Source: Candidatus Micrarchaeota archaeon
GTDB lineage: Archaea; Micrarchaeota; Micrarchaeia; Anstonellales; Bilamarchaeaceae
Assembly: GCA_022627495.1 (NCBI GenBank)
Contig: JAKEGJ010000004.1
Coordinates: forward strand, 622 to 64,621
Reading direction: 5' to 3'
DNA: 64,000 nucleotides
Shown: positions 1 to 64,000 of the stretch, one piece after another
How the letters are laid out: every line of letters begins with the position of its first letter
How positions within the stretch are numbered: position 1 is the stretch's first letter
The notes under the pieces: generated by a model
What the model was told of the DNA's origin: nothing
Databases searched by the model: none
Seen by the model: only the letters and a program-made list of their open reading frames with translations
Program-made: the position numbers and the translations under genes

Positions 1-359
1 GTCACTTTGACCTCTGCCGGAATAACGTCCTCTATGATCCTGTCGCGGTTGTCAATGAACGTCACTTTTCCGCTGCACTCCGGGCAGCAGCAAATTGTAG
101 CCTCCTTCGTCTCATCTATGTGCTCTGGCATGGGCCTTGAGGCACCTTCATGGCCCTCTTCCCTCCCCGGCCTCTTGTTTCTGTGAGGCGTATCCTCTTT
201 GACGAATGACGGCAGCTTCTTTTCTGGTTCGACTATTGATTTGAGTAAACGACGGAGTTCTTGAACTTCTTGACGAAGTTCTTTGTTTTCCTGCCGTAGT
301 CTTACGTTTTCTGCTTCAAGCAACACTATGCGTTGCTCAAGCCTTTCGAGGGAGGTCAT
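1..359 (-). mobile_element. IS66-family transposase (TnpC-like) N-terminal fragment; the gene runs off the window's left edge
   Basis: Minus-strand translation from the ATG near 359 gives MTSLERLEQRIVLLEAENVRLRQENKELRQEV (a leucine-zipper coiled coil), then CCCPECSGKVTFIDNRDRIIEDVIPAEVKV. This matches the IS66 TnpC N-terminus (zinc finger followed by E..IPA.V.V). GC content is lower than in the core genome. Confidence 0.4.
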
Positions 360-466
360 TATTGGTCTGAATGGGACTACGACAGAAAAATTATTGTGCC
401 TTTCTACTGTAATCGGCTAAACTGGTACTAAAAACCTATGTTCCCCTCTCAGCACATAAAAGAAAA

Positions 467-1495
467 TCAAGGAGTAAGTTTTTTCGCTTTACTTACCTCA
501 TTACAGATTTCATCATTAGCATTTTTGATTATCCTGAGCCCCTTTTCTATAGAATCGGTTTTCTCATGAATCTGCGTAACAATCGAAAGCAGGTCTTGGA
601 CAATATGTTCGTATTCTTTCAAATCGCCTTTGTCCAAATCTGCATTATACTGCTGAGAAATTAAATACCCAATAAAAGCAGCATTAGAATAACCGGTTAG
701 GACAACCCCCTCCGAGAGGGCATAAGAGCTTAATTCTGGTACTAGGTCATATATCGCATTTGGCACTGCCATCACACACAATCTGCAAGTTTTTGAAAGG
801 CTCTGATATTTTTTCACTTCCTGGATGCTATTGCTGACTTTATTCTGGATTTTCTTCTTTACTTTCTTTTGAACTTCTAGATCCTGAGCTTCAAGCTCTT
901 TAAGGAGGTCGAGAATGTCGTGGCATTTGGAATCTATCGGAAGATATTTTCCGTCATCTAGTTTCCATCCGAATTCAACCTTTAGGTTATGCCCAACAAC
1001 AATGTCAGTTTCAATAATATTGGATTTGATTAAGTCGTGGAAGTAACCCTTCAAGATGTTCTCTCCTGCTCCGCCTCTAGATTGTGTTCCTGAAAGCAAT
1101 TTTTGGATTTGGCCCATCTGAGATAACATCTGTTGTAACTGGATGAGTCGTTCCTGTTCTTTTTTATCTGTGGTCTCAATGATTTGCTTCCATCCCTTTT
1201 CACGTTCCTCTTGGACTTTCGAATTCCCCTCGACGTATTGTTTCCACTTCTGGTCCTTTTCGAATTGTAATCTCTCTTGAGCAGTTTCTCTTGCCAATCT
1301 GCTCTTTTCGATTTCCTCAAATTTGCCTTTAATCTCCGTTATCTGCTGATTAATATTAACAAGCGCAGCTCCAGACTCGCTACTTAACAGTTTTTTCTTT
1401 TCACTGTCTTTTCCAACGTAAAAACCAGCAATCCCACTCAAGACCGCAGTAATAACAAGAATAATCAAAACAATTATCAGTTCGACTACATCCAT
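467..1495 (-). CDS. rmuC: RmuC-family DNA recombination protein (N-terminal TM, coiled coil, RmuC nuclease-like domain)
   Basis: The N-terminal TM helix is MDVVELIIVLIILVITAVL, followed by a long K/E/Q coiled coil. The segments GGAGENILKGYFHDL, EFGWKLDDGKYLPIDSKC and VMAVPNAIYDLVPEL...VVLTGYSNAAFIGYL align with E. coli RmuC (GNWGEVVLTRVLEA, IVRLPQGKDVVIDAK, LMFIPVEPAFLLAL...IMLVSPTTLLVAL). The gene is AT-rich, about 40% GC, against a roughly 60% GC background. Confidence 0.65.
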   Translation of the reverse strand: MDVVELIIVLIILVITAVLSGIAGFYVGKDSEKKKLLSSESGAALVNINQQITEIKGKFEEIEKSRLARETAQERLQFEKDQKWKQYVEGNSKVQEEREKGWKQIIETTDKKEQERLIQLQQMLSQMGQIQKLLSGTQSRGGAGENILKGYFHDLIKSNIIETDIVVGHNLKVEFGWKLDDGKYLPIDSKCHDILDLLKELEAQDLEVQKKVKKKIQNKVSNSIQEVKKYQSLSKTCRLCVMAVPNAIYDLVPELSSYALSEGVVLTGYSNAAFIGYLISQQYNADLDKGDLKEYEHIVQDLLSIVTQIHEKTDSIEKGLRIIKNANDEICNEVSKAKKLTP

Positions 1496-1641
1496 AGAGT
1501 ATTCACTTGTTCGCTAAGTAATCGACTACCCCTTCGTAATCTGCAATCACTTTCTTGACTAGGGCCTTCGCATCGAAGGCATGTCTTTCTACCTCTTTCT
1601 TCTCCGGCTTTTTAGAGGTCAATATTAACACCATTTTCCAC

Positions 1642-2229
1642 TTATTCTACAATATATTCTCTCAAAAACAATTTAATAAACTTCTTAACGTCCTGTTCGG
1701 CCGGTTCTCTGCCCGTTTTCCCAAGAATCCCCTTCTCGATAAGACGCTCTTTTAACGGTTTTGGGTTGCTTCCTTCGGCCCAACTGGCTATGATTTCCAT
1801 AGTTTTACCCTGAGTTTCGGATTCCTTCTCGTCAGCCGGTTTCCATAACTTGTATTTCGTTTTGAGCTTGGGATTCACGTAAAGTTTGAGGTTAATCTCC
1901 AACAGAGTAATCGCCGTAGAGAATGCGGTGGTTTTGTTCCCTTCCAGGAAGGGATGGCGGCATGCAATATAAAAGAGGATTTCAGAGGAAACATGGACGG
2001 CATTATCCAGATAAGCATCCGTTTTGTACTTATGATTATTCAACTTGTACACAAGATAATCCAACTCGCCCTCATTCCTGAATCCGAACGGGTCATCTTT
2101 GCCGTGTGTTTTCCTATGCTCGATGATTGATTTGTTGATGAAGGCAATCAGTTCTTTCGTTGGTGTATAGATGCCGAATGGCTCTAAAACAAGCGCAGCT
2201 GCAATCCCTGGCCGTGGGGCCTTTTCCAT
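1642..2229 (-). CDS. Fic/Doc-family protein (death-on-curing-like toxin)
   Basis: A Fic motif variant HPFLEGNKTTAF is present (compare HPFxxGNGR and Doc HxFxxGNKR). The protein is about 195 aa. The track start is TTG, so it is trimmed to the in-frame ATG (MEKAPRPG). The gene sits in the low-GC island next to RmuC. Confidence 0.6.
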   Translation of the reverse strand: MEKAPRPGIAAALVLEPFGIYTPTKELIAFINKSIIEHRKTHGKDDPFGFRNEGELDYLVYKLNNHKYKTDAYLDNAVHVSSEILFYIACRHPFLEGNKTTAFSTAITLLEINLKLYVNPKLKTKYKLWKPADEKESETQGKTMEIIASWAEGSNPKPLKERLIEKGILGKTGREPAEQDVKKFIKLFLREYIVE

Positions 2230-2443
2230 ATCCAAACTATCCCCGACCTAGCTTTATATTCTTCTCGTCTCAGATGCTCAGTCGGCGGTTTGGCTCGAAC
2301 CTCTGCTCTCAGAACGGTTCTGGGGTATCTTCCCCTGCACTTTTTAATGCGCCAGGTCTGGTTACGAGAGTGCATTCCTAATACGCCAGCACCCCCAAAA
2401 ACATATAAACCTAGCATGGGTGTTATCGAAAACGGGTGGATCT

Positions 2444-3841
2444 ATGGCGAAAAACAACCTGCTCAAAACGCTCAATCCCAAGCAGATGGCTTATGTGAAC
2501 CTCGAACTCAAGAATCCGCAGAACGGGGAATACCTTCTCAGCGTCTTCCGTCTCGTCCCTGGCGGAACCTTAAACATCCTGCAGGCAGCTGCGGAGGTGG
2601 CCGCCGAATCATCGACCGGAACCAATTTCAAGGTCAATACCGAGACGGCATTCTCGAAGCAGATGAACGCCCTCGTCTACCGGGTTGACCAGAAAAAGAG
2701 CCTGGTATGGATAGCCTACCCCTGGCGCCTTTTCGACAGGCAGGGCAACGTCCTTGGCATGAAGGAGGTCGAGGCCCTCAAGCTGCTTGACGTCTGGTTC
2801 CCCCCGGCCATGCTGGAGCAGTACGACGGACCGAGCTACACGCTTGACGATATGAGGAAATATCTCGGCGTCCAAGGCCGGCCGATACTCGGCACGATTG
2901 TCAAGCCGAAGATGGGGCTCACCTCCGCAGAATACGCCGAGGTGTGCTACGACTTCTGGGTCGGAGGCGGCGATTTCGTCAAGAACGACGAACCCCAGGC
3001 CGACCAGGACTTCTGCCCCTATGGCAAGATGGTAGAGCACGTTAAGCGGGCGATGGACCTCGCTGTAAAGAAAACAGGAAAAAAGAAAGTCCATTCCTTC
3101 AACGTCTCGGCGGCCGATTTCGACATCATGATAGAGCGGTGCGAGATGATAAGGGAAGCGGGTTTCGAGCCGGGCAGCTACGCGTTTTTGATTGACGGAA
3201 TCACCGCAGGCTGGATGGCCGTGCAGACATTGAGGCGGAGATACCCCGATGTCTTCATTCATTTCCACCGCGCCGCCCACGGTGCCTTCACGAGGGATGA
3301 GAATCCCTTGGGATTCACGGTGCTCGTTCTGTCCAAATTCGCACGGCTTGCCGGGGCATCCGGCATACACACCGGGACGGCGGGGGTTGGCAAGATGGCC
3401 GGCAGCCCCGAAGAGGACATCATCGCCGCCCATGCCATCCTTCATCTCCACAGCAAAGGGCACTATTTCGAGCAATCGTGGGCGAAAATCCCCGAGACGG
3501 ACAAGGATACAGCCGACCTCGAGCACGAGGACCAGGCGCACCGCGACATCCTGAGGGACGACGACTGGAGGGGGATGAAAAAGTGCTGCCCTGTAATCTC
3601 CGGCGGCCTCAACCCGACCCTCCTCAAGCCGTTCATCGACGTGATGGGCAACACCGATTTCATAACGACGATGGGCGCTGGCTGCCATGCCCATCCGAAA
3701 GGGACCCGCGCCGGAGCCATGGCGCTGGTCCAGGCTTGCGAGGCGTACAAGAAAAAGGCAGACATCCGGAAATACGCTAAATCGCACAAGGAGCTCGCGG
3801 AAGCGATAGCATTTTTCACGAAGAAGAAAAAGAAGCGCTAG
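2444..3841 (+). CDS. rbcL: Ribulose-1,5-bisphosphate carboxylase large subunit, archaeal form III / II-III
   Basis: The RuBisCO signature GGGDFVKNDEPQ (GG[LI]DF[TV]K[DN]DE) and the carbamylation-site region VKPKMGLT (KPKLGLS) are present. The protein is about 465 aa. Start is placed at the ATG for MAKNN, preceded by GGGTGGA; the track start is a GTG 24 nt upstream. Confidence 0.85.
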   Translation: MAKNNLLKTLNPKQMAYVNLELKNPQNGEYLLSVFRLVPGGTLNILQAAAEVAAESSTGTNFKVNTETAFSKQMNALVYRVDQKKSLVWIAYPWRLFDRQGNVLGMKEVEALKLLDVWFPPAMLEQYDGPSYTLDDMRKYLGVQGRPILGTIVKPKMGLTSAEYAEVCYDFWVGGGDFVKNDEPQADQDFCPYGKMVEHVKRAMDLAVKKTGKKKVHSFNVSAADFDIMIERCEMIREAGFEPGSYAFLIDGITAGWMAVQTLRRRYPDVFIHFHRAAHGAFTRDENPLGFTVLVLSKFARLAGASGIHTGTAGVGKMAGSPEEDIIAAHAILHLHSKGHYFEQSWAKIPETDKDTADLEHEDQAHRDILRDDDWRGMKKCCPVISGGLNPTLLKPFIDVMGNTDFITTMGAGCHAHPKGTRAGAMALVQACEAYKKKADIRKYAKSHKELAEAIAFFTKKKKKR

Positions 3842-3881
3842 CTTGGCAAAGCGATTGGCAGGCATGGGGGGCGAGAGGGAT

Positions 3882-5069
3882 ATGAATGGACACACTGGCG
3901 CAGACTGGCGTAAAATGAAGAAAGCCGCAGAGGCATGGCTGGGCCCCATGTCGAAGGCGGGTATCAACCGCAGGCTGCGGCAATGGAAGAGGAGCGTAAG
4001 CGATATCTCCTGGCGCCGTTCGGCATCCGCCCTAACCGAGCGCATGCGCGCTATGAAAAGGCTGCTCGAAGGAAGGGAATATCCGCATCCGGACTCGTTC
4101 TTCTTCGCCATCGAGGATTTGCCGTACATGGGCAAGGAATACTGGTTCCTCCATTTCGTGGTCCCCGGGAGCGACGAGCAGGTCGTCATCACCGCAGGGC
4201 GCTCACAGGAGCCTGTCAAGGTCAATAAAACCAAGGTGCGCGATGTCGCGCCCAAGGCTGCAGGCGATAAGGATGCCAAAGTCGTGGACTGCGCTGCGGT
4301 CTGCTGGATGTATTCCGGCAAGAAGGAGGTCTTCATAGATGCCGGCGGCCAGGTCGGGCTCTCCGGAAAAGGCGAGTCCCAGCGCATATTCTTCAGGAAC
4401 GCCCAAAACGAGATGAGCATGTCCGGCGCATACCCCCAATTCGACATCGTCCTGAAAAAAGGCGGGCATGAGGTTTTTTACGCAAATGCACGGCCGAAAA
4501 AGCGCGGTCTTCCGTGGGAGATGCCCCCGCGCATGATTGCGAGCCCCATCTTCAAGGGATACGATGCGCTCCTCGTCAACTACTATTTCGATTTCAAAGG
4601 CCGGATGAGGGGAAAGCCGGTGAAGGGCAGGGCATACCTGCAGAAGGTCGTCGCCGCAATCCCCCTGGCCCCGTGGAACTGGGTGCGCCTGGAATTCGCG
4701 AAAGGCGCGACCCTCGACTATTTCGCCGGAAAGCCTTTGGGCGAGAACGCAGGCCCGAAGGTGCGCTTCCCGTGCAACGACTTCGTGGAAATCGATGGAA
4801 AGCGCATAAAGATGAGCGACCTCGAGATCCAGAGCTTCATGGACGGCGAGACAAGGCGGTGGGTGCTCAGCGGCAAGAACCTGTTTGTTTCAATGGAGTC
4901 CTACTCTCTCCAGCCGTTCTCCATGAAGCAGAACACGGTGTTCCAATATGATGAATACCTGGTCAGGGTCAAGGATTTCGTCTTGAGGGGCGGCAAAAAG
5001 ACCTATACGCTGAAGGATTTGGGCCCGGCAAGCGGGATAATCGAGGATGCGTACGGATACCTGCTCTGA
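3882..5069 (+). CDS. Hypothetical protein, paralog A of the 6445..7560 product; possible CrtC/AttH-like (lipocalin-fold hydratase family) protein
   Basis: It is 2 nt downstream of the rbcL stop and has strong GC3 bias. It shares colinear blocks with the 6445 protein: EYWFLHFVVPG vs SWFWWFWLFFIHD, AYLQKVVAAIPLAPWNWVRLEF vs AYFQKILVAAPPPQWYWGVYHF, and VFYANARPKKRG vs IMFYHAPTGRVFKG. The aromatic N-terminal block resembles the EWWY motif of PF07143 (CrtC/AttH). The track start is TTG and was trimmed to the ATG after a GAGAGGG RBS. Confidence 0.45.
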   Translation: MNGHTGADWRKMKKAAEAWLGPMSKAGINRRLRQWKRSVSDISWRRSASALTERMRAMKRLLEGREYPHPDSFFFAIEDLPYMGKEYWFLHFVVPGSDEQVVITAGRSQEPVKVNKTKVRDVAPKAAGDKDAKVVDCAAVCWMYSGKKEVFIDAGGQVGLSGKGESQRIFFRNAQNEMSMSGAYPQFDIVLKKGGHEVFYANARPKKRGLPWEMPPRMIASPIFKGYDALLVNYYFDFKGRMRGKPVKGRAYLQKVVAAIPLAPWNWVRLEFAKGATLDYFAGKPLGENAGPKVRFPCNDFVEIDGKRIKMSDLEIQSFMDGETRRWVLSGKNLFVSMESYSLQPFSMKQNTVFQYDEYLVRVKDFVLRGGKKTYTLKDLGPASGIIEDAYGYLL

Positions 5070-5107
5070 AGGCGCCGCTTATCCCTGAGCGGAACACTGC
5101 CCCGCTC

Positions 5108-6382
5108 TTATGGCAGAAGCAGCTTCAGGTAGAATGCGGGCGAGACGACCTTCTCCTTCTCCTTGTCGGAGCCGAGCATGTCCACAAGCATCTGCCTGAC
5201 TTCCGGCTTGTCGGCCGCCTTCCCGATGAAAAGGTTGAGCAGGAACTTATGGCGCGAAAGCCTCTGGAGCCGGTATGAATTCGCCATGTCCTTGCGGAGG
5301 AACCTGGCGACCTTCTCCTCATAAGAGCCCAGTGCCGATGCGGGCAGCGCATCATCGCCCTTGTGGTTTTCGAGCGCAGAATCGATGGCGAGCGCGGCAT
5401 ATTTGCCGGATGAGAGCGCATTTCCCACCCCCTCGCCCGAAAACGGGTCCACGAGGGATGCGGCATCCCCGACAAGAAGCCAGCCGTCGCCGGTATTCGG
5501 CTTCCTGTATGAGCCGTTCGGGATTGCCCATCCGCCGACTTTGCCCTCCAATTTCGCATTTGCGAACCTCGGCGCTATAGAGGGATGATTGCTGATAGCT
5601 TCCTGAAGTATCGTAGTGGGGTGCTTGCCCTTCAAATCGGATGACAATATGCCAAGGCCGACATTCGCCTTGCCCTCCGCCATTGGGAATATCCACAGGT
5701 ATCCGGGCAGGACGCCGTCAATGAAATAAAGCTCGATGCTGCCGCTTAATCCGCTTATGCCGCTCCAGTACCCCCTTACGGCCGAATATATGTGCTCTTT
5801 CGGCTGGGATTCCGGCACAACCTGCCGGCCGACGATGGATGCTGCGCCATCGGCTCCGACAACCACCTTGGAAAAGAACCTCATCCCCTTCCTGTTCCCG
5901 CCAATTGACAAGGCCCCGCTCACCCCGCAGACCGCGCCTGAGGGGGATCTTTCGAGGCTGGTGACTGAAAAACCCTGCAGGATTGTTATGTTCTTTTGGC
6001 CCTGGGCAAGCTGGAAAAATAGGTTGTCGACCTTCTGCCTTTCTACCGTGTATCCGGCGAATTCCATTCCGCTGGCGTTCGGGAAGGGCACATCTACCTT
6101 CTTCCCGCTCGGGGCGACCATCATAAGCCCCCTCACGATTCCGTGCGGGAGGCGGGGGATATCGCCGAGCACCCCCAGTTCGCGGGCTATCCCGATTGAT
6201 TTTCCGGAAAACGCGTCACCGCAAACCTTCTCCCTGGGAAAAGTCGCCTTATCCAGCAGGAGCACCTTCCTTCCGGACCTGGCCAGAAACAGCGCGCACG
6301 AGCACCCCGACGGCCCTGCGCCTACCACTATGGCATCGAATCTCTTATCCGCCGGGGGAATTCCAGAAGTGAGCTTGGTCAT
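5108..6382 (-). CDS. Geranylgeranyl reductase family flavoprotein (digeranylgeranylglycerophospholipid reductase-like)
   Basis: FAD-binding N-terminus DAIVVGAGPSGCSCALFLARSG, a GGR C-terminal motif GDAASLVDPFSGEGVGNA, 424 aa, ATG start. Confidence 0.8.
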   Translation of the reverse strand: MTKLTSGIPPADKRFDAIVVGAGPSGCSCALFLARSGRKVLLLDKATFPREKVCGDAFSGKSIGIARELGVLGDIPRLPHGIVRGLMMVAPSGKKVDVPFPNASGMEFAGYTVERQKVDNLFFQLAQGQKNITILQGFSVTSLERSPSGAVCGVSGALSIGGNRKGMRFFSKVVVGADGAASIVGRQVVPESQPKEHIYSAVRGYWSGISGLSGSIELYFIDGVLPGYLWIFPMAEGKANVGLGILSSDLKGKHPTTILQEAISNHPSIAPRFANAKLEGKVGGWAIPNGSYRKPNTGDGWLLVGDAASLVDPFSGEGVGNALSSGKYAALAIDSALENHKGDDALPASALGSYEEKVARFLRKDMANSYRLQRLSRHKFLLNLFIGKAADKPEVRQMLVDMLGSDKEKEKVVSPAFYLKLLLP

Positions 6383-6444
6383 GCTATCCCACCTTACATT
6401 GTCGCGGAGTCATTAATAAAACGCTTTCTGATGAAACCAGAGTC

Positions 6445-7560
6445 ATGCCGCAAACGAGGGAAGAGCTGATTCGGGGCATCTGGACCCCCCCAGCATACTG
6501 GAAAATAGGCGGCTCCTGGTTCTGGTGGTTCTGGCTGTTTTTCATCCATGACGAAAATACCGTCAAAACCGGCAAATGCCGCCAGCTTATGATACTCTGG
6601 TCCATCAAGAAGGACAGGCGCATCCATTGCAATTCCCTGGACATAAGCATCCCGAAGCAGATCGAGAGGGAAGGGGATTCGAAATGGCGCCTGAACGGAG
6701 CCGCGGCGGCATGGTATTTCGACGGAGAAAAAATGCACGACGATTTCGTCCTGGAAAAATCGTCAATGTCCCTGGATCCGGAGAAGCTCGCCCTCATAGC
6801 CCCGGGCGCAACGCCTTCGTCGTTCACTATGGACGGCGATAAGTATGTGACCAAAATCTCCTCAAAAACCGAATCCGGCCCGGTCGAATTCGAATTCCGC
6901 GCCCGCCAGGAGGACCTGAACGAGGCCGTGGGCCCGGTGCAGGGAAAGACCTCGCTTCCCCTGGGCATGGTCGTGGAGGGGACGATGATAGAGCGGCTGG
7001 CGCTTCGGGGCACGGAGACCCGCGGCGGCAAGACGTCCGCCATCGCGGGGACCGCATATTTCCAGAAGATTCTTGTTGCCGCCCCCCCGCCCCAGTGGTA
7101 CTGGGGCGTATACCACTTCGACGAGGGCAGTTTCCTAACTTTCATGGTATCCTATGCGGGCAGGGCGACGCTCGCGGACAATGCATGGCGCGGGGCGAAA
7201 CTGAAAAAGCCGACACTGCCGGTCCAGGAGAATATCATGTTCTATCACGCGCCTACCGGGCGGGTATTCAAGGGCAACCGCGTTTCCGTCACCCCGAAAA
7301 AGGAAGGCGGCGAGCTTTGGTCGCACAAGGTCCATGGAAAGGGGGATGGCTTTGAGATAGACGCGTTCGCGAAGGCGTACGCCCACTCGTGCTGGAAATT
7401 CGTCAAGAATGTCGGCGCGCTCCCGGCCAAATCGACCTTCAAGTACAACGAGTATCCTGCCGTCTTGGAACGCCTCGAGCTCCGCCTGCATGGAGGGGAG
7501 AAAATCGCGCTCAAAAACGGCTGGGGCAACATGGAGAACTCCTGGGGGTTCCTAATCTAA
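6445..7560 (+). CDS. Hypothetical protein, paralog B of 3882..5069 (CrtC/AttH-like?)
   Basis: See paralog A. The gene is divergent from the GGR gene with a 62-bp spacer and starts with ATG. Confidence 0.45.
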   Translation: MPQTREELIRGIWTPPAYWKIGGSWFWWFWLFFIHDENTVKTGKCRQLMILWSIKKDRRIHCNSLDISIPKQIEREGDSKWRLNGAAAAWYFDGEKMHDDFVLEKSSMSLDPEKLALIAPGATPSSFTMDGDKYVTKISSKTESGPVEFEFRARQEDLNEAVGPVQGKTSLPLGMVVEGTMIERLALRGTETRGGKTSAIAGTAYFQKILVAAPPPQWYWGVYHFDEGSFLTFMVSYAGRATLADNAWRGAKLKKPTLPVQENIMFYHAPTGRVFKGNRVSVTPKKEGGELWSHKVHGKGDGFEIDAFAKAYAHSCWKFVKNVGALPAKSTFKYNEYPAVLERLELRLHGGEKIALKNGWGNMENSWGFLI

Positions 7561-7627
7561 GCCCGCGCCGGCTACGCATGGCACGCATATATTCATATTT
7601 TTAAATATTTACAATCATAAATATCAT

Positions 7628-7882
7628 ATGGCTTCTGGCCGAACGCGCCTTTTCAAGGCATTGTCCGACGGCACGCGCCTGAAAATCGTGGAAATCCTCC
7701 TAAAGGGCGAGCGGTGCGCATGCGAACTGCCAAAAATGGTCGGGAAAGCCCAGCCCACCGTCTCGCTTCAATTGAAGAAGCTCGTGAAGGCGGGCGTACT
7801 CAAATGCCGCAAAGACGGCGCAAAATCGATTTATCGCGTTAGTGAGCCGAATGTGAAGAAAATGCTGGAGCTGGTTGGATGA
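7628..7882 (+). CDS. arsR: ArsR/SmtB-family transcriptional regulator
   Basis: LFKALSDGTRLKIVEILLKGERCACEL matches the ArsR HTH and metal-site consensus. It is 84 aa and its stop overlaps the next gene's ATG. The upstream palindrome ATATTT-TT-AAATAT is a candidate operator. Confidence 0.8.
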   Translation: MASGRTRLFKALSDGTRLKIVEILLKGERCACELPKMVGKAQPTVSLQLKKLVKAGVLKCRKDGAKSIYRVSEPNVKKMLELVG

Positions 7883-8121
7883 TTATCGAAGTGGTAGGCA
7901 GCGGATGCCGCAAATGCATGGAGCTTGAAAAAAGGGCGAAGGAAGCGGCCATTAAATCCGGCATCAAGGCCGATGTCGTCCATGTTTTCGACGTCTCGCG
8001 CATCATCGAGATGGGCATCGTTTCAACCCCGGCAATCCTGATAAACGGGAAGGTGGCGCTCAGCGGCTCCCTCCCCAACGTCGATGAATTAATCGTCCTA
8101 TTCAGGGAAAAGGCGAACTGA
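7879..8121 (+). CDS. Thioredoxin-fold redox-active disulfide protein (small CxxC protein of ArsR-linked operons)
   Basis: GSGCRKC CxxC motif near the N-terminus, 80 aa, translationally coupled to arsR and to the permease. Confidence 0.65.
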   Translation: MIIEVVGSGCRKCMELEKRAKEAAIKSGIKADVVHVFDVSRIIEMGIVSTPAILINGKVALSGSLPNVDELIVLFREKAN

Positions 8122-9164
8122 TGGACGTCATCGTTCTAATCCTGGCAGGCCTTGCGGCAATACAGGACTACGTACTCGCGCACACGCTCTTCTGCCTCAT
8201 ACCCGCGTTCTTCATCGCCGGTGCCATGGCCGCCCTGATACCCAAGCGGATGCTGCTGCCCTATCTCGGGAAGGATTCGCCAAAGCATGTCGCCTACCCG
8301 ATTGCAGTCGCTAGCGGCCTGCTCCTTGCCGTGTGCTCATGCACGGTCCTGCCGCTTTTTGCAGGCATCAGGAAGGGCGGTGCCGGAATAGGCCCGGCCA
8401 TCGTCTTCCTTTACACCGCCCCTGCGACCAACATAATGGCCATCCTGTACACCGGCAGCCTGATTGGGTGGGACATCGCCCTGGCCAGGATAATCCTCTC
8501 AATAGCGTTTGCGGTCATAATCGGCCTAATCATCTCAAAAATATCCGACCATGGTGCGGAAAAGGAAGGAGCTGACGCATTCGAAAAACATGCAGGCGGG
8601 CCGGATACCAAGCGCCTTTTCCTCCTCTTTGGCGCTCTCCTTGGCATACTGCTTGTCGGAACGAGAATCAGCGAGGACTTCATCAAATACCCGGCTGTCG
8701 CAGGGTTGATAATCCTCACGTTATGGATTTCGTCCAGGTATTTCACCAGGGAAGAGGTAAGCGGCTGGATGGATGAGACCTGGGGCTTTGCTAAGACTAT
8801 AGCTCCGCTTCTTCTCATAGGCGTTTTCGCATCCGGAATAATACGCGAGGTCATGCCCCCAGACCTGATTCCCACGTACATGGGCCAGAACACACTCATT
8901 GCCATGGTAATCCCGGTCCTCTTCGGCATCTTCGTATACTTCCCCACGCTTGTGGAAGTCCCGATGGCGAGGATGTTTTTGGATTTGGGTATGGCCAAGG
9001 GCCCGCTTCTTGCATATATGCTCGCCGACCCGGTCATCTCGCTTCCAAGCATCCTAGTCGTCCGCAAGATAATGGGCAACCGCGACACCGGCATATATGT
9101 ATTGCTGATATTCGTCCTTAGCGTACTCGCCGGCCTTGGCGCGGGGCAAGTGCTTTTTTCCTGA
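8121..9164 (+). CDS. ArsP/DUF318-family permease (putative organoarsenical or metalloid efflux permease)
   Basis: Polytopic membrane protein with a conserved CSC-containing segment (LLAVCSCTVLPLF) like the ArsP TPFcSCS motif. It is in an operon with ArsR and the thioredoxin-like protein. Confidence 0.6.
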   Translation: MDVIVLILAGLAAIQDYVLAHTLFCLIPAFFIAGAMAALIPKRMLLPYLGKDSPKHVAYPIAVASGLLLAVCSCTVLPLFAGIRKGGAGIGPAIVFLYTAPATNIMAILYTGSLIGWDIALARIILSIAFAVIIGLIISKISDHGAEKEGADAFEKHAGGPDTKRLFLLFGALLGILLVGTRISEDFIKYPAVAGLIILTLWISSRYFTREEVSGWMDETWGFAKTIAPLLLIGVFASGIIREVMPPDLIPTYMGQNTLIAMVIPVLFGIFVYFPTLVEVPMARMFLDLGMAKGPLLAYMLADPVISLPSILVVRKIMGNRDTGIYVLLIFVLSVLAGLGAGQVLFS

Positions 9165-9201
9165 GCGAATGGCATAAAAACGCCATGCGGAATATAATCC
9201 C

Positions 9202-9972
9202 GTGAACATATTCGAATCAATACTCCTCGGCCTGATACAGGGCATCACCGAATGGCTCCCGGTCTCCAGCTCCGGCCATCTCGCCCTCGCGCAGCATTTT
9301 TTCAGCATCGAGGCCTCGATAGCGTTCGACATCATACTCCACCTGGGGACCCTGCTTGCAGTCGTAGCATATTACCGCAAGGATATCCTGTCCCTGGCAA
9401 GGGGAATACTGGCACGGGACGCGAAATCAATCCGGCTTGCATTCCTGATTCTGCTGACAGCCATTCCGACCGCGATAATCGGCCTTTCCCTCAGGGACTT
9501 CTTCGAATCCATGTTCGCAAGCCCGCTCTCTGTTGCGCTCGCCTTGGCAATCACGGGCATATTCCTCGTCATCGCGTCGCGGCACAAATCGGGAAACGCG
9601 AAACCCGGAACCCGCTCCGCCCTGCTTATAGGCATCGCCCAGGGAATTGCCGTGGCGCCCGGAATATCGCGGAGCGGCTCAACAATCGGCACGGCTCTGC
9701 TTCTGGGGATAGAAAAGGAGGAGGCCGCACGCTTCTCGTTCCTAGCAGGCGTAATCCCGATACTTGGCGCCGCCATGCTCGAAGGCCGCCATGCCATCGG
9801 TGCGGATGTGGAACTGCTGCCCGTTATCGCAGGATTTCTCAGCGCGGCAGTCGCAGGATACCTTTCAATCGGCCTGCTGATACGTCTGCTGAAAGAGAGC
9901 CGCCTCCAGTGGTTTGGCTACTACTGCCTGGCCCTTTCCGCCCTGATTTTCGGCGCCACGGCGATGATTTGA
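9202..9972 (+). CDS. uppP: Undecaprenyl/dolichyl-diphosphate phosphatase (UppP/BacA family)
   Basis: GITEWLPVSSSGHL signature, 256 aa, 8 TM, GTG start; the frame is closed immediately upstream. Confidence 0.85.
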   Translation: MNIFESILLGLIQGITEWLPVSSSGHLALAQHFFSIEASIAFDIILHLGTLLAVVAYYRKDILSLARGILARDAKSIRLAFLILLTAIPTAIIGLSLRDFFESMFASPLSVALALAITGIFLVIASRHKSGNAKPGTRSALLIGIAQGIAVAPGISRSGSTIGTALLLGIEKEEAARFSFLAGVIPILGAAMLEGRHAIGADVELLPVIAGFLSAAVAGYLSIGLLIRLLKESRLQWFGYYCLALSALIFGATAMI

Positions 9973-10020
9973 GCTTCCGTATGGACGATTGCTTTTAACC
10001 CTTGCCGCCGTATTCCGGAC

Positions 10021-10365
10021 ATGGTGTATTCGTTCCCGCCTCCGGTGACGGACCTGCTTTCCCTTTTGTCGCTCATCATCGAATCGTCCGCGCTTATCCT
10101 GCTTATCGCGGCGGTTGTGCACTCGCTTTACCGTATTCTGAGGATAGAGGTCTTCCACAACAAAAGGTTCCACGAATACGAGCACACCAAGCGGACACTC
10201 ATCCAGAAGGTGATATTCGCGCTCGATTTCCTGGTCGTCGCCGACATCATCCGCCTGGCCATCCTCTTCGAGTTCATGGACATACTCAAGGTTGCCCTGA
10301 TTGTGGTGATGAGGACGATGCTGAGCTGGTCGCTCAGCAAGGAAATCCACCTTCACAAGGAATAG
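10021..10365 (+). CDS. DUF1622-family small membrane protein
   Basis: Two TM segments and the LDFLVVADIIRLAIL...IVVMRTMLSWSL pattern typical of PF07784. Confidence 0.5.
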   Translation: MVYSFPPPVTDLLSLLSLIIESSALILLIAAVVHSLYRILRIEVFHNKRFHEYEHTKRTLIQKVIFALDFLVVADIIRLAILFEFMDILKVALIVVMRTMLSWSLSKEIHLHKE

Positions 10366-10389
10366 CGCTATCGCAGGCCCATAACCCTC

Positions 10390-10965
10390 CTACAGCGCCA
10401 TGTGGGTGCGCAGGATGTTCAGGCCGATAAGTATGAGTACGACGCCCCCGAAAATCCCGGCCTTTCCTTCGAGCCTGCACCCGAAGCGGCTCCCTATGAA
10501 CACCGATGAGAACGAAATCAGGGCCGTCGCCGCCCCGACGATTATCGCGGTTTCAAGAAGCGAATGGTCGGCGAACGCCACCCCGACGCCCACAGCGAGG
10601 GAATCTATGCTTGTGGCAACGGCTAGGATGAGGAGGATGCGCGCATCCAGGAGATTCACCTTCTTATCCTCGCCGCTATGGCAGGATTCAAGCAGCATCT
10701 TCCCCCCGACAACTGCGAGCAGGATGAAGGCGACCCAATGGTCGAATTCCGAAACCATCCCCCTGAGCCCCTCGCCCCCCAGGCCGCCAAGAAAAAGCAT
10801 GATGCCCTGGAACCCGCCGAAAATGAGCGCCGCAAGCAGTGCGGCCGCAGCCAGTTTCCCTTGTTTCGCATTCGCCCCGCCGGTCATGGAGACGGCTGCG
10901 GAATCCATCGCAAGGCCCACACCGATAAGCAGCGCTGTCAAAAAATCAGTCAGAGATATCCCCAC
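10390..10965 (-). CDS. mntP: Manganese efflux pump MntP (DUF204)
   Basis: LAMDSAAVS and a repeated DSLAVGV half-domain signature, 191 aa, GTG start. Confidence 0.75.
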   Translation of the reverse strand: MGISLTDFLTALLIGVGLAMDSAAVSMTGGANAKQGKLAAAALLAALIFGGFQGIMLFLGGLGGEGLRGMVSEFDHWVAFILLAVVGGKMLLESCHSGEDKKVNLLDARILLILAVATSIDSLAVGVGVAFADHSLLETAIIVGAATALISFSSVFIGSRFGCRLEGKAGIFGGVVLILIGLNILRTHMAL

Positions 10966-12260
10966 ATGGTGAGCCTGTCGCTGTCCTCAATCCATCTCGC
11001 TCCGATATCTGTCCGGTAGAACATGTTCGGGATGATGATGTTCTTTATCCTGTTGTATACCGTCTTCCGCGTTTCCTCCATAGTCGTGCCAGAGGCGGTA
11101 ACAACCAGCGCATACCCGCTGTTCCCGGCCAGGCGCCAGTCGTTCTCCACCAGTTTCACATCGCCCAGGTGGATGCCTTCGAAAACATGCTTCTTGAATA
11201 TGATGGACGCATCCTCCGAGTACCTCCTGAATGAATCCGGGTCATGGAACGGAAACGGCGGCACGGCGACCACCACTCCCACCTCGAATGCGCGCTTCGT
11301 CCTGAATTCCGGCTTCTCCTTCTTCGCTATGCCGTAAAGGAACTGGCCCCATTCAGAGAGGACGCCTTCCATGGCGATGCTGATGTGCGGGTAGCCGAAC
11401 CTGCTAGTGAATTCGAGGGGGTATATCCCGCGCGAATTGGCTATGCAGTTGATGTCGATGTAGCCGACATACCCCGAGGCCGCGAGCTTCTCCTTCATCT
11501 TGAGGAGCGTGGAATCGAAAATCGGGCTCCGGTTCGTGAAGAACATGGTCGTCCCCATTTCGCCGGTGCTGGGCCCCAAATCGCCCGGAAACATCTTCTT
11601 GTGCTCGAAATTGACGTTGATGGGGTAGATGAAATCCTCCCCGTTGAAGAAGGCGCCGACCGCCACCTCCACGCCTGAGATGAACTTCTGCAGCTGGAAC
11701 GCCTTGATTTTCTTGCCCCAGTTCTTCTTGTAGCGCTCGAGCATCTCCACGATGTCCCGGCCGTCCTCTTCCTGGCCCACGAACAGGAGCTCCTTCTCGT
11801 TCTGGGCAAGGCCGCTCGGCTTTATGACGTACCGGTCCGGATTCTTTATGATGAATTCGACCGCCTCGTCGAAATTCGTGAAATTCCAGCGGGGTATGAT
11901 GTTTATCCCGACGGATTTCATCTCGCTTTGCCCGAACTCGCGGTCCATCTCCAGCTTGTCAGTATAGGCGCTTCCGCCCACCACGGCCTTTCCAGCTTTC
12001 CGCAATGCGTCCGCATCATCGCCGAACCCGAAATCGTCGAAAATGATGCAGTCCGCCCAATCCGCGTGCTCCTTCCAGCCATCCGCCTTGTCAAGGAAGC
12101 CGTCGCATACGTCTTTCTGCTCTTTTTCGGAAATGAAATACCTCACTTCGTGGCCCTCTTTCCTTGCCTCCCAGGCGAGGTCGCCTATAAGGGCGTCGAT
12201 GGACACGAAAAGGAGCTTGAGCCTGGGTTTTGCGTGCGTTGGCGTATTATTCCCATTCAT
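10950..12260 (-). CDS. ATP-grasp enzyme of the PurD (phosphoribosylamine-glycine ligase) family, divergent
   Basis: YVIKPSGLAQNEKELLFVGQ, EVAVGAFFNGEDFIYPINVNFEHKKMFPGDLGPSTGEMG and the C-terminal YRTDIG match PurD blocks (VVKADGLAAGKGV; DHKR..GD.GPNTGGMG; YRKDIG). The N-terminal GGREHAL motif is degenerate. Trimmed to the ATG for MNGNN. Confidence 0.55.
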   Translation of the reverse strand: MNGNNTPTHAKPRLKLLFVSIDALIGDLAWEARKEGHEVRYFISEKEQKDVCDGFLDKADGWKEHADWADCIIFDDFGFGDDADALRKAGKAVVGGSAYTDKLEMDREFGQSEMKSVGINIIPRWNFTNFDEAVEFIIKNPDRYVIKPSGLAQNEKELLFVGQEEDGRDIVEMLERYKKNWGKKIKAFQLQKFISGVEVAVGAFFNGEDFIYPINVNFEHKKMFPGDLGPSTGEMGTTMFFTNRSPIFDSTLLKMKEKLAASGYVGYIDINCIANSRGIYPLEFTSRFGYPHISIAMEGVLSEWGQFLYGIAKKEKPEFRTKRAFEVGVVVAVPPFPFHDPDSFRRYSEDASIIFKKHVFEGIHLGDVKLVENDWRLAGNSGYALVVTASGTTMEETRKTVYNRIKNIIIPNMFYRTDIGARWIEDSDRLTMWGYL

Positions 12261-12407
12261 GGCCTTAAATCGTCGTAAAGGTTTATTTGTTTTTTTGCGT
12301 GAGGCGCGCTGTTTTGTCGATAATGTGTCAGTTAATGACAAATACCCGTTAAAAATCAGTTTTTTAAAGCGCTCGCCCCCATATTAGCTCCTTGCTTCGG
12401 TGGAACC

Positions 12408-13199
12408 ATGGTGGGTGGCATCAAAGGCATCGCGCGCAGACCTTATAACGGCGATACTCGCCGCGGCCCCAGGCATTCCTATCTCGTATGCGAGCTTCGC
12501 CGCAGGGGCTGCAGCCCTTCCGTCGACCGCTATGGCAACATCTGGGTGGAAAAAGGCGAGGGGAAGCCGACCGTCCTTTTCTCGTCGCATCTGGATGTCG
12601 ACCCCCGCATCAGGCGCGTCGATTTCAGGGCGCGCAAATCCGGCAGCCGCACCGTGCTCACGGGCATCCTCGACAATGCGGTCGGCTGCTACATCAACCT
12701 TCTCCTTGCCCAGAAAGGCCCGAGGAAAGGGAAGGCCATTTACGTTTTCACCGCGTCCGAGGAAATCGACCGGGCAAATCCGCGCCGCTACGCGCGCAGC
12801 GCAAGGGAAGTCGTCAAGGAGCTCCGGAGGCGCGATATCCGGCCCGACGTCTGCATCGCTATCGACGTTACTTACCCGAGGCTTCTCCATCCCCAGCACA
12901 AGCTTGACTGGTCCAGGGCGTACGAGGAGCTTTTCGACATCGGCGACCGGACGCACTGCTACCTGGACGGATTTTCGAGGCCGTCGGTCAGGAAGACCGC
13001 AGAGGGCCTGAAGAAGCGCTTCGGAGGGCGCCTTGTCGGGGTGAGGAAATTCCACGGCCATGACGAGGCGTTCGTCTACGACCGCATATCGCCATCGTTC
13101 GCGTTCGGCCCGGTTGTTTTCGGCCATTTCGACCAGACGGACCAGTCCATGCCGCTTTCGCACATGCGGACGGCGCTGAAGTTCCTGCGGACCGTCTAG
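12408..13199 (+). CDS. M42/M20-family metallopeptidase-like protein (short form)
   Basis: RYGNIWVEKGEGKPTVLFSSHLDVD matches the M42 block R.GNLIAEKKG.GPKVMLAAHMDE. The acidic pair is in FTASEEID and the metal ligand is in CIAIDVT. GC3 is very high in this frame. The overlapping minus-strand ORF 12384..13229 is rejected. Confidence 0.5.
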   Translation: MVGGIKGIARRPYNGDTRRGPRHSYLVCELRRRGCSPSVDRYGNIWVEKGEGKPTVLFSSHLDVDPRIRRVDFRARKSGSRTVLTGILDNAVGCYINLLLAQKGPRKGKAIYVFTASEEIDRANPRRYARSAREVVKELRRRDIRPDVCIAIDVTYPRLLHPQHKLDWSRAYEELFDIGDRTHCYLDGFSRPSVRKTAEGLKKRFGGRLVGVRKFHGHDEAFVYDRISPSFAFGPVVFGHFDQTDQSMPLSHMRTALKFLRTV

Positions 13200-13203
13200 T
13201 CCC

Positions 13204-14118
13204 TTATAACGCGTTTCCGGCAGATTCACCGAGCCCCAGAATTTCCTCTATCGATGCGGCCCTGCTCACCTGCAGTCTCAAAACTGACGCCCCCGGGATG
13301 CCGGAAAGAAAATTCATCGCTTTGATTTTGATGTCCCTGAGCCTGGGGCCGCCTGTGGCGTCCCGGTATCTGTCGCAAAGGGACGCGTATTCCGCAAGGA
13401 GCGCGAACCTCTCCCCTGCTCCGGCCGGAATCCGGCCGGCAAACAGCATCGGATTGCGCATCGCCGCCCGCCCGACCATGTAAGAATCGCAATACCCCTC
13501 TTTCACGCGCTTTTCTCCCCCTTCAATGGAAGTCACGTCGCCGTTTCCAACTACAGGTACGGACAGCTCCTCCTTAAGCGCCCGGACGGCCTCCCAGTCC
13601 GGCTTCCCGGAATAGCCCTGATTCGTTGTCCTGCCATGGATTATTATGAAATCCGCGCCCGCGTCCTCGATTTTCCGACAAAGCGCGAGCGTGCCCCCGG
13701 CTCCCCGGACAATCCTGATTTTTGCCGAAACCGGCAGGTCTGCGGAAGATTTCATCTGTGAAATCGCGCCGGCTATCAAGTCCGGCTTCCTGAGCATGGC
13801 GCTGCCCGAGCCGTCATTCATGGTCCGGGTCGAAGGGCATCCGCAATTCAGGTTTAGCCATGAGACTGAGGGCAGGCGCCTGGCAATTATGCCCGCGGCC
13901 CTGCCTATCGTTTTCGCATCGTTCCCGAAAATCTGGACGCCCAGGTTGCGCTCGTCAGCGTGCGCATCAATGAGGCTGATGCGCGATTCGTCCATGGCGA
14001 TGGCCGCCGAGCTTACCAGCGGGACGCATGCGGCCTTGGCCCCGTATCCCTGGCACATGCGCCTGAAGGGCAGGTCCGAGAAATCGTGGAGGGGCGCGAG
14101 ATAGTTGCTGAAAACCAC
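13204..14118 (-). CDS. dus: tRNA-dihydrouridine synthase (Dus family)
   Basis: YLAPLHDFSDLPFRRM, NLNCGCP, IIHGRT motifs, 304 aa, GTG start with the frame closed 2 codons upstream. Confidence 0.8.
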   Translation of the reverse strand: MVFSNYLAPLHDFSDLPFRRMCQGYGAKAACVPLVSSAAIAMDESRISLIDAHADERNLGVQIFGNDAKTIGRAAGIIARRLPSVSWLNLNCGCPSTRTMNDGSGSAMLRKPDLIAGAISQMKSSADLPVSAKIRIVRGAGGTLALCRKIEDAGADFIIIHGRTTNQGYSGKPDWEAVRALKEELSVPVVGNGDVTSIEGGEKRVKEGYCDSYMVGRAAMRNPMLFAGRIPAGAGERFALLAEYASLCDRYRDATGGPRLRDIKIKAMNFLSGIPGASVLRLQVSRAASIEEILGLGESAGNAL

Positions 14119-14729
14119 AAAGCATCATATGCCCGAAAGGGGTTAAATCAGTGCCCATCCTGCCCTTGCGCCCGGTTGCGGATGCTGTCGCACGGATTCT
14201 AACCGGCAACCCGGCCCGGCCCATTGCCGGCCTCTTGCGCCTCAGGAATGTCGAAAAAAAGCTGAAAAGGAATGTCTAAGGCGGCATGGGGCGCCTCAAA
14301 GCCGCTGAATTATCGCCAGGAGGGGGACGGGGTCAGGCCGGAGAGGCTAAGAGGGGCGCCTGCCTCTGGAAAGGCGGATTTTTAATCTCCTTTTCCAGCC
14401 ACCGGTAATCCACTTCCCGGAAATAAGGCCCCACCGATAATATTTCCAGGCACACCGGAATCCTTCCGTTTCCTTCCGCCATTCGTCCCACCCCTTTCCC
14501 TAACGCCCCGCATCGCGGAGCCAAACCCCCGGATCCCCCGTTCCATCCCCTGCTGATATATGCTGGTGGTGATATTTATATGTTTTCTCGATTTTTATGT
14601 ATGAAATTACTTTAATTAATCAATTATGATGTATAATTAAAATTATTATTGTGCCAATTTTGGTTAAAATTAGCATTTATACCATCCATACGACGTAAAA
14701 TCTGCGCCACCCAAATAAGTAAAAACCCG

Positions 14730-15503
14730 ATGCCGCCCATTTCTCCCATGGATGAGAGGCTGACCTTCCGGAACGTCGCCGGCGACGCGCTCGCCGCGAT
14801 TCTTAGCGTCCCGCCAAAGCCGAACGGGAAAGGCGTTGTGCTTCTGCATTGCTTCACATGCACAAAGCACCACCGTGTCATGCGCAGCCTCGCCGAATCC
14901 CTCTCCGAGGCCGGATTCTCGGTGCTCAGGTTCGATTTCGGAGGCAACGGCGAGAGCGGCGGGAAGCTTGAGGACGCCACATACTCGAAAATGCTGGATG
15001 AAGTCCGTTCAGCGGTCACGCTCCTGCGCAGCAGGGGGATTGATAAGGTCGGGGTGGCCGGCCATAGCATGGGCGCCATGCTTTCCCTCCTTGCGGCGAG
15101 CGAGGACGAACGCATCAGCGCCGTCGGCTTCATCTCCGGCAGCTCGCAGGCCGCCCGCGTGCGGGAGGTATTCCCCCAGGATGCCATACGGAAGGCGGAA
15201 AAAGAGGGCTCGGCCGAGGCGTTCGTCTATGGCAGGCATATCACGATAAAGCGCGAGTTCCTCCTTGATGTGGAAAAGTTCAACGTCGGCCATGCCGCCG
15301 CGACACTTGGCAGGCCCATCCTGATAGTCCATGGCACCGAAGACGAGGTCATCCCCCCGTTCCATGCGCGGCAGATTTTCGCCTGGGCGTCAGGGAAAAA
15401 GACGCTCGATATGATGGAAGGCGTCGACCATCTTTTCAGGAAGGACGCAGACCTGGCAAAACTCCGCGATACGGTGTGCGCCTGGTTCTGCAGCAACCTG
15501 TAG
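14730..15503 (+). CDS. Alpha/beta-fold hydrolase
   Basis: The nucleophile elbow is GHSMG. Other matches are HCFTC...FDFGGNG and HGTEDEVIP. Trimmed to the ATG (MPPISP). The upstream spacer is AT-rich. Confidence 0.7.
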
Positions 15504-15603
15504 CGTGCGGAACGCAATGCGCCAGCGGGAGCGTGGGAAGCTTTATATTTTTTGTCCGGCTGTTTCCCTTGACAAAACCAGTGACATACGAGAGGTGGAA
15601 ACC

Positions 15604-16023
15604 ATGGATGAACAGGCAGGGCCAACGGATGAACAGGCGAGGACTTCGGATGAGCAGATGAAGACGCCGGAAGAAGGTCCGGACGAGATGGATGCGGAGG
15701 CGCTCCCGATGCACGGGCAGCAGGATCAGCAAGCGCCGCTTAGGGAACGAAGAAGGGATGACAACACGGTCTACGTCGGCAAGAAGGGAACGATGGGCTA
15801 TGTGCTTGCAGTCGTGACGCAGTTCAACAACGGCGCGAACGCAGTTACGGTCAAGGCGAGGGGGAAGCTGATTTCCCGCGCAGTAGACGTTGTCGAGATT
15901 GTCCGCCACAGGTTCATGCCGAATTCGAAAGTGGACAACATCGCAATCTCCACCGAAGAGCTCACATCGGAGGACGGCTCGAAGACCAAGGTCTCTTCGA
16001 TTGAGATAAAGATCCAGAAGTAG
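15604..16023 (+). CDS. albA: Alba (Sso10b) chromatin protein with an acidic/Gln-rich N-terminal extension
   Basis: [51 protein letters not shown] is the Alba core. A TATA box (CTTTATATTTTTT) at about 15540 and a GAGGTGG RBS precede the ATG. The roughly 48-aa N-terminal tail is rich in DEQ. Confidence 0.8.
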
Positions 16024-16033
16024 CCTGGTCCGT

Positions 16034-16654
16034 ATGAAAGGCGTCCTGGACACCAAGGGGATCTTCCTAGCCATTTTATTCGGGGCAGTCCTGCAATTTT
16101 CCGGCGGAACAGGCTACCTGGCCCTTATGCTCGTCTTTTTTTTCCTGGCCATCATCGTCACGAAGTACGAGTATGAGATAAAGAAGGAAATGGGCCTCTA
16201 CGAGCACGAGCGGGGCTGGGAGAACGTTTTGTCGAACGGCCTCCTGCCATCTGCCCTTGCGGCGCTGAGTCCGGCAATCGGCCCCATGCCATTCATCGCC
16301 TCGCTGGCCGCAGTGTCGGCGGACAAATTCGGCTCGGAAATCGGCGTCCTCGACCCCCGCGACCCCCTTTCGATATTCAGCCTGAAGCCGGTCAAGCCCG
16401 GCACAAGCGGCGGCATGAGCATTCTTGGCACTATCGGCTCCCTGGCCGGCGCAACCGCCATCGGCGTGTCGGCGATTTTCCTTTTCGGCCTATCGCCCAC
16501 CCAGGCTTTAATCGTAGGGTTGGTCGGGCTTGCCGGCTCGATAGTGGATACGGCTTTCGGGGTGTTCGAAGAGGGCGGCCTGGGCACCAAGGGGACCACG
16601 AACTTCATATGCTCCCTTGCCGGGGCGGTATTGGGGTATTATTTAATATCCTGA
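16034..16654 (+). CDS. DUF92/TIGR00297-family integral membrane protein
   Basis: Polytopic protein with a GTSGGMS...GSIVDTAFG pattern, 206 aa. Confidence 0.5.
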   Translation: MKGVLDTKGIFLAILFGAVLQFSGGTGYLALMLVFFFLAIIVTKYEYEIKKEMGLYEHERGWENVLSNGLLPSALAALSPAIGPMPFIASLAAVSADKFGSEIGVLDPRDPLSIFSLKPVKPGTSGGMSILGTIGSLAGATAIGVSAIFLFGLSPTQALIVGLVGLAGSIVDTAFGVFEEGGLGTKGTTNFICSLAGAVLGYYLIS

Positions 16655-16702
16655 ACCCATCAAGGGATTCGATTATAACGTTTCAGACCAAGGTGATTTC
16701 AT

Positions 16703-17410
16703 ATGCGTGTTTTCGTACTTGCCGGCGGGGAAGGCACCCGCCTGAGGCCATACACCTACTCGGCGCCTAAGCCGATGCTGATGCTCGGAGGCAAGCCCAT
16801 CCTCCAATACGTCCTTGAAAACCTGAAGAGGGCGGGCTTGAAGGACATCGTGCTCACCGTGGGCTATAAGCATGAGGCGATAACATCCCATTTCGGCGAC
16901 GGCTCCAGGTTCGGAATGAAGATTGAGTACTCTGTCGAAAAAGAGAAGCTCAACACCGCCGGCTCCATCGCCCGCTACAGGGGCAAAGTGAAAGAGACTT
17001 TCGCCGTGGTAATGGGCGACCACCTGACCGACATCGACATGGCGGACATGCACAAAAGCCACAAGAAGAGCGGCGCAATCGCTACCATCGCGCTGTACCA
17101 TGCGAAGACCCCGCTGGAATACGGCGTGGCGAAGGTGGAGGGCGGCAAGGTCGTCGGTTTCGCGGAAAAGCCCCTCCTCGAGCACGACTACAACACCGCG
17201 ATATACTTCTTCGAGCCCGAAATCTTCGATTATATCCGAGAGAAGGAAGACTTCTCCAAGGACGTCTTCCCCCGCCTCCTTGCCGCCAACAAGGCGATAA
17301 ATGCGTATCTTTTCGATGGGGTATGGTTCGACATCGGGCGCGTCAGCGACTACGAGCGGTTCGTGGAGCTCTTCAGCCTGATGCGTTTCATGCGCGAACT
17401 CGAAGGGTAG
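16703..17410 (+). CDS. Sugar-1-phosphate nucleotidyltransferase
   Basis: LAGGEGTRLRPYTYSAPKPML N-terminal signature, 235 aa. Confidence 0.8.
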   Translation: MRVFVLAGGEGTRLRPYTYSAPKPMLMLGGKPILQYVLENLKRAGLKDIVLTVGYKHEAITSHFGDGSRFGMKIEYSVEKEKLNTAGSIARYRGKVKETFAVVMGDHLTDIDMADMHKSHKKSGAIATIALYHAKTPLEYGVAKVEGGKVVGFAEKPLLEHDYNTAIYFFEPEIFDYIREKEDFSKDVFPRLLAANKAINAYLFDGVWFDIGRVSDYERFVELFSLMRFMRELEG

Positions 17411-17442
17411 CGCATGCGGCGGCAATCCTCAATTCGCCCGAC

Positions 17443-18411
17443 TTAAATCTTTATGTACAGCGCAAGCACCGCGAGAGCGAACACCATCTCAATCGCGAGG
17501 AAGGCGAATACCAGGTTCCGTTCGGTGATGCCCCCGAAAGCCTTCATCACCACGTGGACAAGCCCCCTTACCCGCCCGTCTTTCGGGTGCAGCCTGCCAT
17601 CCGCCCGGATTTCCTGGTGCGTGTGGGGGAACCTGTTGATTGCCTTGATGAAGAATTCCACGATGTACGGCGCCATGAGGATGACGCCCGCGCTCTCAAG
17701 GTTGCCGATTATCACGGTGCTGGCAAGGACGACGCCAATCGTCAGGGTTCCCACATCCCCGGGGAAGACCCTGGCGGGATGCATGTTGAAAGCGAGGAAT
17801 CCGAGAAGGGCGCCGAGCATGGAGAGGGAAAGGATGGACATTTCGGATGAGCCCAGGCTCAGCGCAACCAAGCCCAGGGCCGCAAACATCACCGCGCCCA
17901 TTCCAGCCTCGAGGCCGTTGAACCCGGCAAGCATGTTGGTCAAATTCGAGCATACCGCGATGGCGAGCGGCACCAGCACGATTATGTAAATGACGCCGAA
18001 ATCCACCATCCCGATTACGGGGAGCGCGATTGCGGTGCTTCCGGCCGCCTTGACTGCGACAAGCGGGACGGCCGCAAACAGGGGCAGGATGGCCTTGAGC
18101 CACTGCGGGATGCTCAGGAGGTCGTCCACGATGCCGATGAATGCTATCGTGTGTATCGTGATGACCGCGGCAAGCACGTAAACGAGGTTGAATTCCATGC
18201 CCAGGAATGAATTGAAGAATATCGCAAGCAGCAGGCCGGCGCTGAATCCGGCGACTATGGCGAGCCCGCCCATCTCCGCGACTTCGGGGTTGCCCTGCTT
18301 GTTCTCGTCCTTGCCTGTCATCCCGGCCCGCTCCAGGCGGGGAATCAGGAGCTTTGTGAGGGCGAATGCCACGACCAATGCGATGATAGCGCATGCGATG
18401 AAATACATCAT
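17443..18411 (-). CDS. aglH: Glycosyltransferase family 4 (MraY/WecA/AglH-like) polyprenyl-phosphate HexNAc-1-phosphate transferase
   Basis: IGIVDDL motif, about 10 TM, 322 aa, convergent with the nucleotidyltransferase. Confidence 0.75.
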   Translation of the reverse strand: MMYFIACAIIALVVAFALTKLLIPRLERAGMTGKDENKQGNPEVAEMGGLAIVAGFSAGLLLAIFFNSFLGMEFNLVYVLAAVITIHTIAFIGIVDDLLSIPQWLKAILPLFAAVPLVAVKAAGSTAIALPVIGMVDFGVIYIIVLVPLAIAVCSNLTNMLAGFNGLEAGMGAVMFAALGLVALSLGSSEMSILSLSMLGALLGFLAFNMHPARVFPGDVGTLTIGVVLASTVIIGNLESAGVILMAPYIVEFFIKAINRFPHTHQEIRADGRLHPKDGRVRGLVHVVMKAFGGITERNLVFAFLAIEMVFALAVLALYIKI

Positions 18412-18449
18412 CAGACCATCCCGAACCTAATGCCTTTCCATGCCCGCTT

Positions 18450-19703
18450 TCAGGGCTTCCGTACTTTCTGGAGCACCTGCTTTGCATGCTCGATGTCGAA
18501 ATTTTTCCCCCTGGCGAGCTCTTCCGCGACCGCTTCGGTCTCCTCCGGCGTCAGTGCCCCGGCGTACATCGCGATGTTCCTGGCATGGAGCTTCATATGC
18601 CCCTTCTGTATGCCTTCGGTCGCGAGGGCGGACAACGCCGCAAAGTTGTTCGCAAGGCCGGCGCACGCCATTCCCATGGCCAGCTCCTTCGAGCCGCTAA
18701 CGCCCATGATTTTGAGCGCAATTCTCGCCGTGGGGCTGCTGTTTACGGCCGGGCCGACAGTGGCAAGAGCCAGCGGAAGCTCGATTGAGCCCATGAGGTC
18801 CCCCTTCTCGTTCTTGTGGTACTGCGTGAGCGGCTTGTAATGCCCGAGCGAAGCGTAAGCATGCGCGCCCGCTTCCACTGAACGCCAGTCGTTGCCGGTC
18901 GCGACGGCAACGGCGTCGATTCCGTTCATTATTCCCTTGTTGTGGGTGGCGCAGCGGTAGATGTCGTGCTTCGCGAATTCATAAGCGTCAAGGACGCCTG
19001 CGATGGCTTCCTCCCCCACAATCTCCTTCTTCCATACCGCAGAAGCCCTCGCCTTCCGCTTCACGGCGAGGTTGCTGACAATGCGCAGGCGGATTTTCCC
19101 GCCCGTAAGCTGGGCGAGCGAGGGGGCCGTGTTCTCGAGCACCGTATTCACCATGTTCGCGCCCTGGGCATCGCCGACTGCGATGTGGAATGATACGATG
19201 ATCATCGGGCCGCGTTCCGTATCGAGCACCCTGGTCTCGAAATCGCGCACGCCGCACCCGTACTTTTCATGCTGTTTCATGTGGCCTGCCGCGACGCCCA
19301 GTATCTCCTTCCTGTTGAGCTCCAAATTCTTCGATGCCTCCGCGACGTCCCGGATTCCCGCCAGCTGGACCTGCCCGATCATTACGGGCATGTCGGCATC
19401 CGCCTTGAAGCCTTCGGGTAGCGTCTGCTTGGCGGCCCTGGAGGCGGCTGCTATCACGGACGGCTCCTCCACGGCCATAGGTATCACAATGGCCCTGCCG
19501 TTGATTGTGAAATTCGTGGCGAGCCCCAGGGGCAGGTGTACTGCGCCTATTACGTTCTCCACAATCTTGTCCGCGCGCTCCAGCGATAGTGCACCGCTAT
19601 CGCAGAGGGCCTTCGCCTCCTCGTCGGTCAGGCCGGCGTACTTCTTCACTTTCGCCAGCCGTTCGCTGACGGCCAGCTTGTAGAATCCAGAGAAGTCTTC
19701 CAT
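18450..19703 (-). CDS. hmgA: Hydroxymethylglutaryl-CoA reductase, class I (archaeal)
   Basis: The ENVIG block and the DAMGMN-type region are present, as is FYKLAVSERL near the N-terminus. Trimmed to the ATG (MEDFSG) after a GGGAGG RBS; the track ORF extends 49 codons further. Confidence 0.85.
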   Translation of the reverse strand: MEDFSGFYKLAVSERLAKVKKYAGLTDEEAKALCDSGALSLERADKIVENVIGAVHLPLGLATNFTINGRAIVIPMAVEEPSVIAAASRAAKQTLPEGFKADADMPVMIGQVQLAGIRDVAEASKNLELNRKEILGVAAGHMKQHEKYGCGVRDFETRVLDTERGPMIIVSFHIAVGDAQGANMVNTVLENTAPSLAQLTGGKIRLRIVSNLAVKRKARASAVWKKEIVGEEAIAGVLDAYEFAKHDIYRCATHNKGIMNGIDAVAVATGNDWRSVEAGAHAYASLGHYKPLTQYHKNEKGDLMGSIELPLALATVGPAVNSSPTARIALKIMGVSGSKELAMGMACAGLANNFAALSALATEGIQKGHMKLHARNIAMYAGALTPEETEAVAEELARGKNFDIEHAKQVLQKVRKP

Positions 19704-19885
19704 TGAAATTTCCTCCCAAGTCACTCCTGATGACCTTTCATCAACGGCAGGGAACTTTGTTCCCTGCGCCCCATTGTTCGGTGTCGTGAACGGCGTACCG
19801 TTCACGCGCATGCTCATGGACGAATCGTCGTCCATGACATCGCCGAACAATAGGGACTTCAGCCGGGCGGCCCCGGTTTTTTAAT

Positions 19886-20338
19886 TTACCGATACCCATG
19901 CTCGAGCTTCTCGAGGGCCCTGTCGATGTTGGCGAACGCCCCATCGGCCTTCCTCATGTAGAACCCGCGGAATATGCCCTTGAGGCCCCGTTCCTCGCCG
20001 TTACCCAGGCAATACCGTCCCTTCTTCCGCGTCAATACGCCGAAATCCTTGAGCCTCTGCAGGTGGTAATACACCGCCTTGGGGTTCTGCTCCTCCTTCG
20101 AGAGCTCCGAGAGCCTTGAAATGATGTCCTTCGTGGTGGGCGCCTCGTCCTTCATGTGGAACTCGAAGAGCACCTCCAGGATGTCCAGGAGCAGCCTCCT
20201 GCTCTCATTCGGAAGAATCATCCCCAACGAGAGCGCAACCCACCGAATCAGCGACTTCCGGGCGAGAAGAACCTCGTCGGGCAGGGCGAGTTCGCGTATG
20301 GTCAGTTCTGAGCGGATGAGCCTCGACTCCGGAATCAT
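19886..20338 (-). CDS. Winged-helix transcriptional regulator
   Basis: KAVYYHLQRLKDFGVLTRKKG recognition helix and wing, 150 aa, upstream of and in the same orientation as hmgA. Confidence 0.5.
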   Translation of the reverse strand: MIPESRLIRSELTIRELALPDEVLLARKSLIRWVALSLGMILPNESRRLLLDILEVLFEFHMKDEAPTTKDIISRLSELSKEEQNPKAVYYHLQRLKDFGVLTRKKGRYCLGNGEERGLKGIFRGFYMRKADGAFANIDRALEKLEHGYR

Positions 20339-20417
20339 GGAAACCCTTTAGCGGGACAAAGGTTATAATATTACTCGTGCAAGAGTGCTTCGGGCAAATA
20401 ATCGCTCCGATGATTGA

Positions 20418-20789
20418 ATGGTGAAGCTCAGCCTCAGGTGCCACCCGGACGTCCTTTTCGGCTTTTCGAGCCATCATGTCGAATTGATTCTCCGGGCCGA
20501 AAACCCCGGGGCCCGCCCGGTTTGGGCGGAAGCGGACGTGTCCGTGCCCGAGAGGCTGTCCCTGAGCCCGAACAATCAATTGCGCAAGGGCCGCCTTAGG
20601 ATAGGCATCGTGGGGAAGGGGGAATACCTTGAGAAGTCGGTCCGCATATACAGCAACAGCTTCACCAACCCCCAGATGTATAAGTCAGACGTCACGCTCT
20701 TCGCCTTCAACCGGGACGGAGTAATAGAAGAGAGGCTGGAGAAATCCATCAACGTCCGGTGCGAGCTGAAGAAGGAAGCGTCGATGTGA
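20418..20789 (+). CDS. Hypothetical protein
   Basis: 123 aa with strong GC3 bias; no recognisable motif. Confidence 0.35.
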   Translation: MVKLSLRCHPDVLFGFSSHHVELILRAENPGARPVWAEADVSVPERLSLSPNNQLRKGRLRIGIVGKGEYLEKSVRIYSNSFTNPQMYKSDVTLFAFNRDGVIEERLEKSINVRCELKKEASM

Positions 20790-20928
20790 ATCCCGGCAAT
20801 TCCCCGCTCATGATTGGTCGGCCTGGAGATGCCTCGGGATGGCGCGCCAGGACAAAAATCCGATCCGGTTGCCGGAAAGAAAGCCAATGCGAATGCTAAA
20901 TTCGCAGAATGCCGTTAAGGTGAAACTT

Positions 20929-21567
20929 ATGCCTTTGAAGATGATAAAGCATCTGGTAGTTCCGCAGGACCACCTTTTTTTCGATCTGCTTCAAAATCAG
21001 GCGGAGACCGCCTACGAGGCGTCCAAGGAGCTGTCCGGCCTGATGGGGGATTACCGGGATATCGGCGCAAAAGTGAAAAAAATCAAGGACCTGGAGCACC
21101 AGGGCGACGAGCTCATGCGCACCATCTACACGGCCCTGAACAAGACGTTCATCGTACCTATAGACCACTCGGACATCTCCACCCTGGCAAATGCTCTTGA
21201 CGACGTACTCGATATGATGGACCACGCTTCCGCATTGCTTGTCTCATATGACATCCCCAATCCTTCGCCCCCCATGGCAGAGCTTTCGCAGATACTGGTG
21301 GAACAGACCAAGGAGCTCCGGAATGCCGTAGTCGCAATAAACCATTCCCGGACTTATGGCAAGGTCTCAGCCCACTGCAACCGGATAAAGCACCTCGAAA
21401 TGAAGGCCGACGAAGTGCACTCCCGGGCCATCACAGCGCTGTTCAAGACTGCCGATGCAATCGTGATTCTCAAGCACAAGGAGATACTGGACTGCCTGGA
21501 GGCGGCGACCGACAAGGCCGACAAGGCGTCCCAGAACATATCGGACATTGTAATGAAGCACGCCTAA
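20929..21567 (+). CDS. DUF47/TIGR00153 phosphate-transport regulator-like protein (PhoU-distant; Pit accessory)
   Basis: Helical protein immediately upstream of the PiT transporter, the standard pairing. Trimmed to the ATG (MPLKMIKHL) with an AAGGTGA RBS. Confidence 0.65.
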   Translation: MPLKMIKHLVVPQDHLFFDLLQNQAETAYEASKELSGLMGDYRDIGAKVKKIKDLEHQGDELMRTIYTALNKTFIVPIDHSDISTLANALDDVLDMMDHASALLVSYDIPNPSPPMAELSQILVEQTKELRNAVVAINHSRTYGKVSAHCNRIKHLEMKADEVHSRAITALFKTADAIVILKHKEILDCLEAATDKADKASQNISDIVMKHA

Positions 21568-21577
21568 GGTCGTAACT

Positions 21578-22588
21578 ATGATGGAACTGCTCATCTTCAC
21601 CATAATAATGGCGCTGGCCTTTGATTTTTTGAACGGCTTCCACGACAGCGCCAACTCGATTTCCACCGTCGTTGCCACGCGCGTCCTGACGCCCATGCAG
21701 GCGGTTTCCATGGCAGCAATCGGGAACCTCATCGGCCCCCTGTTCTTCACCACCGCGATAGCGGCGACGATAGGAAAGGGAATCATCGACACGGATGCCA
21801 TCAGCTCGCTTCTCCCCCAGGAAACATTCATCCTCATGATACTGGCCTCGCTAACCGGCGCAATCGTCTGGAACATCATCACCTGGTATTTCGGAATACC
21901 TGTCTCCAGCAGCCATGCGCTGGTCGGGGGGCTTATCGGCGCCGCGATTGCCGCGGTCGGTTCCGGCGTCCTTGTTTACGAGGGCATCGCCAAGGTCCTG
22001 ATTTTCATCGTCGTCTCCCCGCTGCTGGGCTTCATCATATCAATCGCGTTCGCGCTGATAATAATGCGCATCTTCAGGAAGGCATCTCCGGCAAAGATGA
22101 ACGGGTGGTTCAAGAAACTCCAGCTGTTCTCGGCATTCTTCTACTCGGTCACGCACGGTACGAACGACGCCCAGAAAACCATGGGCATAATCACGATACT
22201 GCTCGTTGCCGCCGGCTTCCTCCCGGACTTCACCGTCCCCCTCTGGGTTGTCCTTGTATGCCACACGTCCATATGCCTCGGAACCTGGCTTGGCGGCTGG
22301 CGCATAGTCAAGACCATGGCCCATAAAATCACGAAATTGCGGCCTTACCAGGGTTTTTGCGCCGAGACTGCGGGCGGGGGGGTCCTGGTGTTGATGGCCA
22401 ACTTCGGCATCCCCGTCAGCACAACGCACGCGATAGCCGGCTCGATAATGGGCGTCGGCTCCATGGAGAACCCGAAAAGCGTCCGCTGGGGCGTGAGCCG
22501 CAACATCGTACTGGCATGGGTCATCACAATCCCGTTCAGCGCCATCGTCGCCTGGGGGACCTTCGCCGTCTTCAACATGTTCATCTAG
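21578..22588 (+). CDS. pitA: Inorganic phosphate transporter, PiT family
   Basis: FDFLNGFHDSANSIST and a repeated second-half motif GTNDAQKTMGI, 336 aa. Confidence 0.85.
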   Translation: MMELLIFTIIMALAFDFLNGFHDSANSISTVVATRVLTPMQAVSMAAIGNLIGPLFFTTAIAATIGKGIIDTDAISSLLPQETFILMILASLTGAIVWNIITWYFGIPVSSSHALVGGLIGAAIAAVGSGVLVYEGIAKVLIFIVVSPLLGFIISIAFALIIMRIFRKASPAKMNGWFKKLQLFSAFFYSVTHGTNDAQKTMGIITILLVAAGFLPDFTVPLWVVLVCHTSICLGTWLGGWRIVKTMAHKITKLRPYQGFCAETAGGGVLVLMANFGIPVSTTHAIAGSIMGVGSMENPKSVRWGVSRNIVLAWVITIPFSAIVAWGTFAVFNMFI

Positions 22589-22641
22589 GCGCGGATGCCG
22601 ATGTGCCTCGGGCGGGCAACGGCAGCATGCTATGGGGCCGG

Positions 22642-23109
22642 TCAGATTAATTTCAGCTCATTGTCGGCAATCAGGTGCGACGCGTAGCCCACCAGCCCTG
22701 CAAGCGCGAGCATGCTCCCGGCCAGCAGATACAGCAAAACACCGAACCCGAAACACGCGACCAGGGTATGCGTGATGCCCCTGTGCCTCGGTTTCAGGAA
22801 CCTGAAGAACAGGAAATACGCGCCGGCCATGGCAAGGAACGTCACGGCCATGCTGCCGGCAGAGCCCAATCCCGGGACGCAGACATCCGCCCCGCAGGCA
22901 GAGCCGTAAACGGCCATGAAAGCGATGCCGACGAATGCGACATCAAGCCACTGCCGCCCCTTGCTCGAATCGTGGTCAAGGTCCGGGGCGAGCGCGCAGA
23001 GGCCGGAAAATGCCGTGATGATTATTATCGGAAAAAGCTCTTCGCCCAGGAGCAGCGCTGCCGCCAGTCCGAGGATTGCGCCGATTAAAATATGGGAGCG
23101 CCAGTTCAT
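22642..23109 (-). CDS. DUF457/YdjM-family membrane-bound metal-dependent hydrolase
   Basis: HRGITHTL and SHLIAD motifs, 4 TM, 155 aa. Confidence 0.6.
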   Translation of the reverse strand: MNWRSHILIGAILGLAAALLLGEELFPIIIITAFSGLCALAPDLDHDSSKGRQWLDVAFVGIAFMAVYGSACGADVCVPGLGSAGSMAVTFLAMAGAYFLFFRFLKPRHRGITHTLVACFGFGVLLYLLAGSMLALAGLVGYASHLIADNELKLI

Positions 23110-23148
23110 AAAGAAATAAAAGGGAAAAAAGAAAATAAAGCTGAGCCT

Positions 23149-24006
23149 TCAGCCGCTGACTTCGAAGCTTGCGCTTACGGTAGTGGTCACATCCACCTGG
23201 CCGGCAGACAGCTCGGTCTTGGGGGCGGGCGCGCCAGCCGCCATGTCGTATGCCATCGTCCGGTAGTATGCCGGGTAGTAGCTGGCTGATTCGCTTGCTG
23301 AGAGGACCTTGCCGAGCGACACTCCGACGCCCTGGGCTATGCTCTCAGCCTTCGATTTGGCTTCGCCGGATGCCTCTTTCAGGAGCGCCTTCTGGACGGC
23401 CCTTCTCGTCTCGTCCTTCAGCGTGAACTGGACCGAGTCGATGAACGTCTGGTTCGTGCCTGCTGTCGAGGCTGCGTCTATCACGTCCCCTCCCTTGTCC
23501 AGCATGGTCAGCTCAACATTCAGCGATTGTGTCGTGCGGTAGCCGATGAGGACCGAGTCGTAATGGCAGTCGTTCAGTGGCTTTTCGCACGAATACACGC
23601 TGTCATAGACCGGGTTCACGCTGTATGCGACCGTCTGGATGGACGACTCGTTGAGGCCGAGCGCCTTGAGCTTGGATCTGAGGTCCGCGCTGACTGCCGC
23701 ATTGTCCTCCTGCGATGTCCTGGCGTTCGCGGATTCAGTCTGCACCCGTATCTGGATGTTCAGCAGGTCCGGGGCCACTTTTTTCGAGGCCGTCCCCGAA
23801 ACGCTGATTACGTGGTCCGGCGGCGTGCTGGAGACATACACATTCGGATACGTGGGCCCGCTGGAAACGTTCACATCCGGCGAATAGTCGCCCTGGGCGA
23901 GCAGGTATCCGCCGCCCATCATGCCTATGGCGATGAGAAGCGCGGCGACAACCGCATACTTCCCGCAATCGCCTGAAAAACACATTCCTTCATCTTCTTT
24001 TGCCAT
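23149..24006 (-). CDS. SIMPL (DUF541) domain protein, membrane-anchored or secreted
   Basis: N-terminal TM, a Ser/Thr-rich body and a C-terminal QVDVTTTVSASFEV characteristic of SIMPL/BP26. Confidence 0.6.
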   Translation of the reverse strand: MAKEDEGMCFSGDCGKYAVVAALLIAIGMMGGGYLLAQGDYSPDVNVSSGPTYPNVYVSSTPPDHVISVSGTASKKVAPDLLNIQIRVQTESANARTSQEDNAAVSADLRSKLKALGLNESSIQTVAYSVNPVYDSVYSCEKPLNDCHYDSVLIGYRTTQSLNVELTMLDKGGDVIDAASTAGTNQTFIDSVQFTLKDETRRAVQKALLKEASGEAKSKAESIAQGVGVSLGKVLSASESASYYPAYYRTMAYDMAAGAPAPKTELSAGQVDVTTTVSASFEVSG

Positions 24007-24045
24007 TCAAATCACCCAAAATCCAATTTCTTGCCTATACCTGTT

Positions 24046-24390
24046 CTACTTCCCGCTTTCGGAAATTTTCTTGCAGATGCCCATGGCATCAGGAGTATCC
24101 TCGCTTGGCAGGTAATCCGTGCATTCATAGCCCGCAGGGCAGCCGAACCCCGCAATCCCGCCGCATTCGCAATACTGGACGCACATCAGGATGCATGCCG
24201 TGCCTTCGGGGGCTCCCCTGCATGCCGAGCCGCATTCGTTCCAGTGGCCGTTTGCAGCGTCGCACATGGCCTGCGTCAGGGTGGCATTGCCGCCGGTATT
24301 GTTGCCGCCTGGCGGCGGCTGCTGTCCCTGCCCGGTGCATCCATGGCCGACAATCAGCGCTATCACCAAAATGGCGAGCAGTCCTTTCAT
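24046..24390 (-). CDS. Small secreted cysteine-rich protein
   Basis: Signal peptide MKGLLAILVIALIVGHGC, then 12 Cys in about 95 residues, including a CxxxC pair. GC3 is strong. Confidence 0.5.
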   Translation of the reverse strand: MKGLLAILVIALIVGHGCTGQGQQPPPGGNNTGGNATLTQAMCDAANGHWNECGSACRGAPEGTACILMCVQYCECGGIAGFGCPAGYECTDYLPSEDTPDAMGICKKISESGK

Positions 24391-24468
24391 GTCAATGACT
24401 CTGAGAGGACAAATTTAAACGATTCCTTTTTTTATGCGGCCAGGGCCGCAGGATAGCCTGGGGCAATC

Positions 24469-24948
24469 CTAAACCTTATCGCCGCCGCCTGCGCCATGGG
24501 TGCAGGCGGCTCCTGCGCCATCCCTGACTTCACTGTCCCGGTGCGCCAGCAGCCCCCCGAGAGCCGCGACATCGCCCTTTTTCATATGGATAAGTGCCAA
24601 TGCGCCAGCCGCGTTCCTCTTGGCGTATCTGTCGTTTAACGCTTCCGCAAGGGCATTTTCAGCCGCCGACACGTCCACTCCGGCAATCATGGCCTCTTTG
24701 AGGACATCCGCCGCAATGGCCCCTACGCCTACGTGCCCGTCTTTCAGGAGCTGGCAGACGATTTCGACCGCTTCCCCATGCTCCCTCATGATTCCGATTA
24801 AATCACTGACCTGGTCCCTGAGCATCATGAGCCTCATGGATTCGGGCGTTTGCGCCAGCCGGTTTTTTTCAACAAACAGCCTGTGCTCCCTGAAAACCAC
24901 TACCGTGTGCCTCGCTTTCCTCCGGCGGGCTTTCAAAGCTTGCATCAT
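24469..24948 (-). CDS. Hypothetical protein (helical, HEAT-like repeats)
   Basis: A/L-rich repeats (ALALIHMKKGDVAALGGLLAHRDSEVR), 159 aa; composition is plausible. Confidence 0.35.
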   Translation of the reverse strand: MMQALKARRRKARHTVVVFREHRLFVEKNRLAQTPESMRLMMLRDQVSDLIGIMREHGEAVEIVCQLLKDGHVGVGAIAADVLKEAMIAGVDVSAAENALAEALNDRYAKRNAAGALALIHMKKGDVAALGGLLAHRDSEVRDGAGAACTHGAGGGDKV

Positions 24949-25040
24949 AACGCCATCTGATTTCCCGATTTATTGCGCAGTGTTTATATAATTATACATT
25001 TTCATAATCTATTTATAACTATTGTAGGCATAATCCCATC

Positions 25041-26198
25041 ATGGCCCGCTCATCATTCATACAGAACACGTCGCGCCCCGCTGCGCTTAGGGCCCAGTTT
25101 CGGAAGCTGAAAGACGATTTGCGCGGTTCCGGCTTGATGCTTGAGGAGCCTTTCCAGGACCAGTCCGGCGCTGTGGAGCTGCTATGCGGCGATGTCGAAT
25201 CGCGTATGAAATACGGCGGATTCAGCAATGCCGCCCATGCGGCGATAGTAACACTTGCCCCCCAGAACCTTTCCCCGGCCGAGCGCTCGTGGCTCGATGT
25301 CCCATTCATAATCCCCCCCGAGCGGTCCGGCGGGGCTTTCGATTGCGCGGGGGCGGTCGCCTGCGCCGAAACAAGCGACGCCGGTTCCGGGCCCGTCCGC
25401 GAAGTCGACATGGAGGGCATCACGCTCCTGGGGGTTTCGGTGCTCCGCAGGCTCGGAATCCCGGCGTTCTTTTCTTACCTGCATTTCGACAATGGCAATC
25501 CCAGGATGCAGGAGATGCATTCGCTTTCAATATACGTGGGCAGCGTTCCTTTCGGCGACCCGGTCCCGGCCGTCCTCACGCTGAACCCCGAGCCGGAATT
25601 GTTCGCGTTCGTTCCTCCGTATGCCATCCCATTCCCGGCGCACGTTTCCGTAAGCGGATTCGAAGTCCTTGACGATTCGGCGGTTCATTCCCTGATTCAG
25701 GTGAAGATGGCATTTGAGCAGGCTATCCGGCTCATGCGGGACGTGTCTGACCAGCGGCTCGAAAGCGAAGCGGAAGGCGAATTCCGGGCGATGTGCATAG
25801 CCCATGCCCTGCATGAGGGGATGCGCCTTTGGAGCGTGGAGGATGCCTGGCGCGACATGGATGCCGCGGCGGCGCTGAACAATCCCGCCCGCGGGGCGCC
25901 GGGGGTAGAGAGCGTCCGGCTCCACGCGGAAGCGAAATACGTCCACGAGCTGCTCTGCCCGGAGCACCACAGCATGCTTGCCACGAGCGTCATTCTCAGC
26001 GAAGAGACGAAGATGCATCTGGCGGATGCCGCAATCCGCCTTATGGGCAATGAAGGGCTAATCGATGGCGGGCATGCCATGCCCCCCATGCAGGACCAAT
26101 ACCTGGCCCGGCTGATGGAGTACATGCGCCTCTCCGAAATCCTGCAGGCGCACATCCATGCGCAAGACGAGTGCCCGGATAAAATAAGAATAAACTGA
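25041..26198 (+). CDS. Hypothetical protein
   Basis: 385 aa with strong GC3 and normal composition. The minus-strand ORFs over it are S/R-rich artefacts. It is divergent from the ATP synthase operon. Confidence 0.45.
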   Translation: MARSSFIQNTSRPAALRAQFRKLKDDLRGSGLMLEEPFQDQSGAVELLCGDVESRMKYGGFSNAAHAAIVTLAPQNLSPAERSWLDVPFIIPPERSGGAFDCAGAVACAETSDAGSGPVREVDMEGITLLGVSVLRRLGIPAFFSYLHFDNGNPRMQEMHSLSIYVGSVPFGDPVPAVLTLNPEPELFAFVPPYAIPFPAHVSVSGFEVLDDSAVHSLIQVKMAFEQAIRLMRDVSDQRLESEAEGEFRAMCIAHALHEGMRLWSVEDAWRDMDAAAALNNPARGAPGVESVRLHAEAKYVHELLCPEHHSMLATSVILSEETKMHLADAAIRLMGNEGLIDGGHAMPPMQDQYLARLMEYMRLSEILQAHIHAQDECPDKIRIN

Positions 26199-26262
26199 CA
26201 GCCTGCCCCGGGCGGCCGGCCAATCCATATCAACCGGCCTTCTTCTGCCCTTGCGGCCCTGC

Positions 26263-26937
26263 CTATGCCGCTGCCGCCCGGGCGGCTTCCTTGTCCTTTT
26301 TCTCCTTCTCCAGTTTGCGCTTGATTGATTTTAAGGACACGAACGAGTCCCGCTCCATCTCCTCAAGGCGGAAGGTTATCATCTTCGTCTCTTCCTCGAG
26401 GCGGGGAATCAGGACGAACTCCAGCGCATTCACGCGCCTCTTCGTCTTCTCGATTTCGATAATCAGCCTTTTCATCGCGGTTTCCGTCTCTGCGAGCTTT
26501 ATGACCATGGCAAGGATTTCGTTGAAATCATCCACAGCCTGGTCTATTTTCGCGCTTGTCGCCGCCACCGAATATGTCGGGAGAGTCAGGAAGTGCCTCT
26601 CCTCCATCTTGGTCGTGATGTTCGGTATTTTCACGCCCATGACGTTGCGGACTTCGATGTCGATGTCAATCTCCTTGCGCAAATCAAGGGATACCTTCGT
26701 CAGCTCCTGCATGTTGTGGTACGTCTCGGCAAGCGCCAGGGAGCGGTAGCCCCCGGCCATCTTGATTGCCAGCTGGCCGCGCAAATCCTGCGCCTTCTTC
26801 AGTATCTTGAAGAACTCGAGGATGAGGGCGTCGCGCTTCTGCTTGAGGAGCTTGTGCCCCTTGGATGCGAGCTTGATGCGCTCCTTGGTCTTGATAAGCT
26901 CCATCCTCGTCGGATTAACGTCTGTGGCTGCGGCCAT
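26263..26937 (-). CDS. atpD: A-type ATP synthase subunit D
   Basis: NPTRMELIKTKERIKLASKGHKLLKQKRDALI, 224 aa, the last gene of the operon. Confidence 0.85.
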   Translation of the reverse strand: MAAATDVNPTRMELIKTKERIKLASKGHKLLKQKRDALILEFFKILKKAQDLRGQLAIKMAGGYRSLALAETYHNMQELTKVSLDLRKEIDIDIEVRNVMGVKIPNITTKMEERHFLTLPTYSVAATSAKIDQAVDDFNEILAMVIKLAETETAMKRLIIEIEKTKRRVNALEFVLIPRLEEETKMITFRLEEMERDSFVSLKSIKRKLEKEKKDKEAARAAAA

Positions 26938-26992
26938 TACAGTTTCACCCCGGTGGTTTCCGGTTCCCAGTTTCCAGTTCCGCCCATACGCA

Positions 26993-28372
26993 TCACAGCG
27001 TGTACTTCTTCTTCATGTACTTCGGTATGTGCTCGCGCTTCACCCTCTTCAGTTCCTCTTCAGGAAGCAACGAGAGCAGTTCCCATCCCAAATCGAGCGT
27101 GACCTCGATATCGCGGTTCTCGTACGGGCCCTGCTGGACGAACCTCTTCTCGAACTCGTCAGCCAGGCGCAGGTAGCGCCTGTCTGTTGCGGACAATGCC
27201 TCCTCACCGACGACCGCGCTCAGGCTGCGGAGGTCGCGTCCGTTAGCGTAGCCTGCGTAAAGCTGGTCCGAGACGCCCTTGTGGTCCTCCCGGGTCTTCT
27301 TGTCTCCGATGCCGGAGTTCATGAGCCGAGACAGGGAAGGCAGCGGGTCCACGGGCGGGTAGATGTTCTTCCGGTGCAAGTCGCGCGAAAGAAGTATCTG
27401 CCCTTCGGTGATGTAGCCTGTCAGGTCCGGAATGGGGTGCGTCTTGTCGTCGCCGGGCATGGTGAGCACCGGAATCTGCGTAACCGAGCCCTTGCTTCCC
27501 TTCACCTTTCCAGCCCTCTCGTATATCGTGGAGAGGTCCGTGTACATGTAGCCCGGATAGCCGCGGCGGCCCGGCACTTCCTGCCTCGCCGATGAAATCT
27601 CACGGAGAGCCTCGCAGTAGTTGGTCATGTCCGTAATCAGCGTAAGGACGTGCATGCCCTGCTCGTATGCCAGGTATTCTGCAGTCGTCAGCGCCAGCCT
27701 GGGCGTGATGATGCGCTCGACCGAGGGGTCGTCTGCCAGGTTCAAAAACAGGACTGCATTTTCCAGCGCGCCCGTCTTCTCAAAGTCGCGCATGAAATAC
27801 GATGCCTCTTCATGCGTGATGCCGATGGCTGCGAACACGACGGCGAATTTCTCGCCAGTGCCCCTGACTTTCGCCTGCCGTGCAATCTGCACCGTCAGCT
27901 GGTTGTGCGGAAGCCCTGCGCCTGAGAATATGGGCAGTTTCTGGCCGCGGACCAGCGTGTTCATCGCATCTACGGTCGATATGCCTGTCTGGATGAATTC
28001 GTTGGGCATTTCGCGCGAGAACGGGTTGATTGGAAGCCCTGTGATGTCCACCCTCTCCTTCGGTATTACCCTGGGGCCCTTGTCGCGGGGCTCGCCCAGG
28101 CCCGTGAACACGCGCCCGAGCATCTCCGTGCTCAAGCCAAGCCTCATCGTCTCCCCGAGGAACCTTACAGTGGTCTGTGTCGTGCTGATTCCGGCTGTGG
28201 GGCCGAACACCTGGACGACCGCCATGTTCTTCGAGACGTCCAGCACCTGCCCCTTCCTGCGCTCGCCGTTAGGGAGCATGATTTCCACAATCTCGTTGTA
28301 CCCAACGCCGCTCACGTCCGAAACGACGACAAGCGGACCCGCGATTTCGGTGATGGTCTTGTATTCCTTCAT
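26993..28372 (-). CDS. atpB: A-type ATP synthase subunit B
   Basis: [17 protein letters not shown] start and P-loop-like GAGLPHN, about 459 aa. The track GTG start was trimmed to the ATG. Confidence 0.9.
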
Positions 28373-28377
28373 CAGAA

Positions 28378-30129
28378 TCACCTCTTGAGAAGGTCGTCGA
28401 AGCTCGCATCGATGTCCTTGGCCAGCTTCTCGAATTCCTTCTCTTCCTTGATTTCCTTCATGCGGCCGATTGTGGCCTTGACTTTCAGCTCGGAAATCCT
28501 CTTGAGCTGGACACCCAGATCGAGCGAGGCGTTCGTCCTCTCCCCGAAGCGGGTTATCGTCTTGAGCATGTTGTACTGCTTCTTAAGTTCGCAGCGCGCG
28601 TCCACGTCGCTGTAGGCGTTCTGCTGGAGGTAGTCCTCGCGGAGCATCTTCGTCACCATCAGGACCGCCTGCTCCTTTTCGGGGAGCGCGTCCGGCCCCA
28701 CCAGCTGGACGACCTCCTGCAATTCGGCTTCCTTCTGGAGGAGCGCCATGGCGTTCTTTATCATCTTGGTGAAGTCCGTGGAAACCTTCTCGCTGTAATA
28801 CTCCTCGAGGCCGTCCGCATAGAGGGTGTAGCTTTTCAGCCAGTTGATGGCCGGGAAGTGCCTGCGGTATGCGAGCGAGGCGTCGAGGGCCAGGAACACC
28901 TTCGTGACGCGGAGCGTGTTCTGGGACACCGGCTCGGATATGTCCCCGCCGGGAGGCGAAACCGCGCCGATAATCGAGACCGAGCCGTACCTCTCCTCTC
29001 CTGCGAGGCAGCGCACGCGGCCGGCCCGCTCATAGAACTCGGCGAGCCTTCTTGCAAGGTACGCGGGATACCCTTCCTCGCCGGGCATCTCTTCCAGCCT
29101 GCCGCCGATTTCGCGCATGGCCTCGGCCCACCTGGATGTGGAGTCTGCCATCAGGGCGACGTCGTAGCCCATGTCCCTGAAATACTCCGCAATCGTGACT
29201 CCGGTGTAGATGCTCGCCTCGCGGGCGGCTACGGGCATGTTGGAAGTGTTCGCAATCAGGACCGTCCTCATCATGAGCGGCTTGCCTGATTTCGGGTCGA
29301 TAAGGTGCGGGAATTCCTTGAGCACGTCCGTCATCTCGTTTCCGCGCTCGCCGCAGCCGATGTAAACGACAATCTGGGTGTCCGAGTATTTGGCCAGGCT
29401 CTGCTGGGTGACTGTCTTTCCGGAGCCGAAGGGGCCCGGGATGCACGCCGTGCCTCCCTTTGCTATCGGGAAGAACGTGTCGATTATCCTCTGCCCGGTA
29501 ATCAGCGGAATAGTGGGCGGGAATTTCTCAATGACCGGCCTTGATTTCCGGACGAACCACCTCTGGACCATCGTGAGGGGGTATTTCTTGCCTTCATGGG
29601 ACAGGGTGCCTATCACGTCCTGGATGGTGAACGAGCCGGAGGAAATATCGTCTATCTTGCCCTCATGCGGGGACATTATCCTGTGCTCAATCAGGTCAGT
29701 CTCCTGCACCGTGCCGAGCACGTCGCCGACTTTGACCTTCGCGCCTTTTTTGACGGTTGCCTTGAATTCCCAAATCTTCTTGCGGTCCAGGGGGGGCGCG
29801 TTAATCCCCCTTGTGATGAACACGCCGCCGGCCATCTCCTCGATTACTGCAAGCGGCCTCTGGATGCCGTCGTAAATGCTTGTGAGGATGCCCGGGCCCA
29901 GCTCGACGGAGAGGGGCTGGTTCGTGGATTCGACCGGCTCGTTCGGCCGCAGGCCCGAGGTGTCCTCGTAGACCTGGATGACCGACGTGTTGCCCACTAT
30001 CTTGATGATTTCGCCAAGGAGCTTTGCCTCGCCGACCCTGACCACGTCGTAAAGCCTGGCTCCCGGCAGGTAGGCGTTCACGACCGGGCCGCTAATCCTT
30101 TCAATATGACCTTCATCTTTTGCTGCCAT
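28378..30129 (-). CDS. atpA: A-type ATP synthase catalytic subunit A
   Basis: Walker [19 protein letters not shown]-terminus, about 583 aa. The track TTG start was trimmed to the ATG (MAAKDEG). Confidence 0.9.
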
Positions 30130-30150
30130 ATTAGAATCTCCTCCAATCAA

Positions 30151-30486
30151 TCATGATTTTTCCTGCTTCTTGGCGCCCAGGTCGAAGCCCAGCGCCCTCT
30201 TGATGAGGTTCCGTATCTCGTCGCCCTCGGTGCTCTTTCCGGTATAATCCGGCATCGGGATGACGACCGGGTACGCGATGGAATCCAGCTTCTTCCGGAG
30301 CCTCCAGTCTATCCGATTCAGCATGTACTCGTTCGTGACGATGATTCCGTAGTCCTTGTTGGCGAGGACCTTCTCCAGTTCGGCCTGAATTGTGGACTCG
30401 CCCGCCTGCACGGTGTCGTCTATGCCTGCAAGCTTGAACCCCATCACAAGGGGCGCATCGCCGACCACAACGATTTTGGATTTCAT
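30151..30486 (-). CDS. atpF: A-type ATP synthase subunit F
   Basis: MKSKIVVVGDAPLVMGFKLAGI, 111 aa. Confidence 0.85.
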   Translation of the reverse strand: MKSKIVVVGDAPLVMGFKLAGIDDTVQAGESTIQAELEKVLANKDYGIIVTNEYMLNRIDWRLRKKLDSIAYPVVIPMPDYTGKSTEGDEIRNLIKRALGFDLGAKKQEKS

Positions 30487-30498
30487 GCAACATCAACC

Positions 30499-31620
30499 CT
30501 ACACGACGACCAGCATTGCGCGGACCTCGGATTCGGGCAGGTTGAACTCCTTGCCCTTGGCTATCTTCCGGAGGTTGTTCAGCTCCTCCTCTTTGAGCAG
30601 GAGGAACCCTATCACCACGCCGACCGAGAGTATCGCCCGGTGGAACGCGTGCACCTTCTGCTCGGTCACGGATTTCTCGAATGCGATTTCAAGGTCCGAA
30701 AGCGCGATTTTCTCGGCCTTCACCTCGAGCCCGTGGAAGCGGGGCTTCGCGAGCGCTATTACGCCGTGCATGTCCTTCGCATCTATGAACTTCGCGACAA
30801 GCGCGTCGCTCATCGTGCCGCCGCGAATCAGGCTGCCCAGGATTTTATCCTTCTGGGTGCCGTGCTTCTTCAGCCTCTCTATTATCAGGATGTTCTTCGC
30901 GTCAATCTCCTTCCGCAGTATCTGGCGCACGTCCGAGACGTCCTTGCCGCCCACCTCGGAGAGCACCTGGTCCATGAAGAGGTAGATGTATGCGTCTATG
31001 ATGGTCTCCATCTGCAGGAACGTGTCCAGGCTGCGGAGCGCGTTCGTGAATTTCTCCTTCATCTGGCGGTTGAGCTGCCCGGTGCCAATGGAAAGCATCT
31101 TCTGGCCGATGTCCGTCCGGCGCAATTCCTTCATGAGGTTGCCTTCGTCGGCCTTCATTATCCTCTTGAAGTCGTCCTCCCCGAGGCCTCCGACGTCGAA
31201 CAGGTACGGCCGGACGTCCTCGTAGGTCTTCCGTATCCTCTTCGCATGCATCAATGTCTTGAGGTTGAGCAGGTCCCAGCGGATGAGCAGGGCTTCCAGC
31301 GCCTTCCGGTCGCTTTTCGGGGTTATCTTGATGAGCTTCTTGACGGTCCGCGAGAAGTTCCTCGATGCCGCGGTCTCTATCAGGGCGGAGCCGCCGTATG
31401 TGACCGACGCCCCCGCCAGGTCGGCCTTGTACCCTGTCCGTTGCAGGAGCTCGACCATGCCCTCGATGCTTCCCACGCGTATCATCTCGTCAAGGAAGCT
31501 TCCCCTCAGCAGGAGGCCTTTCATGGCCTTGACCCTGGCATTGGAGTAGCCGTACTTGAGCGCGCGGCTCTCTATTCTGGGCAGTTTCCCGGCCATGCCG
31601 CCTAGCAAATCCCGCATCAT
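30499..31620 (-). CDS. atpC: A-type ATP synthase subunit C (d)
   Basis: 373-aa helical protein in the canonical operon position. Its ATG overlaps the atpE TGA, giving ATGA translational coupling. Confidence 0.85.
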   Translation of the reverse strand: MMRDLLGGMAGKLPRIESRALKYGYSNARVKAMKGLLLRGSFLDEMIRVGSIEGMVELLQRTGYKADLAGASVTYGGSALIETAASRNFSRTVKKLIKITPKSDRKALEALLIRWDLLNLKTLMHAKRIRKTYEDVRPYLFDVGGLGEDDFKRIMKADEGNLMKELRRTDIGQKMLSIGTGQLNRQMKEKFTNALRSLDTFLQMETIIDAYIYLFMDQVLSEVGGKDVSDVRQILRKEIDAKNILIIERLKKHGTQKDKILGSLIRGGTMSDALVAKFIDAKDMHGVIALAKPRFHGLEVKAEKIALSDLEIAFEKSVTEQKVHAFHRAILSVGVVIGFLLLKEEELNNLRKIAKGKEFNLPESEVRAMLVVV

Positions 31621-32186
31621 TTACCCCCGAACAGCTTGTCGTAAATCCTCTTCCTCGTCTCGTCTCTCCGCGCCTCGAAAAGCGTTTCCAGCGTCAGGTC
31701 TATCCTGATCTTGCCATCCGTGGTCTCGACGATGGCCCCGCCAAGGGCTTCCAAACCCTCGCTAACTTTGGCGCCTTTGATGGCCGGAAGCAGCGGCTTG
31801 TCGCCTTTGACTATGTGCACCGAAACATTTCCGCCCAGTTCGGCCGCAGCCTCGGCCACGGCCTTGCCCAGGAACTTTTTGTATTCCGGCGTTTTCCGCA
31901 CGTTGCTTAGGGAGTCGAAGAAGTCCTCGACGACGCCCTTTATCGCGTCCTCCCTGGCTTCCGCGAGTATCCTCTTGGATTCCAGCCTGGCCCAGGCTAT
32001 GCGCTCGTTGCGCTGCTCTTCAAGCAGCTTCTCAACTTCGCGGTCGGCTTCCTTCTTCCGGGCCGCCATGCCGGAGCGCTCATCCTCGACCATGCGCGCC
32101 ACGTGCGTCTCGGCCGCCTCTACTATCTTCCTGGCGTCCTCGCTGGCTTCGGACAGGAGAGAGCCCTTCAGCTTCTCGATTCCCAT
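31617..32186 (-). CDS. atpE: A-type ATP synthase subunit E
   Basis: 189 aa, coiled coil plus a C-terminal globular domain (GAIVETTDGKIRIDLTLE). Confidence 0.85.
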   Translation of the reverse strand: MGIEKLKGSLLSEASEDARKIVEAAETHVARMVEDERSGMAARKKEADREVEKLLEEQRNERIAWARLESKRILAEAREDAIKGVVEDFFDSLSNVRKTPEYKKFLGKAVAEAAAELGGNVSVHIVKGDKPLLPAIKGAKVSEGLEALGGAIVETTDGKIRIDLTLETLFEARRDETRKRIYDKLFGGK

Positions 32187-32273
32187 GTGTCAGCACCTCA
32201 CAGATACAGTTTCCGGCATCCGGTTTCCAGCGCCCGTCGGTTACGGGTTGCGGGGAACCGGGAACTGGAAACC
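32187..32273 (-). promoter_or_regulatory. Intercistronic stem-loop between atpK (c subunit) and atpE
   Basis: The mRNA-sense sequence is GGGUUUCCAG...(33 nt)...CUGGAAACC, with a perfect 9-bp stem. Its position just downstream of the high-stoichiometry c-subunit gene fits differential mRNA stability or decoupling. Confidence 0.4.
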
Positions 32274-32525
32274 CTATGCGGCGCCGCCGATTTTAAGCCA
32301 CAGAAGCACTGCGACCAGGAATCCGAACACTGCGAGGACTTCGGGGAGAACGATGTATATCAGGATGTTCTTCTCCAATTCCGGCCTTTCGGCAACCGCA
32401 CCGAGCGCCGAGGCGCCCAGGGTTCCCTGAGACCATGCCGCAGCGAGCGCGCTAAGGCCCATCGCAATCCCGGCTCCCAATGCTATGCCGGCTTCCGCCG
32501 ATAACGGTCCACTTGCATCTGCCAT
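32274..32525 (-). CDS. atpK: A-type ATP synthase proteolipid subunit K (c), single-hairpin
   Basis: 83 aa, MADASGPLSAEAGIALGAGIAMG...PELEKNILIYIVLPEVLAVFGFLVAVLL with the conserved carboxylate E. A GAGGTG RBS precedes it. The track merges it into a longer out-of-frame ORF. Confidence 0.85.
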   Translation of the reverse strand: MADASGPLSAEAGIALGAGIAMGLSALAAAWSQGTLGASALGAVAERPELEKNILIYIVLPEVLAVFGFLVAVLLWLKIGGAA

Positions 32526-32545
32526 TTCATAACACCTCAATTTAC

Positions 32546-34462
32546 TCATAATTTCTTCGAATACAGGGCGAACGGGATGAATACGTCCCCGCCGCCATGC
32601 ATGAACTTTGACCTGAACTCCACTATGTTGAGCCTGCCTCCCTGTATCAGCGATTCGAACATCGCCACGAAGCAGTTGGCAATGTGGAGCACCACGAAAA
32701 CCGGCAGGAGCACAATGGCCAGAAGGCCCTGCTCCGGCATCGGCACGATGAATTCGTTGAGCAGCTCTGCTATCACGACGCCGACAATCCCAATGGCCGC
32801 GATACGCGAGTATGACAGGATGTTGCCGACAAGCCCGGGAATCTCGATGATTCCGAGAACGCCCTCGGTTATCGCGAGCGTGACCGCCGACACCGCGAGG
32901 ACGACTATGCCTGCCGTCGAAAGCGCAGGGTCGATGTAGCCCAGCGCCGGAAGCATGCTTGGAAGATACGGGAGCAGGGCGAATGTCAGGCCCACTTCGA
33001 CTCCGAGCCATGCGATTTTCGCTAGCGCGTGCTTCTTGCTGTGGTTCCACTCGTTAAGCGCGCCCAGGATGAACCCGAGCCCGAGGTGGATAAGCCCCAC
33101 GAGCGCGCTCAGCGCCACCAGGGCGAGCACGTTGTCTATTCTCGCGAACCCGTGGTAGAGGGGCGCGTGCAGGAGCTCGATGCCAATCCATTTGCCGATT
33201 ATCTCGCTCAGGTGGTGGTGCGTCAGCCCGCCCCATTCGTCGAAGAAGAGCCCGAATGCGATCGCCGGGATTCCGGAATACATCCAGATCTTGGAGACGT
33301 TGCTCATGATGTAGCTCTTCTCGAACCTCTTGAGGAGCGCGAAGCCCAGCGCTATCGACAGGATGCCGTAGATGACATCGCCCACTATCATGCCGTATAT
33401 CACTGGCAGGGCAATCAAATACATCATCGTCGGGTCGATTTCGAAATAGTTGGGGAGCGAATAGCTTTTGGTGATGAATTCCATGGGGCCTGCGGCCCTG
33501 GGGTTGTCGAGCACGGTCGGGGGCATGTCATGGTGCGTGTATTTCACGTCTTCCAATACCGCATCGGGATATCTGCCCAAAATGGATTTCAGGACGTCCA
33601 TGTCCTCCTCCAGCAGCCATCCTTCGACCACATACGCGCATTTCGATGAAGAGAACTTTGAGGCTACGCCGGCGCGCTCGGCTTCAACTTCAAGCGAGCG
33701 TATGAGGCTCCGGATGTGGGCGATATTGTCCCTGGACAACCCGGCCATCATGCCGCGGACCTCCTTGAGGCGGGATTTTGCGGCTTCGTTATCGGAATTT
33801 ATCCTGTTGATGGCTTCCATCGGGCTTGTCATCCCTTCGGGAAGGTCGATGTCGGAAAAGCCCAGTTCGCCCAGGAGCGAATCCACGTTGTGCTGGCCTT
33901 TGCGGTCGTATATCACGAGCGCTATATTATATCCGGCTTCGGAAACGACCGTGTTGTGGCCGCCCATCTGCTCCATGCTTTCGGTGAGGCGCGCCATCCT
34001 GCTGGCCGCGATTTCGCCCACGCGGAAATCGAGCGTCCTCGTACGGAGCTTGCTGAAATCGACGCCCTTGAAATGCAGGACCTTCTCCACCGCGAGCGCT
34101 TCATTCTCGAGCGCCTTGATTCTTTCATTCAGCGCGGCCATCTCCGAATTCAGTTTGCGCAGCTGCTCCTCGGCAGCCAGGCCTTTCGCCTCGGCAAGCG
34201 CCTTGGCGCCCTCCATGACTTTAGGCTCGGAATCGTATTTCTTCCCGAGCGCGGCCTCCATCATGGAAACCAGCGCGCGGAGTTTCAGGAGCTCGGCCGA
34301 AAGCGCGTCGAACGAGGCCAGCGGCCTGCCTTCATCGAGGCCCTCGTACCTGGATTTCCGTATGTCCACGAGGCCCGCCTCATGCAGGTCCCGGACAAGG
34401 TTCGCGACGTGGGTTTTAAGCACTATCAATCTGACCTTTGACATCTTCTTGGGCCTAAACAT
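32546..34462 (-). CDS. atpI: A-type ATP synthase subunit I (a)
   Basis: 638 aa: an N-terminal soluble coiled-coil half and a C-terminal polytopic half. Start is at MFRPKKMSKVRLIV, as in methanogen AhaI. Confidence 0.85.
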   Translation of the reverse strand: MFRPKKMSKVRLIVLKTHVANLVRDLHEAGLVDIRKSRYEGLDEGRPLASFDALSAELLKLRALVSMMEAALGKKYDSEPKVMEGAKALAEAKGLAAEEQLRKLNSEMAALNERIKALENEALAVEKVLHFKGVDFSKLRTRTLDFRVGEIAASRMARLTESMEQMGGHNTVVSEAGYNIALVIYDRKGQHNVDSLLGELGFSDIDLPEGMTSPMEAINRINSDNEAAKSRLKEVRGMMAGLSRDNIAHIRSLIRSLEVEAERAGVASKFSSSKCAYVVEGWLLEEDMDVLKSILGRYPDAVLEDVKYTHHDMPPTVLDNPRAAGPMEFITKSYSLPNYFEIDPTMMYLIALPVIYGMIVGDVIYGILSIALGFALLKRFEKSYIMSNVSKIWMYSGIPAIAFGLFFDEWGGLTHHHLSEIIGKWIGIELLHAPLYHGFARIDNVLALVALSALVGLIHLGLGFILGALNEWNHSKKHALAKIAWLGVEVGLTFALLPYLPSMLPALGYIDPALSTAGIVVLAVSAVTLAITEGVLGIIEIPGLVGNILSYSRIAAIGIVGVVIAELLNEFIVPMPEQGLLAIVLLPVFVVLHIANCFVAMFESLIQGGRLNIVEFRSKFMHGGGDVFIPFALYSKKL

Positions 34463-34472
34463 CTGCATTCCC

Positions 34473-34808
34473 CTAGAGGCTGCTCAAAAATTCCTTTATG
34501 AGCTTCGGGACCGCCGCGGATTCGGGCTTCTTCCCGCCAATCTTCATCCCTTCTTCCTTGGCCTTCTCCACTATCTTCTCGACTTCCGATTCTATGTCTT
34601 TGCTGCCCTTGCGCAAGCGGTCGTTCTTGTAGGCTACCAGCTCCTCTTCGCTTTTGAGGCGCTCTTCCATCGTGCGCTCCCGGGCTTCCCGGAGGATTTT
34701 GTCCGCCTTCTCTTTTGCGGTGTTGATGAGACGGTCGTACTCCTCCTCGGCATCCCTTATCTCCTTTATCGTCTTCATGAATTCTGGATGTTCGGAATTT
34801 TGATGCAT
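34473..34808 (-). CDS. atpH: A-type ATP synthase subunit H
   Basis: A charged helical protein of about 100 aa, first in the operon. The start is ambiguous between 34808 and 34778 (MKTIKEIRDAEEE). Confidence 0.7.
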   Translation of the reverse strand: MHQNSEHPEFMKTIKEIRDAEEEYDRLINTAKEKADKILREARERTMEERLKSEEELVAYKNDRLRKGSKDIESEVEKIVEKAKEEGMKIGGKKPESAAVPKLIKEFLSSL

Positions 34809-34938
34809 GTAGCCACCAAAACAAGATGACTACCATATGAAAAAGAAATCTTTTTAAAGTAGTGCCAACGAATTTCCTCTGCCGTTTTCTATAAGGAGAA
34901 AAAAGGTCAAAGAAGATGATGCTTAGAGGATGATACCT

Positions 34939-35754
34939 ATGGGTGCTTACAAATACATAACCCAGACTTTGCAGAAGCAGTACAAGGAGAGGGACGCCCT
35001 TTACCGGGACAAGGTGATGAAGTGGAGGGCGGGGCCGGCAATCGAGCGCGTCGAATACCCGTCCAACCTGTCAAGGGCCCGCACGCTCGGCTACCAGGCC
35101 AAGCAGGGCTACATCGTCGTCCGCGTCCGCATCGACAAGGGAAGGCGCACGAGGCGCAAGACCATGGGCGGCCGCAAGCACAAGAACAACTACCGCTTCG
35201 TACAGCCCCAGATGTCGCACCAGGCGATTGGCGAGCAGCGCGTTAACCGGCTGTTCCGCAACATGGAAGTGCTCAACTCATACTGGGTCGGGGAAGACGG
35301 CAACTACAAGTTCTTCGAAGTGATACTCGCAGACCCTGCGAAACCGAGCGTCAACATATCGTCCGCGATAAGGGGCGGCAAGGCGTTCCGCGGCTTGACC
35401 TCCGCAGGCAACTCGCGGGGCCCGAGCAAGAAGTTTGCCATGAACAAGAAGCTCCGGAGGAAGAAGCTCCAGGCGACTCCGTACCACTTCAAGCCGTATC
35501 TGAAGAGCGCGAAGGCGGCGGCTGCCCCGAAGCCCGCCCCCAAGAGGGCGGAGAAAAAGGCGGCACCTGCGAAGCCTGCGGCGCATGAGCATGCGGCGCA
35601 CGCGCCTGCCCAGCATGCAGCCCATTCCGGCGGGGTCCGCGCCGCGCACCCGCAGCACGGAGCGCAGGCGCACGAGGCCAAGCATGAGGCTGCGCACCCG
35701 GCCCACGCCGAGCACCAGCCGCACCCATCCAAGCCCCACGAGCACAAGAAATAA
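34939..35754 (+). CDS. rpl15e: Ribosomal protein L15e with a His/Ala/Pro/Lys-rich C-terminal extension
   Basis: The core matches L15e: YKYITQTLQKQYK...RARTLGYQAKQGYIVVRVRIDKGRRTRR...RKHKNNYRF. After about residue 195 comes an 80-aa low-complexity tail (AAPKPAPKRAEKKAAPAKPAAHEHAAHAPAQHAAH...HPSKPHEHKK). No alternative frame is open across it. Confidence 0.8.
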   Translation: MGAYKYITQTLQKQYKERDALYRDKVMKWRAGPAIERVEYPSNLSRARTLGYQAKQGYIVVRVRIDKGRRTRRKTMGGRKHKNNYRFVQPQMSHQAIGEQRVNRLFRNMEVLNSYWVGEDGNYKFFEVILADPAKPSVNISSAIRGGKAFRGLTSAGNSRGPSKKFAMNKKLRRKKLQATPYHFKPYLKSAKAAAAPKPAPKRAEKKAAPAKPAAHEHAAHAPAQHAAHSGGVRAAHPQHGAQAHEAKHEAAHPAHAEHQPHPSKPHEHKK

Positions 35755-35777
35755 TCTTTCTTTTCCAAGTCATTTTT

Positions 35778-36230
35778 ATGTTCGACATCATCTGCTGCCA
35801 GGCCGATGCCAAAACGCACGGCTTTGAGCGCTTTTTCTCAGCCAGCGGCTGCAAGGGCAAGGTGCTGGAACTCGACAACCTGGAGGCCGCGGTGGCGCAC
35901 AAGAACCGGAAAACGCTCATCATGCTGAAAGACTGGGCCTTCGATGAAGGCGCAATACGCGTGATTGCGGAAAAGAAAAGCGCATGCTTCCTGATAGACC
36001 TCGGCCGCCTCATGAAAACGAAGGGCGTGCCCAGGGCAATCGCCCTCTCGAAACTCCGGAACTTCCTCTCCGTCTGCGTGAAATTCGGGGCATTCTACTC
36101 GTTCGCCACGTTCGCCGAAAGCGAGCGGCAAATCCGCTCGCCGGAAGAACTCGAAAGCATCATCATGCTCCTTGACCTGAACCGGGGCCAGGCGAAATTC
36201 GCCCTGAAGATGCTCAATCATTATCTCTGA
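35778..36230 (+). CDS. rnp3: RNase P protein component 3 (Rpp30), short form
   Basis: GAFYSFATFAESERQIRSPEELESI aligns with P. horikoshii Rpp30 VPRFITSSAESRWEVRGPRDLMSL, and MFDII with FVEMDIR. It is only 150 aa. The frame is closed 90 nt upstream, so it cannot be longer. Confidence 0.6.
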   Translation: MFDIICCQADAKTHGFERFFSASGCKGKVLELDNLEAAVAHKNRKTLIMLKDWAFDEGAIRVIAEKKSACFLIDLGRLMKTKGVPRAIALSKLRNFLSVCVKFGAFYSFATFAESERQIRSPEELESIIMLLDLNRGQAKFALKMLNHYL

Positions 36231-36270
36231 TTTCCCGCGTCTGGCCCCCCTTCCGCGCCCATTGCGTTTT

Positions 36271-36756
36271 TCATTCGCCGATTGTGAGGCTGAATGTCAC
36301 TTTCTCGTTGGAAACAAGGCAGGAGCCCGATATCGTGCCGCCTGCGTCGCTTCCGCCCGAGCCACCGTCCCCGTCATAGAGGCCGTTCTGCACCGGTTCG
36401 ACATCCATGCTCACTTCAGCATCGTTTATCGCCACGCATCTCTCAATCACTGAAAAGCACATGGACGGAGATACGTCCACTTCCTGCACAAGCGGCGGGT
36501 CGGATTCGATTGTGAGCCTGATTTTCGCGCTCCCGCCATAGGTCCTGCAGATGCCCGTCGGCTCAAACTTCACGGTTTCCGATATGCTGAGGCATTCGAC
36601 AGTGACCGGCAGGCCGTTCGAGACCGTGGTCTTCTTCTCGCCTTCGGCGAGGGTGACTTCGTAATCATTAGCGTTGCAGTCGTCGGCGACCGGGCATCTG
36701 TTGCATCCTTCGGCCAGCACTGCGCAAAGAGCGGCTGCCGAAAGGAGCGTCGCCAT
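36271..36756 (-). CDS. Hypothetical secreted/lipoprotein
   Basis: Signal peptide MATLLSAAALCAVLAEGC, Cys-containing, G/S-rich C-terminus. Trimmed from the track start. Confidence 0.4.
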   Translation of the reverse strand: MATLLSAAALCAVLAEGCNRCPVADDCNANDYEVTLAEGEKKTTVSNGLPVTVECLSISETVKFEPTGICRTYGGSAKIRLTIESDPPLVQEVDVSPSMCFSVIERCVAINDAEVSMDVEPVQNGLYDGDGGSGGSDAGGTISGSCLVSNEKVTFSLTIGE

Positions 36757-37041
36757 GGGGCGCCTGCCCTGCGGCTTCTCCCCCGGCCTGCCATCAGGTT
36801 TCTGCAATTCCTTCTCTGCCCGGAGTTTCATATACTATGATTAGGGCGGTGCTGTTTAAAAAACATTATGAAACACAAAATAAAACTTATTTCCGGTTGC
36901 ACTGCCGGGGCCAAGGCCGCTTTCCTGCAGGAATTCCACCTCGCGCCATGCTCCAACCGGATCCAGGCGTCCTGCCCACAATTGTTTATAAACCCCGAAT
37001 GTGTTTTGTTTGCAAGGGGCGAAAGCCTCGATGGTGTTATC

Positions 37042-38925
37042 ATGACTGTGTCTGACAGAAGAACCGGCAGGCGGGTTTCAGGGGCGATGTCGCGCGGGGA
37101 TTTCATCCGCACGGCGGGCGTGGGCGCAGCGGCTTTGGGCGCGGCGTCGATGGGCTTCAGCGGGCTCGGAAGGGCACAGCAAGCTGTCGTTCCAGGCACT
37201 TCATGCAGATTCACTCCCAACGCATTCGACTATGTCGTTCCGGATGGATTGACTCCCATAGGTGTGATGCCTTCGCCTTACCCGCCATACCCTATATTCA
37301 TCGAACACCCGAATTACAGTTACGTCGTACAGGAGGCCGGAGAAATATTCGAGTGCCCGGCGGTCTCGGATTGCATTCCACAGGGGCACGGTCTGATGTG
37401 GCCCCTCTCCCCCACCGGCCCCTTCGTCGGCAATAATCCATTGACGGACTATACTGTAGGATACCTGAACCCGGCGGACATGAAGGTCGCCGCATATTTC
37501 GGCTCGATGGATTATGGCGTTGCGTTCAACGCCTTTTTCCGGATACCTCCATCGCCTGCGAAATACCCAATCCCCACGCCGTCAGCACCCGGCGGCTTGA
37601 ACTGGGGCCAGGCGTTCGCGTTCCAAGGAGCGCAGGTAGGATTCTTCACAGCCGAATATCCGAACGACACGAATTTTAACTACAGCAATGGCAGATTCGA
37701 CTCGACCGGCTGGGTCGGCCCGCTCTCGGACGTTGCGCAGGTCAAGAGGCCTGTAGCCGTGGACCCATCCCTCGCATCGATAGAACCCTGGACCACTGCA
37801 GTGCAGTTCAATGTCACCTGTCCCTATACCGCAGCCAATACGACCTTGTCGAGAACCCCCAAGAACCTGAAGATGTTCGGATGGTTCATCAGCATGAGGG
37901 GTGCTGGCTACAACCTCAGCAACAGGCCCCTGGTCATCCATATCGGTGGAATAACCAACTACATAACACAGCCGACCTACAAGGGACCGCTCGCTTATGT
38001 GAGCGGACTCGCGCAACTTGGCTACGATGTGCTCTACCTCGACAAGCCCGGCCATGGATGGTCTGAAGGGAAGATGACTGAATTTTATCCAGGCATGCTG
38101 TTTGAAATTCTCAACCAGCTCCACCAGGGAGTATACGCGCTTGGCAGCGGGGAATCCGTCCCGTCAACCAAGACTCTGGTGGCCGGCCAACTGCAGTATG
38201 GCGTGAACAACGCGAAAAAGACCAACGTAATCCTTTCCGGCCATTCGTTGGGCGCATTCATCTGCCAAAGGTGCGCGGTGGCGAACATCGAACCGAGGTA
38301 CGCCGACCTCCCCTGGTACCAGTTGCCCTTCACAAGCGACAACCGGTACAAGATTGTCGGAGTCATCGACTTTGAAGGGCTTCCGGGGGGGATGAAGTTC
38401 ACTTCTCCCGGCCTGTTCCGGGCAGTCGTAGGTGGTGCCGCCTACGCAATGACAAAGGGAGCTGACGGAATGGCTATCATCGGCAGGATTGCTACGGCGC
38501 CAATATCATCGGAAATCGTGTCCTTCCTTCCGAATCCGAAAATGCCTCCGATGATGTTTGTGACGACCACCCAGAACTACCAGTCGCCTGCAAATGCTGT
38601 TCTCGCATACAACCTGCACAAGGGCCTGAAAAGAATCTACATGTACAGCGGCCTGCACGGTTCCGCGATGAAGCTGCCTCCCTACGGGTATGTATACAAC
38701 GTAATTCCCGAGGCGGACCGGTTCATCAAGGACTGCATCGCCAATATCGGAAATCCGGTCATCGACACCAGCCAGGCCGACCTTAAGACGCTGGTTTGCC
38801 AGGCCCTGGCCATACCTCCCGCCCAGCCAGACCCTTCTGACATGGAGAATGGACATGGCAGGAAGCACTGGAAGGACGCGATGAACGAAGCGGCCAAGAA
38901 CATGCAGGCCGATGCCCAGCAGTAG
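37042..38925 (+). CDS. Secreted alpha/beta hydrolase (lipase/esterase-like), possible Tat substrate
   Basis: The N-terminus MTVSDRRTGRRVSGAMSRGDFIRTAGVGAAALGAA has a twin-Arg-like motif and a hydrophobic region. The GHSLGAF nucleophile elbow is present. The mature protein is about 600 aa. Confidence 0.55.
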   Translation: MTVSDRRTGRRVSGAMSRGDFIRTAGVGAAALGAASMGFSGLGRAQQAVVPGTSCRFTPNAFDYVVPDGLTPIGVMPSPYPPYPIFIEHPNYSYVVQEAGEIFECPAVSDCIPQGHGLMWPLSPTGPFVGNNPLTDYTVGYLNPADMKVAAYFGSMDYGVAFNAFFRIPPSPAKYPIPTPSAPGGLNWGQAFAFQGAQVGFFTAEYPNDTNFNYSNGRFDSTGWVGPLSDVAQVKRPVAVDPSLASIEPWTTAVQFNVTCPYTAANTTLSRTPKNLKMFGWFISMRGAGYNLSNRPLVIHIGGITNYITQPTYKGPLAYVSGLAQLGYDVLYLDKPGHGWSEGKMTEFYPGMLFEILNQLHQGVYALGSGESVPSTKTLVAGQLQYGVNNAKKTNVILSGHSLGAFICQRCAVANIEPRYADLPWYQLPFTSDNRYKIVGVIDFEGLPGGMKFTSPGLFRAVVGGAAYAMTKGADGMAIIGRIATAPISSEIVSFLPNPKMPPMMFVTTTQNYQSPANAVLAYNLHKGLKRIYMYSGLHGSAMKLPPYGYVYNVIPEADRFIKDCIANIGNPVIDTSQADLKTLVCQALAIPPAQPDPSDMENGHGRKHWKDAMNEAAKNMQADAQQ

Positions 38926-38982
38926 GCTTCAATCTTTTTTCTTTATCTTTTCCTAATTTTTCCAATCCGCCATTCCCAGAAT

Positions 38983-39861
38983 TCAAAGCTTCTTCCCCGT
39001 CAGCATCGCATACGCCTGGAGGTATCTCTCGGTGGTTTTCTGCACCACTTCGGGCGGAAGGGGCGGGGGCGGCGGGCTCTTGTTCCATCCCGTTCCCTCA
39101 AGGTAGTTCCGCACATACTGCTTGTCAAGGCTTTCAAGGATGCCGACGTCGTATTTCTCTTCCAGCCAGTATCTTGATGAATCGGGCGTCAGCGCCTCGT
39201 CAATCAGGATGACCTTCCTGTCCTTATCCAGGCCGAACTCGAATTTGGTGTCGGCAAGCACGAGGCCACGCTTGCGGGCGTAAGCGTCGGCGAAGTCATA
39301 GAGCTCGATGCTTTTCTGGCGCACGGTCTCGAACGTCTCATCGCCGACAAGCTGCCTCGCCCGCTTCTCGTCTATGTTCTCATCGTGCCCCTTTTCGGCC
39401 TTCGTCGAGGGAGTGAATATCGGGTTCGGCAATTCGCTCCCGTCATGGAGGCCTGCCGGCAATTGGATGCCGCAGACCGAGCCCTTCTTCTGGTACTCCT
39501 TCCATGCGCTTCCCGTGATGTGCCCGCGCACCACGCATTCGAGCGGGAGCGGGGTGCATTTCTCCACCACCATGCTCCTTCCTTTCAGGTAACCGGGCAG
39601 ATTATTTACCTTCGGGAGTTCAAGCGTGACGAAATGGTTCCGGATTATCTTTTTCGTCTTTTCGAACCAGAACGCCGAGAGCCGGTTCAGCACCTCGCCT
39701 TTCCGCGGGATTCCTTCCCTGAAAACGACGTCGAACGCGCTCAGGCGGTCGGTCGCCACCATCAGGAGGCTTCCTTCGAGCACATAAGTGTCGCGCACCT
39801 TGCCTTTGCGGAGAAGCGGCAATTCAAGACTGGTGGAAGTGATGGTTTCCATGCCATGCAT
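38983..39861 (-). CDS. purC: Phosphoribosylaminoimidazole-succinocarboxamide synthase
   Basis: LLRKGKVRDTY...LLMVATDRLSAFDVV, typical of SAICAR synthetase. Trimmed to the ATG (MHGMET). Confidence 0.85.
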   Translation of the reverse strand: MHGMETITSTSLELPLLRKGKVRDTYVLEGSLLMVATDRLSAFDVVFREGIPRKGEVLNRLSAFWFEKTKKIIRNHFVTLELPKVNNLPGYLKGRSMVVEKCTPLPLECVVRGHITGSAWKEYQKKGSVCGIQLPAGLHDGSELPNPIFTPSTKAEKGHDENIDEKRARQLVGDETFETVRQKSIELYDFADAYARKRGLVLADTKFEFGLDKDRKVILIDEALTPDSSRYWLEEKYDVGILESLDKQYVRNYLEGTGWNKSPPPPPLPPEVVQKTTERYLQAYAMLTGKKL

Positions 39862-39886
39862 TTCCAGCTTATCATTAAAAATCTGA

Positions 39887-40816
39887 TTAAACGCCTTTCT
39901 TTTTGCCGCCTTCCCTTGCCCCGTCAATGATTTCAAGGAGCTCCTGCAATAAATCAAGGTTGAGCATGGGCTTCCCGAATTCTTCCGTATCGTCTGACAT
40001 CCTTGGGCATGCTGTGTTGATTAGGCATTCGAAGGTCATGAAGTTCTTCAGCGCCATCGGCTCGATCTCGTTCGCGGCAACGATCATAGCCTCGAACCCA
40101 CGTTTATCGAGCTCCTTCTTCGCCCACTGCGCGCCTGCCATGTTGAACTGGCCCGGCTTCGTGCTTAGAAGGATGGCAAACCGTTTGCACATGTACGCCC
40201 TCGTGATTGCCCCCTTCCTGCGCTTGCGGAGCGCTGCTATCTCCGTATCGAGCCTTTTCACAGTGCGTGCCGAAGGGTTGTACGCGAAAACCGGCTTTTC
40301 CGTTGCCAGTGCAAGGGGGTGGAACATCCCGTCGCCGACGAATACGATTGCATCCGCGTCCTTTTCCACGGATTTCACTGCGCCCCCGTCGCATCCGAGA
40401 ATCTGGCCCGGCACCTGCGCCCGCTCTCCCTTCCCAATCAGGACCCGCTTGCCATGGTTTTCGAGGAATTGCTTCATCCCCTCAAGCTGGTGGACGTGCT
40501 GGACTGTAGTGGCGAGCGCTATGGTTTTGCCGCCGCCCAAGTGAGGCAGCACCGCTGATAGGCCCTCCACGTCCATATCCAGCTTGTATTCGACATATTC
40601 GACAGGAATGGGCAAATCCCCCTTCATGAAGCGGTTATGCCCGAAATGGATGATTTTGTCCGCTTTGAGCCATCCCGCTTCGTCAAGCGCCAGGTCGCAC
40701 GCCCCGTAGCATGCGGACGCTGATAGGAACACCTCGTGCCCCTCCTTCTCGTATTGCCTTGCATACTGGGCGGCTTTCTGCTTGAGCCCTTCCGGGAACT
40801 GGAGAAGAATCCTCAT
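39887..40816 (-). CDS. dph2: 2-(3-amino-3-carboxypropyl)histidine synthase (diphthamide biosynthesis Dph2)
   Basis: MRILLQFPEGLK...CYGACD...three-domain layout of archaeal Dph2, about 310 aa. Confidence 0.75.
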   Translation of the reverse strand: MRILLQFPEGLKQKAAQYARQYEKEGHEVFLSASACYGACDLALDEAGWLKADKIIHFGHNRFMKGDLPIPVEYVEYKLDMDVEGLSAVLPHLGGGKTIALATTVQHVHQLEGMKQFLENHGKRVLIGKGERAQVPGQILGCDGGAVKSVEKDADAIVFVGDGMFHPLALATEKPVFAYNPSARTVKRLDTEIAALRKRRKGAITRAYMCKRFAILLSTKPGQFNMAGAQWAKKELDKRGFEAMIVAANEIEPMALKNFMTFECLINTACPRMSDDTEEFGKPMLNLDLLQELLEIIDGAREGGKKKGV

Positions 40817-40861
40817 CTGCTTACACTTCCAAACATACAATGACAATAACATTAATTAACA

Positions 40862-41854
40862 TTATCGCCGTGGCTCGTGTGCCGTGCCGTCATCCGTCCT
40901 GATTCCATCATCCGGCACGCTCTCCATCCTTGCGAAATACATGTCGGTGCTGCTTTCAATCATGTCCTCGGAATACCGGATAATCTTGAGGGATTTGTCC
41001 AGGACCGCCTTCAGCGCCAGCATCCTGGTCTTGTCGCTCTCCTTCTTGAGGCCGGATTCCGCCTTCTGCAGGTACGCCATATACTCGTTTTTCGCTTCGG
41101 TGAACTGCCCCCGGTCCAATTCGTTCGTGGACAGGGCCCGATACGCCGAAGCGTACACCTTCGCCGAGCGCTCAAGGAGTCCGGCGACCAGCGGGTACGG
41201 TCCCGCTTCCTTCGCATCCAGGCAGATGTCCAGAAGATGGTCGCCCACCTTCTCTATGCTCTTTGCGGCTATCGCCTTGAACACCGCCTCCCTGCTTGAA
41301 AAGCCCTCCACGCACATCGTCCTTAGGAGGAGGAGGTATAGCCTGTCCACATCATCCTCTTTCCTGGATATTTCTGTGAAGACATCTGCGCCCTTCTCGC
41401 TGTACGCTGCCGCAGACAGCTCGAACATGGAATTCGTCACATTGAACGCCCGCTTGATGATGCCGTCTATGTTGATGTCCTCGAATGAGAGCACCCTCAA
41501 GGTGAGCGCATCGCCCGTCTCGTCCGTGATTTCCACCCCGGCAAGCACGCGCCTTGCCTCTTCTGCGATTGTGCTCATCCCCTGGCCCCTGAGGACGATG
41601 GTCCCGGCCCCGCCGACGTATGCCGATACGATGTTCCTCATGGCGGCTTCGGCGGCGTTCTTGGAGACCTCGATAGTGCAGCTTTTCACCCCCTTCTTGG
41701 CCTGCTTGAGTGACAGCGTGAGCGTTCCGTCGCCGTTCTCATTCAGGTAAATCGCATCCCCCTTGTTCACGCTCCGCTTGGTTATCCATTCGTGCGGCAG
41801 CGATACGATGAACGTATTCCTTCCCGTAATCTGGATTTTCCTCGGTGCATCCAT
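40862..41854 (-). CDS. Transcriptional regulator with an N-terminal AbrB/SpoVT-like swapped-hairpin domain and C-terminal PhoU-like repeats (archaeal phosphate-uptake regulator family)
   Basis: The N-terminus reads KIQITGRNTFIVSLPHEWITKRSVNKGDAIYLNENGDGTLTLSL, an AbrB/MazE fold. Two helical PhoU-type repeats follow. The start is the ATG (MDAPRK), preceded by GAGGAG and a perfect palindrome at the predicted TSS. The track start lies inside the promoter. Confidence 0.6.
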   Translation of the reverse strand: MDAPRKIQITGRNTFIVSLPHEWITKRSVNKGDAIYLNENGDGTLTLSLKQAKKGVKSCTIEVSKNAAEAAMRNIVSAYVGGAGTIVLRGQGMSTIAEEARRVLAGVEITDETGDALTLRVLSFEDINIDGIIKRAFNVTNSMFELSAAAYSEKGADVFTEISRKEDDVDRLYLLLLRTMCVEGFSSREAVFKAIAAKSIEKVGDHLLDICLDAKEAGPYPLVAGLLERSAKVYASAYRALSTNELDRGQFTEAKNEYMAYLQKAESGLKKESDKTRMLALKAVLDKSLKIIRYSEDMIESSTDMYFARMESVPDDGIRTDDGTAHEPRR

Positions 41855-41865
41855 ACAATCTCCTC

Positions 41866-41922
41866 TTGGTATATACCAATAATACCTGAATATATACATT
41901 TTGGGAAAGATATATAAAGAAA
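41866..41922 (-). promoter_or_regulatory. Promoter and operator module, copy 1: TATA box TTTATATA plus the palindrome TTGGTATATACCAA
   Basis: On the minus strand the order is TTTCTTTATATATCTTTCCCAAAATG, then 25 nt, then TTGGTATATACCAA, then GAGGAG, then ATG. The palindrome sits where transcription would initiate. Confidence 0.55.
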
Positions 41923-42113
41923 CCCTTCCGCATGCTATCAGTGAGAAAATGGCAAGTCCGGCAGACTACAAACTTTTCAGGGAAATCGGGAGCGATTCCT
42001 TTTCCTCGGTAATCCAGGCACGGAACTACCGGATGAGGAAGTGCGCCCCGCTCGTAGAGCCGCCCCATAACTGAACGGGATGGCGCGGGTTTCCCAAATC
42101 GCATTATTTCCGT

Positions 42114-42170
42114 ATCTACTGTTTTGGTATATACCACAAATACTAAACAATATACTGTTTTGGAAAGGTA
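42114..42170 (-). promoter_or_regulatory. Promoter and operator module, copy 2 (a duplicate of 41866..41922)
   Basis: GTTCTTTATATACCTTTCCAAAACAG...GTGGTATATACCAAAACAG has the same TATA, TTTCC-AAAA and TGGTATATACCA core, about 250 bp upstream of copy 1. Confidence 0.45.
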
Positions 42171-42419
42171 TATAAAGAACTTGTGGGATTAGTTAGCAGA
42201 GCGAGTGAGACAAATGTCTCTAACGCTAACCACCGGATTTAGAGGAGAGGCCCCCACCCCTCCTCATTTTTTGAAAACTCCGGCGGGAGCGCTGTCTTCT
42301 TCGGGGTATCGGGTTTCCGGTTTCCGGTTTTGGGTTTAGGGCCGGGGCTCTGCTGCAGCTATTTGTCTTGAAAATCGATAAAATCAGGGAAAAGTGGAAA
42401 AAAGAAGAATTTTTTGGCT

Positions 42420-44828
42420 TCAGTCGTCGTTGAACATGCCCGAATCCTCGTCCTTTTCAGGCTTCATCAGTTTGGCGAGGCGGTGCAGCATGATTTTCTG
42501 CTCCGCGCTGGCAACGATTTTCCGGGTCCGCTCGACGGCGTCGGGATTGACCGACATGCTCGTAATGCCGAATTCCACGAGCCTTTCCGCGAACTCGGGG
42601 TAGACCGAAGGCGCCTGGCCGCAGAGCGAGCTTGTGACGCCGAACCTGTTGCAGGTCGTAATCACGCGCTTCAACGAGCGTAGCACGGCCTCGTTCCTCT
42701 CATCAAAGCCCTTGGCCATAGTGGCGTTGTCCCTGTCTATGCCCAGAGTGAGCTGGGTGAGGTCGTTCGTGCCTATGGATATGCCGTCTATGCCTTCCTT
42801 GCAGAACTGGTCTATCAGGATGACCGTGCTCGGCACCTCGACCATTATCCAGAGCTTGAAGTCCCTGGTCCGGAACAGCTGGACCTCGTCCATGATATCC
42901 TTGATTGCGCGGAGTTCGCCGATTCTCCTGATGAAAGGTATCATCAGGTGGAGGTTCCTGAGGTTGTATTCCTCCCTGACCTTCTTTATCGCGGCAAGCT
43001 CGAGCTTGAACAGTTCCGGCTCGCGGATATACCTGGCCGCCCCGCGGTATCCCATCATGGGGTTCTCCTCGTGCGGCTCGTACTTCTCCCCGCCTTCGAG
43101 GTTGCGGTATTCGTTGGTCTTGAAGTCTGACGCGCGGTAGACGACCGGCCTCGGGTAGAACGCCGCCGCGAACCTGCGCATGTCGTCCGCGAGCTTGTCC
43201 ACGTATTCCTGGCCGCGCCCCTCTTCGAGCATCTTCCTCGGGTGCTGGCCGATTCCGGCCATCATGAACTCCGCCCGCAGAAGCCCTATCCCGTCGCACT
43301 GCAGTGCGGCCACCTTCTCGGCCTGGTCCACATCTGCAAGGTTCACGTAAATCTTCGTGCCTGTTATCGGCGCGGCTGCCGCGACCACTGCCGCATTCAT
43401 CGCTCCTGGCTTTGCCGCAGCCTCGGGAGCTGAAACAAGGCCTTCATAGATGATGCCATGGCTGCCGTCCACCGAAACATCCATGCCGTCTTTCAGGACG
43501 GTCGTCGCATTGCCGGTGCCGACAACGCACGGGACGCCGAGCTCCCTGCTGACTATGGCCGCGTGGCTTGTCATGCCCCCCGTGTCCGTCACTATTGCCG
43601 ATGCCTTCTTCATGCCCGGCACGAAATCCGGCGTTGTCATCTCCGTGACCATCACGTCGCCGCGCTCCATGTTCTTGATTTCCTTCGAGTTGCGGATTAT
43701 CTTGACCTTGCCCATTCCCATTCCAGGCGATGCGCTCAGGCCCTTGACGATGATTTTCGCGCTTCCGACACCCTGCCCTGAAGCCGCCTTCGGCGCCTCC
43801 TTCTGCCCCTGCGATTTCGTATCAGCGTTCACAAGCTCGCCTCCGGTCCCCTTCTCCAATCCCTTCTTGTCCGTCAATGTAGTAATCGGCCTGGCCTGGA
43901 CGATGTACAGGTTGTCTTTCTCGAATCCGTATTCTATGTCCTGCGGATATCCGTAGTGCTCTTCGATTTTCCTGCAGATTTTGGCAAGGTCCTTGATTTC
44001 CATGTCAGACAGCTTCTGCCTGCCCTGGGCCTCGTCCTTTATTTCGACGCGCTTGTTCTTGCCCTCCATCTTGATGAGCATCCACGGCTGCTTGACCACG
44101 CTTTTATCGATGATTCCGAACTCCTTCTTGTCCACGCGGTACGTGTCCGGGGTGACCTGGCCGCTGACCACGACTTCGCCGAGGCCGTAAGCCGTCTCGA
44201 TTGAGAGGATGTCCGGGTCCTGGTATAACGGGTCCACGGTGAAAACGACGCCCGCCTTCTCGCTCTGGACCATCATCTGGACGACTGCGGCCAGCCCGAC
44301 CTTCATGTGCTCGAACTTGTTCTCGACACGGTAGAAAATGGCCCTCGGTTCGAAGAGCGACGCCCAGCATTCCTTGACCGACTTGACGACCTCTTCGGCT
44401 CCGTAGACGTTGAGGTAAGTGGACTGCTGGCCGGCGAAGCTCGCGGTGGGGAGGTCCTCGGCTGTCGCGCTGCTTCGGACAGCGACATACACCTGGCGGC
44501 CCACCATCTCGTTAAGCTGCTTGTATGAGTTGATGATGTCATTCTGGACGTCGACCGGCATAGTGCCCTTCACTATCATCTCCTTGATGTCCTCGGACGC
44601 CTTCATGAGGGCGTCATTGTCGTTGACGTCGAGCTTGCCAAGAATCCTGGTTATCGGTTCCCGGAGGTTGTTAGCTTCCAGATGCTTGTAATAGGAGCCT
44701 GCGGTCACGACGAACCCGTTCGGTATGGGGAAACCGTTCTGGAGCATCTCGCCCAGATTTGCGCCCTTTCCGCCCGCTTCAGCCAGATTCTTCTTGCTAA
44801 GCTCCTTGAACCACATCACGTTTTTCAT
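42420..44828 (-). CDS. ppsA: Phosphoenolpyruvate synthase (pyruvate, water dikinase)
   Basis: N-terminal FKELSKKNLAEAGGKGANLGEM, the phospho-His domain (GGMTSHAAIVSRELGVPCVVG) and a C-terminal PEP-utilising TIM barrel, about 802 aa. Trimmed to the ATG (MKNVMW) after a GGAGAGGG RBS. Confidence 0.9.
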   Translation of the reverse strand: MKNVMWFKELSKKNLAEAGGKGANLGEMLQNGFPIPNGFVVTAGSYYKHLEANNLREPITRILGKLDVNDNDALMKASEDIKEMIVKGTMPVDVQNDIINSYKQLNEMVGRQVYVAVRSSATAEDLPTASFAGQQSTYLNVYGAEEVVKSVKECWASLFEPRAIFYRVENKFEHMKVGLAAVVQMMVQSEKAGVVFTVDPLYQDPDILSIETAYGLGEVVVSGQVTPDTYRVDKKEFGIIDKSVVKQPWMLIKMEGKNKRVEIKDEAQGRQKLSDMEIKDLAKICRKIEEHYGYPQDIEYGFEKDNLYIVQARPITTLTDKKGLEKGTGGELVNADTKSQGQKEAPKAASGQGVGSAKIIVKGLSASPGMGMGKVKIIRNSKEIKNMERGDVMVTEMTTPDFVPGMKKASAIVTDTGGMTSHAAIVSRELGVPCVVGTGNATTVLKDGMDVSVDGSHGIIYEGLVSAPEAAAKPGAMNAAVVAAAAPITGTKIYVNLADVDQAEKVAALQCDGIGLLRAEFMMAGIGQHPRKMLEEGRGQEYVDKLADDMRRFAAAFYPRPVVYRASDFKTNEYRNLEGGEKYEPHEENPMMGYRGAARYIREPELFKLELAAIKKVREEYNLRNLHLMIPFIRRIGELRAIKDIMDEVQLFRTRDFKLWIMVEVPSTVILIDQFCKEGIDGISIGTNDLTQLTLGIDRDNATMAKGFDERNEAVLRSLKRVITTCNRFGVTSSLCGQAPSVYPEFAERLVEFGITSMSVNPDAVERTRKIVASAEQKIMLHRLAKLMKPEKDEDSGMFNDD

Positions 44829-44970
44829 TGAAAACCCTCTCCTGCATCTCCAAGTGGGGTTTTCTATCCCCATCTTGGGCCATTCTCATTACAACCCCTT
44901 TAGGCCTCTCCAATAAGACTGAGCATCAATCTCATATATCGTTTATAAAACTTTGGCGGGTGTTCTACGC

Positions 44971-45789
44971 ATGGCTGCCCCCATACCCATGGAAATGAAG
45001 CTGATTGGCGCGATGCCCTGCTGTTTCGGATTCTTCTTCCTCTTCGGCAGCGCCATGCTCCTCAACGACGCGCTCCAGCAGTACCTTCTGGGGCAGAAAA
45101 TCAGGAACACCCCGACATCCAAGGCGCGCGCTGCCGCCATAGGCCTTGTCGAGCTTGCAGGGAAGGCCAAATGCCTTGAAAAGCTGACTGCGCCGATAAC
45201 CAAGACGCCCTGCGCCTATTACGAGGTGTGCGCACAGTACTACTACCAGCACAAGAAATCCAGCGGCTGGCGCACGTTCTACCGCGACGAGTCGGGCAAA
45301 AGGTTCTTCCTCGAGGACGATTCTGGCAAGGTGCTGGTGGACCCGGGAAGCGCGAAGATGAACCTCTCGGCCGACTTCACATTCAAGGGCACGCTGAACG
45401 ATACGCAGTTCTTCGGGCTCCTGCCATCCAACCAGGTGGACAAGAAGGTTCTTGATTACCTGGAGGCCAACCCGAAGGCCAAGGAGGCCGCGAAGGGCAT
45501 GAGCGGGAAGCAATTGCGCTTCATGGAATACTATGTCGCGGAAGGCGACCCCCTCTTCGTTTTGGGGAGTGCAGAGCCCCTCGAAGGCGCGACGAGCGCC
45601 GTCGCCTCGGAGAACCTCGTCGTCCGCAAGAACTCCCGTGACAAAATCATGCTGATCAGCGAGAAGTCCGAGAAGGCCACGCTCGGCGTCCTCGGCCTGA
45701 AGTTCTACATCGAGATATTCTTCGGGCTGTTCATGGTGTTCATATCGATAATGGCTGTTGCTGTATCTATAGGCTTATTTCTGGTGTGA
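44971..45789 (+). CDS. GIDE-domain (PF12483-like) membrane protein, paralog 1
   Basis: N- and C-terminal TM segments. The block AIGLVELAGKAKCLEKLTAPITKTPCAYYEV...FFLEDDSGKVLVDPGSAKM matches the bacterial GIDE pattern (GxVxAxxPLxSPxSgxxCVYY...FxLxDxTGxVxV). Leaderless ATG about 25 nt downstream of TTTATAAAA. Confidence 0.4.
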   Translation: MAAPIPMEMKLIGAMPCCFGFFFLFGSAMLLNDALQQYLLGQKIRNTPTSKARAAAIGLVELAGKAKCLEKLTAPITKTPCAYYEVCAQYYYQHKKSSGWRTFYRDESGKRFFLEDDSGKVLVDPGSAKMNLSADFTFKGTLNDTQFFGLLPSNQVDKKVLDYLEANPKAKEAAKGMSGKQLRFMEYYVAEGDPLFVLGSAEPLEGATSAVASENLVVRKNSRDKIMLISEKSEKATLGVLGLKFYIEIFFGLFMVFISIMAVAVSIGLFLV

Positions 45790-46571
45790 TTATGGCTGAT
45801 GGCGACAATCCATGCTGCGGCGGACTTATAGCGTTCCTGATAGGCATAACCCTGATTTACGGCGGGACCCAGCGTTTCCTGCTTGCGCAGAAAATCAAGA
45901 ACACGCCAACGTCAAAAGTCCGCTCGGCGGCAGTTGGCCTCGTCGAGCTTTTCGGCAAGGCAAAATGCAAGGATGCCATCGACAGCCCGATATCCAAGGT
46001 GCGCTCAGCCTACTGGCGCGTCAAGGGCGAATACTACAAGCCCGGAAAGCACGGAGGCTGGCGCGACATATACAATGCCTCCTCATCCACACCGTTCTAT
46101 CTTGAAGACGACACTGGCAAGATGCTGGTTGAGCCTAAAGAGGCGGAAATAGACATCCCCCAGGATTTCTTCAACAACGGCCACCTGTCCGAAGGCGGCG
46201 TGTTCGGGCTCTTCAAGAGCAAGGTGCTCGACAAGAAGGTCCTGGACTTCCTCGCCGCGACGCCCGCGGCCAATTCTGCGTTCAAGGCGCATTCGGGCTT
46301 CGATTTGCGCGTCACCGAGTGGTTCATAGCGGAAAACGACCCGCTCTACGTCATGGGGACTGCCGAGCCGGTGAAGGGCGCCGTAAGCGCGATTGCCCAT
46401 GAGAACCTAATTGTGAAAAAGGGCAAGGGCGTCGACATCCTATATATCTCGGACTCCGGGGAGAAGAAGGTCGTTGACAAGGTCTCGGGCTCCATCTGGT
46501 GGATGCTCGGCCCGGGTTTCATCCTCTCAGCGATAGGTTTATTTGTGCTATTATCATCGTTTATCCAGTGA
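45786..46571 (+). CDS. GIDE-domain membrane protein, paralog 2
   Basis: About 45% identical to paralog 1 (AVGLVELFGKAKC...FYLEDDTGKMLVEP). Its start overlaps the upstream stop. Confidence 0.4.
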   Translation: MIMADGDNPCCGGLIAFLIGITLIYGGTQRFLLAQKIKNTPTSKVRSAAVGLVELFGKAKCKDAIDSPISKVRSAYWRVKGEYYKPGKHGGWRDIYNASSSTPFYLEDDTGKMLVEPKEAEIDIPQDFFNNGHLSEGGVFGLFKSKVLDKKVLDFLAATPAANSAFKAHSGFDLRVTEWFIAENDPLYVMGTAEPVKGAVSAIAHENLIVKKGKGVDILYISDSGEKKVVDKVSGSIWWMLGPGFILSAIGLFVLLSSFIQ

Positions 46572-46576
46572 TTTTA

Positions 46577-47263
46577 ATGGCTGGGGAAGTCGTCATACTC
46601 TGCTGTGGATTCTTCGTGTTCGTGCTGGCACTGCTGGCGGCGTTCTATGTCTTCTCGATATACAACGGCCTGATATCGCTCCGGAACAACATCGAAAAAG
46701 CGTGGGCGAATATCGACGTATTGCTGAAGCAGAGGACGGATTTGATTCCGAACCTGGTCGAGACCGTCAAGGGATACATGAAATATGAGAAGGGGACGCT
46801 CGAGGAGATAACCCGCCTCAGGACAAGCATGATGAGCGCAACTACCCCTGGCGAGAAGGCGCTTGCGAGCGAAGGCATAAGCGCGGCGCTGAAGACAATA
46901 TTCGCTGTAGCCGAGAACTACCCGAAGCTTGAGGCCAGCCAGAACTTCCTCAAACTGCAGGAGCAGCTCTCGGCCATAGAGAACCAGATTGCTGACAGGC
47001 GCGAATTCTACAACGACTCAGTCATGCTGTTCAACACGAGGATACACTCTGTTCCGGATACGATTTTCGCCTCCATGATGGGCCTGAAAGACAAGGAATA
47101 CTTCAAGGTCGCCGAAGAGGACAAGAAGATTGTGCAGGTGAAGATGGACGAGGATACTCCGAAAGCCTCAGAGTTTGAGGCTAAGGCGCCAGAACCCGCT
47201 GCGAAGGCCGAGACCAAAGCGAAGCCGGAGCCGAAGGCGAAAAGCGGCGAAGCGAAGAAATGA
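46577..47263 (+). CDS. lemA: LemA family protein
   Basis: N-terminal TM, then NNIEKAWANIDVLLKQRTDLIPNLVETVKGYMKYEKGTLEEIT (PF04011), with a K/E/A-rich C-terminal tail. Confidence 0.75.
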   Translation: MAGEVVILCCGFFVFVLALLAAFYVFSIYNGLISLRNNIEKAWANIDVLLKQRTDLIPNLVETVKGYMKYEKGTLEEITRLRTSMMSATTPGEKALASEGISAALKTIFAVAENYPKLEASQNFLKLQEQLSAIENQIADRREFYNDSVMLFNTRIHSVPDTIFASMMGLKDKEYFKVAEEDKKIVQVKMDEDTPKASEFEAKAPEPAAKAETKAKPEPKAKSGEAKK

Positions 47264-47322
47264 GCCGCCTTCATGCGGATGCGGCTCGCCTGTCTTTTTA
47301 ATTCTCCTTCCGAAATATCATT

Positions 47323-49701
47323 ATGGGCGGTCCCGCGCAGCGATACTTTGAATCCCTTCCCCCGGCTCAGGCCGAAATCGTGAATGGAATCCTCGACCGG
47401 CTTCCGCAGGCGCAGAGGCCTGATGCCTTGCGCGTCTGCCGGGCCATCATCGAGCGATGCGGCGAAAACGCCCCGGAAGCATTGCGGCGGTTTGCTAACA
47501 TCGCATCAAGCGAGCATTTCGCGCCATCCATGCTGGGCACCGTGTCGCTTATTGCTACCCGCGCCGGGTCGAATGTCGTTTCCACCCTCAACGCATTCGA
47601 GCGGCTTCTTTCATCCGACAAATTCAATCGCCATGTCCATGAGGCCGCCCGTCTGTCCGTGATACGAGCAGGCGCGGATTCGAACGAGGCGCTCCACGCG
47701 CTCTATTTCCTGATTGACAATCCGTCATTTACCTCCCGCGATATCGATATCTCGCTTCCGGACCGCTTCAGTGGCTTCCTCGATTCCGCTATACTCGCAG
47801 GGGGAGACCAGCCTTACATGGCCATTCGCGTAATGGGCCGCCTTTTCTGCAACCGGAACTTCGTCCCTGCAGACCTCTCATTGCCTTTCGCAGAATCGTT
47901 CGCGAGGCAAATAGGAATCATCCGGGCGGATGCCGGAGCAAACCGGCTCGAAGCTCTAGAAGCGTTCTCCGCCCTCATTTGTAACGGCTCGATAAGACCG
48001 CGTGAAATCACCGAAGCGGCAGCGCATTCAGTCGCAGCCCTGACGAACCTGGTAATTGAACGTACTGCCTCGTCCGTCAATGATGGCTCTAATGTATCTG
48101 AAGGCCCGATGCGGAACTTCTGCCTGATACTCGGCAGCAGTGTGTTCTCCCTGCCTATGATATCTGAATATGGCCTGCTTTCTGCGTTCCTCCAATTTGA
48201 ACTATTGTCCATGCCATCCGCCCTTGACATGTTCCACGAATTCATGAGGGCTGCGCGCAGGGCTCCTGGCGTGCTTGAGTTGGCCACGCAAAGGGCAGAA
48301 AAATCCTCCGGCTCAGTTGTTCACCCCGGAATACTCCATCTGCTCACTTCGATAGCCTCCAATGCGTCCCTTTCGCCCATGTTCGAAGACACAGCAAACG
48401 CTGGCAGGTTTCTTTCCAAAGTCTTATCATTCAAAGTTCATCTATTCGGCGCCTTAAGTGATGAACACCCCTCCATTATCCATGAAATGCCAGTGGTCTT
48501 TGTCCTGTCAGAACTGGCGCGCATTGAAAGTATCACGCCAAGGGAATGGAATAGGGCGCTTTCCTTTGCGGATTCGCTCGGGGACAATGCGGACGTCGGA
48601 CTCTACCTGCTCCAGCGCTACATGTCGGGCTCCCCGGGAAGGGAGTTTCCGAATGAGTCTTCATTATCCGGCTTGTCCGCCCTGGTCAGGCAGATTTCGG
48701 CTTTTGGCCCTGTAGAAGGAAGCCCAGCTTCATCATCGGATGTTGATTCAATCGGCAGGCTTAGCGCAATTGCCGGAACGGTTCTGGCATCAGTGAATTT
48801 TGATATGGGCATGCTAGAGCAAAGCGGGCTGATTCCTAACATCCGCAGGTTCGGAGAATGGGCGCGGTCCTATATCCAGAGCGTTCCCCAGGGCGAGCGG
48901 CAGTGGGCTATCAACGACCTTTCCAGGACGTTCCGTTCGATGCTCGCCAGCAGTGATTTGTCCGCGATGCTCCTCAACAACCCGGAGCGTTTCCAGGACG
49001 GGCAGAGGCTTGCCCGGCAATTGATTGGCGGATACGTCCCTCCTGAAATCTGCTTCAATTTCGCTTATGCCATTTCGACAATCGGTGTGGAGCGGACGAC
49101 CGCCCTTTATCGCCGCTTCGGAATCCGGCATTTCGCAAGATACTCTCCCGAAATACTCGGGCGGCTTTACGAACGCGCATCCGGGCGCTCGGCAAGGCCT
49201 GCAGTGCTTGCCATATACCCTGAAAACGACTACAATGGGGCCTTCTATTTCGAAGGGAGACGGCTCGATAGTCTGCTTTCAGATTTTGACGTCGTCATCT
49301 ACGAGCGGGATACGGAAGCTGGCTTCTTCTCCGCCGCAACGGATTTCTCCCGCTCATTCGGAAGGACAAGCACACTAATTGTGGCGGGCCATGGATCGCC
49401 CAACGGGATTCGGTTCGGAAAAGAAACAGATGCTGGCATGCTTGATTTGACCGATGCGCGCGAAATCACGGCTTTGAGATCGGTCCTCCTGCCGCATCCG
49501 ACAATCGTGCTCCAGGCGTGCTCGACCGGCAAGGACAGGCGGTCCATAAGCGGCCTGCTTTCACGGACGCTCGGAGGCGTTCTCTATGCCCCGAGGACCC
49601 CTGGCAACACATCCCACTTCCACATCTCAAGAGGTCGCGTAAGTGCCACATACAATGTCGATGTCGGCATATTCATTTTCGGCAGGGAAGCCGGGGAATG
49701 A
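47323..49701 (+). CDS. CHAT-domain (caspase-fold His-Cys) protease with a long alpha-helical N-terminal domain
   Basis: The C-terminal 200 aa read TLIVAGHGSPNGIRFG...LDLTDAREI...PTIVLQACSTGKD, matching the CHAT catalytic His (in hhAGHG) and Cys (in hhLsACxsG). The N-terminal 580 aa are repetitive helical (HEAT/ARM-like). It lies 60 bp downstream of lemA. Confidence 0.55.
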   Translation: MGGPAQRYFESLPPAQAEIVNGILDRLPQAQRPDALRVCRAIIERCGENAPEALRRFANIASSEHFAPSMLGTVSLIATRAGSNVVSTLNAFERLLSSDKFNRHVHEAARLSVIRAGADSNEALHALYFLIDNPSFTSRDIDISLPDRFSGFLDSAILAGGDQPYMAIRVMGRLFCNRNFVPADLSLPFAESFARQIGIIRADAGANRLEALEAFSALICNGSIRPREITEAAAHSVAALTNLVIERTASSVNDGSNVSEGPMRNFCLILGSSVFSLPMISEYGLLSAFLQFELLSMPSALDMFHEFMRAARRAPGVLELATQRAEKSSGSVVHPGILHLLTSIASNASLSPMFEDTANAGRFLSKVLSFKVHLFGALSDEHPSIIHEMPVVFVLSELARIESITPREWNRALSFADSLGDNADVGLYLLQRYMSGSPGREFPNESSLSGLSALVRQISAFGPVEGSPASSSDVDSIGRLSAIAGTVLASVNFDMGMLEQSGLIPNIRRFGEWARSYIQSVPQGERQWAINDLSRTFRSMLASSDLSAMLLNNPERFQDGQRLARQLIGGYVPPEICFNFAYAISTIGVERTTALYRRFGIRHFARYSPEILGRLYERASGRSARPAVLAIYPENDYNGAFYFEGRRLDSLLSDFDVVIYERDTEAGFFSAATDFSRSFGRTSTLIVAGHGSPNGIRFGKETDAGMLDLTDAREITALRSVLLPHPTIVLQACSTGKDRRSISGLLSRTLGGVLYAPRTPGNTSHFHISRGRVSATYNVDVGIFIFGREAGE

Positions 49702-49822
49702 TGCCGCATTCATGTCAGGATGCGTTTTAAATTGGAAATTGTTCCATTTGGAACATTTCTACTCTTTATTGTTACATTTTTTACATAATATTTAAATACG
49801 ATTTTTGTACATAAATATCACA

Positions 49823-50638
49823 ATGATTCAATTGTCTTCAGCTAAATTGCTGTCGGCGTCCCCTCCTAGTGCGGACGCCAATACCCGGGGCTGGGAAAGC
49901 GTCGCCCGCAAATGGACCAACGTCCAGTGGCCGCGCCGCCCGAAATGGGCGCGCGAGTTCGCGAGGGCCAAGCCGCTTTTCTCGAAAATGGAGGGCGAAG
50001 AGGCCCTGATACTAGGGGCCACGCCTGAGTTCCGCGCCTGGCTTCACAAATCCGGGGCGAAAGTGAGCGTCTATGAGAAATCTGAGGTTTCTTTTTCAGC
50101 AATGACCGACATCATGACCCGGCAGCTTAAGGTTAAGCCGCCGGAAAGCGAAATCGTCATCAAGAGGGACTGGGAAAGCGACGGCTGTGAGAAAGGGAAA
50201 TATCGCATTATTATGGGAGATATAGTTTCGGGCTACATGGAGACGCCCGAGCGCTACATGGCATTTTTGCTGAAAGTGCGCTCAATGCTTGCGGAAAACG
50301 GCGTTTTCCTTTTGAGAGAATTCCCATTCGAGCCTTTTTCAGGCGACCCCACCAGGATAAAGAATGTTGACCACCGCCGCTGGGCGTACATCCTGAAACC
50401 TGGTTTCGCGGTCGAAGGGCACACGTTCTACGAGGCGAAGCTGGCGCACAACCTTGCGAAACTGGGCGATTTGCAGGCCTTCGCGACCTGCGCGAATCCG
50501 CCAAGAACGCGCCTCATGCTCACCTACAACGAATACGAAAAAATGTTCTTCGAGGCAGGATATGATTCGCAGGTGCTCTCGGCGCCCGGGGTTTCCCCTC
50601 CGGGCCCGAGCCCTGCGCTCTGGGCATTGTGGAAATAA
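49823..50638 (+). CDS. Hypothetical protein, possibly a SAM-dependent methyltransferase-like fold
   Basis: ALILGATPEF resembles a degenerate motif I and RIIMGDIVSG resembles motif II. The ATG start is about 30 nt after an AT-rich TATA region. Evidence is weak. Confidence 0.3.
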   Translation: MIQLSSAKLLSASPPSADANTRGWESVARKWTNVQWPRRPKWAREFARAKPLFSKMEGEEALILGATPEFRAWLHKSGAKVSVYEKSEVSFSAMTDIMTRQLKVKPPESEIVIKRDWESDGCEKGKYRIIMGDIVSGYMETPERYMAFLLKVRSMLAENGVFLLREFPFEPFSGDPTRIKNVDHRRWAYILKPGFAVEGHTFYEAKLAHNLAKLGDLQAFATCANPPRTRLMLTYNEYEKMFFEAGYDSQVLSAPGVSPPGPSPALWALWK

Positions 50639-50640
50639 GC

Positions 50641-51192
50641 CTATTGCTCGCGGTGCCAGGTCCTTCCTGCTGCTCGGTTTCTCCGTTCTGAGCCCATCGG
50701 GAACAGCTCCTTTATGGGAAACGGGGTTATTTCGGGCGTGACAGCCCACTTCAGGCGCCATTTGTTGTCTTTTTCACCTTTCTCGTCTTTCGAGAGGCAT
50801 ACTGCGCCTCCCATATGGAACTGGATGGTTTCCTGTTCTGGGTTTCCGGTTATGAGCAACGATGCGAGCTTGCTCAGATGCGGCATATGCCCTACTAGCG
50901 CCACCGGCTCGCGTGCGCTTTCCAGGAATGTCTTAGCAACAAGCGGGTTGTCGTTCGGCTTCAGGCCGAGCATCTCCCGCACTTCCGAGGGCCCGAAGTG
51001 CTTTGCGAATATCTCCGCGGTCTGCTGCGCCCTAAGTTTGCCCGAGTGCATGATGTGCTTTGCCCGGATTCCGACCTTTCCAAGGGCTTCGGCCACCCTT
51101 TCCGCCTCTTCTTTGCCCTTGTCGGAGAGCGGCCGCTCCGGGTCTTCCTCCTCTGGTTTAGCGTCTGCGTGTTGAATCAGGTAAAACTCCAT
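50641..51192 (-). CDS. sixA: Histidine phosphatase family protein (SixA-like phosphohistidine phosphatase)
   Basis: The RHG-type N-terminus is MEFYLIQHADAKPEEED...PLSDKGKEEAERVAEAL, with the catalytic-His region VALVGHMPHLS. Confidence 0.6.
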   Translation of the reverse strand: MEFYLIQHADAKPEEEDPERPLSDKGKEEAERVAEALGKVGIRAKHIMHSGKLRAQQTAEIFAKHFGPSEVREMLGLKPNDNPLVAKTFLESAREPVALVGHMPHLSKLASLLITGNPEQETIQFHMGGAVCLSKDEKGEKDNKWRLKWAVTPEITPFPIKELFPMGSERRNRAAGRTWHREQ

Positions 51193-51286
51193 ATGAGACC
51201 AATAGACGGCAAGATTAATCTGGCTTGCGCTGTGCCTGATATGAAAAAACCCAAATGCCGCGGCATTTCCGCGGCATCGGGCGCCT

Positions 51287-51541
51287 TCAGTAGAACGCTA
51301 TCTTCAGGCGGTTCAGCAGGATTACCAGCACCAGGCCGAGCAGTCCGCCGATAACCACTATCAATACGGTTATCAGGTTTATCGGTATGCCCAGCTTGAG
51401 AATCATGTTCAGCAGGAACAGCAGGAGTATAGCTATGATTGCGTTGATTAGCAGCGCCATCGGATTTCCGACGACCATGTACAGCAAGACCAGCAGAATC
51501 AACGCCAGCAATACTGTTCCCAGTTCAATAGTTTTAGCCAT
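51287..51541 (-). CDS. Small hydrophobic membrane protein (hypothetical)
   Basis: About 84 aa with 3 TM and lower GC. Trimmed to the ATG (MAKTIELG). Confidence 0.35.
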   Translation of the reverse strand: MAKTIELGTVLLALILLVLLYMVVGNPMALLINAIIAILLLFLLNMILKLGIPINLITVLIVVIGGLLGLVLVILLNRLKIAFY

Positions 51542-51689
51542 GGGCAAAACCCCCGGGCAAACTATAAAAGGCTGCCTTAAACCTGGCTAACGCTGATCCG
51601 TTTCAAGAAGAAGGAAAAGATATGCGCCAGAATGTGAGGATAGTGACGGCAAGAATAAGAGATAAACCTCTGGAATGTCATATGTTCCC

Positions 51690-54600
51690 CCCATGATTTT
51701 TAAGGTCATGAGGATTAGACCGTTAGTAACCGCAGGCTGAACAGCTCGGTTTCCCTAGCTGCGTACACCTCGGTCCTATCAAGCGGATCTGCTATCCGCG
51801 GTATATGCCCCCTCGTTTTAAGAGCTACTTCGACCTTAGATGCTTTCAGGTCTTATTAGCCTGGCGCGTGGCTGCCCGGCGGTGCAATTCACAACCGGTC
51901 CACTAGAGGCGCCGAATCCCCGTTCCTCTCGTACTCAAGGATCCTTGCTCTCAAGGGGCAACACTCCCAGGAGATACTACCGTACTGTCTCGCGACGTAC
52001 TGAACCCAGCTCATGTGGGATTTTAATGGATGAACAACCCAACCCTTGGCCGCTCCTACACGGCCAGGATATCCCAAGCCGACAGCGATGTACCAAACCG
52101 CGGGGTCGATATGTACGCGAGTAGTTCGCGTTATTTGTGAAACGACAGAACTACATCGCAGTGTACTCTCACCCGCGACGAGCCTGTTACCTCCAGGGTA
52201 GCTTGTCTGACAGCTTGAATCCTCATCAAAGGGATTTCAAGGTTCGTTATACCCGACTTTCGTCTCTGCATTCTACGCTTTTAAGAATACAGTCAGCCCA
52301 GCATTTGTTATTAACCCTCTACTTCCGATTTCTGACCGGAATGAGCTGAGCATTGGGCGCCCTTGTTTCCTTATCGAGGGCGTACCGCCCCAGCCAAACT
52401 ATCCACCTGACGCTGTTCTCTTGCGAGTAAGCAATACAAAATCTACATAGTGGTGTAACACTTTCGCCTATACGTACCCCGGGAGGCACGTCATAACGGC
52501 TCCCACTTACGCTTGGAAGCAAACTTCGTATCACAACATCAGGCTATAGTAAAGCTCCATGGAGTCTTCGTTTCCCTCTGGGAGATGCCGGCGTCTTCAC
52601 CGGCAGGTGATTTCACTAGGTCCTAAGTAGGGACAGTGGAAGTGTCGTTACGTCATTCATGCAAGCCGCCAATTAAGCGGCGAGGTATTACGCTACCTTA
52701 AGAGGGTCAGAGTTACCCCCGCTCTTTACCAGCCCTTCCCCCGGTTGAACCCGGTTTTCAGGTACTAGCAGTGAGCAGACGTCAACCAGCATACTCACCG
52801 TTTCCGGTCTGCGCTGATCTGTGTTTTTGGTAAACAGTCGCACTTCCCTTGTTACTGAGACCACAGCATTACTCATGCTATGGCACCCCTTCTTCCTAAG
52901 TTACAGGGCTAACTTGCCGAGTTCCCTTACCTAGGTTGTCCTACCACACCTTAGCCTTTTCAGCTATGGCACCTGTACTAGTTCTGGGTACGATTATAGA
53001 GGGTCGTTCCACTCTCCTTTTCATGGGCCCCTGGACTCAATCGAGTTGCCCCTACGGGTTTTATCCGCTTCTCCTCACAATGAGACTCCGCAGATTTACT
53101 CCCTTCAGACGTCCGCAGACGTTCGACTTATCCAAACGCGTCAGAGAAATGGCTCGCCTTTCGGCAGCCTACCTCTATAGGACCGGAATATTAACCGGTT
53201 TCCCTAATTTCGGATTTCAGGATTTACCATCATCCTTAGGATCGCCTAACCCTCAGCTGAAGAACGTGGCTGAGGAATCCTTGCCATTTAAGGTGTCCGG
53301 AATTCTCGTCCGGATACGCTGCTACTTACATCAGGATATTCATAACAGGCCGCTCCATAAGACGTCACCGCCTTACTTCCAGGCAACCCGTTCGCCCCCT
53401 TACTCACGTGCTTTTGGCACTGGTGAGGTATCGGAAGCTGGCTTAGCCCCGTGAATTTTAAGAGTCTGCACTCATAGACCGGTCCGCTATTACGCGTTGT
53501 TTGAAGGATGGCTGCTTCTAAGCCTACCTCCCGGTTGTTTTCGAATAGAGACTCCTTTCAGATTAACACTTAGCCAGCATTTAGGGCCCTTAACCTCACG
53601 TACGGTCGTTCCCGTAAGGGACGTCAGACTTACTCCGGCGCCCCGACTGCCTCCTTCTACACGGACGTAGCATTCGGAGTTTGAGAGGATGGCGACACCT
53701 TTCGATGCCAATCCACCCAATCGGTGCTCTACCGCTACGTCTCGCTCCAGAGACGCTGTCCTGAGGGACATTTCAGAGGGAACCCGCTATCGCCGAGTTC
53801 GACAGGACTATCACCCCTACACCCAGGTCACCTAAGGGGAATATACCACCAATAGTTGCGGGCCTCCATCATTCGTCAGAATGACTTCACCCTGCCCAGG
53901 CGTAGATCACTTCGGCTTCGGGTCTACCCAGAGTGACTGATCGCGAATTACCACGACATCCCTCGCACCTTGCGGTGTTGCGGATTCTCGCTTTCGCTTC
54001 GACTCTCGTCTCGCCACGCCAAATAACTCCCTGACTCTTGCTTCGAGAAGAAAGACTAGACACTGCTAATACATGTCGGTTCCCAAGTTGCCCAGGGAAC
54101 CTTCCACATACTTAAGCTTCCATGCCATAGTCATTCTGTAACCACATAGTTTCAGGTTCTTTTCACACTGCTCCCGCAGTGCTTTTCAGCATTCGCTCGC
54201 GCTACTGATTCGCTATCGGTCTTGCGCCTCATATTTAGATTTGGAGGTTGATACCCCCATGTTCATGTCCGCTATCCGGCGGGCACTACTCTTCACGGAT
54301 CGTTCCTTTTTCCTTTGCCTACGAGACTGTTACTCGCTATGGTACCGCATTCCATCGGACTTCGGCTCGGTTAAAGGATACTCCCCACCACATCTGCCGC
54401 CCTGTTACCAGGACGGAATTCGGTTTGATCTGACCGGCTTTCTCTCGCTGATACTAACCGGATCTCGTTGATTTCTTTTCCACCCTCTACTAAGATGCTT
54501 CATTTCGAGGGGTTGCTGCGCATTACTGCGCACACTCAAACCTCCGGATCAAAGACTGCGTGCGTCTACCCGGAGCGTTTCGCCGCTTGCCGCGTGAGTT

Positions 54601-54690
54601 TGCGGGCACAAGCCAAGCCATCCACTAAGTGGCGTGTAGCAACATATGACTTTATTGAAATCATGCTTAGTCGGCCTTCCCTTGCGGAAA
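51690..54690 (-). rRNA. rrl: 23S ribosomal RNA (large-subunit rRNA), unlinked from 16S
   Basis: The reverse complement near 54690 reads CGACUAAGCAUG...GCCACUUAGUGGAUGGCUUGGC, a 23S 5' end. The reverse complement near 51830 carries the 3' domain CUGAAAGCAUCUAAGGUCGAAG. The GGGAACCCAGCUCAC-like sarcin/ricin-region sequence is present at about 52000. Flanks at 51640..51680 and 54715..54745 are mutually complementary (GUGACGGCAAGA vs UCUUGCCGUCAC), giving a processing stem. Length is about 3.0 kb and no intron is evident. Confidence 0.85.
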
Positions 54691-55191
54691 GGCGTATAAA
54701 CAACGATCTCTCAGAGATTTTATCTCCTTTCTTGCCGTCACTTCACACTCATTTGTTTTTTCCCGTTTGCCAGGCCCTTGCGGGCTCGGCGCGTGAAAAG
54801 AACTGCGATAGACGTGGTCCGGGCCTTCCCAAGAGTTAGGGATGGTATATGCTAGGCATTTCTGCTTGCATATTACGGGCGCATGTCAGTCAATTTCCCC
54901 GCAGTTGCGGGGAGACGCATGCCATATTTTTTAACACGCTCGACCGCCTTTCGGCGATCTCGCACGTTGTCGTTTTGGAGCCCACAAGGAGCTACCTGAC
55001 AAATAGGCTTCTATATTGGAGATAGCAACTGTTTATAAAGCTATTCCCGTTCCGACGTAGGACTACCGTACGCTTCATCAATTGGGATACGATTGAACAC
55101 CTTTTCAATAAATGAGTCGCTCATCTTCACAAATCTCGTCTTTAAAAATGTTTTATACTTCTCTATTCGGAATGAAGTTCTAAATACGCTA

Positions 55192-56290
55192 ATAGCTTAG
55201 GACAAAATTAAATATACTTTTAAGAATCCATCGCCTCAAATAGAATTGAGGTGAACACATGGGTTGGAACCTGCCAAAAGGAGAAGACTTTCTCCCAACT
55301 ATCTCTTTGAGGGCGTTGAGAAGCTTGTATGACGAGGAAAAGTCATACAAGGCGAAAAGCCGCCTACTTGTCGCTCTCAAAAGAAAAGAGGGGGAATCCA
55401 TGGATTCCATTGCAAGTCAGCTTGAAATGAAGCGGATAACCGTGAATATTACCCTCCATCGTTTTCAGGAAAGGGGCATTCCTGCAAAAGACGATGAGAA
55501 ACGAAGCGGCAGACCAAAAGAATTGACCGGAGATCAGCTCAAAATCCTAAGAAAAGAATTGCTGAAGGGACCAAGAAAGAGGCAGAATCCCCTTTGGACA
55601 ACAAAGATGGTCATGAACCATGTGGAAAAGAGATACGGCAAGAAATATACGGCCAGGCACATGCGCAGGCTTCTTCACCTGCTTGGATTTTCTGTCCAGA
55701 AGCCAAGGCCCAGACATTACAAGACGGACATTGCCAAGCAGGAGCATTTTAAAAAAACGTCAGGAAAACCCTCGGGAAATATCGAAAACGGGGCTTCTCA
55801 ATATTTTGTCTGGACGAGAGCCTCATCACCATAAGGCCATTCCTGGCACGCGGCTGGGCTTTGAGAGGAAGCAAGCCGGTTGCGATAATCAGGCATACTC
55901 GTGACTACTTTTACGTGATGCTGGCAAGATCAAGAAGGAAAATTTATGCAGCGTTCTACAACACCGTGAATCAGAACAAAATAATCCGCTTTCTCAAAGG
56001 CTTGCTGAAGCATCACCCAAGACTGGCGGTGCTTTTGGATAGTGGACCTGGGCACAAAGGCCCGCTCCTCAGGGCATTCTTGAGAAGGAATGGAAAATGC
56101 CTCAGGCTCATCTATTCCCCAACGCACAGCCCAGAGTTGAATCCCGTTGAGCAGTGCAACAAGGAAATCAAGAAGCCATTACACAACAGGTATTTCAGAA
56201 CCGTGCCTGCCATGCGACAGGCAGTTCATACGTTCATAAAGCGTGACCTTCTGATGCCCAAAATGTTTACATACTTATGTCCCTAGCTAT
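55192..56290 (+). mobile_element. IS630-family insertion sequence (about 1.1 kb) flanked by a TA target-site duplication
   Basis: The terminal inverted repeats are ATAGCTTAGGACA at the left end (55192) and TGTCCCTAGCTAT at the right end (56290). Each is flanked by TA (55190-91 and 56291-92). Size and TA duplication are typical of IS630/Tc1-mariner elements. Confidence 0.7.
55259..56286 (+). CDS. IS630-family transposase (HTH plus DDE_3), two frames joined by a -1 frameshift at an A7 run
   Basis: Frame 1 (55259..55834) carries HTH-like regions. Frame -1 (open through to 56286) carries the DDE domain with LDESLITIRP and the hallmark SPELNPVEQCNKEIKK. The two frames overlap at CATTTTAAAAAAACG (about 55745..55760), a classic slippery heptamer; a pseudogene cannot be excluded. 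Confidence 0.7.
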
Positions 56291-56773
56291 TACTCCGAGG
56301 CATTGCTTACAAACAGTCAGGTTCAATCTTTCATATTTCGTAAAAGTGGCGTGATTGTCTATGAACGTGTACCTGATTGTGTCTGTTAAAACCCGATCCG
56401 GCCATTTAGAGGTAGTGAATGTGACCGTCGTATAATCCCTCTTGGGGACATAAACAACATCATCGTAATCGAAAGGGTAATCCCCGCCATAGTTCTTTAC
56501 GATGTACTTGAAATAAACCCTGACGGTAAGCGGGTAGTTATAATTATTGAAAACTTTGTAGCTTATAGTCAAGGCTCCCTTATCGACATTGAAATCCCTA
56601 ATGTCAATTTGACTTGTAATGAATTTTCCTGTTTCGTTTGAATATACGTTTTGAACCTCATCATCAGACAAGATTTGTTCCGTATACTGGCATGTTAGGT
56701 TTTCCGCATAAACCGTTGTGAAAATCAGTGCAAAAAGGAGAAAATGAAACTTTATTGTTTTCAACTTCGCCAT
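56267..56773 (-). CDS. Hypothetical secreted protein (low-GC, probably foreign)
   Basis: Signal peptide MAKLKTIKFHFLLFALIFTTVYA, N/Y/T-rich, about 35% GC. Its last 8 codons and stop lie inside the IS630 right end. Confidence 0.4.
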   Translation of the reverse strand: MAKLKTIKFHFLLFALIFTTVYAENLTCQYTEQILSDDEVQNVYSNETGKFITSQIDIRDFNVDKGALTISYKVFNNYNYPLTVRVYFKYIVKNYGGDYPFDYDDVVYVPKRDYTTVTFTTSKWPDRVLTDTIRYTFIDNHATFTKYERLNLTVCKQCLGVIARDISM

Positions 56774-57039
56774 TGAATCGTAAATGCATGGGCGGTTAAT
56801 CATATAAATATGGCGTGCCCCTCGGATAACCTCGGATTATCATTTCCATCCAAGACTAGTCCCGGCCATCACTTCCTCTCAAGGATGAAAAAGTAATGGG
56901 ACTCATCCCCGACAAGCATTTCTCCCTAATTTTCCTGAATTTTTTCTCCATCAACGCCCTGACCATTTTCAATGAAAAAACGCCCCGTCCAATCCCCCAG
57001 AAATGTTAGCCCCAAAGGATGGTCTATTCTGATGCTAGA

Positions 57040-57723
57040 CTAGTAATCCAGCAGCGTCCCCTTCGTCGTTTTCTTCTCTAAAAGGTCCTTGGAGTCGTTC
57101 CTGGCCGAGTTGACCTTGGGCGAAACCTCGTACATGTCCATCTCATCAGCCGGATACGGGCTGAGGAACGCTTTAACTTCGCCAGGGTCGGCTTTGAGAT
57201 AGTCCTTCTCCGTGCCCCTATCCAGTATCACCGGCATGCGGTTGTGGATGCGGGCAATCTGGTTGTTCGCTTCAGTCGTAATCATGCAGCAGGTGCGGGC
57301 CGGAGCCTCCTCCGGGTCTTTCATCTCATCCCCTTCCTTGGGCACTGCGTAAATGCCTGCGAATGCGAACACGCCGCTGTTTTTCAGGAAAATCCGGTAT
57401 GGCGTCTTCTTCGGATGCGCCCACTCATAGAACGAGTCGGCAAGCATCAGACAGCGTCGTAATTCGAAATCCTTCCGGAATGACGATTTCTTATCAACGG
57501 ATTCCGCCCGCGCGTTGAAAAGAGGATGCCGCGCACCGCTCCAGTTGGCCGGCATGCCCCATTTAGCGAAGGAAAGCGTATCCGGGGCGTCGTTGAACAC
57601 CACCGGCACCTCCTGCGTGGGCGCGATGTTGTAGCGCGGCTTCAGCTTCGGCACCTCTTTTAGGCCGAAGCGTGCGGCTATCGCTTTCGAATCAGTCATG
57701 GCAAGCGCATATCTTAGGCACAT
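57040..57723 (-). CDS. SOS-response-associated peptidase (SRAP/YedK/HMCES family) abasic-site processing protein
   Basis: The N-terminal catalytic MCLRYAL (family MCGRF/Y) is present, and SFYEWAHPKKTPYRIF with the conserved E and H, 227 aa. Confidence 0.75.
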   Translation of the reverse strand: MCLRYALAMTDSKAIAARFGLKEVPKLKPRYNIAPTQEVPVVFNDAPDTLSFAKWGMPANWSGARHPLFNARAESVDKKSSFRKDFELRRCLMLADSFYEWAHPKKTPYRIFLKNSGVFAFAGIYAVPKEGDEMKDPEEAPARTCCMITTEANNQIARIHNRMPVILDRGTEKDYLKADPGEVKAFLSPYPADEMDMYEVSPKVNSARNDSKDLLEKKTTKGTLLDY

Positions 57724-57728
57724 AGAAT

Positions 57729-58703
57729 CTAACTCGGTAGTTTGTCCGTCCCCCGAAGGTGGAAGGCGATGTTGAAACCTACGAATTCATTGGAGAACCT
57801 GTCCTCATAGACCGGGAACCGCTTCAAAAAATCCTGCAAATCAATGTATTCCTTAATCAGAACGTCCGCCTTATCAGTGCGAGTGAATTCGAAGCCTGTG
57901 ACCGAGGCTCCGATGTCCGCGGAATTGATAACCGCATTGGCGAACCCATCCACGATGCGGGGGTCCTTGACATCATATCTCTTGTCGAAGCCGGTTCCGT
58001 CGAACCGCTCAAGCCTGAACCTCACGTTCATGTCCTTTTTGATTTTCACCTTCTCCGCAGGGTCAGTGACGAGTTTGCCGTTCACTATGACCTCCCCGTC
58101 GGTTTTCTCCACCTCGTCCATCAATTTCCGCATGTCTTCGAAATCTGCGCCGCTCCTTGATTGGGAGCCCATCCGTGTCTCCACCCTGATTCCAATTGCG
58201 CTAAGTATGCTGGAGAGGAATCCTTTCTTCTGGGGGCCCACGTAGGTCGTCGTGCTTTGGGTGCTCCGATAAACCGAATTGTCCGTGACCTCGAGCTCCG
58301 AGGACGCGTTGGCGCTTCCGAATGGGGAATTCATGGACAGGCTGGACCGTTTGTCCGCGATGCCCTGCTCAATCAGCTCATCCAGCATGAGCATCGAGAA
58401 CCTGAAGAGGTCCGCTCCCCCAAGCCGCTGTGCCACTGCCTTCTCATCCGCCGGCTTATCGTCCGGAAGGGCCGTATCAAGCACGAACCGCTCGAACCGG
58501 AGGAGTGCGGGCTTTCCCACACGGACGAACTTCCGATGCGGGACAAGCTGGACATGGCCGGCAACCACAAGCTGCACGAAAGTAGCGAATATTTCCTTAT
58601 AATCGACCTTATTATCGACAATCAGGCCTGCGATGGCTGGTTTTAGCACTTTGCTTTTTTCCGCCATCTTCTTCCTGATTCTGGCGATATCCCCCTCAAT
58701 CAT
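57729..58703 (-). CDS. Hypothetical protein (in the polymerase cassette)
   Basis: 324 aa with strong GC3. It is 18 bp downstream of the PolB-like gene and 5 bp upstream of the SRAP gene. No known motif. Confidence 0.45.
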   Translation of the reverse strand: MIEGDIARIRKKMAEKSKVLKPAIAGLIVDNKVDYKEIFATFVQLVVAGHVQLVPHRKFVRVGKPALLRFERFVLDTALPDDKPADEKAVAQRLGGADLFRFSMLMLDELIEQGIADKRSSLSMNSPFGSANASSELEVTDNSVYRSTQSTTTYVGPQKKGFLSSILSAIGIRVETRMGSQSRSGADFEDMRKLMDEVEKTDGEVIVNGKLVTDPAEKVKIKKDMNVRFRLERFDGTGFDKRYDVKDPRIVDGFANAVINSADIGASVTGFEFTRTDKADVLIKEYIDLQDFLKRFPVYEDRFSNEFVGFNIAFHLRGTDKLPS

Positions 58704-58721
58704 GGCTAATACCTCTCGTTT

Positions 58722-60530
58722 CTAGGATATATTGCTTGCTATTTCCCATCTGGCCCGCTCAAGGAGGCGAAGATACTCCTGCGCGTCGATTTCCTCCAAT
58801 CTGGCAAGCTCGACCCGGCGAGGGCCGTAAACCGTATGCACGAAATCAACCGACTTCCTGCCGTCTGGCTTCTCCCGGTAGGCGATGACGTGCGCCTGCT
58901 CGGTCTTGTACTCGCGCTGGCGCATGCGCTTGTGGATGGAAAGGTCATCAAGCGCCAGCTTCTTCGACAGGAGAAGCTCCTTGTGCCTGGCGTAGACCTG
59001 CCGAAATGAGGCGAAATCGCCGGAAAAGTATGCGGGAATGGCCTCCTCCTGGTATCTCTTGAGGAATTCCGGGGCGTCGGAGTGGCGGAGCGCAATTCCC
59101 CGCGCCTCAATCTTCCCGTCCGCAGTGATTCCAAAATACCGATTAGCCGCCCCTGAGCCGTCATAGGAAGGCAAAAACTTGATTTTCGAGAATACACAGT
59201 CCAAAACCAGCTCGATTCCGGTCTCGTCCGAAACCCGGGATGCAAAACCATCGAATTTTTGGTTTGGTTCGCTCGAACTCGCACTCGGGTCCGAAACAAA
59301 TACAGAATCGACAATCCCGTACAGGACATCCAGGCCCTCTTCCTCGGCAATCGCCTTCGTCCTTTCCAGTATCACCCGCCCCATCAGCATAACGCATTCC
59401 TTGCACTCGACATTCGAGAAAACGAAATTGTTGTAGCCGAGATATCCGAAACAGCAGACCAGAATCCCCTTCAAGGCCTTCTGCCGGGCGTCCAGGTCTG
59501 CGCTGAACCCTTCCTCGCGAATCCTATGCTTCAGTTCCAGCCGCCGAAGCAGCACGGCTTCGATGCCATCTGGAATTATGCCTCTTTTTTTACAGACGCG
59601 CCATCCGCAGACTGGGAGGATTTCGTCGTTTCCGCACTCGCAGTGCATGGTTTCCGGGCTGATGTTGTGCCTGACAATCACGTGCGGATACATGCTGGAG
59701 AAATCGCACTTCCCGACGTTAGAATAGACGCCGGGCCTGGGATAGAATATCGTCCCACCTCTATCCATCCTCCGGAGCATCTCCAGGGTTTTGGGTTTTT
59801 CCATTTCTTTCTTTTTGTCCGGAATCAGATAGCCCCGTGCTTTGGCGGCCCTCATATGCAGGAACGTATTCAGCTTTCCTGGCGTGACCCTGCACACCAC
59901 GTCCGGCTTCACACCGGTAAGCCGCGACAGTTCCATCACCCGCGCAAGGCGCGTGTCCCCTCCGTCATCCCCGTAGACGTCATAGTGTCCGCTCTCATCC
60001 AAATCAATGTGCACGGCATGCCGAAGAAAGCAGCCCATCTTCGAAACAAGCACGCCAGGGTATTTTTTTAGATAACTGTCCCCGCCATGGGTGAATACTA
60101 CGTCAGCATCCGGAATCCCATCCCCCTCCCGCATCCGGGCAATTCGCAACCCGCCTTCCGGTTCGAAGAACCGCAAGCCCTTCTCAAGGGCAAACCGATA
60201 GTGGTGTGGAATCGTCACTTCAGTCGTCTCCCCAAGACGGGAGACATCCAAAGCAACCCGCCTGAACCCGGAACACGGAACAAACACCCTCACCACCCGC
60301 TCCCGCTCGCATGCATGGATTTGGGGGTATTTTTCCTCAAGCGAACAGCGCGAAACCAAAGGATGTTTTTCCACGACATCGAGCGCGTAGTCAGGTTCGG
60401 GAGTGATGAGATAGAACGATGGGACGTATTCCGAGACGGTTTCGTTGGGTTGGTTGTTTTGCGAGCGGGGATAAACGAGGCGCATCTTGTCGCCCTCATG
60501 GATGATATTCACTAGCGCCCGCGCCTCCAT
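58722..60530 (-). CDS. Family-B DNA polymerase lacking the N-terminal and 3'-5' exonuclease domains (PolB2/Dpo2-like)
   Basis: Polymerase motifs are present: pre-A LARVMELSRLTGVKPDVVCRVTPGKLNTFLHMRAAKARGYLIP (compare Pfu LARLYELSKLTG...[22 protein letters not shown]), motif A CDFSSMYPHVI (DxxSLYPSII), motif B KALKGILVCCFGYLGY (KxxxNSxYG) and motif C YGIVDSVFV (YGDTDS with the first Asp replaced by Ile). No Exo I/II/III motifs occur in the roughly 190-aa N-terminal region. 602 aa. Confidence 0.7.
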   Translation of the reverse strand: MEARALVNIIHEGDKMRLVYPRSQNNQPNETVSEYVPSFYLITPEPDYALDVVEKHPLVSRCSLEEKYPQIHACERERVVRVFVPCSGFRRVALDVSRLGETTEVTIPHHYRFALEKGLRFFEPEGGLRIARMREGDGIPDADVVFTHGGDSYLKKYPGVLVSKMGCFLRHAVHIDLDESGHYDVYGDDGGDTRLARVMELSRLTGVKPDVVCRVTPGKLNTFLHMRAAKARGYLIPDKKKEMEKPKTLEMLRRMDRGGTIFYPRPGVYSNVGKCDFSSMYPHVIVRHNISPETMHCECGNDEILPVCGWRVCKKRGIIPDGIEAVLLRRLELKHRIREEGFSADLDARQKALKGILVCCFGYLGYNNFVFSNVECKECVMLMGRVILERTKAIAEEEGLDVLYGIVDSVFVSDPSASSSEPNQKFDGFASRVSDETGIELVLDCVFSKIKFLPSYDGSGAANRYFGITADGKIEARGIALRHSDAPEFLKRYQEEAIPAYFSGDFASFRQVYARHKELLLSKKLALDDLSIHKRMRQREYKTEQAHVIAYREKPDGRKSVDFVHTVYGPRRVELARLEEIDAQEYLRLLERARWEIASNIS

Positions 60531-61130
60531 CTAGAGCCACCCGGAAAGGCGATACTGCCGGTCGCGGGGATACCTGAATACCGGGTCAGGAAGGCACGGA
60601 TGCTTCAGCACCTGCACGACGACATCCCGCGAAACGCCCACATCGATTATCACGGACGAGACCTGAGAAAGGTATTCGTGCAGATGCCCCACCCGCCGCT
60701 CCAGAATCACGCCTGTGGCCCGCTTCCGTATGCAGAGCTGGACGAACTTGCCGATTGCGTGCGTAATGCCTTGGGTGTTGTCAACATAGAGGTCCGAAAG
60801 CGAATCCAGCACAATCAGCTTGTACTCGCCCGGAACGTCCCAGTTCGCGGCCACATCGTTGTTGTCTCTAGTGAACGCCCGAAGCACATGCACGTTTTGC
60901 ATCGCCATCCGCGCATCAGCCCCGCAAACGCGCACAAACCGCTCGTAATCGAAGCTCCAGTACCTCTCATGGTAGTCGGACCACTGCAAATACAGCACGC
61001 CATCAGTCGCGTTCCTGGCCAGGAGGCGCCAAACGAGTTCAGAGAGCCAAACCGAATCGGCGCACCGGAGCGTGATAATCGCGTCAGTGCACAGAAGGGA
61101 GTCAAAGACGCGATTGCCCGTCCTTATCAT
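60531..61130 (-). CDS. RecA-superfamily fold protein without a Walker A P-loop (ImuA-like or degenerate KaiC/RadB-like)
   Basis: A Walker-B-like hhhhDSLS (KLIVLDSLSDLY) and a following ITHAIGKFVQLCIRKRATGVILE segment match RecA/KaiC topology. No GxxxxGK[ST] is present. It is 199 aa and sits immediately upstream of, and adjacent to, the PolB-like gene. Confidence 0.4.
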   Translation of the reverse strand: MIRTGNRVFDSLLCTDAIITLRCADSVWLSELVWRLLARNATDGVLYLQWSDYHERYWSFDYERFVRVCGADARMAMQNVHVLRAFTRDNNDVAANWDVPGEYKLIVLDSLSDLYVDNTQGITHAIGKFVQLCIRKRATGVILERRVGHLHEYLSQVSSVIIDVGVSRDVVVQVLKHPCLPDPVFRYPRDRQYRLSGWL

Positions 61131-61365
61131 TTTTCCCCTCCAGATGAACGAGCATCGCGAGCAGCATGGCTATGGCTATGTCGTCTTCGTCCGCGGCGTC
61201 TATGGCGGTCCTTCTTTCCCTTACGATTGCCAGAAGCCGGAGGAGCGCCTCCTTCTCCCGCCGGTCCAGGTGCGCCGAGAAATTCTTCCACCGCGACAGC
61301 CTCTCTTCGAGCCGGAAGCTCACCGAGGGGATTGTCCGTCCCATGAATACAGCCCCAGCGCCCAT
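61102..61365 (-). CDS. Small hypothetical protein, first gene of the polymerase cassette
   Basis: 87 aa with plausible composition. It overlaps the start of the downstream gene by 29 nt. A 13-bp inverted repeat lies just upstream. Confidence 0.3.
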   Translation of the reverse strand: MGAGAVFMGRTIPSVSFRLEERLSRWKNFSAHLDRREKEALLRLLAIVRERRTAIDAADEDDIAIAMLLAMLVHLEGKNDKDGQSRL

Positions 61366-61687
61366 ACGAATAGCTCATTCCCAAGTGGGCGTGATGCCTT
61401 TTTGCGTGCACCCGCCACTTGGGAATTGATGACCGAATGAGAACGGGCTCTTCGGTCGGCTACATTGTTCATATCATCGCCTCTCGGGGCGGAACGCGCA
61501 ATCCGGCAAATAAAGCGTTGCGGGGCTCACCGCGTTTCCGCGGGCATGCCTTACAGCTAATATCGCATCCGCATCCTCGCATGGCTGTGCAAAGCCACAG
61601 CCCCGCCCGGTAAATCCTTATTAATCGAATATTTTCCGCATCCTCGTGGTGCATCCGAACTGAAAAATATCGAAAAGGCGGTGTGGA

Positions 61688-62041
61688 ATGGAACAAATCA
61701 CGGATCCGCGTTCGTTTCAGGGCCTGCTTAGGCAGAAAGAGCGCATAATCGTTTTCCGGAAGCACGCGCTCCAGCAAGCCAGGCTCCGGAATCTTGCCGT
61801 GGAAGGCGACACCGAGCTGGCGGTATTCCGCGAGGACCTCCTTGGGAAGGAGCCATACCTGGTGGTAGAACAAGCCTCGGAGATTCCAAAGGAAAGGAAA
61901 TTCAAGCTGTATTACCGCTGGCCGGAAGGCGGTTTCATAACCTACGTTGCATCAATCGACGGCCAAATCAGCCTGATAACCGTTTACCGCACAAGCAAGG
62001 CGCTTCAAAAGAAGATATATAAATGGCGGAAGAGAGGTTAA
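61688..62041 (+). CDS. DUF4258-family protein (toxin-like component of a DUF4258/DUF2283 pair)
   Basis: HALQQARLRNL...PYLVVEQ...FKLYYRWPEGGFITYVASIDGQISLITVYR fits the DUF4258 pattern (HAL.RM..R...; LHVV...I.IITVYRP). Confidence 0.55.
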   Translation: MEQITDPRSFQGLLRQKERIIVFRKHALQQARLRNLAVEGDTELAVFREDLLGKEPYLVVEQASEIPKERKFKLYYRWPEGGFITYVASIDGQISLITVYRTSKALQKKIYKWRKRG

Positions 62042-62045
62042 TCAT

Positions 62046-62378
62046 ATGAAGGTGCGATATGCTTATGACCCCGATGCCGATGCGATAAGCATAGCTGTCG
62101 GCAGCCGGAAATCCGATGCCACCATCGAGATGTCCGAGCGCATCCTAATCGATATAACCAACGACTGGAAGCTGGTGGGCATAGAAATCATCGATGCCAG
62201 CGCGGAAATCTCGCGGCTGTTCAACCGGGCGCTAAGCAAGGACGAGATAACGCATCTGCTGTGCGAAGTGCGGGAAGCGCCTGCAGACGAATACCTTGTG
62301 CAATTCAAGACACATCGGAGCGGCGAATCCGCAAACCTGCTAATCCCTCTTTATCGCAGCCCGATTACATGCGTCTAA
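62046..62378 (+). CDS. DUF2283-family protein (antitoxin-like partner)
   Basis: MKVRYAYDPDADAISIAV...ERILIDITNDWKLVGIEIIDAS matches the DUF2283 consensus (YD.E.D.LYI.L...IDID..G.LVGIEIL.AS). It is 4 bp after the DUF4258 gene. Confidence 0.6.
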   Translation: MKVRYAYDPDADAISIAVGSRKSDATIEMSERILIDITNDWKLVGIEIIDASAEISRLFNRALSKDEITHLLCEVREAPADEYLVQFKTHRSGESANLLIPLYRSPITCV

Positions 62379-62617
62379 GGGTGTGGCGATGCCCAAGAAG
62401 CCCGAAGCCGGACGCGTGATTGGCGAGGTTGATACGAAAGCGCTAGTCCGGAAACTGATTGTTGATTACGAAGGCATCATCGATTGCCTTGCGGACAAGT
62501 AATGTCCTGACCCGTCCGTTTCCGCAGGGAAAAAAATCCGCGGAAATCCTACCTCCTCGCGAATATTGCCTATCCTGAGTCTGCGCAGGCCGTGGATAAG
62601 GTGAAAAAAACGCGGTT

Positions 62618-63658
62618 TTAGGCCCAGTCGGATGACGCCAGGAGCGGCTGCGTGATAATGCCGGCCCTGACTGTCGGGTCTTCCGGCCCGATATCCCCGA
62701 GGCCGAAGCGCAGGGCCGGGATTTTCAAAAACAGCGCGGCTCCGGACTGCAGCTCCCTGCGCATCTCATCCATGCTCTGGAAGCGCCGCTCCGGCTCCTT
62801 CTCCAGCGCACGCATGGCAATCTCATCCGCTCTCTGGGGAAGCGATGGGTTCCTGGCGCTTGGCGGGGCGGGATTTTCGAATAATATCTTCCCCATGATC
62901 TGGGCCACCTCGTCACAGTCGATGGGAAGCGCCCCGCAGAGCATCCTGTACATGATTACTCCAACGGCGTATATGTCCGCCCTGTGGTCCGGCCTTATTC
63001 CCTTGAAGGCCTCCGGGGGTAGGTAATGGGGCGTGCCGATGATGTAGCCGTGCCTGGATTCGTGCAATTCCGCCTGCTCCTGGCCCGAGAAGCGGGAAAG
63101 GTCGAAATCGAATATCTTGACCGTTCCGTCCCGAAGTAGGAAAACGTTGTGGGGCTTGACATCCCGATGAATGATGCCCTTATCGTGGAGCGCCCCGAGC
63201 CCCGAGCAAATCTGTGCTAAAATCGGTATCGCATCCGCATACGGGACGGTGCCTTCCTGCGCGATATACCTGTCCAGGTCCATGCCTTCCAGGTATTCCA
63301 TGACGATAAAAGAATCCGCCCCGCAGGTGCCGGCGTCTTTCATGCTGACGACGTTCCGGTGCCTGACCTGGCTAAGGGCCTGTATCTCGCTCGTTATCCT
63401 CTTCGGGCTGACGGACCGGATTGTGTTGCCGTCCCTGATTTTCACCGCGACCGCTTCATTCCTCTTCGTGTCGGTGGCGAGGTAGACTGTGCCCATGCCC
63501 CCCCTGCCCACGATTTTTTCGAGCCGATACTGGCCGTTTACGAGCATGCCTGAGCGGTCGTCATAGTACGTCCGGTCGTGATGGTGCTTCTGGAATTCCC
63601 GCACTGTTCCGGATTTCCCCGGCAGGGCTGGGCCTATGCCTCTCTGCGTCAATTGCAT
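62618..63658 (-). CDS. Hanks-type serine/threonine protein kinase
   Basis: Gly-rich loop GRGGMGTVY, the VAVK Lys, catalytic loop HRDVKPHN, DFD (an FDFDLS variant) and GTPHYLPPE (the APE region). 346 aa. Confidence 0.8.
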   Translation of the reverse strand: MQLTQRGIGPALPGKSGTVREFQKHHHDRTYYDDRSGMLVNGQYRLEKIVGRGGMGTVYLATDTKRNEAVAVKIRDGNTIRSVSPKRITSEIQALSQVRHRNVVSMKDAGTCGADSFIVMEYLEGMDLDRYIAQEGTVPYADAIPILAQICSGLGALHDKGIIHRDVKPHNVFLLRDGTVKIFDFDLSRFSGQEQAELHESRHGYIIGTPHYLPPEAFKGIRPDHRADIYAVGVIMYRMLCGALPIDCDEVAQIMGKILFENPAPPSARNPSLPQRADEIAMRALEKEPERRFQSMDEMRRELQSGAALFLKIPALRFGLGDIGPEDPTVRAGIITQPLLASSDWA

Positions 63659-63842
63659 GTAATAAAATATGTTTAAAAGTGTTAATAAATGTTGTGTATT
63701 AAGATGATTTTATATGTAAATAGACCGGAGAGCCGCGGAAATCCGCTGTCTTCCTGAATAAATACCCCAACCCCAGGAGCATACGTGCCGGAAGGTTAAC
63801 GTAATAATATGTTTATAAACGTATTGCACGTAATAAACATCT

Positions 63843-64000
63843 ATGGTAAGCATAACCCTGGCCGTTCCGGCGGAGCTGAAAAAAGAGATGGATGAATACC
63901 CGGAAATCAACTGGTCAGCCGTGGCTAGGGAAGCTATCAAGGGCAAGCTCGTGATACTTAGGAAGTTCCGCGAGTTCTCGCGCGAGAGCGAACTCACCGA
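63843..64000 (+). CDS. Ribbon-helix-helix (CopG/VapB-like) small DNA-binding protein, 3'-partial at the window edge
   Basis: MVSITLAVPAELKKEMDEYPEINWSAVAREAIKGKL fits an RHH beta-strand plus two helices. It is divergent from the kinase across an AT-rich spacer. Confidence 0.4.
   Translation, partial: MVSITLAVPAELKKEMDEYPEINWSAVAREAIKGKLVILRKFREFSRESELT

Follow-up and report, generated by a model that had tools for sequence, protein, structure and literature searches.

Gene content of the locus

The locus considered here lies near one end of a 64,000-nucleotide stretch of Candidatus Micrarchaeota DNA (hereafter the window) and comprises a RuBisCO gene, two genes for distantly related proteins that we refer to as paralogs A and B, and a gene for a flavoprotein of the geranylgeranyl reductase (GGR) family (Table 1). 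All four genes occupy the coordinates given in a preliminary description of the sequence, and paralog B is indeed divergent from the GGR-family gene. The 62-nt spacer that separates them holds a single A/T-rich box (TTAATAAAA), situated ~25-30 nt from the start of B and ~30-38 nt from that of the GGR gene, which may serve as a promoter element. Elsewhere in the window, an HMG-CoA reductase gene means that the organism encodes at least one step of the mevalonate pathway. BacA, a GT4 glycosyltransferase and DUF92 are all found within 11 kb inside the window, the BacA and ArsP neighbours being generic, and a low-GC mobile insert borders the RuBisCO gene.

Table 1. Coordinates of the features discussed, as positions in the window.
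Feature	Position	Strand	Evidence
RuBisCO large subunit, form II/III (M. burtonii type)	2444..3841	+	PF00016, PF02788, NF010002, 5mac
Paralog A, 395 aa, Hgs-type AttH-like putative isoprenoid hydratase	3882..5069	+	BLASTP/hhalign vs Hgs ortholog
GGR-family FAD flavoprotein, partner of paralog B	5108..6382	-	TIGR02032, PF22578 GGR_cat
Divergent spacer between GGR gene and paralog B, 62 nt	6383..6444	.	Read from sequence
Paralog B, 371 aa, type-2 (B/C) Hgs superfamily member, AttH-like putative isoprenoid hydratase	6445..7560	+	
HMG-CoA reductase (context)	18450..19850	-	PF00368 match, E=8e-96

The RuBisCO had been taken for a form III enzyme. Both Pfam domains match, and the protein passes NCBIfam model NF010002 (615.7, cutoff 489); plain form III was rejected, since the rubisco_III model TIGR03326 reaches 329, under its cutoff of 497. 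Among solved structures it is closest to the enzyme of Methanococcoides burtonii (5mac, 825 bits), and the same protein scores ~328 bits against form II and ~210 against the form III enzyme of T. kodakarensis. Because of the two model scores and the best match to 5mac, we assign it to the form II/III type.

Paralog A had been described as a protein of about 395 aa beginning 2 nt after the RuBisCO gene, two statements that exclude one another. The near-abutting reading frame opens at TTG 3843, one base past the RuBisCO stop, and yields 408 aa, whereas the 395-aa form begins 40 nt downstream at ATG 3882, preceded by a Shine-Dalgarno-like box, GAGAGGG; ATG 3864 is a further candidate. The start at 3882 was chosen on the strength of this box and the NCBI gene call. 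In the predicted structure (AlphaFold pLDDT 83), the protein begins with a basic helical extension of ~65 aa.

Fold, family and partner of the two paralogs

The proposal that A and B are clear paralogs survives as to paralogy, though the relationship is a distant one: profile-profile comparison with hhalign gives a probability of 99.3% (E=5e-20, 285 columns) at ~20% identity, and BLASTP aligns only the C-terminal 176 aa (E=3e-6, 26% identity). The aromatic blocks remarked upon in both proteins are real and conserved, as GKEYWF in A and as the invariant W25, W27, W28 and F29 in B, and form the first barrel strand in the predicted models. The suggested resemblance to CrtC and AttH holds at the level of fold and not at that of sequence. 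Searches of A and B against Pfam and NCBIfam returned no match at E<=1, PF07143, PF09410 and PF17186 included; the same was true of 29 distant relatives, and PDB sequences searched with a profile yielded nothing. Foldseek, in contrast, matches both models with a probability of 1.00 to 2ich (a putative AttH), kievitone hydratase and related fungal Diels-Alderases. For B (pLDDT 94, pTM 0.93) the matches include 2ich (E=1.2e-7, TM 0.56) and kievitone hydratase (7a0q, E=1e-6), and for A they include CghA, Fsa2, kievitone hydratase and 25-phosphosteroid lyase. Only AttH-fold proteins of these kinds were recovered, with no other type of fold above TM 0.2, so that the models place A and B in the AttH/CrtC-type two-barrel fold rather than among unrelated beta-barrels. 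No signal-peptide-like segment was seen at the start of B, where the first hydrophobic stretch is modelled as a barrel strand.

A more specific affiliation is provided by Hgs (hydroxy-GDGT synthase), an AttH-like hydratase that makes hydroxylated GDGTs (OH-GDGTs) and, when co-expressed with the desaturase Ted in T. kodakarensis, yielded OH-GDGT-0 and 2OH-GDGT-0 (Garcia, Chadwick, Nayak, Welander, October 2025 preprint, bioRxiv 10.1101/2025.10.20.683597). Our comparator was a ted-overlapping ORF (L092:7917-8951), an ortholog of the tested gene and not the tested sequence itself, which was recovered via a ted primer from that preprint; the ted C-terminus, DKFMGD, also fits the reverse primer. 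Paralog A matches this ortholog by BLASTP with E=1e-21 over 340 columns, and its family profile does so over the full length (hhalign probability 100%, E=1.2e-42); the corresponding figures for B are E=6e-4 by BLASTP and 98.8% (E=4.7e-17) for its family. Judged by these alignments, A and B both belong to the Hgs family. Across 177 aligned sequences in five clades, the Hgs clade among them, W28, Q47, W90, Q207, W220, Y312, Y334, E336 and E364 (B numbering) are conserved in each clade, and B itself keeps every superfamily-conserved residue, including Y334, E336 and E364. The two glutamates, of which E336 lies in a Y-x-E-Y strand, correspond to E358 and E388 in A. The superfamily retains W-x-W (218/220) and Y-x-E (334/336), with a spacing unlike that of the RgCrtC catalytic motifs, His-x-Trp 239/241 and Tyr-x-Asp 266/268 (PMC4717167). 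Hgs homologs have been reported mainly from Methanobacteriota and Bathyarchaeota (bioRxiv 10.1101/2025.10.20.683597); the sequences compared here indicate a broader family of two deep clades, often paired, which is widespread in DPANN archaea and there coupled to GGR rather than to the desaturase Ted.

The flavoprotein passes TIGR02032 (196, cutoff 158.8) and the GGR_cat model PF22578 (38.4, cutoff 27). Its best PDB match is the GGR of T. acidophilum (3oz2, E=5e-30), to which GxGxxG, the CG(D/E) cysteine, GY(L/I)W(I/V)FP and LVGDAA...DP..G.G can be aligned. The canonical DGGGPL reductase models NF041080, NF041160 and NF041385 are not reached, at 58-107 bits against cutoffs of 580-780; the GGR of one other locus (L084), by contrast, scores 306 bits. 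The best equivalog-type NCBIfam match is MenJ (133 bits, cutoff 700), slightly above the lipid-GGR equivalog models though all are far under cutoff, and we count this against the reading that we favour below. By these scores the protein does not fall with canonical GGRs and is instead a divergent GGR of a mainly DPANN clade, nearly always paired with B.

That pairing is the most consistent feature of the neighbourhood. A GGR-family gene is the sole widely conserved neighbour (33 of 79 loci) and directly adjoins B orthologs in ~28 of the 30 loci that could be assessed, a recurrence that argues against chance; the arrangement is kept across Micrarchaeota and Aenigmatarchaeota, so that this paralog is not found scattered away from isoprenoid genes. 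A 2Fe-2S ferredoxin gene adjoins the GGR gene in 8 Micrarchaeia loci among those listed (7 without near-duplicates). Locus tags show A and B co-occurring within the same MAGs even where they are unlinked, and at some loci A follows B. The gene for tetraether synthase (Tes) adjoins family members at three loci (L078, L041 and L085, the last scoring 491.6 against the NF045702 cutoff of 450), and a squalene-synthase-like gene (SQS_PSY) lies upstream of B-GGR in two (L005 and L038). The type-2 clade also occurs beside Tes and canonical-type GGR genes, on contigs of MAGs labelled as Bathyarchaeia, Methanosarcinales and Desulfobacteria; those under the Desulfobacteria label may be misbinned. A tblastn search with Ted found no homolog in the window or the fetched loci, all fetched DPANN loci included, except at the comparator locus L092 itself.

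Proposed activity and competing explanations

The AttH fold, the homology to Hgs and the GGR synteny support the earlier suggestion of a lipid-tailoring module. We consider it reasonably probable that A and B, as anciently diverged AttH-fold hydro-lyases of the Hgs family, act together with the GGR-family protein on the tails of isoprenoid membrane lipids. The comparisons above establish the family to which A and B belong, their fold, the residues that are conserved and the linkage of the genes; the activity of A and B (hydration in particular), their substrate, the direction of reaction and the order of steps are proposed from these comparisons. Acting without a cofactor, either protein would admit an isoprenoid chain into a hydrophobic two-barrel cavity, presumably with conserved Trp, Tyr and Phe residues along its walls. 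A conserved glutamate (candidates are E336 and E364 in B, E358 and E388 in A) would protonate a trisubstituted C=C, and the tertiary carbocation would be quenched by water to give a tertiary alcohol; the remaining double bonds would then be saturated by the GGR, its FAD being reduced by ferredoxin. Since Ted is missing, the double bonds would have to be supplied by geranylgeranyl-derived chains that still await reduction. This is the situation of Has (hydroxyarchaeol synthase) in Methanosarcina, which hydrates biosynthetic intermediates while they are unsaturated, either ahead of GGR or concurrently with it (cited in bioRxiv 10.1101/2025.10.20.683597). Hydroxylated archaeol or GDGT-type lipids would be the expected products, and the two paralogs may serve two positions or two substrates, or form a heteromer.

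Two published observations count against this proposal. Hgs is efficient only on Ted-made double bonds (bioRxiv 10.1101/2025.10.20.683597), and no Ted homolog was found at these loci. Moreover, the sole lipidome found for a cultured Micrarchaeon, that of Ca. Micrarchaeum harzensis, was reported to be identical to the lipidome of its host (PMC8975820), which would weigh against the proposal should this species carry such genes. Micrarchaeota are believed to rely on lipids from their hosts (PMC8975820), and the presence of the module among them suggests that these supposedly lipid-scavenging symbionts edit their own membrane lipids. As a wider and distinctly tentative generalization, DPANN archaea might possess a Ted-independent form of lipid editing, in which two Hgs-type hydro-lyases and a dedicated GGR, often with its own ferredoxin, add or reductively remove tertiary hydroxyls, the type-2 clade being a second hydratase family.

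It is unlikely that the substrate is instead some other polyprenyl compound, such as a dolichol or polyprenol carrier, a quinone side chain, squalene or a carotenoid. MenJ as the best equivalog-type match, the SQS_PSY genes, the BacA, GT4 and DUF92 neighbours, and the carotenoid and prenyl substrates of CrtC and kievitone hydratase would all suit such a role. Against it, SQS_PSY occurs in just 2 of the 79 loci, the match to MenJ falls far short of its cutoff, BacA and ArsP are unspecific neighbours, three family loci adjoin Tes, and the tested homolog, Hgs, works on GDGTs.

Hydro-lyase reactions are reversible, and the module could in principle run the opposite way, with A and B dehydrating hydroxyls of scavenged hydroxyarchaeol or OH-GDGT and the GGR irreversibly reducing the alkene, for a net removal of hydroxyls in host-lipid remodelling. 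The near-obligate B-GGR pairing fits a dehydration pulled by reduction, the AttH-fold 25-phosphosteroid lyase runs in the elimination direction, and the presumed dependence on host lipids (PMC8975820) would supply a substrate. We nevertheless hold this direction to be quite unlikely: the single tested family member is a hydratase in vivo (bioRxiv 10.1101/2025.10.20.683597), the Tes-linked relatives indicate biosynthesis, and the HMG-CoA reductase gene makes some isoprenoid synthesis by the organism itself likely.

A non-catalytic role for A and B, as lipocalin-like carriers that pass host isoprenoid lipids to the GGR, is very unlikely. The AttH fold is calycin/lipocalin-like (PMC2954199) and the host-lipid dependence of DPANN archaea (PMC8975820) would give carriers a purpose, but A and B have two conserved Glu together with Gln, Asn, Tyr and Trp in common with the catalytically active Hgs clade, and the starts of B (without a signal-peptide-like segment) and A (a basic helical extension) offer this role no support. 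A functional tie between A and RuBisCO, for instance in AMP/nucleoside salvage, is extremely improbable and largely refuted by synteny: the two genes lie side by side on one strand in the window and its species (L008, L009) and in one of four close relatives checked (L093, A 81% identical), yet not in the other three (L094, 78%; L013, 75%; L010) or where A follows B, A is an Hgs homolog, and a mobile insert borders the RuBisCO gene. The tight coupling to rbcL noted at first is therefore not general; the adjacency is probably incidental and the RuBisCO probably a neighbour outside the lipid module.

OH-GDGTs and hydroxyarchaeol are widely used as biomarkers and palaeotemperature proxies, and the only enzymes assigned to hydroxylated lipids to date are Has, known from Methanosarcina, and the Hgs-Ted combination of Bathyarchaeota and Methanobacteriota (bioRxiv 10.1101/2025.10.20.683597). 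The A/B-type genes point to a possible second route to such lipids, with concrete candidates that can be cloned, and bear on whether DPANN symbionts remodel host-derived lipids. If they do, environmental hydroxylated-lipid signals would not be simply assignable to host lineages, and, were the proposal to hold, the type-2 clade could explain hydroxylated archaeol or GDGT in lineages without Hgs and Has.

Relation to known systems

CrtC, kievitone hydratase and AttH (PF07143, PF09410; 2ich, 7a0q) share with A and B the two-barrel fold and an aromatic-rich N-terminal strand, and the alternating Tyr-x-acid motif resembles CrtC Y266-x-D268. CrtC and kievitone hydratase convert isoprene double bonds to tertiary alcohols by cofactor-free hydration (PMC4717167, PMC5805349). 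The resemblance is limited by a TM of only ~0.45-0.56, by no detectable sequence similarity, and by candidate catalytic positions that lack an obvious correspondence. Bacterial 25-phosphosteroid lyase (9fzn) likewise has an AttH-like fold and acts at an isoprenoid terminus, where it converts between a tertiary centre and an alkene. Two distinct AttH-like chains are present in its structure, which may be a precedent for joint action by a pair of paralogs; it is, however, a sterol catabolic enzyme that eliminates phosphate, similar in fold alone. Has is a functional analogue with the double-bond source proposed for A and B, although it belongs to the phytoene-desaturase family, an unrelated flavoprotein fold. 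The archaeal DGGGPL reductases (3oz2; S. acidocaldarius 3atq) are of the same family as the GGR of the window, with the FAD motif, Cys, YxWxFP and LxGDAA aligned, and differ in that the latter scores ~100 bits against equivalog cutoffs of 580-780. A GGR-ferredoxin pair is also known in M. acetivorans.

Hgs is the closest comparison. The profile alignment with paralog A spans the full length (E=1e-42), and that with B is more remote (E=5e-17). Hgs resembles both in having no Pfam match; all three share GKEYW(F/W), LQKVV, W-x-W (F-x-W in Hgs), Y-x-E-Y and G-x-x-E-D/N, and each is found in association with lipid genes of archaea. The Hgs gene, however, overlaps that of the B12-radical-SAM tetraether desaturase Ted, whereas A and B occur without Ted and have a GGR-family flavoprotein as partner, and here two paralogs, one of them from the large type-2 clade, are found in a single DPANN Micrarchaeote.

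Gene order and surroundings of the paralogs

The window belongs to a genome of Candidatus Micrarchaeota, a DPANN lineage. Its open reading frames fall in the order RuBisCO, paralog A, a geranylgeranyl-reductase (GGR) family flavoprotein and paralog B, exactly as in the preliminary description. The latter's account of the spacing stands only in part: RuBisCO and A are separated by almost nothing if A is read from a TTG start at 3843 (408 aa), but not for the 395-aa protein, whose ATG (3882) lies 40 nt past the RuBisCO stop with a GAGAGGG box ahead of it. Proteins identical to A and B carry the NCBI tags L0Y65_00955 and L0Y65_00965, and an identical GGR protein also exists; assembly GCA_974337555.1 carries this locus as well. 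The paralogy of A and B, which had been called clear, is real but ancient: BLASTP recovers it at E=3e-6 across the C-terminal 176 residues, and the family profiles can be aligned (99.3% probability, 285 columns).

Features of the window, with coordinates and strand
Feature	Coordinates	Strand	Remark
RmuC	467-1495	-	in low-GC segment
Fic/DOC protein	1642-2235	-	in low-GC segment
RuBisCO	2444-3841	+	
Paralog A	3882-5069	+	395 aa, ATG start
GGR-family flavoprotein	5108-6382	-	
Paralog B	6445-7560	+	
ArsR-type HTH gene	7628-7882		after B
Thioredoxin-like gene	7879-8121		after ArsR-type HTH gene
ArsP permease	8121-9164		after thioredoxin-like gene
BacA undecaprenyl-diphosphatase-like gene	9202-9972		after ArsP
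GT4 family glycosyltransferase	17443-18411	-	adjoins HMG-CoA reductase
HMG-CoA reductase	18450-19850	-	11 kb away from these genes
Archaeal 23S rRNA gene	51704-54649	-	complete

The RuBisCO had been assigned to form III and is instead of the Methanococcoides burtonii-type form II/III: it passes NF010002 (615.7; cutoff 489), fails rubisco_III (329; cutoff 497) and, among solved structures, scores best with 5mac (825 bits, as against about 328 for form II and about 210 for the T. kodakarensis form III). Its adjacency to A recurs in the window's own species (loci L008 and L009) and in the related locus L093 (A 81% identical), but not in L094 (A 78%), L013 (75%), L010 or loci in which A follows B. 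Functional coupling of the two genes was dropped on account of this limited distribution, and we treat the adjacency as a lineage-specific gene order and not as a functional unit. On the side of RuBisCO away from A, positions 1-2235 form an abutting low-GC segment (42% vs about 57%), probably inserted as mobile or foreign DNA. Locus L008 comes from a different assembly and is almost the same in sequence; there, a transposase of the IS66 family stands just past the segment.

Downstream of B, the four-gene order from the ArsR-type gene to BacA is also found in L093, and the BacA- and ArsP-like ORFs cluster with ORFs in L011-L013. The presence of HMG-CoA reductase means that this Micrarchaeote encodes at least this step of the mevalonate pathway; the rest of the 64-kb window holds no gene for tetraether synthase (Tes), for the B12-radical-SAM tetraether desaturase Ted, for a GGGPS-like protein or for a second GGR. 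No 16S, 5S or tRNA gene was found across the 64 kb, and the rRNA genes appear unlinked. Between 54.6 and 57.7 kb the GC content is lower and no ORF reaches 250 aa.

Fold of A and B and their kinship with Hgs

Neither A nor B matches Pfam or NCBIfam even at E<=1, nor any PDB sequence by phmmer and profile searches, and 29 distant relatives likewise gave no Pfam match. A joint profile of A and B, run against 1.84 billion representative proteins, retrieved no more than 285 clusters, none of which linked the paralogs to a family with annotation. Homologs of the two paralogs fall into 164 and 99 clusters, all annotated as 'hypothetical' and nearly all from Micrarchaeota and other DPANN lineages. 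AlphaFold2, working from homolog alignments, confidently models B as an all-beta two-barrel protein (pLDDT 94, pTM 0.93); A is also modelled well (pLDDT 83), with some 65 further residues at the N-terminus that are basic and helical. When these models were compared with the PDB by Foldseek, AttH-fold proteins alone were returned at a probability of 1.00, namely putative AttH NE1406 (2ich, E=1.2e-7), kievitone hydratase (7a0q, 7a0t), the decalin-forming Diels-Alderases Fsa2, Phm7 and CghA and, for A, a 25-phosphosteroid lyase (9fzn). An AttH/CrtC-type fold had been guessed from an aromatic N-terminal block, and the guess is borne out; the block is conserved and forms the first barrel strand in the models. 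Porin-like (outer-membrane) matches, with TM <0.2, were discarded as noise.

In Ca. Bathyarchaeota B1_G15, an 'AttH-like hydratase' gene that overlaps ted encodes the hydroxy-GDGT synthase Hgs, and co-expression of Hgs and Ted in T. kodakarensis yields OH-GDGT-0 and 2OH-GDGT-0 (Garcia, Chadwick, Nayak, Welander; October 2025 preprint, bioRxiv 10.1101/2025.10.20.683597). Because the preprint and its supplement print no Hgs sequence, metagenome contigs were searched with its ted forward primer, which led to a single contig, L092. Here ted (6080-7924) encodes B12-binding and Radical_SAM domains and a C-terminus, DKFMGD, that fits the reverse primer; it is preceded by a radical-SAM gene (4337-6052) in the same place as the preprint's GDGT ring synthase, and overlapped by 8 nt by a 344-aa ORF (7917-8951), the Hgs ortholog. 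This protein, which like A and B has no match in Pfam, aligns with A by BLASTP at E=1e-21 over 340 columns and with the A family by hhalign at 100% probability (E=1.2e-42, 302 columns); the corresponding values are E=6e-4 for B and 98.8% probability (E=4.7e-17, 288 columns) for the B family. Judged by sequence, the window's A and B plainly belong to the same family as the Hgs ortholog.

Bit-score clustering of 419 family members yields two deep clades, type 1 comprising Hgs and A, and type 2 comprising B and a widespread 'C' group. In an alignment of 177 sequences, W28, Q47, N63, W90, G202, Q207, W220, Y312, Y334, E336 and E364 (B numbering) are kept in every clade, so that A and B retain all that the active Hgs clade retains, the two glutamates included. 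One conserved glutamate lies in the family's Y-x-E-Y strand, which at the level of sequence recalls the catalytic Y266-x-D268 of CrtC (PMC4717167). Entry 9fzn contains two different AttH-like chains (360 aa and 361 aa), and the model of A matches each of them; by analogy, the type-1 and type-2 proteins that recur as pairs may likewise act as a heteromer.

The GGR-family reductase and the genomic context of the family

The window's GGR exceeds the cutoff of TIGR02032 (196 vs 158.8), also matches GGR_cat, and aligns with the T. acidophilum GGR (3oz2) at E=5e-30, including the motifs GxGxxG, the CG(D/E) cysteine, GY(L/I)W(I/V)FP and LVGDAA...DP..G.G; against each of the equivalog models for lipid GGRs and for MenJ, it scores far under the cutoff. 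Those of its nearest 120 relatives that bear a taxon name are DPANN MAGs or 'uncultured archaeon'. It belongs to a divergent clade travelling with B.

Scanning the GTDB species representatives gave 216 loci; the analysis covered the best 80 of these, combined with contig look-ups. Among the matches listed, a GGR-family gene lies directly beside B orthologs (at least 40% identity) in about 28 of 30 assessable loci, the exceptions being L033 and perhaps L032; in Micrarchaeota the two are transcribed divergently, whereas L005 and L038 have them in the same direction. Unbiased clustering of neighbouring ORFs in the best 80 of 216 loci left the GGR family as the sole widely conserved neighbour (33/79 loci), and clusters of ABC ATPase, tRNA synthetase, RNase HII and ScpA were rejected as generic or lineage synteny. 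Paralog A adjoins B or GGR in about 14 loci among the matches listed, in several arrangements, and is elsewhere unlinked to them yet in the same MAG. Eight Micrarchaeia loci among the matches listed (seven without near-duplicates) encode, directly beside GGR, a 2Fe-2S ferredoxin together with a small protein resembling arrestin, and the ferredoxin fits a ferredoxin-driven reductase. Such loci include L003 (7925-8682), L017-L021 and L025; the arrestin-like protein has 152 aa and matches Arrestin_N/C, and on the Altiarchaeota contig L007 (2243-2701) a type-2 gene also has an arrestin-like gene close by. In the related DPANN contigs L005 and L038, an SQS_PSY squalene-synthase-like gene (2530-3525 and 8061-9053, respectively, both on the minus strand) and an aspartate-dehydrogenase-like gene lie immediately upstream of the co-directional B-GGR pair.

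Other loci join the family to tetraether genes. An Iainarchaeota contig (L078, 7261-10996) carries three genes in a row: one for a Tes-like radical-SAM protein, one for a close homolog of Hgs (59% identical to the ortholog on L092) and a type-2 paralog. An 'uncultured archaeon' contig (L041, 364-6688) resembles it, except that about 2.7 kb separate the Tes-like gene from what follows, and both look like compact GDGT-modification clusters. In L085 (1580-6369) a type-2 gene sits between a bona fide Tes (NF045702 491.6 vs cutoff 450) and a canonical-type GGR, and the type-2 gene and canonical-type GGR are similarly arranged in L084 (5110-7202) and L088. A PAC2-like gene (proteasome assembly chaperone family) travels with them in L084, L085 and L088, contigs whose labels read Bathyarchaeia, 'Desulfobacteria' (perhaps through misbinning) and Methanosarcinales. 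No Ted homolog was found in the window or in the fetched loci apart from L092.

A candidate module for tailoring isoprenoid tails

The reading with the most support is that A, B and GGR constitute a tail-tailoring module for isoprenoid lipids. The analysis shows to which family A and B belong, how they fold, which residues they conserve and how the genes are linked; what the enzymes do, on which substrate, in which direction and in what sequence of steps we infer as follows. A and B would be cofactor-free hydro-lyases that protonate trisubstituted C=C bonds, the addition of water would give a tertiary alcohol, and the dedicated GGR would saturate the remaining double bonds. With no Ted present, the double bonds acted on would most simply belong to geranylgeranyl chains not yet reduced, as they do for Has, the hydroxyarchaeol synthase of Methanosarcina (bioRxiv 10.1101/2025.10.20.683597). 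We consider it chemically improbable that a GGR-like protein replaces Ted as a flavin desaturase, given that the C-H bonds are unactivated. The same enzymes may run in reverse, A and B dehydrating hydroxy-lipids of the host while reduction by GGR pulls dehydration forward. The substrate may also be another polyprenyl compound, as is suggested by the squalene-synthase-like gene near B-GGR in two loci among the matches listed and by GGR scores that lean slightly towards MenJ. That A and B are non-catalytic carriers is unlikely because their acidic and polar residues are conserved.

The tailoring reading and the distribution of the family provide clear testable predictions regarding hydroxylated archaeal lipids and lipid remodelling by DPANN symbionts. 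DPANN occurs nowhere in the Hgs preprint (bioRxiv 10.1101/2025.10.20.683597), and the other literature searched makes no mention of Hgs. Four features appear to be undescribed: that the family splits into two clades, that it is widespread among DPANN archaea, that type-2 genes are almost always paired with a GGR of their own, and that Tes, Hgs and type-2 genes form clusters. The enzyme kind itself is already known.

Follow-up and report, generated by a model that had tools for sequence, protein, structure and literature searches.

A probable PolB2 mutasome operon with an adjoining SRAP gene in Candidatus Micrarchaeota

A polymerase gene cluster on the minus strand

We analysed a 64,000-nucleotide stretch of a Candidatus Micrarchaeota archaeon contig (the window), in which ORF reading places five co-oriented genes on the minus strand, from 61365 to 57040. 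In transcription order these are a small ORF, called at 87 aa (61365..61102), followed by ORFs of 199 aa (61130..60531), 602 aa (60530..58722), 324 aa (58703..57729) and 227 aa (57723..57040), with junctions of a 29-nt overlap, 0 nt, 18 nt and 5 nt. The coordinates and gaps bear out the first-pass annotation of this DNA, which had described five tightly spaced or overlapping minus-strand genes, and the gene layout and spacing support reading them as a single predicted transcription unit. In the deposited annotation, the products appear as 'hypothetical protein' or as a generic 'DNA polymerase domain-containing protein'; all five can now be named, as PPB2, iRadA, PolB2, a DUF2207_C-like protein and SRAP. 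A T6 run read from the minus-strand sequence about 60 nt past the SRAP stop codon (56975..56980) plausibly ends the transcription unit as a terminator. The next minus-strand ORF begins 236 nt beyond that stop codon and has a G+C content of 0.384, compared with 0.54–0.59 for the operon genes.

The 602-aa protein is a Dpo2-like family-B DNA polymerase (PolB2; 58722..60530), the gene for which adjoins those encoding PPB2 and iRadA, and it is 100% identical to the deposited 'hypothetical protein L0Y65_01240 [Candidatus Micrarchaeota archaeon]'. It matches Pfam DNA_pol_B (PF00136, 5e-24); its best NCBIfam match, NF004416, scores 258 bits, under the cutoff of that model, and its best matches among solved structures, the PolB3-type KOD and Pfu polymerases, reach only 113 bits. 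It is also 36% identical over 240 aa, DKGG and GIVD included, to a PolB2 given in the supplement of PMC11791011. The polymerase had been proposed to lack an exonuclease, and this held: the exonuclease domain PF03104 gave no match at E values up to 0.1, residue 197 is the first to align with KOD polymerase, and exonuclease motifs were not detectable in the N-terminal 196 aa. Homology to archaeal PolBs begins at residues 195–199, at about KOD position 329, so the N-terminal region is around 130 residues shorter than that of KOD.

The palm motifs A, B and C had all been described as retained, which is true of the first two but not of the third. Motif A (276-DFSSMYP) and motif B (K354..CFGYLGY) both align to KOD polymerase; motif C, aligned with YSDTDG of KOD, reads 404-YGIVDS-409, so that Ile takes the place of the first catalytic Asp in DxD. 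In our survey of 80 metagenome loci encoding relatives (95 sources searched), none of the 79 readable motif C sequences has DxD, and IVD is the commonest form (37 sequences). The first Asp is replaced in most PolB2 proteins, and motif C of Sulfolobus islandicus PolB2 is IID. Residues D276, F277, S279, Y281, P282, K354, F361, G362, Y363 and D408 are invariant in 23 homologues. The D(K/R) motif is 256-DR-257, 150 residues before I406 (the S. islandicus spacing is 148); it aligns with the DKGG of the PolB2 from the supplement of PMC11791011, and D256, G258 and G259 are likewise invariant among the homologues.

Given that the first Asp of the metal-binding DxD is Ile and that the exonuclease domain has decayed, PolB2 might be catalytically dead, and what its complex does in replication or fork processing might be structural or regulatory, which is how 'inactivated' PolB2 was first interpreted (PMC4104785). 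We give this reading little credence, because Sulfolobus Dpo2, with IID, is described as active and needed for targeted mutagenesis (PMC11791011), and Asp276, motif B and D408 are invariant in the 23 homologues. In Sulfolobales, Dpo2 is reported to be a damage-inducible extender in translesion synthesis (TLS) (PMC8764526, PMC7390963), the only PolB2 for which damage-inducible, error-prone extension is known, and an active polymerase is the reading that we carry forward.

An inactive RadA and a small PPB2 protein precede the polymerase

The 199-aa protein (iRadA; 60531..61130) is an inactive RadA/Rad51 core that has neither an N-terminal HhH domain nor a Walker A motif, as anticipated by the earlier description of a RecA-like fold without Walker A. 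When a profile of 17 iRadA homologues was searched against the PDB, 49 of the 50 matches were to Rad51, RadA or DMC1 (best E 3.7e-6). Consistent with this, all top Foldseek matches of an AF2 model (pLDDT 80.6) were RAD51 or RadA (TM about 0.73, TMq 0.65–0.77, best E 8e-10), the model spanning only about half of the full-length targets (TMt about 0.5); iRadA has 199 aa compared with about 320 for RadA. No GxxxxGK[ST] occurs across its 199 residues, the corresponding strand–loop–helix position, from residue 20, reads TLRCADSVWLSEL, and hhhhD is kept as LIVLDS. An ImuA-like partner had been suggested, and the part of that suggestion that stands is an inactive RecA-family protein; the partner is not an ImuA homologue, because it is of RadA/Rad51 type in both the PDB profile and Foldseek, and the comparison with ImuA is therefore an analogy only. 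iRadA ends in a PCNA-interaction-like box (192-QYRLSGWL-199), of which Q192, L195 and W198 are invariant among homologues, and the pattern Qxx[LM]xx[WF]x closes all 13 iRadAs from the Micrarchaeota-type clade. PCNA motifs in iRadA are reported in PMC11791011; that the C-terminal PIP-like box is universal in the iRadAs of this clade is a modest new point.

The small protein is PPB2 (arCOG07300/Pfam DUF8156). Its start is most likely the second ATG, at 61344, which gives a protein of 80 aa (61102..61344) that begins MGRTIPSVSF, and the call of 87 aa from 61365 probably extends the frame too far. In the leader alignment, the upstream ATG (61365) reads CTG in relatives, and gene callers take the 80-aa start in relatives; the small ORF noticed earlier thus exists, at a favoured length of 80 rather than 87 aa. 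The MGRT sequence corresponds to PPB2's conserved N-terminal arm as described in PMC11791011. PPB2 had no match in a local Pfam search; a precomputed PF26485 match is present on the product of the locus itself and on the 80-aa products of relatives. An iterated PPB2 profile found 69 PolB2-adjacent ORFs, 57 of which start with MG[RK][TS], and scored the PPB2 sequences printed in PMC11791011 at 46.8 and 23.3 bits. Across the 95 sources, 69 PPB2-like and 57 iRadA-like frames were recovered, nearly all of them immediately upstream of the polymerase gene. Because pairwise similarity to the Sulfolobales proteins was not significant for either PPB2 (BLAST, E 0.24) or iRadA (E 0.025), we base family membership on profiles, fold, motifs and synteny.

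Leader, genomic setting and SRAP linkage

The 5′ leader of the operon carries an 87-nt strain-specific insertion (61376..61462, minus strand) with two hairpins, the second of which is the inverted repeat that had been put forward as a perfect 13-bp operator candidate. The exact arms are 12 nt long (ATTCCCAAGTGG/CCACTTGGGAAT, 61377-61388 and 61415-61426); the right arm, given earlier as CGCCCACTTGGGA, is in fact CCGCCACTTGGGA, and beyond the 12-nt arms the stem continues only with a bulge. The 12-mer pair alone is not strongly beyond chance, because two or more matches arose in 5 of 100 shuffles. The fold of the insertion is nevertheless very stable (-43 kcal/mol, z = -7.0). Upstream of the insertion, on the same strand, lies a conserved, promoter-like CCCGCGGAAACGCGG (CCCGCGGAAAC block, 61543..61529), followed after about 13 nt by a TATA-like CTTTATTT (61515..61508) and then by an invariant ATGAACAATG (61472..61463). 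The columns of this upstream block are invariant in the window and in the related loci L012, L013, L014 and L004, with diverging flanks, and L016, with a PolB2 of 47% identity, has a similar arrangement (CGCGGAAAT...CCCCGCAA...AATTATT). We infer that the conserved block at 61508..61543 is the promoter.

The repeat at 61377-61426 is located downstream of the TATA-like box and ahead of the PPB2 start codon, at a distance of 32 nt from the latter, and a hairpin of such stability could affect translation or mRNA stability in the strain that bears it, as would suit an operator or a regulatory leader structure for the operon. Such a role is nevertheless very unlikely. The leader alignment shows the 87-nt insertion to be precisely absent at the same point in four relatives in which leader and promoter are otherwise conserved; the same strain has it in two further records (L095 and L096), and none of the 94 other loci has a counterpart. 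The element matched no Rfam family and has no second copy within the window. As part of an insertion found only in one strain, the inverted repeat is not a conserved operator, and the system is evidently regulated without it elsewhere.

An IS630-type transposase remnant (55259-56286) and toxin–antitoxin-like pairs lie near the operon, and might suggest that the cluster belongs to a casposon, pipolin, provirus or other mobile element with its own family-B polymerase. This is extremely improbable: PolB2 lacks the exonuclease and the protein-priming features of mobile-element PolBs; integrase, Cas1 and terminal repeats are absent; a 23S rRNA gene lies 2.4 kb from the operon; the G+C and GC3 of the operon are the same as those of its neighbours; and the flanking kinase and DUF2283 pair are syntenic in relatives. 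We treat the operon as chromosomal.

At the 3′ end of the cluster, the 227-aa protein (57040..57723) is an abasic-site protein of the SRAP (YedK/HMCES) family, as first annotated, with an intact active site. Its PF02586 match scores 193.5 bits (cutoff 27.1; E 4e-57), and alignment to YedK and HMCES structures, a check repeated on every SRAP copy in the survey, shows the catalytic residues to be present: Cys2 (MCLRY), the Asn of NAR, the Glu of FYEW and the His of HNRMP. The synteny of SRAP with PolB2 is not confined to one genome and recurs in related ones. Within the Micrarchaeota-type clade, SRAP adjoins the operon in seven of the ten informative loci of the 80-locus survey, down to 38–47% PolB2 identity, whereas outside the clade it does so in 2 of about 66 loci. 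SRAP has already been found among the genes enriched around polB2, in 134 of 1,823 neighbourhoods (PMC11791011), and its concentration in this clade is a modest new detail.

Between PolB2 and SRAP, the 324-aa gene (57729..58703) encodes a soluble, DUF2207_C-like protein that we regard as a variable passenger. It is conserved in its N-terminal ~115 aa and C-terminal ~55 aa, with a variable polar middle. Profile searches support a distant relationship to DUF2207_C (PF20990); membership of that family was rejected, the match scoring 15.6 bits against a cutoff of 33, below the gathering score, and the protein being without membrane-spanning segments. It has no hydrophobic segment (maximum KD19 1.38, compared with more than 2.2 in DUF2207_C relatives) and in this differs from the DUF2207 membrane proteins, whose DUF2207_C relatives have transmembrane segments. 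The top fold match of its low-confidence model (pLDDT 62) is GOLPH3/Vps74. The gene adjoins PolB2 in near relatives only, is absent from L013, L015 and L017, and has distant homologues that sit away from PolB2; judged by this distribution, it is a lineage-specific insert and not a component of the module.

These arrangements bear on whether SRAP, and possibly also the 324-aa protein, is a true subunit or obligate partner of a Micrarchaeota-specific mutasome of four or five components, which would be a new variant of the system. Same-strand adjacency favours such a partnership: SRAP lies directly 3′ of, or overlaps, PolB2 in L011, L013, L015 and L017, and is separated from it in the window by the 324-aa gene, where gaps of 5–18 nt would imply co-translation from one mRNA; the ratio of seven in ten clade loci to 2 of about 66 others points the same way. 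However, SRAP is convergent in L016 and divergent in L019, so co-transcription is not universal, and it was not found near the operon in clade loci L020–L022 or in nearly all non-clade loci, so it is not obligatory. SRAP genes in bacteria also lie beside many unrelated mutagenic polymerase operons, with no sign that a stable complex is formed (PMC3765255), and the 324-aa gene is missing from several clade loci, as noted. On balance, we consider an extended complex of this kind unlikely. A looser version, in which SRAP in this clade acts as a co-transcribed fourth component functionally coupled to the PolB2 mutasome, is a speculative and rather doubtful proposal that takes in ideas of hand-off and adaptor roles. 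SRAP might, for example, cross-link abasic sites of single-stranded DNA where forks have stalled and hand them to PCNA-tethered PolB2 for extension, and in the sub-lineage with the insert the soluble, GOLPH3-like derivative of DUF2207_C may have been taken on as an adaptor.

Relation to known mutasomes

Taken together, these data indicate that the locus is very probably a chromosomal PolB2 mutasome operon of Candidatus Micrarchaeota archaeon, with the order PPB2–iRadA–PolB2–(DUF2207_C-like insert)–SRAP. The trio of PolB2, inactive RadA and arCOG07300 was described as a predicted operon by Makarova et al. in 2014 (PMC4104785), and a heteropentameric TLS mutasome, PolB2–iRadA–(PPB2)3, was modelled and likened to Pol V by Timinskas et al. 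in 2025 (PMC11791011). Because these two papers already describe the trio, and the later one its SRAP neighbourhoods, the claim that this was a previously undescribed archaeal system fails; the functional idea of a TLS or mutasome-like module stands, with an exonuclease-less PolB2, an inactive RecA-family partner, a small protein and SRAP. The likeness to the published operon extends to the same three families, adjacent on one strand; to IVD for DxD, a decayed exonuclease and the D(K/R)GG motif in PolB2; and to a P-loop-less RadA core without the N-terminal domain but with a PCNA-box, and the MGRT arm of PPB2. The gene order differs, being PPB2–iRadA–PolB2 here, iRadA–PPB2–PolB2 in the main group of PMC11791011 and PPB2–PolB2–iRadA in Sulfolobales, as do the SRAP gene tightly appended in the clade and the DUF2207_C-like insert in a sub-lineage.

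With gene identities, motifs, folds and synteny observed directly, published work on these families suggests how the products may act, including complex formation, PCNA binding, catalysis, damage induction and any hand-off between SRAP and PolB2. By analogy with Sulfolobus Dpo2 and with published AlphaFold models, the products would form a heteropentamer made up of single copies of PolB2 and iRadA together with a PPB2 trimer. PolB2 would be proofreading-dead, with IVD in motif C; the ATPase-dead iRadA would dock onto a β–α motif of PolB2 resembling that used in RadA oligomerization; one MGRT arm of the PPB2 trimer would slot between PolB2 and iRadA; and iRadA, through its C-terminal QYRLSGWL, would hold the complex to PCNA. 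Such a mutasome would serve in TLS by extending primer termini that are mismatched or lie opposite lesions.

Two bacterial systems invite comparison. Like ImuA–ImuB–DnaE2, which is often neighboured by SRAP (PMC3765255), the locus joins an error-prone polymerase to an accessory protein and to an inactive partner from the RecA superfamily; however, the polymerase here belongs to family B rather than C, and the RecA-like partner is RadA/Rad51 rather than ImuA/SulA-like. A Pfam search found no Y-family (ImuB) or DnaE homologue in the cluster, and an identity as an ImuA–ImuB–DnaE2 cassette was rejected on the family-B polymerase, the lack of ImuB and DnaE and the RadA/Rad51 partner. E. coli Pol V (UmuD′2C–RecA–ATP) offers the parallel, drawn in PMC11791011, of a TLS polymerase built from several subunits, among them one of the RecA family and a small, oligomeric one that contacts the polymerase through its N-terminal arm. 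Pol V has a Y-family catalytic subunit and borrows active RecA, whereas the archaeal mutasome has an inactive paralogue dedicated to it; the small subunit, a dimer in Pol V, is a trimer in the published PolB2 models.

Beyond annotation, the importance of the locus is small: it supports, without extending in kind, the published picture in which a PCNA-tethered PolB2 mutasome acts side by side with the protection of abasic sites. The other modest new points are that in this DPANN clade SRAP is consistently joined to the PolB2 operon and that the clade has the order PPB2–iRadA–PolB2. If the coupling of SRAP proved to be physical, it would offer an archaeal handle on how the shielding of AP sites is coordinated with error-prone extension.

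The operon and its genomic setting

Five co-oriented ORFs occupy the minus strand at exactly the positions reported by the first-pass annotation: an 87-aa ORF (61365..61102; PPB2), a 199-aa ORF (61130..60531; iRadA), a 602-aa ORF (60530..58722; PolB2), a 324-aa ORF (58703..57729; DUF2207_C-like) and a 227-aa ORF (57723..57040; SRAP). They are spaced in that order by a 29-nt overlap and then 0, 18 and 5 nt, with a T6 run after SRAP. The annotation had proposed a previously undescribed archaeal damage-tolerance module, and its functional intuition was correct for a system that had already been described. The PolB2 operon itself was reported by Makarova et al. 2014 (PMC4104785). Timinskas, Timinskas and Venclovas 2025 (PMC11791011) report tight linkage of polB2 to the genes for the small helical protein arCOG07300, now called PPB2, and for iRadA, a RadA homologue without catalytic activity; a PolB2–iRadA–(PPB2)3 heteropentamer is predicted, with ipTM/ranking scores of at least 0.8 across the 40 published complexes, and, as a 'mutasome', explicitly likened to Pol V; and SRAP is enriched in polB2 neighbourhoods (134/1823 in Supplementary Table S1). 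Bacterial mutagenic polymerase operons with SRAP alongside have been known since 2013 (PMC3765255). Because the operon, the mutasome model and the SRAP enrichment have all been published, the system is not new, and the locus is a so far unannotated instance of it.

The locus is chromosomal DNA of a DPANN archaeon, because the window carries an archaeal 23S rRNA gene (51704-54649) and the PolB2 product matches 'hypothetical protein L0Y65_01240 [Candidatus Micrarchaeota archaeon]' at 100% identity. The 23S gene is complete and on the minus strand, and the 64-kb window holds no 16S, 5S or tRNA genes beside it, which means that the rRNA genes are not linked to one another. The stretch separating the 23S gene from the operon contains an IS630-type transposase (55259-56286, plus strand), split into an HTH part of 191 aa and a DDE_3-like part of 141 aa; this is a frameshifted remnant or else a case of programmed frameshifting. 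Downstream of SRAP, a 178-aa ORF (56267-56803, minus strand) has a hydrophobic N-terminus, matches no family and has a G+C content of 0.384, compared with 0.556 for the window; it may encode a foreign or secreted protein, and a 31% identical relative stands upstream of the operon in the related locus L013. A divergently transcribed pair (61688-62378, plus strand), comprising a 117-aa unknown protein and a DUF2283 protein (110 aa), is probably a toxin–antitoxin-like module and has an 88% identical counterpart in the related locus L011 (5377-6064). The flanks of the relatives are crowded with several further toxin–antitoxin pairs (PIN/RHH, PemK, VapB). At window positions 1-2000, G+C content falls to 0.42, against about 0.56 elsewhere.

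Polymerase, SRAP and accessory proteins

Pfam recognized DNA_pol_B in the 602-aa protein (5e-24) and SRAP in the 227-aa protein (4e-57, 193.5 bits); it gave no exonuclease-domain match in the 602-aa protein and nothing significant for the 87-, 199- and 324-aa proteins. Single-sequence PDB searches with the 199-, 324- and 80-aa proteins returned no matches. Aligned with KOD polymerase, PolB2 has motif A (DFSSMYP) and motif B, whereas its motif C reads YGIVDS instead of YSDTDG, so that the first catalytic Asp is replaced by Ile; S. islandicus PolB2 shows the same kind of change (IID). Homology to KOD begins only at residue 197 (KOD 329), and the N-terminal/exonuclease region is therefore shortened and unrecognisable. 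The D(K/R) motif, 256-DR-257, includes an invariant D256 and aligns with the DKGG of a PolB2 listed in PMC11791011. Given that Cys2 and the Asn (NAR), Glu (FYEW) and His (HNRMP) residues of SRAP align with YedK, this protein is predicted to be active.

Identification of iRadA came solely from profile comparison and predicted fold. Nearly all PDB matches of a 17-sequence profile were Rad51/RadA/DMC1 chains (best E 3.7e-6), and an AlphaFold2 model (pLDDT 80.6) matched RAD51/RadA structures with a TM of about 0.73 and E values down to 8e-10. Pairwise and profile comparisons with the Sulfolobales iRadA printed in PMC11791011 were not significant, the profile score being weak. The protein has neither a P-loop nor an N-terminal domain and keeps LIVLDS. 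Its last eight residues are QYRLSGWL, in which Q192, L195 and W198 are invariant, and Qxx[LM]xx[WF]x forms the C-terminal end in 13/13 iRadAs of the clade, that is, of Micrarchaeota-type loci with the order PPB2-iRadA-PolB2. A PCNA-box is reported preferentially in iRadA (PMC11791011), and QYRLSGWL is, on sequence grounds, the putative equivalent here. Outside the clade, some iRadA C-termini (survey loci L077, L080 and L068) end in QLSLF or QQLRLF, bacterial beta-clamp-type motifs that are in line with the published clamp-motif switch after the operon had been transferred to bacteria.

The 87-aa ORF contains, at residues 8-11, the sequence MGRT, given in PMC11791011 as the strongly conserved arm at the N-terminus of PPB2. 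Alignment showed that the upstream ATG of this ORF is CTG in four relatives, whereas the MGRT ATG is invariant; gene callers predict an 80-aa product in relatives. Precomputed annotations assign DUF8156 (Pfam) to the PPB2 product, and our own Pfam scan gave no match. Iterating a profile of the 80-aa protein over the ORFs that neighbour PolB2 homologues gathered 69 members, of which 57 begin with MG[RK][TS]; this profile also matched PPB2 sequences from the supplement of PMC11791011 at 46.8 and 23.3 bits; plain BLAST against Sulfolobales PPB2 was not significant.

Conservation of gene order and leader

A search of genome contigs with the single PolB2 protein returned only 3 close relatives, and the broad survey was therefore made on metagenome contigs, in which an alignment of 23 homologues yielded 80 loci that were annotated with iterated profiles. 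Where the flanking DNA was long enough, PPB2 and iRadA were found upstream of the polymerase in nearly every locus. A DxD motif C was present in 0/79 readable polymerases, the variants being IVD (37), LTD (34), VVD (4), IID (2), MTD (1) and ITD (1). Loci with a PolB2 at least 38% identical to that of the window share the order PPB2-iRadA-PolB2, whereas most loci below 38% have iRadA-PPB2-PolB2. SRAP is adjacent in 7/10 informative clade loci (same strand in the window, L011, L013, L015 and L017; convergent in L016; divergent in L019) and absent from the clade loci L020-L022, compared with 2 of ~66 loci outside the clade (L041 and L059). Its linkage is thus conserved and clade-enriched but not universal. 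L059 is a split arrangement, with SRAP beside the accessory genes rather than the polymerase: its PolB2 gene (6708-9308) lies about 5.6 kb from an SRAP-iRadA-PPB2 cluster (14914-16840) on the opposite strand.

Only 7 homologues of the 324-aa gene were found by word-indexed search. Copies 94% and 84% identical stand after PolB2 in L011 and L004, respectively, and in L013 and L015, both with PolB2 at 86-87% identity, as well as in the distant L017, this gene is missing and SRAP comes directly after PolB2. Two further homologues have no PolB2 nearby, one (58% identical) near a kinase and the other (35%) flanked by glutamate dehydrogenase and a PP2C-like gene. In the window, a Ser/Thr kinase gene (62618-63658) and the 324-aa gene flank the operon; in a more distant relative, L008 (41-2992), homologues of the two (66% and 58% identical) are separated by about 1 kb, without a PolB2 operon between them.

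The first-pass annotation had also described a 13-bp perfect inverted repeat upstream of the operon as a candidate operator. The repeat is present, with exact arms of 12 nt (61377-61388 / 61415-61426) rather than a perfect 13-mer. It is part of an 87-nt segment (61376-61462) found in the window alone when compared with four aligned relatives, precisely between an invariant ATGAACAATG and the conserved leader. Because this insertion is specific to the strain of the window, missing from the four relatives and without a copy in 94 other loci, the repeat cannot be a conserved operator of the system. The insertion folds as two hairpins (-43 kcal/mol, z = -7), has no Rfam match and is not an assembly artefact, because it recurs in two further records of this strain. 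An origin as a MITE is unsupported, no second copy having been found in the window or the 94 loci.

Conserved elements of the upstream region are the ATGAACAATG and CCCGCGGAAAC blocks and a TATA-like CTTTATTT (61508-61515). Five related loci share an invariant CCCGCGGAAAC(G) block (61529-61543, minus strand; also 61633-61639), which precedes CTTTATTT by about 13 nt and is a candidate regulator site; L016, whose PolB2 is just 47% identical, has a similar CGCGGAAATCCGC...CCCCGCAA...AATTATT arrangement upstream of PPB2. A role for the GCGGAAA box as an operator of the damage response, akin to the Sulfolobales ANTTTC motif, was rejected, because the box does not fit ANTTTC and the 7-mer is too frequent in the window (30 observed, 18 expected) to support a specific operator claim; it may serve as a phylogenetic-footprint lead only. 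The invariant ATGAACAATG block (61463-61472, minus strand) opens a short upstream ORF, MNN-ELFVWALGLYSWDGQSPR*, of 21 codons in relatives (L012, L013, L014 and L004), which runs across the PPB2 start codon in another frame. In the window (61320-61472, minus strand) the insertion adds exactly 29 in-frame codons to it, giving a 50-aa ORF. By hand translation of the alignment, 5/14 residues after MNN differ in L004, which makes a conserved peptide (MNNELFVWALGLYSWDGQSPR) doubtful; many of the differences in L004 are non-synonymous, and conservation may act at the RNA or DNA rather than the peptide level.

Proposed action of the operon

The details specific to this clade are minor: gene order, tight SRAP linkage, the DUF2207_C-like insert and a strain-specific leader hairpin. 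Our analysis covers identities, motifs, folds, synteny and spacing; the steps of assembly and action come from published work. A mutasome would form from PolB2, iRadA and a trimer of PPB2, and the PIP-like box of iRadA would recruit it to PCNA. The proofreading-less polymerase would extend termini that are mismatched or lie opposite a lesion, as Dpo2 does. SRAP, which we think unlikely to interact physically with the mutasome complex, would shield ssDNA abasic sites at the same forks.
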